From positions 1-47,103 of the forward strand of contig JAVJWO010000137.1 in assembly GCA_040222015.1 (NCBI GenBank): 47,103 nucleotides of DNA. Reading direction: 5' to 3'. Of the stretch, positions 1 through 47,103 are shown piece after piece. The stretch is from Coleofasciculus chthonoplastes F2-STO-03 (GTDB lineage Bacteria > Cyanobacteriota > Cyanobacteriia > Cyanobacteriales > Coleofasciculaceae). Position numbers and translations under genes: made by a program. Position 1 is the first letter of the stretch; each line of letters starts with the position of its first letter. The notes beneath the pieces were generated by a model. It did no database searches. It was not told the DNA's origin and saw only the letters and a program-made list of their open reading frames with translations.

Positions 1-71
1 TTAGCTTTCTTAGCCGGAAGCCCCACACCATACCTGAGTGCAGGTTGGTGTTGGGATGGATAGGCGGTCAA
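1..71. mobile_element. IS200/IS605-family element end (subterminal hairpin); probably the left end of an element running leftward out of the window
   Basis: Imperfect hairpin CCCCACACCATACCTG-AGTG-CAGGTTGGTGTTGGG (21-55) preceded by GAAG; minus strand reads TTGAC-CGCCTATCCATCCC...GGGGCTTCCGGCTAAGAAAGCTAA, resembling cyanobacterial IS1341-type ends; similar to hairpin at 328-373. Confidence 0.6.
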
Positions 72-260
72 TACAGCTTGAATATACTACCTTAGTAAGA
101 TACAGGTTAATCAAATAAAGCTAATCGCTTCCTGTATATTGAACCAAGACAACCTGGCATAGCGGGTTCCGTCCAGAAACAGGCTACACGTAGTCGCATC
201 TGTGGACGGGTAAAATTCCCGCAGCTACATTGGTGTTGAACATTTTTGTATTGTTCCGGC

Positions 261-373
261 GCGGTGGGGCATCCCGTGCCGTTAATAAAGCTCAGTTAAT
301 GTCCTAACCAATAGGTGGAGTCGCTGAGAAGCCCACATCATAATTTTTTTGATTGGATGTGGGAGTATGTCAC
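261..373 (+). mobile_element. Remnant 3' tip of tnpB plus IS200/IS605 right end
   Basis: Translates (with frameshift/stop) to AVGHPV..NKAQLMS*PIGGVAEKPTS, like cyanobacterial TnpB C-termini; followed by hairpin GAAGCCCACATC..GATGTGGGAG and terminal TCAC (370-373). Confidence 0.65.
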
Positions 374-540
374 AGTGTGATAACTCTGGCGAGGAAAACC
401 CCATCCAAATTGGATGCAATGCCACTTTGTAGGGGCATTACTGGCGATTTATCCCACGCTGAATAAAAAATTGCAGCGTGGGGAACCTATCGCCAGATTA
501 GTTAAAAACTAAAGATAAACGACCGGGATTAGCAAAGCTG

Positions 541-2556
541 GTGGAAAAAGGAACACTTATCGAATTTCGTGTGCAAGGCGATCGTCATCTAGCGATTGTA
601 GACCGCCCAGAGGGCAAAACGCGCTGGGCGGTTATCGACAAACAGGGTCAATCTCACACGCTTCATCCCCGGCAAGTGACCTATGAAGTCCAGGATGGTA
701 CATTTGACGTCTCAGAAATTCCCGACTTTATCAGCCAAGTCGAACCCTATCTCGATCCATCCAGCCTAGAAGTGGCATGGGAATTGCTGGTGGAAGAGGG
801 AAAAGCGGTAACCTGTGCGGAAATGGCACAGCTTTTGTTTTCTGACCAAAGCCCACCCCTATGTTATGCGGCTCACTGCTTGCTATCGGACGACAAACTA
901 TACTTTAAACAAAAAGCCGATAGCTATGAACCGCGTCCAGCTACGAAAGTGGCTGAAATGAAACACCAACAATTAGCCGCCGAATCGAAGCAGCGAGAGC
1001 AAGAAGAATTTTTAACCCGCACTCAACAGAAACTCAATGGCGAAGCGGTAGAGTGGCAAGAGAGCGATCGCACTCGCTTTGAACTCCTAGAACGGTTTGT
1101 CCTTTATCCAGAAAATACCTCTCGTGCAGCCCAAGATATACTAGCTACTCTGGATCGCCCGCAAACTCCCCAAGCGGCGTTCGATCTGTTGGTAGACTTA
1201 GGCTTATGGAGTCCTCACGAGAATCTGTTTTTGCGGCGCTCATCTTACCCTGTTCACTTTCGTCGTGAGGTGCTTGACTTGGTGCAACACTACCTGGATT
1301 CTCCACCTCCCGACCCTGATCAAGACCGCTTAGACTTAACTCATTTGAAGGTATACACCGTTGATGATGAGAGTACCTCAGAAATCGACGATGGGTTGAG
1401 TTTAGAACAACTCGAAGAGGGTAAAGAACGTCTGTGGATTCATATTGCTGATCCAACCCGCTTAGTCAGACCCGACGACGAACTGGATCGAGAAGCCCGA
1501 CGGCGCAGTACGACACTCTATTTGCCGACGGGGATGATTTCCATGTTTCCCCCTGAACTGGCAACGGGTCCGATGAGTTTGGTGGAGGGTCAAGTTTGCC
1601 CAACACTAAGTTTTGGGGTAATCCTGGATGAAGATGGCAGTGTTCAAGAGTACAAGATTCACCCTAGTCTGATTAAACCCACCTATCGCCTCACCTACGA
1701 AGATGTGGATGAAATGTTGGAACTGGGGGTGAAGGCAGAATCAGAAATAGACGCGATCGCGAAATGGGCAAAGCGTCGTCAAGAATGGCGGTCAAGTCAG
1801 GGTGCGATTAGTATCCACATGCCAGAGGCGGTGATTAAAGTCCAGGATGAAGATGAAATCATTATTCAGGTTTTAGAGGATTCCCAAGCGCGGCTAATGG
1901 TCGCAGAAATGATGATTCTAGCCGGGGAAGTCGCTGGACGTTACGGTCAAAGCCATCAAATTCCCCTCCCCTTTCGCGGACAACCTCAGCCGGAACTGCC
2001 CTCTGATGAAGAACTGCTGATATTGCCGCCTGGTCCAGTGCGCTTCTGTGCCATGCGGCGCTGTATGCCTCGCAGTGAAATGAGTATTACTCCCCTGCGT
2101 CATGCGGGTTTGGGTTTGGAAACTTATACCCAAGTTACTTCTCCTATCCGCCGTTATACGGATTTGCTGAATCATTTTCAACTAAAAGCCCACCTGCGTG
2201 GTGATCCTTTACCCTTTTCAGCTCAATACCTGCAAGAAACCATGCAGAGCGTGACTACAGCCGCATCAGAAGCCGCGATGGTGGAACGCCAAACCAATCG
2301 CTATTGGGGATTGGAATATTTACGGCGTCACCCGGATCAAGTGTGGCAAGCATTAATGCTGCGTTGGTTGCGCGAACACGACAACTTGGGCTTGATTCTG
2401 TTAGAAGATTTAGGATTAGAGTTAGTCATGCGGTTTAAGCGATCCATTAGACTAGGCGATCGCTTAGATGTTCAGGTAACTCATGCCGATCCACGTCAAG
2501 ATGTGATTCAGTTTCGAGAACTGATGGATCAGGCGGTTGAACCTGCTGCTACATAG
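541..2556 (+). CDS. Ribonuclease II/R family (RNB domain) exoribonuclease
   Basis: RNB motifs TVDDESTSEIDDGLS, WIHIADP, HAGLGLETYTQVTSPIRRYTDLLNH; GTG start. Confidence 0.93.
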   Translation: MEKGTLIEFRVQGDRHLAIVDRPEGKTRWAVIDKQGQSHTLHPRQVTYEVQDGTFDVSEIPDFISQVEPYLDPSSLEVAWELLVEEGKAVTCAEMAQLLFSDQSPPLCYAAHCLLSDDKLYFKQKADSYEPRPATKVAEMKHQQLAAESKQREQEEFLTRTQQKLNGEAVEWQESDRTRFELLERFVLYPENTSRAAQDILATLDRPQTPQAAFDLLVDLGLWSPHENLFLRRSSYPVHFRREVLDLVQHYLDSPPPDPDQDRLDLTHLKVYTVDDESTSEIDDGLSLEQLEEGKERLWIHIADPTRLVRPDDELDREARRRSTTLYLPTGMISMFPPELATGPMSLVEGQVCPTLSFGVILDEDGSVQEYKIHPSLIKPTYRLTYEDVDEMLELGVKAESEIDAIAKWAKRRQEWRSSQGAISIHMPEAVIKVQDEDEIIIQVLEDSQARLMVAEMMILAGEVAGRYGQSHQIPLPFRGQPQPELPSDEELLILPPGPVRFCAMRRCMPRSEMSITPLRHAGLGLETYTQVTSPIRRYTDLLNHFQLKAHLRGDPLPFSAQYLQETMQSVTTAASEAAMVERQTNRYWGLEYLRRHPDQVWQALMLRWLREHDNLGLILLEDLGLELVMRFKRSIRLGDRLDVQVTHADPRQDVIQFRELMDQAVEPAAT

Positions 2557-2562
2557 AAGGCA

Positions 2563-2632
2563 GAGGAGATGAGGGAGCAGGGGGAGCAGGGGGAGCAGGG
2601 GGAGCAGGGGGAGCAGGGGGAGATGGGGAAGC
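2563..2632. repeat. G-rich 9-mer tandem repeat (GGGGAGCAG)n
   Basis: Four exact copies at 2581-2616 plus degenerate flanking copies. Confidence 0.9.
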
Positions 2633-2695
2633 AAAGGACGAATGACAAATGACGAATGACGAATGACGAATGACAAATGACCAATGACAAATGAC
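2633..2695. repeat. STRR-type heptamer repeat (NAATGAC), 9 units, overlapping rimM start
   Basis: aaaggac gaatgac aaatgac gaatgac gaatgac gaatgac aaatgac caatgac aaatgac. Confidence 0.9.
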
Positions 2696-3295
2696 GACTG
2701 GCTAGAAATTGGCAAAATTGTAGCTCCTCAAGGAATGAAAGGAGAACTGCGAGTCTATCCCAATTCTGATTTTCCCGAACGCTTCGAGAAACCGGGACAA
2801 CGTTGGTTAAAGCAATCTCATGATAGTCAACCGCAACCCGTGGAATTATTAGGGGGGCGTTACGTTCCAGGTAAAGGGATCTATGTCGTGAAACTTGCTG
2901 GGGTAGAAAACCGGGAACAAGCCGAAGCGTTACGGGATGCAACGCTATTGGTTCCAGAGAGCGATCGCCCGAAGTTGGGAGAGAATGAATATCATGTCCT
3001 AGATGTGCTGGATTTGGAGGTTTTCAACCAGTTAACTGGGGAAGCTGTCGGTGTCGTCTTGGATGTGATTCCGGCGGGGAATATGCTTTTAGAAGTCAAA
3101 CTCCACCAGCAACCTGAACCAACCCCAGCTAAACCAGAAGCGCCACTCCCGAACAGAATTAGTAAGCAACGGAAAGTAAAGAAAAAACAATCCAAGCCAG
3201 TAACCGTTTTAATTCCTTTTGTCGATGAAATTGTGCCAGTGGTAGATATTGAAAATGGTCGGATTGAGATTACACCGCCTCAAGGATTGCTATGA
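2684..3295 (+). CDS. rimM: 16S rRNA processing protein RimM
   Basis: WLEIGKIVAPQGMKGELRV, REQAEALR, EYHVLDV, LIPFVDEIVPVVD..I.ITPP.GLL; Pro/Lys-rich insert in C-terminal domain. Confidence 0.95.
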   Translation: MTNDDWLEIGKIVAPQGMKGELRVYPNSDFPERFEKPGQRWLKQSHDSQPQPVELLGGRYVPGKGIYVVKLAGVENREQAEALRDATLLVPESDRPKLGENEYHVLDVLDLEVFNQLTGEAVGVVLDVIPAGNMLLEVKLHQQPEPTPAKPEAPLPNRISKQRKVKKKQSKPVTVLIPFVDEIVPVVDIENGRIEITPPQGLL

Positions 3296-3426
3296 TTTTT
3301 TTCTGAACTATTTCTTTGAATAGAACCTATTTGGATCAGGATTTTGACTCAGTTAAACACCCATTACCTATTACCTCCCCTCACCACCAGACTGATTCAT
3401 ACCAAGTTGCAGTCTAAGGTAGAATC

Positions 3427-3506
3427 TGTCATGCTGAGCAGAATGCAGTGAAACGGAATGACGCTCGCGCATCTGTCCAGATTCTTCGCTTCGCTCTCCA
3501 ATGACA
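3427..3506. repeat. Degenerate palindromic REP/MITE-like element
   Basis: TGTCATGCTGAGC...AGATTCTTCGCTTCGCTCTCCAATGACA with imperfect inverted ends. Confidence 0.6.
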
Positions 3507-3563
3507 TGATAGAACGCAAGTTGGTATCAGCAAGCCCTATCACAGTGCAATCACTTCTCTCCC

Positions 3564-3625
3564 GTAGGGTGCGTTCCTTCAAATAACCCTTTATCTCAAA
3601 CCAAACTTCCTCATAAGAACGCACC
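3564..3625 (+). repeat. GTAG-type REP hairpin
   Basis: GTAG-GGTGCGTTC ... GAACGCACC inverted arms. Confidence 0.65.
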
Positions 3626-3693
3626 ATCCTCAATTTCCCTTAGAATAGATTAAAACTACCAATTACCTGACTTAAAAACCTATCCATATCGCC

Positions 3694-4317
3694 ATGTCCA
3701 AGACCAGAATTTTGCAAGAAGGACAATCTTATACCTTTCGTTCCTATTTTGAGATGCCCTACGAGGCAGAGGAAATTCTGGCTGAGTTTGATTATACTTT
3801 AGTGCGATCGCGTTTAGTTTTGCCAGTCAGCGATCGCCCCTTTCAGGGACTACCCGAATTGAAGCAGCGCTTGGAAGATGCGTTGTTGATAGTCAGCTTA
3901 AGTAGTGAAGCAGCACGACGGGAAGCTTTAGTATTTCCAGTATTGCTAGAAGTTGCCCGCTTTTGCCAGTGCCAGATTCGCATTGAGTATCCCTTAAACG
4001 TCAACAATTGGCTGAAAGGCACTTTAGACTACTTACTCCGTCGAGAACACAGCTTGTTAGTTATTGAAGCTAAAAATGATGACCTTTCTAGAGGGTTTAC
4101 TCAGTTGGCAGTGGAACTCATTGCTTTAGCGCAAGCCGAAGAAAAAGAGGTGCTGTATGGGGCTGTAACAATCGGCAATGTTTGGAATTTTGGCAAATTA
4201 GATGTTAAGGAATTAAAAATTAAGCAAGACATTACCCTTTATCGCGTTCCTGATGACTTAGAGCAACTTGCTCACATCCTTTTGGGAATTGTCGCTGGCG
4301 AATTGTCTGATGAATAA
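3694..4317 (+). CDS. Hypothetical protein, PD-(D/E)XK / HsdR N-terminal-like family
   Basis: SEAARRE.LV.PVL, GTLDYLL, LVIEAK, QLAVELIAL, YGAVTIG..W.F pattern. Confidence 0.7.
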   Translation: MSKTRILQEGQSYTFRSYFEMPYEAEEILAEFDYTLVRSRLVLPVSDRPFQGLPELKQRLEDALLIVSLSSEAARREALVFPVLLEVARFCQCQIRIEYPLNVNNWLKGTLDYLLRREHSLLVIEAKNDDLSRGFTQLAVELIALAQAEEKEVLYGAVTIGNVWNFGKLDVKELKIKQDITLYRVPDDLEQLAHILLGIVAGELSDE

Positions 4318-4570
4318 ACAACAAATCTAGTTAATAAGAATTAAAATCATAAACTATTAAACGGTTCGGCATTTAAACTTTATCATCAATTTCTAGAGCC
4401 ATTATAACGACATGAACTGACCCTGAGAGGAGTTGGTTATGGCAAGCAAGCAAGCCATGCTAATCTAGCGATCGCATCATCTCCACCAACAAGCGTGACT
4501 GCGCCTTAGCGATCGCGAGCAGGTGGGACAAGCTTATGCTATTATTAATAGAATTATTGGGGAATGCAAG

Positions 4571-6481
4571 ATGTTAAGCCTCAAGCCACTCGGATTTTCC
4601 ATCGCGATCGCTACAGCGTTACTTTCTCTGAGCCTTGATAGTAAACCGATTCAAGCTCAATCCATAACACCTGCTGATGGGACAAATACCATCGTTACTC
4701 CCGATGGCAACCGTATCGATATTAGCGGCGGTATGTTGTCCGGAGATGGCAGCAATCTCTTCCACCACTTTCAGAAATTTGGCTTGAGTCAGGGGGAAAT
4801 TGCTAACTTCATCTCCAACCCAACAATTCGCAACATTTTGGCGGGAGTTGTCGGTGGGGAAGCGTCCCTGATTAATGGGCTGATTCATGTGACAGGGGGA
4901 AATTCTAACCTGTTTTTAATGAATCCGGCTGGAATTGTTTTTGGCAGTCAGGCGAGTTTAAATCTTCCAGCGGCTTTTACGGCGACGACAGCCAGCAGCA
5001 TTGGGTTTGACGGGGGTCAGTTTAATGCTGTGGGTGACAATAATTATCAAGCACTCATGGGTGATCCCAATGCCTTTTCCTTTGCCATGGAACAGCCAGG
5101 AAGCATTATTAATGCAGGTGATTTGGCTGTGGTTGAGGGGCAAAAGCTGACGGTTGTTGCGGGAAATGTGATTAATACAGGAACCTTCTCTGCACCTGGG
5201 GGAAAAATTAGCGTTGCGGCTGTACCCGGAACCAGTCAGGTGGTGATTAATCAAGAAAATATGGCATTGGGTTTAAAGCTGGATGTAGCCGATTTAAATG
5301 ATAATGGGATTGGTGATGTCTCTCCTGCAAGTCTGGCGCAGTTAGTCACAGGTGGAACTCTCATTCCAGCCACAGAAATTCAAGTTGATGATCAGGGTCA
5401 AGTCTGGTTAGCCGCTTCAAATCAGCCAATTCCTACAGAAACGGGAACCGCTGTTATTTCTGGAATGCTTGATGCTTCTGATAGTGGAACGGGGGGAACG
5501 GTTCAGCTTATCGGGCAACAATTAGATTTATATGATGCAAAAATTAAGAGTGGCACAGTATTACTTGAGGCGATAGGGGATATCTCTCTTGTTTCTGGAA
5601 CTATCGATGCTTCTGATACTATTAACTTTTCTGACGTTGGTGGCAACATAACGGTTACCACGACCAATGGAGAAGTTGCTCAGGGTAACATTAATATTGA
5701 TGATGACAGCATAGCTTTTTTTGTTAGTGATAATCAGGTAATTTTTGGGGACAATATTGTTAATGATCCGACGGCTTCTGACTCAGGTGGCAGTATAACT
5801 ATTACCGCTACTGATGAGATAACTACTAACGGGAATAATTCTAGCGATGGTGGCAGCATAACTATCACCAGTGATGGAGGAATTACCAACGGGAACGGTT
5901 CTAGTGGAGAGGAAACTCCTGACGGAAATTCTGGAGGGGAAATTGTTCTTGAACCCGGAATCAATACAGAGACTCCCAACACTGATTCTAATACTTCTGA
6001 AGAGACTCTGGAAACGGATACTGAAACCGTTGGCATCAATACGGTAAACTCTGAAATAGAGCCAAAAACGATTGAAGATGACATCGATTCCTCAGATTTA
6101 CTAATTACTCCAATTGTCAATCAAGCCGTTAATCCAGCCATACAATCGGTTAATAGCACCCCGCCAAGTCTTCCAGTCAAACTTCAGCCCAGCGAAGTTG
6201 ACCCTGTACTCGACTGGACAGGTAATATCGCACAAGATTCACTAAGGGCAAATAACTTCAGCCGAACTAGAGGAATAGAGACGCTGGCAAACACTCAACG
6301 CCACTGGAATAATTTTATGGAAGCGGTGAAAGCTGAAGATGCCAATGATATAACACGCCAACGGATATCTGATGCCGTCATTAATCATATGCAAACTAAT
6401 ATAGGACAAGAAATTAATCAAAGATATTGTTCTATCGCCAGAAATGGAGTTGATTGCGAAGAAGAAAAAGTAAAGCCCTGA
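4571..6481 (+). CDS. Filamentous haemagglutinin-family TpsA exoprotein (copy 1)
   Basis: Signal peptide ending IQAQ; TPS domain motifs NLFHHFQKFGL, NLFLMNPAGIVFG; ATG 4571 chosen by homology with copy 2 (ORF track starts 4523). Confidence 0.88.
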   Translation: MLSLKPLGFSIAIATALLSLSLDSKPIQAQSITPADGTNTIVTPDGNRIDISGGMLSGDGSNLFHHFQKFGLSQGEIANFISNPTIRNILAGVVGGEASLINGLIHVTGGNSNLFLMNPAGIVFGSQASLNLPAAFTATTASSIGFDGGQFNAVGDNNYQALMGDPNAFSFAMEQPGSIINAGDLAVVEGQKLTVVAGNVINTGTFSAPGGKISVAAVPGTSQVVINQENMALGLKLDVADLNDNGIGDVSPASLAQLVTGGTLIPATEIQVDDQGQVWLAASNQPIPTETGTAVISGMLDASDSGTGGTVQLIGQQLDLYDAKIKSGTVLLEAIGDISLVSGTIDASDTINFSDVGGNITVTTTNGEVAQGNINIDDDSIAFFVSDNQVIFGDNIVNDPTASDSGGSITITATDEITTNGNNSSDGGSITITSDGGITNGNGSSGEETPDGNSGGEIVLEPGINTETPNTDSNTSEETLETDTETVGINTVNSEIEPKTIEDDIDSSDLLITPIVNQAVNPAIQSVNSTPPSLPVKLQPSEVDPVLDWTGNIAQDSLRANNFSRTRGIETLANTQRHWNNFMEAVKAEDANDITRQRISDAVINHMQTNIGQEINQRYCSIARNGVDCEEEKVKP

Positions 6482-6539
6482 TGTTTTGTGGATAAATTGA
6501 TTTCTTCTAGAGTATTGATCAATAAAAAATCAATTTATT

Positions 6540-6608
6540 GTAGGGTGGGTTAGGCGGATACTTCATCAGGAAGATAACTTTTTAATCAGGTGTCCGCCGT
6601 AACCCACC
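6540..6608 (+). repeat. GTAG-type REP hairpin
   Basis: GTAG-GGTGGGTTAGGCGGA ... TCCGCCGTAACCCACC. Confidence 0.65.
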
Positions 6609-6629
6609 AATACTATCATTTACCCACAA

Positions 6630-6749
6630 TTAAGTAGAATGGGACTGAAATTTTGGCTGGTGGGTTTCGACTTCGCAAGGGTCCACCCTGCGGTATATCA
6701 AGGGTATCGGCAATGGAAAACTGCTTAATATCAGTGCCATTCCAGTTAA
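6630..6749. mobile_element. MITE-like element with 19-bp imperfect terminal inverted repeats
   Basis: TTAAGTAGAATGGGACTGA vs TCAGTGCCATTCCAGTTAA (16/19 complementary); related element at 36178-36277. Confidence 0.55.
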
Positions 6750-6788
6750 GTATAAGCCAGCCAGAATTTTCTGAGGTAAAAAATAATT

Positions 6789-7238
6789 ATGTGGCTACGT
6801 TATATTTCTGCAATCACAATCTTAGCTTTTACCCTAACTCCTGCTAACGCTTTAGCTGAATCCCAACCTATCCCACGCCAGTCGCAAGCCCAAAGGATAG
6901 AGACGTACACGCCGCCTGAACCCTCACAAATCGTAGAAGAATTAGGATTAACTGAGGAACAAATTGCCCAACTGAATCAAATCCGTCGCCAATTTACTCC
7001 CTTAATTGAACCTCTATACGAGGAATGGAACAAAGCACAACAAGAACTAGAAACATTAATCGTCAGCGCCGACGCCTCAGAAACTCAGGTGCGCCAAAAG
7101 TACGATGATGTTGAAGCGTTACGAGCGCGAATTTCCCAGTTGCAATTTGAGCGGAGAATGGCGATACGAGAGATATTAAAACCTGAGCAACGTCTTCCTT
7201 TTGAGGAATATATACAACGATTTGCGGATAACTTATAA
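6789..7238 (+). CDS. Spy/CpxP (LTXXQ) family periplasmic helical protein (copy 1)
   Basis: Signal peptide; LGLTEEQ and ILKPEQR motifs. Confidence 0.85.
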   Translation: MWLRYISAITILAFTLTPANALAESQPIPRQSQAQRIETYTPPEPSQIVEELGLTEEQIAQLNQIRRQFTPLIEPLYEEWNKAQQELETLIVSADASETQVRQKYDDVEALRARISQLQFERRMAIREILKPEQRLPFEEYIQRFADNL

Positions 7239-7306
7239 AAAGATGTGAGTTCTCAATGGGGAGAAGATGATTCGATTTTGAGGGAGATTATTTAGTTCTC
7301 TGTGTC

Positions 7307-7367
7307 AATCTGTGTCTCTCACGATTCAGTCTGCTGTCTGTGTCATCCTATCTGTGGAATCTGTGTT
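7307..7367. repeat. Dispersed ~60-bp repeat, second copy at 42372-42433
   Basis: AATCTGTGT...TCACGATT.AGTCT...GTGTCAT...AATCTGTGTT aligns with 42372-42433. Confidence 0.6.
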
Positions 7368-7839
7368 TTTGTCAATGCTTTGTAATAAATTTTATCGCAA
7401 CTTTAACGAAATACATGCGTCCACGGGGAGGTTGGGCGTGAGACGAAGACAACAAATTCAGCCAAATTTGACGAAAAATTTAGGGGTTTAGCTGTGTCAA
7501 GATTATTTTTGCCCACAAAACACCCACAATAGATAATATACCCGAAAATCGCACAACCATCTCACAATCGCTGCAACCCCTAAAAATTCGTGGATTTTTC
7601 CGAAAAAGGGGTACAAAACATGCAATTATGACGTTTTATTGAGATGTGCGACTGATTGGAAGATTTAAACCTTTTTGGACAAAAAAGTAGTTTTAATTAT
7701 CAAAGCTTGACAAATTTAGCCTAAACAAGACTGAGGAAAGCCAAGGAAATGTCTTGGCGATCGGGATCAGGCGGGAAAAACTTATGCTATTCTTAAATAG
7801 AACTAAATAGAATTAAATAGAATTATTGAGGAATGCAGG

Positions 7840-10341
7840 ATGTCACACCTCAAACCAATCGGATGTTCCATCGCGATCGCTACAGCTTTACTGTCTCTGA
7901 GCATGGATAGTAAACCGATTCAAGCTCAATCCATCACACCTGCTGATGGGACAAATACCATCGTTACTCCCGACGGCAACCGTATTGATATTAGCGGCGG
8001 TTCGCTGTCCGGAGATGGGGGCAATCTCTTCCACCGCTTTGAGCAATTTGGCGTGAGTCAAGGAGAAATAGCCAACTTCCTCTCCAACCCAAAAATTCGC
8101 AACATTTTGGCGGGAGTTGTCGGTGGGGAAGCGTCCCTGATTAATGGGCTGATTCAGGTGACAGGGGGAAATTCTAACCTGTTTTTAATGAATCCGGCTG
8201 GAATTGTTTTTGGCACTCAGGCGAGTTTAAATGTTCCGGCGGCTTTTACGGCGACGACAGCCAGCAGTATTGGGTTTGACGGGGGTCAGTTTAATGCTGT
8301 GGGTGACAATAATTATCAAGCACTCATGGGTTCTCCCAATGCCTTTTCCTTTGCCATGGAACAGCCAGGAAGCATTATTAATGCAGGTGATTTGGCTGTG
8401 GGTGAGGGGCAAGGTTTGACGGTTGTTGCTGGAGCCGTAATCAATACAGGGACGTTTTCTGCACCAGGGGGAACGATTACTGTTGCCTCTGTACCCGGAA
8501 CCAGTCAGGTGGTGATTAACCAAGAAAATATGGCGCTGGGTTTAAAGCTGGATGTAGCCGATTTAGATGATAACGGAGTTGGCAACATTTCACCAGCAAG
8601 TCTAGGACAGTTGGTGACGGGTGGGGATGTAGTTCCAGCAACAGAAATTAAAGTTGAAGAGGGTCAAGTCTGGTTAACCGCTTCAAATCAGCCAATTCCG
8701 ACAGAAACGGGAACGACGATTGTTTCTGGCAATATTGATACGGCTAGCAGTGAAACTGGGGGAACGGTTCACATTTTAGGGCAGCGTGTAGGTTTGGTTG
8801 ATGCAGAAATTGATGCTTCGGGTAGTAATGGCGGTGGGACGGTTTTAGTCGGTGGTGACTATCAGGGTCAAGGTGAAGTTTTCAATGCTCAACGGACTTT
8901 TGTTAATCAGAATTCCACGATTCAAGCGGATGCGTTGACTAATAACGGTGGCGGAACTGTCGTGCTTTGGGCAGATGATACTACTCAGTTTTTTGGTGAT
9001 ATCAGCAGCCGTGGTGGTTCAGTGGCTGGAGATGGGGGGTTTGTTGAGGTATCAGGGAAGGAGAATTTAGATTTTGAGGGGACAGTTGATACCAGTGCAA
9101 TTAATGGAGAAGGTGGAACGTTACTACTTGACCCAACTGATATCACAATTACGGCTGGGGGGACGCCTGGTGGGTTTAGCGGTCAGGTAATGTTTGCTGA
9201 TGCAGAACCGACAACAATTAGCGAGAATCAGTTAGAAACTTTGTCAGGTAATACTAATGTCCTGTTGCAGGCGGATAATACGATTACCATTGAGCCGATG
9301 CAAAACAGGGTGCTGTCGTTTCAGCGAGGTAGTGGGTCAATTACCTTTGAGGCAGGTGGCGCTTTTACAATGGCACAGAGTGATACCCTCAACGCTAATG
9401 GCAGAGACTTGACGATTTCTGCTGCTAGTATCACGGCTGGCAATATTAATCCTTTATTCGGTGTTGGCGGAGGCTTTGTTAGTTTAACCGCTACGAATGG
9501 CGGAATTTTGGCGAGAAATGTCAATACGGGTACTGGGGAGGGCGGTGAAATTAACCTCAGTGCTACCAATGGTGACATTACTATCGCCGACTCTGTTAGT
9601 TCACAAACGCTTAATAATAGGACAGGAGGCGATGTTATCATTAATGTGACTGGCGGCAGATTCAGTTCCAGAACCATCGTATCGCCCGCTGCTGGAAATG
9701 GGGGAAGTGGGGGTGATGTTACTGTCAATGCTACTGACGGTATTACAGTCAGAGACCTAATAGATGCTAAGGGGGGTTCTGGTTTCGACCCCAACCGCAA
9801 TGGAACTATTACCCTCAATGGTGTTGTCCTCAATGATTCCACGGTCAGAGATATTAATACATCCGGCACTTCTGGAATCGACACTGGAACTCCTGGAACT
9901 AATACAGGCACTACCGGAAGTCCCGGAACTAATACAGGAAATCCCGGAACTAATACAGGCACTGGCACAACAATCATTGGAGACAACGGCGTAATCGTCA
10001 AGATCGGTTCTACTGGTTCGCGGGCTGGCTTTAGAAATTCGTCAAGCACTAATGGTATTACTTATCAGGATTGGCGTCAGGGTGTAGCTAATTGGCTGCG
10101 CCAACACGATAGGTCAATGAAGGCTCGCTATGAAAGAAAGCGAGAACAGCGAGCCAGGAGACACATGAATTACTCTGATTTATACAGCCAAGAGGTGGAA
10201 TATAACGCTGGATGGAGTCAATACTACGCGGAAATGGGTGACGCTGAATCTGCTGCTTATTACGGGCAACAGGCAAGTGATTCCAGCCAATATGCTGCTG
10301 ACGAAGAGCGTGCCGCAAGGCGAATACGAAGAGGTTTGTAG
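7840..10341 (+). CDS. Filamentous haemagglutinin-family TpsA exoprotein (copy 2)
   Basis: Signal peptide; TPS domain; VLVGGDYQGQG, GGFVEVSGK, GTLLLDP repeats typical of cyanobacterial FHA-like proteins; PGTNTG linker repeats. Confidence 0.9.
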   Translation: MSHLKPIGCSIAIATALLSLSMDSKPIQAQSITPADGTNTIVTPDGNRIDISGGSLSGDGGNLFHRFEQFGVSQGEIANFLSNPKIRNILAGVVGGEASLINGLIQVTGGNSNLFLMNPAGIVFGTQASLNVPAAFTATTASSIGFDGGQFNAVGDNNYQALMGSPNAFSFAMEQPGSIINAGDLAVGEGQGLTVVAGAVINTGTFSAPGGTITVASVPGTSQVVINQENMALGLKLDVADLDDNGVGNISPASLGQLVTGGDVVPATEIKVEEGQVWLTASNQPIPTETGTTIVSGNIDTASSETGGTVHILGQRVGLVDAEIDASGSNGGGTVLVGGDYQGQGEVFNAQRTFVNQNSTIQADALTNNGGGTVVLWADDTTQFFGDISSRGGSVAGDGGFVEVSGKENLDFEGTVDTSAINGEGGTLLLDPTDITITAGGTPGGFSGQVMFADAEPTTISENQLETLSGNTNVLLQADNTITIEPMQNRVLSFQRGSGSITFEAGGAFTMAQSDTLNANGRDLTISAASITAGNINPLFGVGGGFVSLTATNGGILARNVNTGTGEGGEINLSATNGDITIADSVSSQTLNNRTGGDVIINVTGGRFSSRTIVSPAAGNGGSGGDVTVNATDGITVRDLIDAKGGSGFDPNRNGTITLNGVVLNDSTVRDINTSGTSGIDTGTPGTNTGTTGSPGTNTGNPGTNTGTGTTIIGDNGVIVKIGSTGSRAGFRNSSSTNGITYQDWRQGVANWLRQHDRSMKARYERKREQRARRHMNYSDLYSQEVEYNAGWSQYYAEMGDAESAAYYGQQASDSSQYAADEERAARRIRRGL

Positions 10342-10471
10342 TTACATCGTGAGAGTGGCTCTAAATCAGATTTAAAATAGCAACTCTTGCTGGACAAACT
10401 GTTTAGCTGCATCCGTTGTCGAGAATCAGTTAGATTGGTCATATTTAAATTTTTTTCAGGAGGTAACTTCG

Positions 10472-10912
10472 ATGATACTGCCTCGTACTCTAGTTTGGGC
10501 AATGTTAGGATTTTCTCTGTGTGGTATCAATGTTGTTCTTAGCTCAACCCCTTTGTCTGCTCAGACTTTGGCACAAACAATACAAGGGGAGGAACCTGAG
10601 CGACTCCCCCCTGAACCGATTCCTATTATGCAGGAATTCGATCTTAGTCGAGAGCAGTTTGAGCAATTAGCAGCAATTCGCAACCGATATAGAGAGCAAA
10701 TTATCCAAACTGATGAAGAACTCTATCAAGCAGAACAAGAATTAGAAGAGTTAATGGGAAGTCCAACGGCTACGGAAAGTGAAGTTCGTGAAAAGTTTCG
10801 TCAAGTTGAATTGCTGCGACAAAGACTTGCTGAATTAACGTTTGAAAGTAGTCTAGAAATGCGCTCTGTACTCCGACCTGATCAGCGTCGCGCTTTTTTA
10901 GAACGATTTTAA
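10472..10912 (+). CDS. Spy/CpxP (LTXXQ) family periplasmic helical protein (copy 2)
   Basis: Signal peptide; DLSREQ and VLRPDQR motifs; AGGAGG RBS upstream. Confidence 0.85.
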   Translation: MILPRTLVWAMLGFSLCGINVVLSSTPLSAQTLAQTIQGEEPERLPPEPIPIMQEFDLSREQFEQLAAIRNRYREQIIQTDEELYQAEQELEELMGSPTATESEVREKFRQVELLRQRLAELTFESSLEMRSVLRPDQRRAFLERF

Positions 10913-10986
10913 GTTTTGATGTTTATCAAGCTGAAAAACTAGGTGCAATATCTGTCTAACTCAAGACAGGGTGTAAGAGGAGTGAG

Positions 10987-12750
10987 ATGATACAAACTAA
11001 ATTATTAGTCATTGGGGGGATTACCCTGATTTCAACACTTGAACAGGGTTACGCTTTGGCTAATCCTCCCCTAACTTTACCAGAACCTACCGAACATTTT
11101 CCTACCTTTGATTTCGCCCAACAACCTAACCCCAACGAAGACCGATTTCTCCAACCTACTCCCGAACCTATTCCTTCTGAACCAACAGAAACCGACCCAG
11201 TTTTACCAACCCCTGAAGAACCCGTTCAACCGCCCCCAACTGAATCAACCGAAACAACAATTGATGTTAACACTATCGAAGTTGTAGGGAGTACCGTTTT
11301 TAGTGCAGAGGAGTTCAATCCGATTATTCAACCCTTAGAAGGACGCACTGTTACCATAAATGAACTTCAGGATGCCACGGATGCGATCGCGCAACTTTAT
11401 CGTGATGCTGGATACTTTACCTCAACGGCGATTTTACCGCAACAGAATGTAACCGATGGTGTTGTTACCATTCAGGTGATTGAAGGGCGTTTAGCAGACA
11501 TTCAGATAGAAAGAACTGAACGACTGAAGCCAAGCTACATCCGTAAACGGGTTCAATCAGCAGTCACTACTCCCCTGCGTATTGATACACTAGAAGAGCA
11601 ATTGCGATTGCTGAGAACCAGTCCCCTTTTTGACACCCTAAACGCCACCTTAGAAGCAGGTACGGAAGTCGGTGAGAGTATTCTTGTGGTGCGAGTTGAA
11701 GAGGAAAATCCGTTCTTTGGAAATGTCAGTGTTGATAACTATTCTCCCCCTAGCATTGGTTCAGAACGCTTAGGCGTCCAACTCGGTTATCGGAATCTGA
11801 TTGGAATTGGCGATACGCTTTCCGGTTCCTATTACCGTTCCACAACGGGCGGTTCTAATTTGTTTGATTTTAGCTATCAGGTTCCCCTGAATGCAAAAGA
11901 CGGAACGCTACAACTGCGTACCGTTATTGACAGAAATGAAATTACCGAAGAACTCTTTGATGAACTCAATATCGAAGGGGAAACCGAACTCTATGAAATC
12001 AGCTTCCGTCAACCCTTAATTCGTACCCTACGCCAAGAATTTGCCCTGTCTTTAGGGTTTAGTTATCGAGACGGTCAAACCTTTATTTTTGATCGCCTAC
12101 CCACTCCCTTTGGGATTGGACCCGATGAAGATGGCGTGAGTCGCACCAGTGTCTTCCGCTTTGGACAAGACTACGTGAAACGGGATATCCAGGGCGCATG
12201 GAGTCTGCGATCGCAGTTTAACATTGGTACCGATTTCTTTGACGCTACGACCAATGATGCACCAATTCCAGATAGTCGCTTTTTTAGCTGGTTTGGTCAA
12301 GTGCAACGCACACAAATATTGGGCAATAATCATCTATTAATTATTGCGGCTAACTTACAACTTACCCCCGATTCTCTCCTGGCTTCTGAGCAATTTGTAA
12401 TCGGTGGCGGACAAACGCTGCGCGGGTACAGGCAAAATGTACGTTCTGGTGACAATGGGTTTCGCGTTTCGATTGAAGATCGGATTACACTGGAGAGAAA
12501 TGAAACTGGATTACCGACGTTTCAACTTGCACCTTTTGTTGATGTAGGGGCGGTGTGGAATCATCCCGATAATCCCAATGATCAACCCGATCAGACGTTT
12601 TTAGCTAGTTTAGGATTAGGTGTACTTTGGGAACCTATCCCTAACTTAAATATCCGCCTCGACTATGGGATTCCTTTTGTGGATTTGGATGATCGGAGAG
12701 AAAACGCTCAAGATGAGGGATTTCATTTTAGTGTAGACTATCAGTTTTAA
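10987..12750 (+). CDS. ShlB/FhaC/HecB family TpsB outer-membrane transporter
   Basis: POTRA motif LYRDAGYFTS.A.LP.Q, loop-6 motif IGGGQTLRGY, C-terminal DYQF. Confidence 0.93.
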   Translation: MIQTKLLVIGGITLISTLEQGYALANPPLTLPEPTEHFPTFDFAQQPNPNEDRFLQPTPEPIPSEPTETDPVLPTPEEPVQPPPTESTETTIDVNTIEVVGSTVFSAEEFNPIIQPLEGRTVTINELQDATDAIAQLYRDAGYFTSTAILPQQNVTDGVVTIQVIEGRLADIQIERTERLKPSYIRKRVQSAVTTPLRIDTLEEQLRLLRTSPLFDTLNATLEAGTEVGESILVVRVEEENPFFGNVSVDNYSPPSIGSERLGVQLGYRNLIGIGDTLSGSYYRSTTGGSNLFDFSYQVPLNAKDGTLQLRTVIDRNEITEELFDELNIEGETELYEISFRQPLIRTLRQEFALSLGFSYRDGQTFIFDRLPTPFGIGPDEDGVSRTSVFRFGQDYVKRDIQGAWSLRSQFNIGTDFFDATTNDAPIPDSRFFSWFGQVQRTQILGNNHLLIIAANLQLTPDSLLASEQFVIGGGQTLRGYRQNVRSGDNGFRVSIEDRITLERNETGLPTFQLAPFVDVGAVWNHPDNPNDQPDQTFLASLGLGVLWEPIPNLNIRLDYGIPFVDLDDRRENAQDEGFHFSVDYQF

Positions 12751-12880
12751 TCGTTATCCAAAAGCCGAGAACTAAAGTTATGGCTAAAAGCTTAAACCAG
12801 TTAGAACTGGTTCATATCATCTACCTTTCGCGATTTCAGGCTTTTTTTAGTCGGGGGAATTTGCGGTAAAATATATTATA

Positions 12881-13073
12881 CTAAATCTGGGTTTTCTACC
12901 TCCGTTATAATTCAGTCCGCGCAGGCGGACTTAGTTTGTATAGCAGCGATTTCAATCGCCATGGCAAAAGGGAGTCAGCTAAATCTGGGTTTTCTACCTC
13001 CGTTATAATTCAGTCCGCGCAGGCGGACTTAGTTTGTATAGCAGCGATTTCAATCGCCATGGCAAAAGGGAGT
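12881..13073. repeat. Exact tandem duplication of 95 bp (12881-12975, 12979-13073) containing a REP-like double hairpin
   Basis: Both copies read CTAAATCTGGG...AGTCCGCGCAGGCGGACT...GCGATTTCAATCGC...GGGAGT. Confidence 0.9.
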
Positions 13074-13137
13074 TCCTGTTCCCTGTTCCCTGTTCCCTCC
13101 CCTCACCATAAAACTCCCTTTAGCAGATCCTAGTTAA

Positions 13138-14532
13138 TTAAGTCGATCGCGGTTTGGGAGTGGACAAAACCAACAGAAATTCCACCAACGACAGTAATAC
13201 AGGACTAATGGGACGAATCACCCATTTAAATAAGACATCCGCGATCGCTGTTTTACGGGGGCGGTTAAGTAAAAACGTCGCCACAAAAATTGCCGCGATC
13301 GCAGCGATGCTAGTGACCCAGAAAAAGGGCGCAAAACTGCCAAAAATGGCTCTTAATCCTCCAGCAGTAAAAATACCCGCCAATCCGCCAATCCCAAACG
13401 CGGTAAACATTAGCCCATAGTTACTGGGATAATTATCCAGATCGAAAAAACTTAAAGTTGCGGCTGGGGCGACAGCTAACCACGCCCCTAAACAAAACCA
13501 AAATAGAGAAAATGCAACTAAAAAATTGACTTGCTGACCCTGACTCGTATTCAGCATGATCATCGAGGCGATCAAAATCAGCACATTAATTAAGATAACC
13601 GTTAACTTCGGCTTGAGTCGATCATTTAACCACCCAAATAACGGACGCCCAATACCGTTAAATACAGCAAATAAAGGAACAGCAAACGTGAGACGTTCCG
13701 GTTCAAGTCCGACAATTTCCCGCCCAATTTGAGCCGTAGTCGCAATGGCAGTTAATCCAACAAATGTACCGATAATATAGCAACTCCAAAGCCCATAAAA
13801 CGTCTGGGTTTGCACCATGGGTAAATTAATCACGCGATCGCGTTCAGCATGACTCCCTGTTCCGGGTGGCGTCCAACCCGCCGGTTGCCAACAGGGTGGT
13901 GGCATTTTCAGGGTGGTGGATATTGCCAAAATAATTGCCGTAAACGCGATCCCTAAGAGAATAAACGTGGTACGAATCCCCAAGGCGGGAATCCCCAGTT
14001 GGACGTTTCCCCGAATCAGATTAAACGCTAGGGGGGCGGTTAGCAACGGCGAAAGCCCAAACCCCACCACCGTCATCCCCACCGCAAACCCTTTGCGATC
14101 GGGAAACCAGCGGGCGGCGACAGCAAGGGGAACTCCATACGTCATCCCCACGCCAATTCCGGTAATTAAACCATAGCTAATTACCAACAGGGGTAAATTA
14201 GTCACTTGACTTGACAAAACATAACCAATTCCCACAATAATTCCGCCGATAGCCGTGAGGATGCGGGGACTACAGCGATTCATATACAATCCGGCAATTG
14301 GCATGACGATGGTAAAGGTTACCCCTAATACCAGAAACGGAAGTAGAATGGCACCGGGTTGGGTGTTCAATTCCTCCTCAAACGGACCGCTGAAGATACT
14401 CCAAGAATAGACGGTTCCTAAACAAAGTAATACGATTAACCCCAGAGGAATGAACAGCCACCTGCCTAATTCGGGTTGCAGTCTGTATGGCTTAGTCTCG
14501 TCCGGGAATTCAAAGAAATTAATTCTGTCCAT
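13138..14532 (-). CDS. MFS transporter, oxalate/formate antiporter (OFA)-like
   Basis: LGTVYSWSIF, ARWFPDRKGFAVG, FNGIGRPLFGWLND, NYGLMFTAFG; ATG at 14532 preferred over track start 14631. Confidence 0.85.
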   Translation of the reverse strand: MDRINFFEFPDETKPYRLQPELGRWLFIPLGLIVLLCLGTVYSWSIFSGPFEEELNTQPGAILLPFLVLGVTFTIVMPIAGLYMNRCSPRILTAIGGIIVGIGYVLSSQVTNLPLLVISYGLITGIGVGMTYGVPLAVAARWFPDRKGFAVGMTVVGFGLSPLLTAPLAFNLIRGNVQLGIPALGIRTTFILLGIAFTAIILAISTTLKMPPPCWQPAGWTPPGTGSHAERDRVINLPMVQTQTFYGLWSCYIIGTFVGLTAIATTAQIGREIVGLEPERLTFAVPLFAVFNGIGRPLFGWLNDRLKPKLTVILINVLILIASMIMLNTSQGQQVNFLVAFSLFWFCLGAWLAVAPAATLSFFDLDNYPSNYGLMFTAFGIGGLAGIFTAGGLRAIFGSFAPFFWVTSIAAIAAIFVATFLLNRPRKTAIADVLFKWVIRPISPVLLSLVEFLLVLSTPKPRST

Positions 14533-14813
14533 TATAAAAAAGCTGGATCTAACGGAACTGGCTTGAATAAATAAACTAAGTCTAGCGCCAGGAGATAACC
14601 TGTGAAACAATAGAACAATTGAAAAATCCAATCATTACGATAAGAAAATCCAGGGTTAGGCTTAAATTTTGACCCTAACTTTTGTGCAGACGGCAAAATA
14701 GCCCCTTTCCGTTACACTTTATTAGCCCAATCTCTGTCATCATAGTTCAATCATCCTCAAGTTCCGCGAAGAACCGTGATTGCCTTTAATAACGGGCAAA
14801 GGAGATTCGACTT

Positions 14814-16799
14814 ATGAGACATTACTCGTTTACGGATACCGAACGCTACCAGATGACGGGACTCGTCGATTATACTAACTTATATTCGCTTCCCGAACTG
14901 TGGCATAAAACCGCCATCCTGTTTAAAGATAGTGTGGCACTTATCGATCCTCATGCTAAGCCCAGTGTTACTTTAACCTATCAGCAGTTATATCAACACA
15001 TTCAGCAATTTGCCACCGGAATTCAACGGTTAGAATTACCCCAAGATGGGAAAGAAAATATCCCTTGTCGTGTTGCATTATTTGCCGATAATAGTCCCCG
15101 TTGGCTAATTGCTGATCAGGGAATTATGCTCGCTGGTGCAGCAGATGCAGTACGATCAGCCGCCGCTGATCGCGATGAGTTATTGTATATCCTTAAACAC
15201 AGTGGCAGCATCGGCTTAGTAGTCGAAAATATGAAAACTTATCATCAGCTTTGTCCAGAATTATATCAATTTTCCTTACAATGGGTTGTGTTGTTATCGG
15301 ATGAAACGGTGGATAACACATTGCCCTTTAAACAACTGAACTTTAGTCAAATCATGACCCTCGGATCAACGCATCCGTTACAACCGATCCACGCCAATCA
15401 CCAAACCCTAGCCACCTTAATTTATACCTCTGGAACAACGGGTCAACCCAAAGGCGTGATGCTGACGCATGGTAATTTAATTCATCAACTGGTTGCAGCC
15501 TCAGCAATTATTCAGCCCTGCGTCGGCGATCGCACGTTGAGCATTTTACCCACCTGGCACAGTTTTGGGCGTATTGGCGAATACTTTACTCTTAGCCAAG
15601 GGTGTACGCAAATTTATACGAATCGCCGCTATCTTAAGCAAGATTTACAAACCTTTACCCCACAATATATGGTCGGAGTCCCCCGTTTATGGGAATCGAT
15701 TTATGAAGGTATCCAAAAGTCTTTCCGGGATAAACCGCCCCGGATGCAAAAATTAATTACTAAATTTTTAACGATCAGTCAACAGTATATTAAAGTGGTT
15801 CGCCTCTGCAAAGGATTGGATTTACAGAACCTAAATCCTTCGCGTTCCCAATTCGTTAAGGCGTGGGTTAAAACGATACTACTATCCCCCCTGCATTTTT
15901 TAGGCGAGATGATTGTGTACAAAAAAATTCAGCAAGCCACAGGTGGGAAAGTAAAACAATTAATCAGTGGTGGCGGTTCTTTAGCAAAACATTTAGAAGA
16001 CTTCTTTGAAATTGTCGGCATTGAAATATTAGTGGGTTACGGATTAACTGAAACTTCACCTGTACTCACAGCGCGGCGTCAGCATCGAAATTTACGGGGG
16101 GCTTCTGGATTACCTTTAGCGAACACTGAAATCAAAATCGTGGATTTGGACAATCGAACAACTTTACCCCCAGGTAAACCTGGTTTAGTCATGGCGAAAG
16201 GACCCCAAATCATGCAAGGATATTACTTGAATCCCCAAGCCACGAAAAACGCGATCGATGAGGATGGATGGTTTGATACAGGTGATATGGGTTGGTTAAC
16301 GCCCGATAATCAGCTTGTGTTAACGGGACGAGCAAAGGATACAATTGTTTTGAGTAATGGGGAAAATAAAGAACCTCAACCTATTGAAGATGCTTGTCTA
16401 AGGAGTCCTTACATTGACCAAATTATGCTAGTGGGTCAAGATCAGAAATCCTTGGGTGCTTTAATTGTCCCCAATTTAGAGGCGTTGGCACAGGCGTTAG
16501 TTCAGGCGGGTGTAGGCGACTCACAGGCGACGGTTCCCAAAAATGAGTCCCCAACCCATCAAGTGATTGAGGGACAAATCGATTTGAATAGTCCAATTGT
16601 GCGGAATTTATTTCGCCAAGAATTAAATCGCCAAGTTCGCGATCGCGCCGGTTATCGTGCAGATGATCAGATTACCCAGTTTGAGCTAATTGAAGAACCG
16701 TTTACCATAGAGAATGGTCTATTAACCCAAACCCTGAAAATTCGTCGAAATCTTGTGGCAGATCGGTATCGCGATCGCATTCATCAGATGTTTGGTTAA
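14814..16799 (+). CDS. Long-chain fatty acyl-ACP/CoA synthetase (Aas-like)
   Basis: YTSGTTGQPKGVMLTHGN, GYGLTETSP, DGWFDTGD, GRAKDTIVLSNGE. Confidence 0.9.
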   Translation: MRHYSFTDTERYQMTGLVDYTNLYSLPELWHKTAILFKDSVALIDPHAKPSVTLTYQQLYQHIQQFATGIQRLELPQDGKENIPCRVALFADNSPRWLIADQGIMLAGAADAVRSAAADRDELLYILKHSGSIGLVVENMKTYHQLCPELYQFSLQWVVLLSDETVDNTLPFKQLNFSQIMTLGSTHPLQPIHANHQTLATLIYTSGTTGQPKGVMLTHGNLIHQLVAASAIIQPCVGDRTLSILPTWHSFGRIGEYFTLSQGCTQIYTNRRYLKQDLQTFTPQYMVGVPRLWESIYEGIQKSFRDKPPRMQKLITKFLTISQQYIKVVRLCKGLDLQNLNPSRSQFVKAWVKTILLSPLHFLGEMIVYKKIQQATGGKVKQLISGGGSLAKHLEDFFEIVGIEILVGYGLTETSPVLTARRQHRNLRGASGLPLANTEIKIVDLDNRTTLPPGKPGLVMAKGPQIMQGYYLNPQATKNAIDEDGWFDTGDMGWLTPDNQLVLTGRAKDTIVLSNGENKEPQPIEDACLRSPYIDQIMLVGQDQKSLGALIVPNLEALAQALVQAGVGDSQATVPKNESPTHQVIEGQIDLNSPIVRNLFRQELNRQVRDRAGYRADDQITQFELIEEPFTIENGLLTQTLKIRRNLVADRYRDRIHQMFG

Positions 16800-16936
16800 A
16801 ACAAGAATATTTTCCCACCTACTTACTTATCTTTTTCCATAGCTACCTTCACTCAGAATACCGAGTTGAATTGGGCATTGAGCCTATCTGTGGGTAGAGA
16901 TTGAGAGGAATAGCAGAAGACAGAAGCTTGATTACT

Positions 16937-16970
16937 GTTCCCCGTTCCCCGTTCCCCGTTCCCCGTTCCC
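16937..16970. repeat. STRR heptamer (CCGTTCC)n
   Basis: About five tandem copies of GTTCCCC. Confidence 0.8.
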
Positions 16971-17229
16971 TCTCCTCACCCCAATCAGACACTCAGCCAA
17001 TGGGGGACATGACGATTCAGCCAACGTTGCAAGGCCTCCATTAATTTGGAGATAGCCGCCAGTTAGGTGGTATTAGCCTGTGGACTACCTATTGTCTGCG
17101 ATCGATTCCCCTGTCATCTACCTCAAGACTTGGCTGGAAAATGCTTAGGCTGCATGTCTTGAGGTGGAATGATCAGCAATATCCCCTAACAGGGCAGGAA
17201 TTCGTTACAATATCTATTGAGACTCAAAG

Positions 17230-17332
17230 CGGTGACTACGTTTGTTTTCAGTATTCATAGGTTTTTCCCCTAAAGTATTGACAGGCTGTTCTCCGAAATC
17301 TTGGCTCTCGACACACTTTTTGATTGGGGAGA
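17230..17332 (+). promoter_or_regulatory. Conserved leader boxes of cold-inducible cyanobacterial rbp genes
   Basis: Box II TTTGTTTTCAGT (17241-17252), box I TCTCCGAA (17290-17297) complementary to GGAGA RBS (17328-17332), box III-like CGGTGA (17230-17235). Confidence 0.7.
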
Positions 17333-17342
17333 ACATCAATCG

Positions 17343-17630
17343 ATGTCAATTTATGTAGGCAATCTCGACTACTCCGTTACCTCTGAAGACCTTAGCGAAG
17401 TCTTTGCCGAGTACGGTACCGTCAAGCGAGTTCATCTGCCGACTGATCGCGAAACAGGTCGCCTGCGGGGGTTTGGCTTTGTGGAAATGGGGACGGAAGA
17501 CGAAGAAGCCTCAGCAATTTCTGAGCTAAACGGCGCTGAATGGATGGGTCGTGAACTCAAGGTCAATCAAGCGCGACCTCGTGAAGATCGCCCAAAAAGC
17601 GGTGGTGGTCGCAGAAACAACCGCTTCTAG
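17343..17630 (+). CDS. RRM RNA-binding protein (Rbp family)
   Basis: MSIYVGNL (RNP2), RGFGFVEM (RNP1), short Gly/Arg tail; true start 17343. Confidence 0.93.
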   Translation: MSIYVGNLDYSVTSEDLSEVFAEYGTVKRVHLPTDRETGRLRGFGFVEMGTEDEEASAISELNGAEWMGRELKVNQARPREDRPKSGGGRRNNRF

Positions 17631-17702
17631 GTTTTGAGTTGACTGTGGCGCTTATGTGTGAATCTACAGAAGCGTTTTGTTGTATTGATGGAGACATCTA
17701 AA

Positions 17703-17870
17703 ATGGCTAAACGCCGCAATTTGAAAAAAGAGAAAGCCTCTCGCAACCAAGCTTATGCTCGGCAGTTTCGCAAGAAGTCTTCTTCTTCTTCTTTCTCAAG
17801 AAACAAGCGCTATTTTGGGAATCGTGATACCAAAAGCGAAAATGAAGGTGAAGAAAAAGAGGCTGAGTAG
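17703..17870 (+). CDS. Small basic hypothetical protein (55 aa)
   Basis: GGAGA RBS at 17691; MAKRRNLKKEKASRNQAYARQFRKK..., acidic C-terminus. Confidence 0.7.
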   Translation: MAKRRNLKKEKASRNQAYARQFRKKSSSSSFSRNKRYFGNRDTKSENEGEEKEAE

Positions 17871-17929
17871 TAATCACTCACGACTCTTGTCTTAGGTGAA
17901 AGCAATCTCATAAAGCTCCGATAGTAACG

Positions 17930-17961
17930 ATAAGGGACAGGCTAGCTAACCTGTCCCTTAT
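17930..17961. terminator. Likely bidirectional terminator hairpin between convergent rbp and petCA units
   Basis: ATAAGGGACAGG-ctagctaa-CCTGTCCCTTAT perfect 12-bp stem. Confidence 0.75.
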
Positions 17962-17982
17962 TTGTATGAATAAGCGCTGGAC

Positions 17983-18972
17983 TTAGAAATTCATTTCAGC
18001 CGCTTGCACCTTTTCAATCTGCTTTTTCTTCAAGACAAGGAAGAGTTGAGAAAGCATAATCGCACCAATGAAGACCATTAGCCACTTAATCCGAGCTGGG
18101 TCTTGTAAGACAATTTCGCCGTCTACCTGACCAAATCCACCGACATTGGGATCAGTAGTTAACGCCTCACCTGCGGCGATCTCTTGTCCTTCGGAAACCA
18201 CCAATTCGGGTCCTGCAGGAATGGTATTTACAACGGTTTCACCCTCAGACGTTTGAACGGTAAGGTCGTAGCCGCCTTCTTCCAACTTGGTAATTTGAGA
18301 AATTAAACCGGCTTTTGTGGAATTGTAGACCGTGTTGTTACTCTTATTTCCAGCCGGGTAAACCTGACCGCGACCTCGGTTAGCGCCAACGTGAACAGAG
18401 TATTTGCCAAAATGGACGTCTTTTTCCGTTTTTGGATTCGGAGACAGAACCGGGAAAACAATTTCTTGATATTGTTCACCCGGTAGGGGACCAATAATAA
18501 CTACATTTTCCTGGTCAGCGCTATAGGGCTGGAAGTAAAGTCCGCCAACTTCTTCCTGTAATTCTTCAGGAATGCGGTCTTCGGGAGCAATTTTAAAGCC
18601 CTCGGGCAACATAACCACAGCGCCGACATTCAGACCGCCCTTGGAACCGTCTCCTAAGACCTGTTGGGTGTCAAGGTCATAGGGAATTTTTACCACGGCT
18701 TCAAAGACGGTATCTGGTTTAACCGATTGGGGAAGTTCCACTTCCGTGGGTTTCGCCGCGAGGTGACAGTTAGCACAAACAATCCGTCCAGTCGCTTCGC
18801 GGGGAGTTTCCGGGGCGGTTTGCTGCGCCCAGAACGGATAAGCCGCCGCCGATTGGGGAAGGGAAATATCACTAATGAAGAAAAATGCCGCTGTTGCCAA
18901 AGTCAGCAAGAGGGCTTGGGTAATAATCCGCTTGCTGCTTTTGTACATCACCAATAAAGAAGGTGTTCTCAT
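17983..18972 (-). CDS. petA: Apocytochrome f
   Basis: [25 protein letters not shown]-terminal [16 protein letters not shown]. Confidence 0.98.
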
Positions 18973-19048
18973 CGCTTAAGGAAAAAATTCACAATTCAAA
19001 AATGGGCTATGTCATTTGCCCCTAAGTAAGGACAAATTACGAAAACAA

Positions 19049-19591
19049 TTAAGTCCACCAAGGATCGTCGTCCGTGCGGAAATCGGTTTCCGTCCACTGG
19101 GAAAAGGTCAGGTTATCGTCTGCGGTGACGTCCGCGTGAACCAAGGCTAAAGACAATGGAGCCGGTCCGCGTACCACTTTGCCCTGACTATTGTACTGAG
19201 AACCATGACAAGGACAGATGAATTTGTTCTCACTGGCATTCCAGGGAACCACACATCCCAGGTGAGTGCAGATCGCGTTGATCCCGTAGTCCGCGATCGC
19301 TTTGTCTTCGGTCACGACTACATAAGTGGGATCGCCTTTGAGTCCTTGAGCCAAGGTGCGATCGCCTGGGTTATGGCTGCTTAAAAATTCGCTAACCTGG
19401 ATATCATTGCCCAAAGCATCCTTAGCGGTGACACCACCGCCATCACTACCACTTGATGGGGGAATAAAATACTTGACGACTGGATAGAGAGCACCGACGA
19501 AAGTCCCCGTAATCGTACCAAACGTCAAGAGGTTCATAAATTGACGACGCCCCATATCGGGGACATCTGGGGAGCCAGACACTTGAGCCAT
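19049..19591 (-). CDS. petC: Cytochrome b6f Rieske iron-sulfur subunit
   Basis: [11 protein letters not shown]at motif; CTHLGC and CPCHGSQY. Confidence 0.98.
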
Positions 19592-19790
19592 AACTGAACG
19601 CCTAAGGGTATATTTTTTTAAACAACTCTGGGATGATTCCCAGCATTTTCTTTACCCCGCTCCTTTTATGAAGAGGGATTCAACCGCGAGCAGGGTTGCC
19701 ACAATCCTTACTCACATAAGGATTTACGGCTTAAGCTATGAGTATTATTACATTCTTTGTACCGTTCTCATAAAGTCAAGAAACTTTATC

Positions 19791-19808
19791 TATGTAAAGA
19801 AATGTAAA
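19791..19808 (-). promoter_or_regulatory. HLR1 (RpaB-binding) site
   Basis: Minus strand TTTACATT-TC-TTTACATA matches (G/T)TTACA(T/A)(T/A)-N2 direct repeat. Confidence 0.6.
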
Positions 19809-19830
19809 CAATCAGACAGGTCAAGGATTT

Positions 19831-20148
19831 ATGACAGGACAAGAGTTGCACCAAATCCTGCTGAGTAAGTGGGGACGCTCTTATGACATCCAGCTTCGGC
19901 GGACTCAGGGAAAAATCTTTGTTCAGGTGATGTGGAAGTACCTAGAGCAGAAGTCGTTTCCCCTGTCCGAAGTCGAGTATCTAGAGCATCTAGACGCCAT
20001 TGCCCATTATCTTAATGGTTGGGGTGCGGTTCCCCAAGTGCAAGAGTACATCGAGCAAACTCGTGAACGTCCCCGACTCGGAAAAGCCGTGAGCATTCCG
20101 ATTGAGATGGGGGAACGGGCGTCGGAATGGATGTTGGATGATTTCTAG
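19831..20148 (+). CDS. DUF3067 family protein
   Basis: KWGRSYDIQL, QVMWKYLEQKSFPL, RPRLGKAVSIP; typical divergent neighbour of petC. Confidence 0.85.
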   Translation: MTGQELHQILLSKWGRSYDIQLRRTQGKIFVQVMWKYLEQKSFPLSEVEYLEHLDAIAHYLNGWGAVPQVQEYIEQTRERPRLGKAVSIPIEMGERASEWMLDDF

Positions 20149-20260
20149 GAGGCAGGAGGCAGAAGGCTGGTGGGGACCTCATGCTTAGGTTAACGGAGTG
20201 CGTAGGCGAACGCGAGTGCGTTCCTCAGGAAAGCCTGTCGTAGACATCCCTTTTTGTTTT

Positions 20261-20350
20261 AGGATTTACGCAAAGCCTCTATGTGTAGGGTGTGTTAGCG
20301 AAGCGTAACGCACCGCAAGCCCCCATCTGTGGTGTAACTGCGTAAGTCCT
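20261..20350. mobile_element. Short TIR-bounded element enclosing a GTAG REP
   Basis: AGGATTTACGCA ... TGCGTAAGTCCT ends; internal GTAGGGTGTGTTAGCGAAGCGTAACGCACC; extra TGCGTAAGTCCT at 20514-20525. Confidence 0.6.
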
Positions 20351-20546
20351 GTGTTTGATTTATTTACAGGAGAGCCAAGAGGGATGTTGGTAAAGTCTGC
20401 TATAATATTTAGCACATATCCACAGGTAAGGTAATTCTGGCATTCTAGGCGATCACGTTGGCGTAGACGGCGCCTTAGCACATAGAACTCAAACCATTGC
20501 TACACCGTTACAATGCGTAAGTCCTGATGTAGTAATGTGAAATCAA

Positions 20547-20804
20547 ATGCCAACAGTTTTATATATAAAGGGGTGGCGATTTTTCTTTTATTCAGATGAA
20601 GGAAATGAGCCGATTCATATTCATGTACAGAAAGGAGACAGTGAATGCAAATATTGGTTAGACATCGAGCTGTACGAAATTCGTGAAGCTTATTCCTATA
20701 GAATGTCATCGCGAGATACGCGAGAAGTCAAGAAGATAATCTGGCAAAACTTTGATGAAATAGTAGATGAATGGCAAAGATTTAAGAATCAACAAAATGG
20801 ATAA
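20547..20804 (+). CDS. DUF4160 family protein (putative toxin of DUF4160/DUF2442 pair)
   Basis: MPTV..GWRFFFYSDEGNEPIHIHV.KG..CKYWL. Confidence 0.85.
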   Translation: MPTVLYIKGWRFFFYSDEGNEPIHIHVQKGDSECKYWLDIELYEIREAYSYRMSSRDTREVKKIIWQNFDEIVDEWQRFKNQQNG

Positions 20805-21042
20805 GGAATACAACATATCAAACATTGAATTTAGTGAAGAATTTATCGTTATAGCAGTAGATGGAAAAACCTATAAAATCCCAATTGTCAAAGCATCTAA
20901 GCGACTAGCTGAAGCAACAGATATAGAGCGGAAAATGTATCGGATTTCTCCATCGGGTTATGGTATTCATTGGTATGCGATTGATGAAGATTTGACAACT
21001 AAAGGATTAATCAAACTAGCCGAGATCGCCAAGACAGCTTAA
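20797..21042 (+). CDS. DUF2442 family protein (putative antitoxin)
   Basis: RL..AT..ER..Y.ISPSGYGIHW..IDEDL; ATG 20797 overlaps upstream stop. Confidence 0.85.
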   Translation: MDKEYNISNIEFSEEFIVIAVDGKTYKIPIVKASKRLAEATDIERKMYRISPSGYGIHWYAIDEDLTTKGLIKLAEIAKTA

Positions 21043-21125
21043 AGCGCTATGCCTGCGGCGGGTGTAGTCATCGCCCATCACCCCAAATAAGGTGCTAGCT
21101 TTGTCGGGGTTTGGTGACCAAACCC

Positions 21126-21431
21126 CTACGAGCGGATGGGATTATGAACGGTGACGAGTTTCGTCCCATCGGGAAACGTGGCTTCAACCTGGACTTCCTG
21201 CACCATCTCTGGTATGCCTTCCATAACATCATCCCGTGTGAGGAGAGTGGTGCAATCACTCATTAACTCCGCCACCGTGCGCCCCTCTCTCGCCCCTTCT
21301 AAAATAGCCGCCGAAATATAGGCGACGGCTTCGGGATAATTCAGTTTGAGTCCGCGTGCTTTGCGTCGTTCCGCTAATAGGGCGGCGGTGAACACCAGTA
21401 GTTTATCTTTTTCCTGGGGTGAGAGTTGCAT
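21126..21431 (-). CDS. ureA: Urease gamma subunit
   Basis: [38 protein letters not shown]. Confidence 0.97.
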
Positions 21432-21591
21432 AATGACTTGTCTATCTTGATCTTGGTGCTATAGCAAAAGGCATAACGCAGAAGGCTCCAGGGCATAAGC
21501 CAGGAAGCTTCCGGGCAGATGACTACACTTGTTTATAGTATCTTCTTTTTCACCTATTTTTAACTGATGGGTCTGTTCAAGCCACGTTACA

Positions 21592-22602
21592 CTAGTCTTT
21601 TCCCTTCATTTCATTGATTTCAAACAAACTGATCATAACTCCAGCTAAAGGAATTGCCAGAAAAACTCCCAGAAGTCCGGCAACTCTCGCACCTACTAAT
21701 AAAGCAAAGAACATGACAACTGGATTCATATCAAGTGAGCCTTGCATAATTCGAGGCATCAGCAAATTCTCTTCGACTTGTTGTAAAGTTACACAAATCG
21801 CTAAAACAGTGATACTTAGCAAAATTCCTTGAGGTAACACAATTAATGCGACAATGGTAATCCCTAAGGTTGCGCCAATTGCCGGAATCAGATCAAACAC
21901 TCCCGCGATCGCGGCTAAAACCAAGGCATAGGGAATTCTAAACAATACAAAAATAACAAAGGCAGAAATGCCAAAAAAAGCTGATAGTAGAAGTCGTCCC
22001 CAAAAAAATCCTAAAAAGTTGCGTTGAATAGCAAGGTTTAGCTTATTTCGGAGGGGAGGGGGAAATCGTTGAAGAATGAAAGACCAAAGCCTTCCTCTAT
22101 CTAGCAACATAAAAAATGCGACAACAGCAATCAAGATGAGATTGGCGAACTGGGTTAGTAATTCGGATAATATTGCTAAAATAATGGCAATTCCTGCAAG
22201 AATTTGATTGCGTAAAAATTCTTCAATTGCTTCGAGGTCAATTTGGAGATTCCATCTATCCAGAAACCTCTCAATTTTTCCTCCTATAAATATAACTTGA
22301 TCAATAATCCCCGGTAATTCATTGATTAATTGTTGACCTTGAGATAATAGTGCAAACCCTATTGTAACTGTAAAAACAAAAACTATAACAATGAGAATTA
22401 AAAATACCACAGCAACGGCAACAGTATGTGGGACAAAATGCTGCAACCATCTCACTGGATAGGTGAGCAAAAATGCTAATACTGCGGCTAATGCAAAAAT
22501 AACTATAACGGTTTCAAAATAAACAATGAATTTGAAAAAAGTCACTCCTAAAATAATTAAAAGCAAATATCGAATTAATTCATGGTTAGTTAAATTAATC
22601 AT
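21592..22602 (-). CDS. AI-2E (PerM) family transporter
   Basis: LAFLLTYPV, DLIPAIGA, QQVEENLLMPRIM..MNPV, GVFLAIPLA. Confidence 0.88.
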   Translation of the reverse strand: MINLTNHELIRYLLLIILGVTFFKFIVYFETVIVIFALAAVLAFLLTYPVRWLQHFVPHTVAVAVVFLILIVIVFVFTVTIGFALLSQGQQLINELPGIIDQVIFIGGKIERFLDRWNLQIDLEAIEEFLRNQILAGIAIILAILSELLTQFANLILIAVVAFFMLLDRGRLWSFILQRFPPPLRNKLNLAIQRNFLGFFWGRLLLSAFFGISAFVIFVLFRIPYALVLAAIAGVFDLIPAIGATLGITIVALIVLPQGILLSITVLAICVTLQQVEENLLMPRIMQGSLDMNPVVMFFALLVGARVAGLLGVFLAIPLAGVMISLFEINEMKGKD

Positions 22603-22844
22603 AAATATAATCGATTAATTGGTGTTGAACTCATGCTACATTTACCGAAGCATCTAAAATTATTTTATTGTCACATTTATCTTTTAAGATTAGTCTAATT
22701 TTCCTTGGATTGACGAGAAATATTTCTATACGACCCAGTGGGGTGATTGGTGATAATGTGGTCTTTCTAGTTTAAGGGCAAAATTATCCCACTTATCCAG
22801 AGGGTACTGTCCTTTGAGACAGGGTGTAGCTTTCAGCGTTTTGG

Positions 22845-23687
22845 CTAAACTAGCCAAACCCGTGGTTGGGAAACATTCCGTCCCAAATAAGTAAGGCGCA
22901 GACATTGCCAAACCTGGGTAAACCAGTTTCGCACCTCTGTGGTTGATGAACCGCGATAACGGCATACTAATCCTTGGTTCTGAGTTTGGCTCACTCCCGC
23001 TTCTCCTTGGCGTTGGCTGGCTGTCCACAGGCTTCTGGCATTATCTACGATCGCGGATGATACGGGTGGTCCCATCCAGATCAGGGTTCCGACAATTGGT
23101 TGTCCGGCTAATCCATGGGGACTATCGAGTACCGCTTCCCCTCCCGGTAACCACTGACGATCAATCCACAATGGGTGTCCTTGCTGCCAGATTTCGGTAT
23201 GCGATCGCCAATCCCCTTGTAAGAACCTTTCCTTCCTGGCAGTACGCCCAAATCGGGTAATCTCCCAAGCTAACCAACTGGCTCCTGGAGCTAATTCTAC
23301 CGTCATCTGCTGCTGATAAACCGCACCATTAAATACAATTGTTTCCTGAGGTAACCATTCCAAACAAGCCCCCGCCTCGACGTGGATATGAATCTGTTGT
23401 TTGGCTCTTTGTCCGTTGCTGCGATAGATTTTACTTGCCGCCGCCGTGGTAATCAAGGCTTGAGCATTTTCTTGAAGGTGGATGGTTTGTGACAAGCGAT
23501 CGCCACCGACAATACCTCCGGCTGTATGTAAGACGACGGTATGACAAACCCCTTGTCCTTCTGGGTAAAAGGGGCGCTGCACCTTCAGAGGGGAAGTTAT
23601 GCGATCGCGCACTAAGCGGGTTTTACCTTGATTATTGGCATAGACTAACTCTAAACTGCCTTGCCATTCTGTTTGGGGATGAGACAT
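22845..23687 (-). CDS. ureD: Urease accessory protein UreD
   Basis: PLKVQRPFYPEG, HTAGGIVGGD, TTAAASKIY, LEWLPQETIVF, PRVW. Confidence 0.95.
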   Translation of the reverse strand: MSHPQTEWQGSLELVYANNQGKTRLVRDRITSPLKVQRPFYPEGQGVCHTVVLHTAGGIVGGDRLSQTIHLQENAQALITTAAASKIYRSNGQRAKQQIHIHVEAGACLEWLPQETIVFNGAVYQQQMTVELAPGASWLAWEITRFGRTARKERFLQGDWRSHTEIWQQGHPLWIDRQWLPGGEAVLDSPHGLAGQPIVGTLIWMGPPVSSAIVDNARSLWTASQRQGEAGVSQTQNQGLVCRYRGSSTTEVRNWFTQVWQCLRLTYLGRNVSQPRVWLV

Positions 23688-23849
23688 TCAGTTTCACGAC
23701 GAGCAAGCGTTAGTCAGAATCATACAAGCGATCGCGCACTGATTCTGGGGAACAAAGACGGTAATGGGTTGTCAATTCGGTATCCTTAGTTTAAGATTAA
23801 ACTTTTATTGGAGTTATAAAATTCATTGTGGTGTTTCCAATTCTGCTTC

Positions 23850-23865
23850 TGTAGCGCCCTATACA
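23850..23865. promoter_or_regulatory. Candidate NtcA-binding site between divergent ureD and FAAL
   Basis: TGTA-GCGCCCTA-TACA = TGTA-N8-TACA. Confidence 0.5.
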
Positions 23866-23909
23866 ATCAATTATGATGATGAATGCCATGAATGAATTGA
23901 TGGAGGAAA

Positions 23910-25766
23910 ATGATCTTGCCAAAACGTGAGTTCATTAATCCTGCTCTTAAGAGTCAAATAACGCACTCGTCCAAAAATTTTCCAGAAAATTACACCAGCT
24001 TTTCCACATTGGTGGAACTTTTGCGCCACAGAAGCGCTACACAGCCACAGGGAAAGGCTTTCACGTTCCTAGGAGACGGGAAAACCGAGTTAGCGAGTTT
24101 AACCTATCAAGAATTAGATCAGTGCAGTTGTGCGATCGCGCAAGCACTAAGCCGTCAGTTTTCTGCTGGTGCGAGGGCGTTGCTGCTGTATCCACCAGGG
24201 TTGGAATTCATTACCGCTTTCTTTGGCTGTTTGTATGCCGGAGTTGTCGCGGTTCCCGCTTATCCACCCAAGCGCAATCAGAATCTGTTACGGTTGCAGG
24301 CGATCGCCAAAGATGCTCAAGCCCAAGTCGCGCTGACGAGTGCTTCCTTATTGGGGACGATCAAACGTCAGTTTGAGCAGAATTCAGAATTGGCAAGGCT
24401 GAACTGTCTGGCTACCGACACCTTGGTGGAGAGTGAAAATTTTACTCCTGATCCAGCCACACCAGAAACTCTGGCTTTTCTTCAATACACTTCGGGTTCG
24501 ACGGGAACACCCAAGGGTGTGATGGTGAGTCATGGCAACCTGATGCGTAATTCCGAGTATATGCACCAGATTTGGGGGTTCACGTCAAAAAGCGTCATGG
24601 TAACCTGGCTGCCGATGTTCCATGATATGGGATTGATTTATGGAATTCTTCAGCCCTTGTATCATGGGTTTCCCTGTTACCTGATCGCACCGACTTCCTT
24701 TATGCAAAAACCGATTGGCTGGCTTGAGGCAATTTCTCACTACAAAGCCACTCATAGTGCTGCTCCTAATTTTGCCTACGAACTTTGTGTTCGCAAGATC
24801 ACTCCCGAACAACGCGCCACCTTGGATTTGAGTAGCTTGCAAATGACGTTAAACGGTGCTGAGCCAGTCAGAGCAGACACTCTAAAACGGTTTACTGAAG
24901 CGTTTAAACCCTGCGGTTTTGAACTAGCCACCTTTTGTCCCGGTTACGGTTTAGCTGAAGCGACGTTATTCGTGGCTGCAGTGCAACACCAAAAAGTGCC
25001 GAGGTTTTACACAGTTCAGGCAGAAGCACTGGCACAGAATCAGGTAATAGAGGGTAAAAGTGAGGAGAAAGTACAAACTTTTGTAAGTCAAGGACAGCCG
25101 GGAATTGATATCAAAGTCGTCATCGTTCATCCCGAATCATTCACTCAATGTTTGCCAACAGAGGTTGGCGAAATTTGGGTTTCTGGCTCTGGTGTTGCTC
25201 AAGGATACTGGCAGCGAACCGAGGAAACCCAGCAAACGTTTGCGGCTTATTTGGCAGATACAAAAGAAGGACCATTTCTACGCACGGGAGATCTGGGTTT
25301 TATCAAAGATGGCGAGTTATTTATTACGGGTAGGCTTAAGGATGTAATTATCATTCGCGGTCAAAACCACTATCCTCAAGATATTGAAGCCACAGTGGAA
25401 CAGAGCCACCCAGCACTCAGAATGGGTTGTGGCGCCGCTTTTACAGTAGAAGTCAACAATGAAGAGCGCATTGTCGTCGTTCAGGAAGTCGAGCGCACCT
25501 TCCGGCGGACGTTGGATGTGGAGAAGGTGGTGAGAGCGATACGCAAGGCTGTGGTGCAGCAACACGAATTGCACGTTTATGCAATAGCACTGATTAAGAC
25601 AGGAAGTATTCCCAAAACTTCTAGTGGCAAGATTCAGCGCCGTACTTGTCGGGTAAAATTTTTAGAGGGAACGTTGGATGTATTGGCTTCAAGTCATGGA
25701 CATAGAGAATTACCCAAACAGGATAGTGTAAGCGACAAGCCACTTACTAAAGTTGATTCATCTTAG
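23910..25766 (+). CDS. Fatty acyl-AMP ligase (FAAL)
   Basis: YPPGLEFITAFFGCLYAGVVAVPAYPP, LAFLQYTSGSTGTPKG, YGLAEATL plus FAAL-type insertion, IPKTSSGKIQR. Confidence 0.93.
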   Translation: MILPKREFINPALKSQITHSSKNFPENYTSFSTLVELLRHRSATQPQGKAFTFLGDGKTELASLTYQELDQCSCAIAQALSRQFSAGARALLLYPPGLEFITAFFGCLYAGVVAVPAYPPKRNQNLLRLQAIAKDAQAQVALTSASLLGTIKRQFEQNSELARLNCLATDTLVESENFTPDPATPETLAFLQYTSGSTGTPKGVMVSHGNLMRNSEYMHQIWGFTSKSVMVTWLPMFHDMGLIYGILQPLYHGFPCYLIAPTSFMQKPIGWLEAISHYKATHSAAPNFAYELCVRKITPEQRATLDLSSLQMTLNGAEPVRADTLKRFTEAFKPCGFELATFCPGYGLAEATLFVAAVQHQKVPRFYTVQAEALAQNQVIEGKSEEKVQTFVSQGQPGIDIKVVIVHPESFTQCLPTEVGEIWVSGSGVAQGYWQRTEETQQTFAAYLADTKEGPFLRTGDLGFIKDGELFITGRLKDVIIIRGQNHYPQDIEATVEQSHPALRMGCGAAFTVEVNNEERIVVVQEVERTFRRTLDVEKVVRAIRKAVVQQHELHVYAIALIKTGSIPKTSSGKIQRRTCRVKFLEGTLDVLASSHGHRELPKQDSVSDKPLTKVDSS

Positions 25767-25841
25767 GTTGTTTGTGAGTTTAATATGGAAGTGTTTAGAC
25801 TTAAGTGATTGGTTTAAATTAAAAAGGAGTCAATTGACCCA

Positions 25842-26108
25842 ATGCGTACAGAAACAGAAAATAACAAAAAAGTCCTCTCGGCTACTGAAATTCAAAACTG
25901 GTTAGTTTCTTATATGGCAGAACTCATGGAGGTTGATCACGATGAAATTGATATTAAGGTTCCATTCGATGAATATGGGCTAGATTCTTCAATGTCCGTA
26001 ACGATGGTAGCCGACTTAGAGGCATGGCTAGGACGTACTCTCGAACCAACCCTAATCTATGATTACCCAACCCTTGAAAAGTTAGCTCGGCACGTCAGCC
26101 AGGTTTGA
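25842..26108 (+). CDS. Stand-alone acyl carrier protein
   Basis: YGLDS phosphopantetheine motif; YDYPTLEKLA. Confidence 0.93.
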   Translation: MRTETENNKKVLSATEIQNWLVSYMAELMEVDHDEIDIKVPFDEYGLDSSMSVTMVADLEAWLGRTLEPTLIYDYPTLEKLARHVSQV

Positions 26109-26184
26109 GCGTTTGGCAAACTAACCGTTAGCATTAAGTAGGGTTTTGATTGATATTTAAAATTGAAGTGCTCGATTAAACCTA

Positions 26185-27567
26185 ATGAAAGAACAGATCA
26201 TGATGGATAATACCCAAATACCTGATACCAAAAAGCAACCGTCCAGCAAGGCGAGAAAGCGTCATCTCAAAGTCAATGAAATCAACTATAGCAACAACCT
26301 TGAGTCTGACTACACAGAAAAAATAGAAGCGCTGGAAAAAAGCTTTGATTATGCTAGCAACAGCACTTGTTATTGGAGTAAACCAGAATTGTCAATTTTC
26401 TATGGTACTCCACTTTATCAAGGGGCTTCAGAATCCCAAAAGCTGGCTCTCAATCACTTATATTGGGGTGCCCATTATGACCATACGGCTGCTTCTGAAG
26501 CGAATACCATCCATTATAATCAAGTCACCGCAGGCGTTTTTTCCCAAATTAGTGATGACTATGAAGCACTGTGCTTAAATCTGAAGCACGAAGCCGAGCA
26601 AGAAAAATACCACATTCACGCTTTTCACAACATTGGTTATAAGACGAAAACAGCGTTGTTGGGAAAGCGAGTTATGAGGATGAAACTCAATAATAATTCT
26701 CGTTACAACAAAAGTGGCAAATTGCCAGAGATTGTTAAATCCCGTTTAGGCTCATCAAATTTTCAATATAATAGTTTGCGCTACTTAAGCAAAGTGATGC
26801 TGAGCAGCGAAACCTATCGTTACTCTCAATATTTGCAGGATTTCGACAAAAAAGGAGAGTCTTTAACGGCTCTAACTAAAGGTTATGTTGGGGGAAGTAT
26901 CCCCCAGACTTTGGTACAGTTTTTCACCTTTTGTTGGGGTAGTTCGCCTTTCCTAGCCTGCCAGTATTATGCCTACCGCTATGCGGGAAATGCGGTTTTA
27001 AAAAATTACGAGTATGAATACTCTGAGTATTTCAGAAAGTTAGAAAAAGATAGCAAATGTACTTCAGTTCCACCAGCCGTTTCCCATTATCATTTTTTAG
27101 ATGAATCTTTCCATACCACAACGTCACAGATAATTGCTCGAGATATGTACAAAGACTTTGGTAAGCCAACAACGAGCGAGAAAGTCATTGCTAACTTGAT
27201 ATTTTACCTGATGCAACGTGGCTTTTTAGGGGGGATTGCTAGTAGCTTAATCGGTTCATTTAGGGATGAATCCTCGCTCATGCCCCTGTACTACAGAATC
27301 CTACGCTCTCCAGTATTTGATATGTCTGCCCAAGACGCGCTCCACTGGATGGAAAAATGTTTGTGCCATGAACATGAAGGTTTTCATCTGCAAACAAAGT
27401 ATCATCAACGAGCCATGAAAAATATTGGTCAGCTTGCCAGTAGTCTTGACTACCTGTGGCCCATAAACCGTGAAATGCGAATAATGGCATCAGGAGGCTC
27501 GATTAGTAAGGCAATTGAAAGTAACGTCAAGGCACTCAAGCAGTTCTCCCAGATAGCGGTTGTATAA
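26185..27567 (+). CDS. CylC-type dimetal-carboxylate halogenase (AurF-like fold)
   Basis: HTAASEANT..YNQVT, EAEQEKYHIHAF, WGSSPFLACQYY, HYHFLDESFHTTTSQ; follows FAAL-ACP as in cylABC. Confidence 0.82.
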   Translation: MKEQIMMDNTQIPDTKKQPSSKARKRHLKVNEINYSNNLESDYTEKIEALEKSFDYASNSTCYWSKPELSIFYGTPLYQGASESQKLALNHLYWGAHYDHTAASEANTIHYNQVTAGVFSQISDDYEALCLNLKHEAEQEKYHIHAFHNIGYKTKTALLGKRVMRMKLNNNSRYNKSGKLPEIVKSRLGSSNFQYNSLRYLSKVMLSSETYRYSQYLQDFDKKGESLTALTKGYVGGSIPQTLVQFFTFCWGSSPFLACQYYAYRYAGNAVLKNYEYEYSEYFRKLEKDSKCTSVPPAVSHYHFLDESFHTTTSQIIARDMYKDFGKPTTSEKVIANLIFYLMQRGFLGGIASSLIGSFRDESSLMPLYYRILRSPVFDMSAQDALHWMEKCLCHEHEGFHLQTKYHQRAMKNIGQLASSLDYLWPINREMRIMASGGSISKAIESNVKALKQFSQIAVV

Positions 27568-27580
27568 GTAGAAGTTCTAA

Positions 27581-30500
27581 ATGGAACCCGTAGCAATTGT
27601 AGGCATAGGCTGTCGCTTTCCAGGAGCGAACGACCCAGAAGCGTTCTGGCAGTTGTTGCGTGAAGGAGTGGATGCGATCGCAGAAGTTCCCTCCCAGCGA
27701 TGGAATATTGATCGGTTTTACGATTCCCACCCCGCCACACCTGAAAAAATGTATACTCGCTGGGGGGGATTTTTAGACCAAATCGATCAATTCGATCCCA
27801 GTTTTTTCAAAATTTCACCCCGCGAGGCACAGTACCTAGACCCCCAACAAAGACTTCTTTTAGAGGTTGCTTGGGAAGCGTTAGAAAATGCCGCCATTGT
27901 TCCCGAAAACTTAGCAGGCAGCCAAACTGGAGTTTTTATCGGCATCGGCAACTTTGACTACCACAGGTTAATATACAACGATTTATCCAGGATCAACGCC
28001 TACAGTAGCACGGGAACCAGTCCCTCGATTTCTGCCAACCGTCTATCTTACCTGTTGGATCTGCAAGGTCCAAGTATGGCAGTCGATACAGCTTGCTCTT
28101 CATCCCTAGTCGCCGTTCACCTAGCTTGCCAGAGTTTACAAAATCAGGAGTCTAACCTCTGCTTAGTCGGAGGCGTGAACCTGATCCTGTCTCCAGAACC
28201 AACGATTGGCTTGTCTCAAGCCCGAATGATGTCAGCCGACGGGCGCTGCCAAACCTTTGATGCTAGCGCTGACGGATATGTTCGCGGAGAGGGGTGTGCG
28301 GTAGTTGTTCTCAAGCCCCTGAGCAATGCACTGGAGGATGGAGACAGAATACTGGCAATTATTAGAGGTTCGGCGGTTAACCAAGATGGACAAAGCAATG
28401 GCATCACCGCCCCCAATAGTCCGGCTCAGCAGGCAGTTATCCGCAAAGCCCTGGCAAATGCCAAAGTGCAACCCGCCCAGATTAGCTATGTCGAAGCCCA
28501 CGGTACAGGCACATCCTTGGGAGATCCGATTGAGGTTAAATCCCTCAAAGCTGTGCTGAGTCAGGGGCGTTCCACCGATCAACCCTGTTGGATGGGGTCA
28601 GTTAAAACCAATATCGGTCATTTAGAAGCCGCTGCTGGAATTGCCGGGTTGATCAAGGTGGTTCTGTCTTTACACCATCAAGAAATCCCCCCCCATCTGC
28701 ATCTGAAGACACTCAATCCCTACATTTCTATAGAAGGGACGCCATTTGCCATTCCGAAAGAGCGCCAGCCTTGGTTTGTTGGCACAGAACCCCGCTTAGC
28801 AGGCATCAGTTCCTTTGGCTTCGGCGGCACGAATAGCCATGTCATTGTAGAAGAAGCACCCTTTGAAGAGATGGGGAGATGGGGAAATGGGGAGATGGGG
28901 AGAGTTTTGCTGACGAACTCCCCAACAGTCCAAGATTCTATCAACACAGAACGTTCCTTCCACCTTTTAAGTCTTTCGGCAAAAAGTGAGCAGGCGCTGC
29001 AACAGTTGGCATATCGTTATCAAGATTTTCTAATCGCTCAGGAGCAAATATCACTGGCAGATGTTTGCTTTACCGCGAATACGGGGCGATCGCATTTTAC
29101 CCACCGCCTTGCCCTAGTAGCACAATCAACCCAACAGTTGCGCGAACAACTTAATGCTTTCGCCACGGGAAAGGAAACGGCTGGTAATGTCAGCGGACAA
29201 ATACGAAGTAGGAAACTTCCGAAGATAGCGTTTTTATTCACAGGGCAGGGTTCCCAGTATGTTGGTATGGGACGCGAACTCTATCAAACCCAGCCCACTT
29301 TCCGAAAAACCCTCGACTACTGTGCTGAAATTCTACATCCCTATCTGGAAAAGCCTCTACTGAGTGTCCTGTATCCTGAACCTGGGGACACATCACCTCT
29401 GGATGAAACCGCCTACGCCCAACCCGCCTTGTTTGCCCTAGAATATGCCCTATTTGAGTTGTGGAAATCCTGGGGTATAGAACCCTCAGTCGTCATGGGT
29501 CATAGTGTGGGTGAATATGTGGCTGCCTGTGTGGCTGGTGTATTTAGCTTAGAAGATGGCTTGAGGTTAATGCAAGAGCGGGGGCGTTTAATGCAATCCT
29601 TGTCGCCCGATGGGGAAATGGTGGCAGTATTTGCTGATTATGCCCAAGTTAAAGATGCCATTCAACCCTATGCTCAGCAGGTGGCAATTGCCGCGATTAA
29701 CGGGGCTGAAACGATGGTGATTTCTGGAGAGCATGAGGCAGTGGGAGACGCGATCGCCATTTTATCAGCAGCCGGAGTGAAGACGAAACGGTTGAATGTT
29801 TCCCGTGCCTTTCATTCCCCGTTAATGGAACCCATACTGGCAGAGTTTGAGCAGGTGGCAAGAGACATTACCTATTCATCTGCCCAAATCAAGGTAATTT
29901 CTAATCTGACTGGGGAAGTCGCCACCGATGAAATCGCTACTCCTGACTATTGGTGTCGCCATATTCGGCAGCCCGTCCGATTTGCGGCGGGTATGGAAAC
30001 GATTTATCGTGACGATTATCAGCTTTTTATAGAATGTGGACCCCAGCCAACTTTACTGGGGATGGGGCGCCGCTGCTTGCCCGAATCAGCAGGACATTGG
30101 CTACCCAGTTTGCGTCAAGGGCAATCAGATTGGCAGCAAATGCTCCAGAGTTGTGCCACGTTGTATGTGAATGGGATACCGATAGATTGGTCAGGTTTTC
30201 ACCGGGATTATGCCCATCGTCGTCTCCAACTACCCACCTATCCATTCCAGCGATCGCGCTTCTGGTTTGAGAGGATAGCAGATCAACCCAGCCAGGAGAA
30301 GCCAGAAGCCTCCCAACGTTGGCAAACTGTAGTAGCTGCGAGTACCTACCAAGCTCAAACCGGACCCTTTGATTTGGAACTCCACACCTATCAAGCCAAG
30401 TTAGAGTCATACGACTCCCTGACGACGGCTTATGTTCTCACTGCCTTGCAAAACTTAGGCATTTATCGCCAAGCTGGGGAACGGCATTCCGTAGAAACGT

Positions 30501-32680
30501 TATTGCCTCAATTCAATATCTTACCAACCTATGCAAAACTTCTATCCAAATGGCTGGAGAGATTGGTAAGAGAAGGCACATTGAAGCAAAACGAGCAAGT
30601 CTTTGTCAATCAAAAGTCGCTGCCCAAACCAGGGGTTGATTCTTGTTTGCGTCAGGCAACAGAGTTATCAACAAATGCTCCACAGCTAATCAATCTTATC
30701 CAGCGCTGTGGGGAAAACCTTGCCGACGTTTTGATCGGGAAGGTAAAGCCTTTAGAAATGATATTTCCCGGCGGATCGGAGGAAATCACCAACTATCTTT
30801 ATCAGCAATCACCAGAGGCTCGCTATTTCAACGGTATTGCCAAGAGCGTTATCGAGGCTGTCGTCAAAAGCCAGCTTCAAGCCAAGTCGCTGCGGATTCT
30901 GGAAGTTGGAGCCGGAACCGGGGGCACTACTGGCTCCTTGCTGCCAATTCTACCCAAAGAGCGAACCAGCTATTGGTTCACTGATGTGTCAAACCTTTTC
31001 CTGGAGAGAGCCAAGCAGAAATTCAAGAGTTATCCCTTTGTCCGATATAGTCTGCTGGATATCGAGCAAAACCCTGAAACTCAAGGCTACCCCCTGCACA
31101 GTTTCGATGTGGTTGTGGCTGTTAACGTGTTGCACGCAACTCGTGATATTGAAGAAACCCTGGAAAATGTGCGATCGCTACTCGCACCGGATGGCTTACT
31201 GCTGATTATAGAAGTCACGAATCCTCCATCTTGGTTGGACATTACCTTTGGATTGACCGAGGGTTGGCAGGGGTTTGAGGACAGGCGAGGGAACAATCCA
31301 CTTTTATCCCAGGCACAGTGGGAGTCGGTTTTGGGTGATTGTGGATTTGAGCGGGTGTTGAGCTTACCGAGTTCCGGCTCACCGACAGAAATTCTGGGTC
31401 AACACGTCTTGATTGCCCAGTCTGAGCGATTGACACAAGACGCAACAGACTCTGATCGAACAGAGACTCTGCCGCAGCCAGAGCCGGCTGTCAGGGAAGT
31501 TGAGGAGAGTTCCAAGAGCGATCGCCTTGTCGCGGCAACACCTGATAATTTACAGCAGAGCTGGGAGTCCCGGCTTCATGAGAAAGTAGCCAGTATCTTA
31601 GGAATTGCTCTATCTGAGCTAAATATTGATACTTCACTGACTCATCTCGGATTTGACTCCTTGATGGCAGTTGAACTAACCAATTGGATGACCAAAGAAT
31701 TGGGGGTAAACATACCTGTGGTTAGCTTCCCAGCTGGTGCCAACATTACTCAACTCACTAATCAGGTGAGAGAGACTCTGGCTGGCACTGCCACAAGCCA
31801 ACCCCCTGAATGCCAGCCATACCCCTGCTTAATTCCCCTTCAGCCTCAAGGCAGCCAACCACCGTTCTTTTGCGTCCATCCCTTTGCCGGAGTGGTTTTC
31901 CCGTATTATGAGTTAACCAGTCTTCTGGGCAAGAATCAACCCGTTTACGGGCTGCAATCATTTAGTCTGGCTGGGGAAGGGAAACCCTTAACCCGGATTG
32001 AGGATATGGCGGCACACTACATTAAAGCCATACGAACCGTTCAACCCCAGGGGCCATACATTTTAGGCGGTTGGTCTTTTGGCGCTTATGTCGCGTTTGA
32101 AATAGCTCAACAATTACAACAGAATGGTCAAACTGTTGCCCTACTAGCGGTGATAGATACGCCTCGACTTTCAGGGAATAAAACTGCGAATGTTATGATG
32201 TTGTCCAAAACATTTATCACTGTATCGTTACGATATATAGGTCCCTATGTTTACGATTATTTTTATCTGTCAAATGCTGCCAATTCGTCTAAAAAAGCCG
32301 CAAAAAATGGGGGTTGGTCTTTTGATATAGTTTCTGCGATGATGAAGTCACCCGCCGTGGCGAACGTTGTCCTTCAAGAGTCGAAATTTATCCAGCTTCA
32401 ACAGCCAATTTTGCGCCACCTATTCCCTGTCATGTGGGCTAATAGCCAAGCATTAGTCAACTATGTCCCGAAAGTCTATCCGGGCAAAATTACCCTGTTT
32501 CAGAGTAGCAAACCCTGGGTAGCCAGTCCGCCAGATAGGGGTTGGGGCTGGCAAGATTTAAGTCTCAAAGGTGTAAATATTTGTCACATTTCCGGTCATC
32601 ACCTAAATTGTTTAAGGATGCCTCATGTTAAAGTAGTGGCTGAACAATTAGCCAAGTGTATCAAGCAAGTTTCAAAATAA
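27581..32680 (+). CDS. Type I PKS, single module KS-AT-MT-ACP-TE
   Basis: KS DTACSSS/HGTGT/NIGHLE; AT GHSVG, RAFHS; MT LEVGAGTGG, VLHAT; ACP GFDSL; TE GWSFG; no KR/DH/ER motifs seen. Confidence 0.92.
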   Translation: MEPVAIVGIGCRFPGANDPEAFWQLLREGVDAIAEVPSQRWNIDRFYDSHPATPEKMYTRWGGFLDQIDQFDPSFFKISPREAQYLDPQQRLLLEVAWEALENAAIVPENLAGSQTGVFIGIGNFDYHRLIYNDLSRINAYSSTGTSPSISANRLSYLLDLQGPSMAVDTACSSSLVAVHLACQSLQNQESNLCLVGGVNLILSPEPTIGLSQARMMSADGRCQTFDASADGYVRGEGCAVVVLKPLSNALEDGDRILAIIRGSAVNQDGQSNGITAPNSPAQQAVIRKALANAKVQPAQISYVEAHGTGTSLGDPIEVKSLKAVLSQGRSTDQPCWMGSVKTNIGHLEAAAGIAGLIKVVLSLHHQEIPPHLHLKTLNPYISIEGTPFAIPKERQPWFVGTEPRLAGISSFGFGGTNSHVIVEEAPFEEMGRWGNGEMGRVLLTNSPTVQDSINTERSFHLLSLSAKSEQALQQLAYRYQDFLIAQEQISLADVCFTANTGRSHFTHRLALVAQSTQQLREQLNAFATGKETAGNVSGQIRSRKLPKIAFLFTGQGSQYVGMGRELYQTQPTFRKTLDYCAEILHPYLEKPLLSVLYPEPGDTSPLDETAYAQPALFALEYALFELWKSWGIEPSVVMGHSVGEYVAACVAGVFSLEDGLRLMQERGRLMQSLSPDGEMVAVFADYAQVKDAIQPYAQQVAIAAINGAETMVISGEHEAVGDAIAILSAAGVKTKRLNVSRAFHSPLMEPILAEFEQVARDITYSSAQIKVISNLTGEVATDEIATPDYWCRHIRQPVRFAAGMETIYRDDYQLFIECGPQPTLLGMGRRCLPESAGHWLPSLRQGQSDWQQMLQSCATLYVNGIPIDWSGFHRDYAHRRLQLPTYPFQRSRFWFERIADQPSQEKPEASQRWQTVVAASTYQAQTGPFDLELHTYQAKLESYDSLTTAYVLTALQNLGIYRQAGERHSVETLLPQFNILPTYAKLLSKWLERLVREGTLKQNEQVFVNQKSLPKPGVDSCLRQATELSTNAPQLINLIQRCGENLADVLIGKVKPLEMIFPGGSEEITNYLYQQSPEARYFNGIAKSVIEAVVKSQLQAKSLRILEVGAGTGGTTGSLLPILPKERTSYWFTDVSNLFLERAKQKFKSYPFVRYSLLDIEQNPETQGYPLHSFDVVVAVNVLHATRDIEETLENVRSLLAPDGLLLIIEVTNPPSWLDITFGLTEGWQGFEDRRGNNPLLSQAQWESVLGDCGFERVLSLPSSGSPTEILGQHVLIAQSERLTQDATDSDRTETLPQPEPAVREVEESSKSDRLVAATPDNLQQSWESRLHEKVASILGIALSELNIDTSLTHLGFDSLMAVELTNWMTKELGVNIPVVSFPAGANITQLTNQVRETLAGTATSQPPECQPYPCLIPLQPQGSQPPFFCVHPFAGVVFPYYELTSLLGKNQPVYGLQSFSLAGEGKPLTRIEDMAAHYIKAIRTVQPQGPYILGGWSFGAYVAFEIAQQLQQNGQTVALLAVIDTPRLSGNKTANVMMLSKTFITVSLRYIGPYVYDYFYLSNAANSSKKAAKNGGWSFDIVSAMMKSPAVANVVLQESKFIQLQQPILRHLFPVMWANSQALVNYVPKVYPGKITLFQSSKPWVASPPDRGWGWQDLSLKGVNICHISGHHLNCLRMPHVKVVAEQLAKCIKQVSK
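28868..28903. repeat. G-rich octamer repeat (GAGATGGG)x4.5 inside the PKS coding sequence
   Basis: gagatggg gagatggg gaaatggg gagatggg gaga; encodes EMGRWGNGEMGR in the post-KS linker. Confidence 0.85.
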
Positions 32681-32708
32681 ACAAACATTAGTGGAGAACG
32701 TTAACGCC

Positions 32709-33137
32709 ATGAGTAAACCCAATCAATTTATAGGAACTTGGCGATTGATATCATGCGAAATTAGGGATTCAGAGGGTCAGGTCAGCTACCCATTTGGAGA
32801 AGATGCCCTTGGCTTCCTGATTTACACGGATGATGGATATATGTCTGGAACGCTGACGAGAGCCAATCGTCCCCACTTTGCCGCCGGAGATATTTTGGGA
32901 GGAACACTGGAGGAACAGGCAATGGCAACTCAGACTTACCTCGCCTATTGCGGTCGGTATGAGATTCAAGATAACAAAGTGATTCATCATGTTGAAACCA
33001 GCCTGTTTCCTAATTGGGTTGGTGTAGATCAAGCCCGCTTCTTTGAATTTAAGGAAGGCAAGTTGGTATTAAGTACACCTCCGATTTTAGCCAGTGGCAA
33101 GGAATCTGTTGGTTACCTAATCTGGGAGCATGTTTGA
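32709..33137 (+). CDS. Lipocalin-like domain protein
   Basis: FIGTWRLIS, GFLIYTDDGYMS, YLAYCGRY, SLFPNWVG; ATG 32709 (track GTG 32691). Confidence 0.85.
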   Translation: MSKPNQFIGTWRLISCEIRDSEGQVSYPFGEDALGFLIYTDDGYMSGTLTRANRPHFAAGDILGGTLEEQAMATQTYLAYCGRYEIQDNKVIHHVETSLFPNWVGVDQARFFEFKEGKLVLSTPPILASGKESVGYLIWEHV

Positions 33138-33181
33138 AGCTAAATGATTACGACGACTTTTTTTTAGGAGCTCAGTGACAA

Positions 33182-34543
33182 ATGACTATACCCTTACAGA
33201 TTCGTCCCGGATTTGACTTTGATGAAGCTATATTAATGGCTCAGTTTACGAAGCAAGCCTACGAACTTTTCCAGTATGATGACGGCAGCATCGAAGACAC
33301 AGAACTCAAAGAAATCTACAACTCTATTCATCGAAATCAAGGCTGGAGGTTTGTCCACAGCATCCGCAACGATCAAACAAATGTCCGAGGATTTATCCTC
33401 AAAAACCCTGGAGCTAATCAGTATGTGTTAGTTTTTCGAGGTTCCATCGTCACAGATAGAGGCAGTTTAGAACTCACGGATCTTCTAATTAGCGACACAA
33501 ACTGGGAATTAGTCAGCTACGGTGCTATGGCTGATCCGAGAATTAAAGTATCGGAAGGATTTTTTGAAGCCTTTGAATCTGTCTCAGATCAGGTCGAAAT
33601 TTTCTTTAAGACGTTACTGGGGCGGCTCACCAAAAGAGACTTTATTCGCATTGAAGGGTTGACTCCCGAAAGGCAATTTGCCTGCGCGATGGCGATGGCT
33701 GATGCTGGGGCAATTCGACTCAGTAATGAGTTTGAGCAGCAAGCCAGAACGTTAATACTCAACGTTGTTGCCGATGGGGAAATTGGGAATAATGAGGAAT
33801 TGATAGAAGTTTTAGAATTTAAGAAACAGAATTTATTAGCCCTGGAAACCTTGACCGAGCCAGTAGAAGTTTACGTGACGGGTCATAGTTTGGGTGGGTG
33901 TTTAGCCAACCTTGGTGCCTTGGCGCTGCGGCGTTACTTTGGTTCAATGGTTGATTCAGGACTGGCAATAAAAGTCTACACGATTGGAGCGCCTAAGATA
34001 GGCAATCAGAACTTTGTCAACTATTACAATGAACAAATTGGTGAGGGGTTGAGCCATCGCGTGGAAAACCTATTGGATGTTATGGGACCTGTACTCCCTC
34101 CTTCACCGCCTTTCCCTTTAAATGTTTTGGCTCCCAACGGTTTGCGAATTGGCAATTTTTCTCTAGCTAATTATGCAGCCGTAGGGGAAGTGCATACTTT
34201 AATTGGCTTGGGATCTCAGAATGTCTCCCTGGATTTTGGCGGTGCGATAGAATTCTTGGGTGGTATTCCTTTTCCCCACAGCTTCGATGCCTATATTCAG
34301 TTGCTCAAAGAAGATCAGCAGCGCTGGTATCAATTCTCTCTACCGATCAAGAATATCCTGGCTCCGTTTTTCAAGGAACTGCTGCAAGAGCAAGTTGAAG
34401 AAATCGCCGACCGTTTTAAGGTTTCAAATCAAGCTTTAGCAGACCAAATTATAGAGTCAATACACAGTATGAAGAATGGGCAAGGAATTGCACAAGATTC
34501 TAAGGAGTCAGAGATTGATATGAGCAGGGATTCGGTGAAGTAG
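33182..34543 (+). CDS. Class 3 lipase-like alpha/beta hydrolase
   Basis: LVFRGS, VSEGFFEAF, VYVTGHSLGG nucleophile elbow, YTIGAPKIGN, late PHS. Confidence 0.85.
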   Translation: MTIPLQIRPGFDFDEAILMAQFTKQAYELFQYDDGSIEDTELKEIYNSIHRNQGWRFVHSIRNDQTNVRGFILKNPGANQYVLVFRGSIVTDRGSLELTDLLISDTNWELVSYGAMADPRIKVSEGFFEAFESVSDQVEIFFKTLLGRLTKRDFIRIEGLTPERQFACAMAMADAGAIRLSNEFEQQARTLILNVVADGEIGNNEELIEVLEFKKQNLLALETLTEPVEVYVTGHSLGGCLANLGALALRRYFGSMVDSGLAIKVYTIGAPKIGNQNFVNYYNEQIGEGLSHRVENLLDVMGPVLPPSPPFPLNVLAPNGLRIGNFSLANYAAVGEVHTLIGLGSQNVSLDFGGAIEFLGGIPFPHSFDAYIQLLKEDQQRWYQFSLPIKNILAPFFKELLQEQVEEIADRFKVSNQALADQIIESIHSMKNGQGIAQDSKESEIDMSRDSVK

Positions 34544-34625
34544 GGCTGGCTGCATAAAGCCAAAACCGCAAAGCCCATCAATCCTTTGGAGGTGTATGGA
34601 TAGTTTTTGTTCTACCAAGCCTATA

Positions 34626-34653
34626 GTAGAGACTAGGCATGCTTAGTCTCTAC
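34626..34653. repeat. GTAG-type REP palindrome
   Basis: GTAGAGACTAGGCATGCTTAGTCTCTAC. Confidence 0.7.
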
Positions 34654-34728
34654 AAATGGTGCCGAAAGTCCTAATCGATGTGTCTACTGCGATAAAACTG
34701 ATTTGGGATTATATATTCAGATTGGGGA

Positions 34729-35568
34729 TCAATGAATGGGTTTTCCACAATGAGGACAAAATTTTGAGGTTCGCTTACGTTGGATCGGGCGTCTAGCTTG
34801 AAGTTCTTCCGAGAATCCAGACGCCAATATACCAGCAGGTAAAGCAAATAGCCCAATTCCCAGCACCGCTAACATCGCGCCCAGTAACTTCCCGATCAGC
34901 GTGACTGGATAGACATCACCGTAGCCCACGGTGGTTAAGGTAATCACACTCCACCACATAGACATGGGGATATTCGGGAACTCTTCTGCCTGCGCCTCAT
35001 GCTCGGCAAAATAAATTAGACTAGAGGAGCAAAATAACAAAATAAACAAAATAAAAAATGTTATAATTAATTCTTCTTTTTTTGAACGAATAACTCGCCC
35101 TAATGTTCTTAATGAAGCCGAATAACGGCTCAATTTTAAAATTCTAAAAAATCGGAATAATCGTAAAGACCTTAAAAATCGCAAATCGGGGAATAGGAGC
35201 GGTAGATAAAAAGGGAAAATTGCAATTAAATCGATGAGCATTAAAGGCGTGAACATGAATCGTAACCGTCCCCTGATCGAATGCTTATAGTCCGTATTTA
35301 CTGTACATGTCCAAAGCCTTAAGATATATTCAACACTAAATACGACAATTGAAACCTCCTCAAAAATAATAAAGTATCGTTTATACTGACACCCAATTGG
35401 ATCAACTGTTTCCAAGGTAAAAGCAATCAAGTTTAGGGCAATTAATGTCCAAATAAATAGGTCAACTATTTGGCTAGCAGTATCCCTAATATCCGTCCGC
35501 TCTAAGATTTGATAAATTCGCACCTTAAGTCTGTCTATCATGGCGTCTTTTGCTGAGGGATGATGCAT
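34729..35568 (-). CDS. Voltage-gated potassium channel-like ion transporter
   Basis: S4 LRSLRLFRFFRILKL; filter TTVGYGD; start may be 35541. Confidence 0.92.
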   Translation of the reverse strand: MHHPSAKDAMIDRLKVRIYQILERTDIRDTASQIVDLFIWTLIALNLIAFTLETVDPIGCQYKRYFIIFEEVSIVVFSVEYILRLWTCTVNTDYKHSIRGRLRFMFTPLMLIDLIAIFPFYLPLLFPDLRFLRSLRLFRFFRILKLSRYSASLRTLGRVIRSKKEELIITFFILFILLFCSSSLIYFAEHEAQAEEFPNIPMSMWWSVITLTTVGYGDVYPVTLIGKLLGAMLAVLGIGLFALPAGILASGFSEELQARRPIQRKRTSKFCPHCGKPIH

Positions 35569-35636
35569 AAAAGACTAATGATCCATTGAATATATGAATT
35601 ATGACTTATGCAATTTGATTTCCTGTTCCTTGTTCT

Positions 35637-36044
35637 TTAACATAGCTGACCGGGATAAAATAGAGTACGCTCAATTTGGAAGCTATCAAAGTCTGTATAA
35701 TTACGACCCGTGGGGCGTCCGACACGGGCAGAATCATTCACACCTACAGACAAGATTATGGTATCAGGGACGCGATTTCTCAATTCACCCCGACGGCGAA
35801 ACTCATGTTCGAGACGTTCTTCGACTTGCTTGACACCATCACCTCGGACGCCCAAATTGTAGAGGACATGACCGGAACTATCGGGTAACATGTATTGGCG
35901 TCGCAGCCGTTCAACCCAGCCGCCTCCTTCGGGATCACCAAATCCATAGATCAGGCTATCGCCCAAGACAACCAGTTTAAGGGGATGTCCGGGATTTCGG
36001 TGGGAGGGATCAAGGCGAGGAGCAACGATGGTTTGCATAGACAA
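35637..36044 (-). pseudogene. C-terminally truncated GDSL/SGNH hydrolase
   Basis: LGDSL (block I), NLGVRGD (II), VGVNDS (III) present; stops at 135 aa with no DxxH block and no room before next gene. Confidence 0.7.
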
Positions 36045-36177
36045 TTGTAGTTCGTCAGGTGTTTGTTAACAAATCGATACATTTGCAGGAATTGATACAA
36101 TGTTACCTTATCGGAGGCTCACGCCATAGTCCCTAGATTTTCTGTGTTAGCCAAGCAGGACCTTAGCCAAAGCCCAG

Positions 36178-36277
36178 TTAAGATGAATGGCAGTAAAAAG
36201 CGTGCATTGGGGGATTGCCGTATCCCGTAGGGTGGGCATTGCCCACCAGCTTATGTATCAGTACGATTCCAGTTAAG
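36178..36277. mobile_element. MITE-like element enclosing GTAG REP; same TIR family as 6630-6749
   Basis: TTAAGATGAATGGCAGT ... TCAGTACGATTCCAGTTAAG; internal GTAGGGTGGGCATTGCCCACC (36227-36247). Confidence 0.55.
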
Positions 36278-36340
36278 ATAATCAGGATGGTTTCCTCAAG
36301 TGGGGAAATCATCCTTGAGAAACCTTTCTCCCCACAAACC

Positions 36341-36958
36341 ATGATTCAATCCTTACCTAAACCTGTAACATTCGATGAATTTATTGCTTGGTATCCAGAG
36401 AAATCAGAACACAATTATGAACTTCACAATGGAGTAATTATTGAAATGCCTAAACCCACGGGAAAACATTCGCGGATAGCAGGTTTCCTTATCGCTGAAC
36501 TAAACTTTGAAATCCGCAGGACTTCACATCAGAGTTTTATTCCTAAAGAATGTGTGATTAAACCCATCCCTTATGAGTCTGGCTATGAACCGGATGTTAT
36601 TGTGTTGAATTCCCAGACTATCGGAGATGATCCCCGATGGGAACGGGAATCTATTATTACTCAAGGATCTTCGGCACGTCTGGTGGTCGAGGTTGTTTCC
36701 ACCAATTGGAGTGATGATTATGCACTGAAGCTGGAAGACTACGAGGCGATGGGTATTCCTGAGTATTGGATTGTGGACTATCTTGGGTTAGGGGGGAGGC
36801 GCTACATTGGCAACCCCAAACGACCGACATTTAGTGTATACCAACTGATTGAGGGTGAATACCAGGTGAGTCAGTTTAGGGAAAATGACCGCATTGTTTC
36901 ACCCACATTCCCGGATCTAAATTTGACGGTTCAACAGGTCTTTCAGGCTGGGGAGTGA
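36341..36958 (+). CDS. Uma2 (DUF820) family putative endonuclease
   Basis: YELHNGVIIEM, EPDV, LVVEVVS, GIPEYWIVD, SPTFPDL; ATG 36341. Confidence 0.9.
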   Translation: MIQSLPKPVTFDEFIAWYPEKSEHNYELHNGVIIEMPKPTGKHSRIAGFLIAELNFEIRRTSHQSFIPKECVIKPIPYESGYEPDVIVLNSQTIGDDPRWERESIITQGSSARLVVEVVSTNWSDDYALKLEDYEAMGIPEYWIVDYLGLGGRRYIGNPKRPTFSVYQLIEGEYQVSQFRENDRIVSPTFPDLNLTVQQVFQAGE

Positions 36959-37034
36959 TTTTTGATACAAAAAAGTATCGTATAGCGGTTTTCTATAATT
37001 TCTTTAGCTAGAGCACCTAAAGCTATCTTATATA

Positions 37035-37904
37035 ATGTCCAAAAAGTCAAGCAACGAAAAAGTGACAGATAAAACAGATTCCCTAGTAAAAGACAAGGAA
37101 AAAGTCAAAGCAGACAAAAGCAAATCCAAGAAACTGAAGAAGAAAGTTTACAAACGGGAATTGCGTCGGCTACAGGTTGAGTTAGTCAAATTGCACGAAT
37201 GGATTAAACAAAAGGGATTAAAAGTCGTCGTCGTTTTTGAAGGGCGGGATGCAGCCGGGAAAGGCGGCGTGATCAAGCGGATTACGGAATGCTTGAATCC
37301 CCGTGTATGTAAAGTGGTGGCGCTGGGTACGCCCACAGAGCGAGAGAAAACCCAATGGTATTTTCAACGCTATGTGCCATATCTGCCAGCAGATGGAGAG
37401 ATGATCCTGTTTGACCGCAGTTGGTACAATCGAGCGGGTGTGGAACGAGTGATGGGGTTTTGCACGGATGAAGAGTATCAGGAGTTTCTGCGATCGTGTC
37501 CAGAATTTGAATGCATGATTCAGCGATCAGGAATTATTCTGATCAAGTATTGGTTTTCCGTGAGTGACGACGAGCAAGAACGCCGTTTTCGTCAACGAAT
37601 GGAAGATCCGACCAAGCGCTGGAAACTGAGTCCGATGGATTTAGAGTCTCGCGCTCGCTGGGTGGAGTATTCTAAAGCCAAGGATGAAATGTTTGCGGCG
37701 ACGGATATTAAGCAATCACCTTGGTATGTGGTAGAAGCCGATGAGAAAAAACGCGCCCGTCTCAATTGCATTTCTCACCTGTTAAGTCTGATTCCCTATA
37801 AAGATTTAACACCAGACTCAATTGAGTTACCCCCCCGACAGCCGGAATTGGAGTATCACCGTCCGCCTATGTCTACACAAACGTTTGTCCCAGAGATTTT
37901 CTGA
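37035..37904 (+). CDS. ppk2: Polyphosphate kinase 2
   Basis: FEGRDAAGKGG, FDRSWYNRAGVE, WKLSPMD. Confidence 0.95.
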   Translation: MSKKSSNEKVTDKTDSLVKDKEKVKADKSKSKKLKKKVYKRELRRLQVELVKLHEWIKQKGLKVVVVFEGRDAAGKGGVIKRITECLNPRVCKVVALGTPTEREKTQWYFQRYVPYLPADGEMILFDRSWYNRAGVERVMGFCTDEEYQEFLRSCPEFECMIQRSGIILIKYWFSVSDDEQERRFRQRMEDPTKRWKLSPMDLESRARWVEYSKAKDEMFAATDIKQSPWYVVEADEKKRARLNCISHLLSLIPYKDLTPDSIELPPRQPELEYHRPPMSTQTFVPEIF

Positions 37905-37916
37905 GGTTTCGGTGTA

Positions 37917-38105
37917 GTGTCGGGTGTCGGGTGTCGGGTGTCGGGTGTGGGGTGTCGGGTGTGGGGTGTCGGGTGTGGGGTGTGGGGTGTGGGGTGTGGG
38001 GTGTCGGGTGTCGGGTGTCGGGTGTCGGGTGTCGGGTGTCGGGTGTGGGGTGTCGGGTGTGGGGTGTCGGGTGTGGGGTGTCGGGTGTGGGGTGTGGGGT
38101 GTCGG
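37917..38105. repeat. STRR heptamer array (GTGTSGG)x27
   Basis: Continuous 7-bp period mixing GTGTCGG and GTGTGGG units. Confidence 0.95.
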
Positions 38106-38112
38106 GGGTGCA

Positions 38113-38165
38113 ACGAATAACGAATGATGAATGACAAATGACGAATGACAAATGACGAAGGACAA
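38113..38165. repeat. Degenerate STRR heptamer (NAATGAC)n
   Basis: gaataac gaatgat gaatgac aaatgac gaatgac aaatgac gaaggac. Confidence 0.85.
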
Positions 38166-38171
38166 AATCCA

Positions 38172-39576
<1,405 letters not shown>

Positions 39577-39578
39577 AC

Positions 39579-39640
39579 TTGTTCTTTGTCCTTTGTTCTT
39601 TGTCCTTTGTCCTTTGTCCTTTGTTGTTTGTTCTTTGTCT
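39579..39640. repeat. STRR heptamer (TTTGTYC)n
   Basis: tttgtcc/tttgttc tandem units after purA stop. Confidence 0.85.
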
Positions 39641-39724
39641 CCTGTTGTGACGAATGACAAGTGACACATGACAAATGACGATTGACGAATCAATAACACC
39701 AATACTTGAACCAAAAGATTAGCT

Positions 39725-40345
39725 ATGGAAGTTAAAGTTGAATGTCACAAGCGAGTCGAGGGAAGTAAGCCCAAAGCCTTACGTAGAGAGGGTTTGATTC
39801 CCGCAACACTCTATGGTCATCAGGGGGCTGAATCCGTCGCACTCACGGTTGAAGCTAAAGCTGCAGAAACCTTACTCAAGGAGGCTGATATTAACCATAC
39901 CGCTGTTCAGGTCAACATTCCTGACCTGTCTTGGAATGGAAGAGCACTGCTGCGAGAAGTACAAACTCATCCCTGGAAGCCGATCGTCTATCACCTCAGC
40001 TTTTTCTCTGTGGCAACTCAGGATACCATCCAGATATCCTTACCTGTCAATTTGGTGGGAACGGCTTTTGGCGTGAAGCAAGGCGGTATTTTAGAACATG
40101 TCATGACTGAACTTCAAGTCGAATGCGCTCCGGATAATATTCCAGAAACCATTGACGTTGATATCTCGAACTTGGATATAGGCGCCAGCGTGCATGTTAA
40201 TGAAATTATCTTGCCTACAGGCGCTACCGCGATGGATGATCCCCAACGACCGGTGCTTAATATCCTGGGTGCGCCCACTATGCCAGCTGAACCCTCTGAG
40301 GCGGAGGAAACAACATCGCTGTTATCTAACGCAGAAGAAATTTAA
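39725..40345 (+). CDS. rplY: 50S ribosomal protein L25 / Ctc
   Basis: ALRREGLIPATLYG, REVQTHP, GVKQGGIL, IPETIDVDIS. Confidence 0.93.
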   Translation: MEVKVECHKRVEGSKPKALRREGLIPATLYGHQGAESVALTVEAKAAETLLKEADINHTAVQVNIPDLSWNGRALLREVQTHPWKPIVYHLSFFSVATQDTIQISLPVNLVGTAFGVKQGGILEHVMTELQVECAPDNIPETIDVDISNLDIGASVHVNEIILPTGATAMDDPQRPVLNILGAPTMPAEPSEAEETTSLLSNAEEI

Positions 40346-40366
40346 CCTGAGGGCAATTGTTTTTCT

Positions 40367-40400
40367 AGCCAGGGAACATAAGATTATCCCTGGCTTTTTT
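40367..40400 (+). terminator. Rho-independent terminator after rplY
   Basis: AGCCAGGGA-loop-TCCCTGGCT followed by T run. Confidence 0.75.
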
Positions 40401-40453
40401 GTGATTAATCACTTGTCATTTATTATTTATTATTTGGAATTCAATTAAATACT

Positions 40454-41998
40454 ATGTCACAAAGCGCTATTTCGGATCTAATTAACCAAATGAAGCAACC
40501 GGAGTTTTATTCTCATCCGGTTCAAACTCCGATTGATTTGATTCAGACTCATGTGTCTTACGTGTTTCTGACAGGTGATTATGCCTATAAAGTTAAAAAA
40601 GCAGTTAACTTTGGCTTTTTAGATTTTTCCACGTTGGAGAAACGAGAGCATTTCTGTTGGCAAGAGTTACAGATGAATAAACCTCAAGCACCGGAGATTT
40701 ATCTGAACGTGTTGCCGATTAGTCAAAAGGGCGATCGCTTGATTCTAGGGGATGACTCTCAGCCTGTAGAGTACACCCTGAAAATGCGCCAATTCCCCCA
40801 GGATGCCTTGTTTAGCACGCGCTTCGAGCAAGGCAAATTGACGGCAACGGATATGGAGAACATGGGACGAGTCGTGGCTCAATTTCATGCTCAAAGCCAA
40901 ACCAATGACTACATCCGCAGCTTTGGTACACCTACCAAAATTCGTGAGGCGTTTGACGAAAATTATCAGCAAACGGAAAACTATATTGGTAGGGCGCAAA
41001 CCCAACAGCAATTTCAAGAAACGAAACAATTTAGCGATCGCTTTTTTGCCCAACGAGAGGCATTATTAGAACAGCGCCGGGAAAATAACCGGATTCGGGA
41101 ATGTCACGGGGATTTGCACCTGAGAAATATTTGCCTGTGGCAGGATAAGATTCAATTATTTGATCGGATTGAATTTAATGAACCGTTCCGCTTTGTGGAT
41201 GTAATGTATGATATCGCCTTTGTGGTGATGGATTTGGATGCGCGAGGTGCTAAGGATTTGGGGAATGTGTTTCTGAATACCTATTTGGAGCAAACCGGAG
41301 ATTGGCAAGGGTTAGGGGTATTGCCATTTTATCTAAGTCGCCAAGCCTACGTGCGGGCGAAAGTGACCTCATTTTTACTTGATGATCTGGCTGTTCCTGA
41401 ACAGACGAAGCAAGACGCCGCGAAAACAGCAGCCGATTATTATCGACTAGCTTGGGACTACACGAAAACGAATTCCGGACAAGTCGTGATTATGTCAGGC
41501 TTATCGGGTTCGGGAAAAAGCACAGTAGCGCGACAATTGGCGCAGCAGTTGGGAGCGATTCACCTGCGATCTGATGCAGTACGTAAACATTTAGGAGGTA
41601 TTCCGTTGGATCAAAAAGGAGCTGATGAACTTTATACCCCTGAGATGAACCAGAAAACTTACGATCGCCTGTTAGAATTGGGCATCATGTTAGCACAGCA
41701 AGGCTTCCCTGTGATTCTCGATGCAAAGTACGATCGACAGGCATTTCGAGGGGATGCGATCGCCAAAGCACAGGCACATCAGTTACCTTTACGAATTCTA
41801 CACTGCAGTGCCCCCATTGAAGTCCTACGCGATCGCCTCTCATCTCGCACTGAAGATGTATCTGATGCAACTACTGATTTACTCAGTCGCCAACAAGCCA
41901 CGGCTGAACCCTTCACCGAGGCGGAACAATCCCTAGTCACGACAGTGGACACAACTCAAAATTGGCAATCTCAATTAGAAAAAATGACCCGGAATTAA
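40454..41998 (+). CDS. Bifunctional aminoglycoside-phosphotransferase-like / AAA_33 P-loop kinase protein
   Basis: QTHVSYVFL, ECHGDLHLRNI, FDRIEFN; C-terminal GLSGSGKST and RSDAVRK. Confidence 0.88.
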   Translation: MSQSAISDLINQMKQPEFYSHPVQTPIDLIQTHVSYVFLTGDYAYKVKKAVNFGFLDFSTLEKREHFCWQELQMNKPQAPEIYLNVLPISQKGDRLILGDDSQPVEYTLKMRQFPQDALFSTRFEQGKLTATDMENMGRVVAQFHAQSQTNDYIRSFGTPTKIREAFDENYQQTENYIGRAQTQQQFQETKQFSDRFFAQREALLEQRRENNRIRECHGDLHLRNICLWQDKIQLFDRIEFNEPFRFVDVMYDIAFVVMDLDARGAKDLGNVFLNTYLEQTGDWQGLGVLPFYLSRQAYVRAKVTSFLLDDLAVPEQTKQDAAKTAADYYRLAWDYTKTNSGQVVIMSGLSGSGKSTVARQLAQQLGAIHLRSDAVRKHLGGIPLDQKGADELYTPEMNQKTYDRLLELGIMLAQQGFPVILDAKYDRQAFRGDAIAKAQAHQLPLRILHCSAPIEVLRDRLSSRTEDVSDATTDLLSRQQATAEPFTEAEQSLVTTVDTTQNWQSQLEKMTRN

Positions 41999-42102
41999 GG
42001 TTCAAGGAAGAGACAAGAACCACTCCAGACACAGAAATTCTTCTGTACCTGGAGTGGGTTCTATTTGTCCATAAAATCGGCAATCCCTGAAAATACGCCC
42101 GA

Positions 42103-42270
42103 TTAAGCGTGACATTCACAACCAGAATGCCCACAGCCAACTCCGTTGGGATGACCATTAGCGCAAGCGTCGCTACAGTAGTATTTGCCGTCTTTTTGCA
42201 CGGCTGAATCGGTACTCACCATGCACGCGCAGGAATCACAGGCACATTGCGTTTGAGTGGCAGTTGTCAT
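42103..42270 (-). CDS. smtA: Bacterial metallothionein SmtA/BmtA (55 aa; absent from ORF track)
   Basis: MTTATQTQCACDSCACMVSTDSAVQKDGKYYCSDACANGHPNGVGCGHSGCECHA; 9 Cys, 3 His; GGAGA RBS upstream. Confidence 0.95.
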   Translation of the reverse strand: MTTATQTQCACDSCACMVSTDSAVQKDGKYYCSDACANGHPNGVGCGHSGCECHA

Positions 42271-42297
42271 CTTTCTCTCCACGATAGAGTTTGACTC

Positions 42298-42360
42298 AAT
42301 ATCTGAACAAGTCTTCAGATATTTTTTTTAGCATAACACCTGAATGGTCATTCAGATATT
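42298..42360. promoter_or_regulatory. Two SmtB/ZiaR-type 12-2-12 operators upstream of smtA
   Basis: AATATCTGAACAAGTCTTCAGATATT (42298-42323) and AACACCTGAATGGTCATTCAGATATT (42335-42360), TGAA-N6-TTCA cores. Confidence 0.85.
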
Positions 42361-42371
42361 AAATTTCCCTT

Positions 42372-42433
42372 AATCTGTGTACTTCACGATTGAGTCTTCT
42401 TTTTAGTGTCATTCAATCGGTGTAATCTGTGTT
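42372..42433. repeat. Dispersed ~60-bp repeat, other copy at 7307-7367
   Basis: Direct alignment by eye. Confidence 0.6.
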
Positions 42434-42543
42434 GCCCAAAATCCCCTAAGTCATCAAATCCCAACATAACGGCTGCGACGAATTTCCCTCAGACCATATA
42501 AAATAAACAGGATTCAAGAATAGTCACGCAATCACCGACACTT

Positions 42544-45500
42544 ATGCCTCGCCGCGACGATCTTCACAAAATCCTGATCTTGGGTTCTGGTCCCATTGTT
42601 ATCGGACAAGCCTGTGAGTTTGATTACTCTGGCACTCAGGCGTGTAAAGCCCTTCAGCAAGAAGGCTACGAAGTGATACTGGTTAACTCCAATCCAGCCA
42701 CAATCATGACCGACCCAGATACCGCAGACCGCACCTACATCGAACCCCTGACTCCGGAAATTGTGGAGAAGGTGATTGCCAAAGAACGACCAGACGCCCT
42801 ATTACCGACGATGGGGGGTCAAACAGCCCTGAATATTGCCGTTACTCTGGCAAAAAACGGCGTTCTCGACAAATACGGCGTCGATCTCATTGGTGCTAAA
42901 CTCGATGCCATCGAAATGGCAGAAGACCGCCAGCTTTTCAAAGAAGCGATGGGGCGTATTGGTATCGAAGTCTGTCCTTCAGGAATCGCCAGTAACTTGG
43001 ATGAAGCCAAAGCCCTTGCCCAACAAATTGGCAGCTACCCCCTAATTATTCGTCCCGCCTATACATTAGGCGGGACAGGAGGTGGTATCGCCTATAACCA
43101 GGAAGAATACGAAGAAATGGCACAAGCGGGGTTAGACGCATCCCCCGTCTCTCAAATCTTAGTGGAACAGTCGCTGCTGGGATGGAAAGAATATGAGTTA
43201 GAAGTGATGCGGGATCTCGCCGATAACGTAGTCATTATCTGTTCAATCGAAAACCTTGACCCCATGGGCGTCCACACCGGCGACTCGATTACCGTCGCCC
43301 CTGCCCAAACTCTCACCGATAAAGAATATCAGCGACTCCGAGACTTCTCGATTCAAATTATCCGCGAGATAGGCGTCGAAACCGGCGGCTCAAATATTCA
43401 ATTTGCCATCAATCCAGTTACCGGGGACGTGATTGTCATTGAAATGAACCCCCGTGTCTCCCGCAGTTCTGCCCTCGCCTCGAAAGCCACAGGGTTCCCG
43501 ATCGCTAAATTTGCGGCAAAGTTAGCCGTGGGGTACACCTTGGATGAAATTCCCAACGATATCACCCAGAAAACCCCCGCCTCCTTTGAACCCACTATCG
43601 ACTATGTGGTGACCAAAATTCCCCGCTTTACCTTTGAAAAATTCCCCAACGCCAAACCCGTACTCACCACCCAGATGAAGTCCGTGGGGGAAGCCATGGC
43701 AATTGGGCGCACGTTCCAAGAATCCTGCCAAAAAGCCCTGCGTTCCTTGGAAATTGGACGCTATGGGTGGGGATGCGATCGCGCCGAGAAACTTCCCTCC
43801 CTGGAACAAGTGCGTTCTGGCTTACGGACACCCAACCCAGACCGCATCTTTACCCTGCGTCACGCTTTACAATTAGGCATGACCGTCGAAGAAATTTATG
43901 AACTCACCAGTATTGACCCTTGGTTTCTCGATAAGTTTGCCGATTTACTCGAAACTGAAAAATTCCTCAAGCGCACTCCCTTAAAAAGCTTGACAAAAGA
44001 GAATCTTTGGGAGATAAAGCGTCAAGGCTATAGCGATCGCCAAATTGCCTTCGCCACCAAGACAACGGAAGATGAGGTGCGGAAGTACCGTAAGCAACTG
44101 GGGGTTGTCGCGGTTTATAAAGTCGTGGATACCTGCGCCGCCGAATTTGAGGCACTGACCCCTTATTACTATTCCACCTACGAAGAAGAAACCGAAGTTA
44201 TCCCCTCCGATAAGCGCAAGGTGATGATTCTGGGTGGTGGACCGAACCGGATTGGACAAGGGATTGAGTTTGATTACTGTTGCTGTCATGCCGCTTACGC
44301 CCTCGCCAAACAAGGGTTTGAGACAATTATGGTTAACTCCAACCCAGAAACCGTTTCCACGGACTACGACACCAGTGATCGTCTCTACTTTGAACCCCTG
44401 ACCAAAGAAGATGTCCTCAACATCATTGAAACCGAAAAGCCCGAAGGGATTATTATTCAGTTTGGTGGTCAAACCCCACTAAAACTGGCAGTTCCCCTCC
44501 AGGAATTTTTAAACAATCCCGAAATCCCCACCTCCGTTCCCACCAAAATCTGGGGGACTTCGCCCGACTCCATTGATATTGCCGAAGATCGGGAACGCTT
44601 TGAGAAAATCCTGCGCCAACTGGATATCAAACAGCCCCCCAATGGCATCGCCCGCAGTTATGAGGAGGCGTTAAACATCGCCAAGCGCATCGGTTACCCA
44701 GTGGTAGTGCGTCCCTCCTACGTCCTCGGTGGACGGGCAATGGAAATTGTCTATTCTGACCTAGAGTTGGAACGGTATATGACTTTTGCCGTCCAAGTTG
44801 AACCGGAACACCCGATTCTGATTGATAAGTTCTTGGAAAATGCGATTGAGGTGGATGTGGATGCGATCGCGGATCATACCGGTCGGGTGGTGATTGGTGG
44901 CATTATGGAGCATATTGAACAAGCCGGTATTCACTCCGGTGACTCGGCTTGTTCGGTTCCGTTTATTTCCCTGAGTCCCACGACAATGGAAACAATTCGC
45001 ACTTGGACGCATCAATTAGCCACAAGCCTAAAAGTCATCGGGTTGATGAATATCCAGTTTGCGGTTCAAGGGGAAACCGTTTATATCCTGGAAGCCAACC
45101 CGAGGGCGTCGCGTACCATTCCCTATGTCTCCAAAGCTACCGGTGTCCCTCTAGCGGCTTTGGCTTCCCGGATCATGGCAGGAGAAACCCTAGAAGCCCT
45201 CGGTTTAACCCGCGAACCGATACTCCAGCACATTGCGGTAAAAGAAGCCGTCTTGCCCTTTGATAAATTCCCTGGCACCGATGTCATCCTCGGACCAGAA
45301 ATGCGGTCTACTGGTGAAGTGATGGGGATTGATACGGACTTTGGTAAGGCATTTGCCAAGGCAGAATTAGCCGCCGGTCAGCGTTTACCCCTTTCGGGTA
45401 CTGTTTTTGTCTCCACCAATAACCGGGATAAAGCCAATGTTGTCCCGGTGGTTCAAGACTTAATGGACTTGGGCTTTAATGTCATTGCCACGGAAGGGAC

Positions 45501-45798
45501 ACGCCAAGCCCTTAAGGATCAAGGCTTGCAGGTTGATTTAATCCTGAAACTGCATCAAGGGCGTCCCCATGTCTTGGATGCGATTAAAAATAAGCAGATT
45601 CAGTTGATTATTAATACCCCAACCGGAGAAGATGCCCAAGCTGATGGTCGGTTAATTCGGCGCACCGCACTGGCTTACAAAATCCCAATCGTTACCACGA
45701 TTGCTGGTGCAAAGGCAACCGCCGGGGCAATTCGTTCCTTGAAATCTCAGCCTTTAGATGTGAAAGCGTTGCAAGACTACATTTACGAGACTCAGTAA
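42544..45798 (+). CDS. carB: Carbamoyl-phosphate synthase large subunit
   Basis: [32 protein letters not shown], two ATP-grasp domains, MGS domain. Confidence 0.98.
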
Positions 45799-46320
45799 GC
45801 AGTGATCGGTATCAACAATATTCGGTGATCGATGAGCCGTGATCGAGAGTTGCTGATCACAAAATAACTGCCTAAAGTTCAATCCGGGTTTGACTGCCAT
45901 TGCTTAAATGCCAGCAAATCTAATGGACTTTAGGCGAAAACAGGGATTGGGTTCAGGAAGAATGTATTTGTATATACTTAAAAAAAAAGAATCTCCTGAT
46001 AAATTCTTAAACAAATACGAATTGACCTGAGTTAAGATTACACTGGGAGAAAAATAGACGTAAAATTGGGGTAAGTTGGGTTGTAGAGAGTCAGTGATGG
46101 GTAAACTCGCGTTGTCTGAACCGACAGCATCGGTATCCTGTACTGCCATTTCCGGATAGTGATATCAACTCGGTGTGGAAAATATGACCTCGACAACAAA
46201 CAGCAGGAGCAATCCTTAATCATAATCATTCCACCGTAGAATACAGTGTAAGTCATAAACTGCTGCCCCATCGGTCAAATCGCCCAACGTTTTTAATAGT
46301 TAAGCAAATTGTGAATCGCG

Positions 46321-46947
46321 ATGGCTGTATCGGTTTCTCATGCGGCAACATGTCCCAACAGCACTCAAATTCCGGTGTCTTTGAAATCTCCTCCCATAAC
46401 ACCTATTCCGGATACTCTGGTGATCACCTATCTCCAGATGACCGATCCGACCCAATTCCGTCCGGCGTATCTCAACTACCCGGATGGGATTAAAATGATG
46501 TGCATGGATACGCCGGATGTTGCCTTCTATCGTTTTTTGTATAGTACCGTAGGCAAACCCTGGCGTTGGCGCGATCGCTTATCCTACTCGGATGAAGAAC
46601 TCGAAGAGATTCTCACCGCTTCTGAAACCAGTATTCATGTTCTCTATGTCAATGGAGCGCCAGCGGGATATATTGAATTGGTCAAGCGTCGCGAGGGACC
46701 ATCGGGTCGTTTCTACTCGACAGAAATTGTCTATTTTGGTTTGCGCGAAAACTATCTAGGGCGGGGGTTAGGCAAGCATTTACTTAGCCATGGTATTGCT
46801 TACGCTTGGAACAAAGGGACGCAACGCCTCTGGATTCATACCAGCAATCTGGATAGTCCCTACGCCCTGGATAATTGCATTAAACGGGGCTTTAAAATCT
46901 ATCGGATTGAGAAAGAACCCATGCCAGAACTTTATCGGGAACCCTGA
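46321..46947 (+). CDS. GNAT family N-acetyltransferase
   Basis: FYRFLY..VG..W.W.DR, YFGL...YLGRGLGKHLL, RLWIHT..LD.P.AL. Confidence 0.85.
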   Translation: MAVSVSHAATCPNSTQIPVSLKSPPITPIPDTLVITYLQMTDPTQFRPAYLNYPDGIKMMCMDTPDVAFYRFLYSTVGKPWRWRDRLSYSDEELEEILTASETSIHVLYVNGAPAGYIELVKRREGPSGRFYSTEIVYFGLRENYLGRGLGKHLLSHGIAYAWNKGTQRLWIHTSNLDSPYALDNCIKRGFKIYRIEKEPMPELYREP

Positions 46948-46965
46948 GGGGAGATGGGGAGCAAT

Positions 46966-47103
46966 AAACTACCCAGACCTGCTAAGAGCTGAGGTCTGGG
47001 TTTTTAGTAGCCCTGAAGTCATTGAACAAGCTAAGACTTCGGCGTGAGCGCTCAGTCGAACGCTGAACATACTCGATAGTTCGGCTTAGCTTGCACGATA
47101 ACC
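46966..47103 (+). other. Hairpin plus downstream tract: terminator and/or degenerate 5' part of a HEARO/omega-RNA-like IS200/IS605 element, cut by window edge
   Basis: AACT-ACCCAGACCT-N11-AGGTCTGGGT-TTTT then AGCCCTGAAGTCATTGAACAAGCTAAGAC. Confidence 0.35.

Follow-up and report, generated by a model that had tools for sequence, protein, structure and literature searches.

Co-variation and block exchange of TpsA tips and Spy/CpxP-family genes in a two-partner secretion locus of a Coleofasciculus-type cyanobacterium

Why should a gene of the Spy/CpxP chaperone family stand behind each of two TpsA genes whose products end in different tips? The question is raised by a locus in the window (the whole stretch of 47,103 nucleotides analysed here, from a Coleofasciculus-type cyanobacterium), in which five genes lie on the + strand in the order tpsA1-spy1-tpsA2-spy2-tpsB. 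The features of the locus are as follows.

4571-6481, + strand: tpsA1 (product A1), 636 aa from the ATG in register with tpsA2
6161-6478, + strand: tip type I, within tpsA1
6508-6751, no strand assigned: high-copy REP-like intergenic repeats in the tpsA1-spy1 gap, with up to 45 overlapping matches in the genome
6789-7238, + strand: spy1 (product S1), 149 aa, Spy/CpxP (LTXXQ) family, signal peptide by eye, partner of tip I
7245-7753, no strand assigned: dispersed non-coding element of about 500 bp at the seam of the two cassettes, with 8 other long copies in the genome (74-80% identical)
7840-10341, + strand: tpsA2 (product A2), 833 aa
9863-9963, + strand: short tandem repeats (family D4) encoding the Gly/Thr/Pro/Asn linker 5' of tip II
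10003-10020, + strand: IGSTGS boundary motif 5' of tip II
10060-10338, + strand: tip type II, within tpsA2
10472-10912, + strand: spy2 (product S2), 146 aa, Spy/CpxP family, signal peptide by eye, partner of tip II
10949-10986, + strand: downstream boundary of the exchanged block; cassettes of other tip/Spy types (G017, G018, G019, G036) become homologous again from 10949-10957, just 5' of tpsB
10987-12750, + strand: tpsB, 587 aa, POTRA and ShlB/FhaC barrel, the outer-membrane transporter common to both cassettes

Domain searches identified the locus as a two-partner secretion (type Vb) system. PF05860 was matched in A1 (E 3e-38) and A2 (E 2e-39) in Pfam, TIGR01901 also exceeded its cut-off in both proteins, and TpsB matched PF08479 (POTRA_2) and PF03865 (ShlB), so that TpsAs with a TPS domain behind a signal peptide are linked to a POTRA/ShlB TpsB. 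Signal peptides were assigned by eye from the sequence. The tpsA1 frame is already open from a GTG at 4523, and its product consists of a signal peptide, a TPS domain (aa 32-234), a short beta-rich stalk, an acidic T/E/D/G linker and the type-I tip. A2 has a signal peptide, a TPS domain (aa 32-237), a beta-rich stalk, a G/T/P/N repeat linker and the type-II tip. Both S1 and S2 matched the Pfam families LTXXQ (PF07813) and Metal_resist (PF13801), S2 falling below the cut-off of the former and above that of the latter, and each carries two LTXXQ-type motifs (LTEEQ and LKPEQ in S1, LSREQ and LRPDQ in S2).

The initial annotation of this DNA had described two TpsA genes offset by 3269 bp, with strongly diverged Spy genes and one shared TpsB; the offset is exact, S1 and S2 are 37% identical, and a single POTRA_2 and ShlB protein (10987-12750) serves both pairs. 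Its near-identity of A1 and A2 over about 0.9 kb was overstated, the first 300 nt being 90% identical and the 1062 aligned nt 85.9%. The two genes were said to be unrelated thereafter, which holds for the tips; the stalks retain patchy similarity to about residue 430. Each Spy gene is indeed adjacent to its TpsA gene, at a distance of 307 bp (A1-S1) or 130 bp (A2-S2) rather than directly. The noted absence of CHAT was confirmed by Pfam, with no match among 28 window proteins scanned. A1 is a CHAT-less member of the genome's TPS-CHAT clade: the first 325 aa share 46-63% identity with 23 paralogues in the genome, and the 18 complete ones all have CHAT fused to them, whereas here a small helical tip takes the place of CHAT, with a Spy gene and a dedicated TpsB gene downstream.

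Misassembly of the tandem is unlikely because a contig from another DNA run spans 7038-7902 (from the 3' half of S1 to the start of A2) and a 7,777,372-bp contig, represented in a protein collection, carries both types. Of the proteins encoded on the latter, one is of A2 type, one is identical to S2 and one belongs to the S1 cluster, as known from their co-occurrence and not from their order. The window thus contains two cassette types in tandem with one common TpsB, and each type occurs singly elsewhere, type I in G036, G017 and G021 and type II in metagenome locus L096. An Rfam search of the locus gave no match above the gathering score, and promoter and terminator scans stayed at chance level. 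Contigs from two RNA libraries cover relatives of A2-S2-B; as contigs, they are no proof of transcription.

The initial annotation had suggested a survey of TpsA-LTXXQ adjacency and of tip/partner co-variation. The adjacency proved conserved and taxonomically narrow. Whole or broken tpsA-spy-tpsB cassettes were found in seven of eight relatives of the genus and in one neighbouring genus, in six neighbourhoods; the gene order was kept in all eight genus loci fetched and in G036. The cassette is absent from G020, and two of the eight genus copies (G017 and G021) are broken. Among the loci examined, the arrangement was limited to Coleofasciculus-type genomes and similar metagenome contigs. No TPS gene lay next to any of 82 other Spy-family ORFs examined, and no Spy relative was found in viral contigs. 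The genome has 41 other TPS-matching ORFs, none with a Spy gene nearby, and Spy is therefore not a general need of TPS stalks. A search of the open-access literature found no description of such a TpsA-tip/Spy arrangement.

Tip and partner were found to vary together. Four tip types without detectable mutual homology were distinguished, each paired with its own Spy type, Ib being a homologue of tip I. Spys that share a tip type are 89-98% identical; the figure is 74% for those of tips I and Ib and 33-53% otherwise. In comparisons between types with Spy at 35-52% identity, TpsB (95-96%) and the TPS domain (91-96%) may nevertheless be conserved. Two further pairs, taken from consecutive accession numbers, joined tip II with an S2-cluster Spy and tip I with an S1-cluster Spy. 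In the comparison of G000b with G019, the TPS domain is 91% identical (dS 0.24) and TpsB 96% (dS 0.15), whereas the tip is unalignable and the Spy core is 44% identical with saturated dS; G018a gave the same pattern against G000b and against G019. The contrast between diverged Spy and conserved TpsB and TPS domain indicates that tip and Spy are swapped as one block between conserved flanks, as in contact-dependent inhibition (CDI). Against G036, all five flanking genes have dS of 1.07-1.63, but tip I has 0.16 and Spy1 0.19; judged by these rates, the cassette is one that has been transferred across lineages. The locus thus has a variable C-terminal tip and a cognate small gene directly 3' that are exchanged together, the layout of a CDI-type module. 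A loose form of the IGSTGS-like motif occurs in 10 of 14 cassette TpsAs (tip types I, Ib, II and III) and is absent from A1, a truncated G021 copy and both type-IV TpsAs; neither VENN nor ELYN precedes the tips of the window. The Spy genes themselves are under purifying selection, with dN/dS of 0.16-0.34 in all four within-type pairs. The co-variation could equally be expected from co-inheritance of neighbours in one recombining block, with or without contact between their products.

The tips are 85-130 residues long, in complete TpsAs of 562-878 aa. Tip I was modelled as three helices at low confidence (pLDDT 51) and ends in a Cys-X8-Cys pair in all seven aligned type-I tips; no such C-terminal pair was found in types Ib, II, III and IV. 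Tip II was modelled as a long, Tyr/Trp-rich two-helix hairpin (pLDDT 93) with a variable basic first arm and a conserved turn. A homologue of tip II lies in the C-terminal repeat region of a secreted, non-TPS protein from Allocoleopsis (hhalign 97%, E 1e-10), and the conserved half of the tip is kept in this protein and in all five type-II tips. A Spy gene follows the Allocoleopsis gene too, which suggests, from a single case, that Spy follows the tip; this Spy falls outside the TPS-linked group in a quick Spy tree. Searches with the tips gave no Pfam match over the cut-off and no PADLOC match. For tip II, Foldseek returned no match at E<=0.001 and only generic hairpins (best E 0.21), and no relative was found in 400 other genomes of the phylum; ESM Atlas gave no usable match for tip I or II. 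Against 1.84 billion representatives, tip II had 11 matches at E<=0.001, namely one cassette TpsA, the Allocoleopsis protein and nine weak ones, of which the six read (five TPR proteins and one repeat protein) were set aside as generic helix likeness. Extra matches from family-level tip searches (L167, L168 and L171) were weak and unrelated, and an origin of the tips as remnants of TPS-CHAT paralogues was rejected, as no tip match was found among the ORFs of the genome. No tip has a strongly hydrophobic segment (best 19-residue hydropathy <=1.46). Pooled tip dN/dS is about 1 (pN 0.131, pS 0.136), and tests gave no proof of positive selection (dN/dS 1.99 with p 0.08 in the best pair; p 0.91 for the pooled data). 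Since selection is relaxed in the distal stalk and linker as well (dN/dS 0.5-0.8), fast evolution is not unique to the tips and is not shown to be adaptive.

The cassette partners resemble known Spy/CpxP/ZraP proteins; besides the Pfam matches, their family profile finds the solved structures of Spy (E 1e-7) and ZraP (E 0.003). They differ in their place within a secretion cassette, in their division into tip-linked types and in charge. Net charge is -7 over the last 105 aa of S1 and -8 in S2, and cassette Spys range from -7 to -10, whereas the median of 53 ECF-linked relatives is +4; these values describe the whole domain, and salt adaptation could be the cause. Excerpts of PMC8144458 describe Spy as a cradle-shaped periplasmic chaperone and E. 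coli Spy as having many clients and a basic client-binding face. The usual home of the cassette's Spy subfamily is a cyanobacterial operon with a PRK12518-type ECF sigma factor and an anti-sigma factor, which most relatives follow (55 of 93 ORFs examined). The cassette Spy instead follows a TpsA tip, and the anti-sigma gene of that operon was not found in nine genomes of the genus.

In two-partner secretion, the TpsA protein is exported by Sec and then threaded through TpsB, led by its N-terminal TPS domain; the C-terminal tip is therefore the last part left in the periplasm. We favour, with somewhat less than even confidence, a mobile TPS cassette whose tip and Spy are exchanged as a block; its Spy would act as periplasmic escort to one tip only, and its product would be a contact filament that varies from strain to strain. 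The Spy-like protein would likely bind its own tip in the periplasm, and a Spy dimer may hold the helical tip soluble and protected. It might then pass the tip on for export, or retain it so that the filament stays anchored. On each strain the filament would carry a contact tip of its own, which may act in strain-specific adhesion or recognition in mats. Such a cassette may have arisen when a TPS-CHAT gene lost CHAT and recruited a Spy of the ECF sigma/anti-sigma operon kind. Retention has a parallel in HMW1 and HxuA, whose disulfide-bonded C-terminus is kept in the periplasm as an anchor according to the available part of PMC5422565; the Cys pair of tip I resembles this anchor, whereas the other tip types have no cysteines, and that part of the source mentions no accessory periplasmic partner for HMW1/HxuA. 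Against the escort reading, one would hardly expect polymorphism in a tip that never left the periplasm, and the acidity of the cassette Spys departs from the basic client-binding face of E. coli Spy.

The initial annotation had offered the LTXXQ proteins as tip-specific chaperones, immunity proteins or recognition partners. Conserved adjacency, co-variation and block exchange partly support this interpretation, and toxin and immunity roles are so far not supported. A CDI-like system, in which the tip would be harmful once delivered to the periplasm or membrane of a neighbouring cell, with the matching Spy-like protein as its periplasmic antidote, would account for the block exchange, the cross-lineage transfer, the boundary motif in 10 of 14 TpsAs, the patchy presence and the broken copies, all of which fit conflict systems; horizontal spread of the tip and Spy block suggests selection on block identity. 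Burkholderia bcpAIB has the same order of A, small gene and B, and the same part of PMC5422565 names variable tip/immunity cassettes that carry a boundary motif as hallmarks of CDI. The CdiA described there has 180-650 kDa and a toxic C-terminus of about 300 aa, whereas the cassette TpsAs are several-fold shorter and their tips are small, predicted helical where folded and without a match to a toxin family or fold. A pooled dN/dS of about 1 is unlike that of a catalytic domain; neither a TpsA of CdiA size nor a recognisable toxin domain under purifying selection was found. The tips are mutually unrelated, yet the partners are secreted and all belong to one family, and the terms LTXXQ, CpxP and Spy are absent from the available text of the polymorphic-toxin survey PMC3482391. 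The extra cassette is moreover a full-length gene pair and not an orphan tip as in CDI. We consider this reading rather unlikely, a small toxin of a novel kind among the tips being possible.

It is unlikely that Spy is a general periplasmic chaperone for the filament or TpsB, with the tips near-neutral leftovers after CHAT loss and the co-variation mere linkage. The many clients of E. coli Spy, the equality of tip pN and pS beside a relaxed distal stalk and the broken genus copies would suit it, and the missing anti-sigma gene may mean that the cassette Spy has taken over a general role. It does not explain why one genus should have four deeply diverged Spy types, each conserved within type, why there are two Spy copies here, why Spy is lacking near the other 41 TPS-matching ORFs or why half of tip II is kept. 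Kin sensing without killing, in which neighbours release or deliver their tips as ligands and a periplasmic Spy-like receptor responds only to a matching one, is very improbable. A sensing role is plausible for the Spy relatives in ECF operons, which we take to resemble CnrYXH, and tip Ib is weakly like the C-terminal motif of the anti-sigma factor (hhalign 9.6%, E 0.003). The cassette itself has no signalling gene, and mimicry of the anti-sigma periplasmic helix was rejected, the likeness not being significant for pooled tips (probability 1.6%). A wider scheme is doubtful at present, namely a compact self/non-self system of mat-forming filamentous cyanobacteria in which short TPS filaments deliver small helical tips to neighbours, the Spy/CpxP stress chaperones have been repurposed as tip-specific periplasmic antidotes or receptors, and strains swap tip-partner cassettes.

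Should linkage alone explain the pairing, the locus would be no more than an accessory adhesin cassette of modest significance. If Spy binds its cognate tip, a chaperone family known for broad specificity would have evolved client-specific types inside a secretion cassette, and two-partner secretion would gain a new accessory part. The four natural tip/partner types provide a ready matrix of cognate and non-cognate pairs. The joint swapping of a tip and a chaperone-like gene between strains is unusual and could be a basis of strain-specific cell contact, and the swappable surface tip is a testable candidate for adhesion, exclusion or recognition among mat-building filaments.

ORF and domain calls placed the two tpsA genes, the two spy genes and the shared tpsB of contig C137, from a 7.7 Mb genome, at the coordinates that the initial annotation had claimed for them. 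The 5' DNA of tpsA1 and tpsA2 had been described as near-identical at an offset of 3269 bp; the offset was correct, but identity was only 85.9% over 1062 nt, and the proteins were 84% identical across the first 325 aa. As had been claimed, the C-terminal tips (tip I on TpsA1, tip II on TpsA2) were unrelated (hhalign 0.1%), the LTXXQ proteins Spy1 and Spy2 were strongly diverged (37% identical) and none of the 28 window proteins scanned had a CHAT domain. A contig of another DNA run bridged window positions 7038-7902, which shows that the junction of the two halves is present outside this assembly too. Further features of the window are as follows.

3694-4317: PD-(D/E)xK-family ORF (PADLOC PD_DExK, E 6e-27), about 20 paralogues
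7245-7753: non-coding element of ~500 bp
12881-13073: two exact tandem copies of a 95-nt hairpin-containing unit that belongs to a repeat of high copy number (about 95 overlapping hits across the genome)
23910-34543: biosynthetic cluster (AMP-binding enzyme, AurF-like protein, type I PKS with KS-AT-MT-ACP-TE, lipocalin-like protein, class 3 lipase)

The PD-(D/E)xK ORF was missing at the same position in the genus relative G017 and was thus probably inserted independently. The ~500-bp element had 8 other long copies in the genome (74-80% identical), recurred in each of the 8 genus relatives and gave no match in Rfam. Copies lay between unrelated genes, one of them extending into a 188-aa ORF on contig C28; the element is possibly a transposon end or leader.

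The genome contained 42 TPS, 7 TpsB and 68 CHAT matches. The N-termini of TpsA1 and TpsA2 were 46-63% identical to those of 23 paralogues, 18 of which were complete and all carried a fused CHAT domain, the other five being cut by contig ends. TpsA1 and TpsA2 are therefore CHAT-less members of the TPS-CHAT clade, and probably lost CHAT. Two groups were seen among the 43 TPS-matching ORFs, one made up of the 18 CHAT fusions and the other having a common 'EAQGW...C'-type C-terminus and often a separate adjoining CHAT gene. No Spy gene was near any of the 41 such ORFs other than tpsA1 and tpsA2; a third, distant LTXXQ gene lay elsewhere in the genome.

Tip types and the genomes (G) or fetched loci (L) carrying them; G000 is the genome of the window and L096 a metagenome locus
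Type I: G000 TpsA1, G036, G017
Type Ib: G018
Type II: G000 TpsA2, L096
Type III: G016, G018, G022
Type IV: G019, G023, L095

The proposed co-variation of tip and partner was borne out, each tip type having its own Spy type, with swaps between close flanks. Homology between tip types was detectable for I and Ib only (74.6%, E 3e-5). Spy identity was 89-98% within a tip type and 74% for I against Ib, all other comparisons giving 33-53%. Two further tip/Spy pairs of the expected kind came from consecutive accession numbers. TpsA1-type cassettes stood alone in G036, G017 and G021, and a TpsA2-type cassette alone in L096 (Spy 97%, TpsB 95% identical). Between tip types the flanks remained close and the middle was replaced: TpsA2 of the window and G019 shared a TPS domain at 91% (dS 0.24) and TpsB at 96% (dS 0.15), with the Spy core at 44% (dS saturated). 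G018a showed the same pattern against both. DNA homology restarted at 10949-10957 in all four cassettes that combine a close TpsB with a different Spy type. Type-III cassettes were diverged throughout (TpsB 65%) and are thus a lineage of their own, not the product of a swap. In the comparison with G036, dS was 1.07-1.63 in five flanking genes, 0.42 in TpsB, 0.16 in tip I and 0.19 in Spy1, so the block moved between lineages recently. Of 14 TpsAs, 10 had an IGSTGS-like motif ahead of the tip.

Spy1 matches occurred in 46 of 52 family genomes, 7 of the 8 genus relatives among them, and a profile search for Spy gave matches in 116 of 401 phylum genomes. The order tpsA-spy-tpsB was found at 8/8 genus loci and one locus in G036 (Coleofasciculus sp. 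LEGE 07092, other genus code), spread over six different neighbourhoods; the G017 and G021 cassettes were broken and G020 had none. For Spy contexts, the 30 best-matching loci and 18 selected regions were fetched, many with 1.5-kb flanks only. Among the 93 distinct Spy ORFs of all fetched loci, 11 were TPS-linked, 55 followed an ECF sigma or anti-sigma gene, 4 only preceded UPF0227, 22 had other contexts and 1 followed a non-TPS protein with a tip-II homologue. None of the 82 ORFs outside the Coleofasciculus-type set adjoined a TPS gene, in what is a sample and not proof of absence. When 90 Spys were placed in a quick tree, after removal of 3 fragments, the 11 TPS-linked ones by themselves made up one side of a branch; its support was 89, not starred, and inner branches were long.

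The ECF-linked contexts (L043 and 54 other fetched ORFs) form a conserved cyanobacterial operon of PRK12518-type ECF sigma, anti-sigma candidate (~115 aa, single-pass, no NCBIfam match), Spy/CpxP and often UPF0227 hydrolase, which presumably resembles CnrYXH. Its anti-sigma was found in 0/9 genus genomes by a search run without positive control, a profile from the same alignment having found anti-sigma readily in fetched loci. Spy/LTXXQ domains also ended 325-392-aa proteins in G058 (L141:6673-12840, three clustered copies), with similar matches in G141, G376, G064 and G242; the one scanned was a DUF3747 fusion. A metagenome Spy, P0007 (42% to Spy1 over the alignment), fell outside every sampled type and may mark a further tip type.

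The tips were 85-130 aa long, had no strongly hydrophobic segment, and matched no Pfam family over cut-off and no PADLOC model. AlphaFold2, run on separate tips I and II, predicted three helices for tip I (pLDDT 51) and a two-helix hairpin for tip II (pLDDT 93, hairpins scoring high easily); Foldseek returned nothing for tip II at E<=0.001. Within types, the tips had dN/dS values of 0.63, 1.02, 0.59 and 1.99, compared with 0.16-0.34 in Spy and 0.11-0.14 in TpsB; for pooled tips against Spy, p was 4e-5. Since pooled pN and pS of the tips are equal (0.131 and 0.136) and relaxation extends to the distal TpsA stalk, these values do not show positive selection on tips. Tip II varied mostly in its basic first arm, with a conserved turn and second helix. 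The conserved stretch is found again in a secreted non-TPS Allocoleopsis protein of 647 aa (L089:266-2730; no Pfam or NCBIfam match), which ends in repeats rich in Trp, Ser and Asp that are homologous to tip II, and is followed by a second Spy gene; this genome also retains an ECF-linked Spy. The Allocoleopsis tip is acidic (-13) and its Spy basic, against +2 for tip II and -8 for Spy2 in the window; this single case is no more than a hint.

The locus belongs to the TPS family and resembles CDI in layout, but is not classed as CDI. Titles and abstract openings in the open-access literature yielded no description of LTXXQ/Spy with two-partner secretion, and LTXXQ, CpxP and Spy are absent from the first 300,000 of 357,715 characters of the text of the polymorphic-toxin survey PMC3482391. 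A toxin with its immunity protein would agree with gene order and the exchange pattern, but is a doubtful reading, failing on size, on the toxin domain, for which no match was found, and on conservation. It is unlikely that Spy is a general chaperone whose co-variation with the tip is pure linkage, and kin sensing is very improbable for a cassette without an output gene.

According to sections of PMC5422565, TPS substrates cross the periplasm, TpsB recognises the N-terminal TPS domain, some substrates keep their C-terminus in the periplasm as a disulfide-bonded anchor, and DegP is a holding chaperone for FHA; part of PMC8144458 describes Spy as a cradle-shaped periplasmic dimer with a basic client face. 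Signal peptides, recognised by eye on both cassette proteins, allow an encounter of tip and partner in the periplasm of the producing cell. There the Spy-like partner would act as a tip-specific escort or retainer, and the TpsA would form a filament that bears the tip. We tentatively infer that the cassette could encode a strain-variable contact filament together with the escort or retainer specific to its tip.
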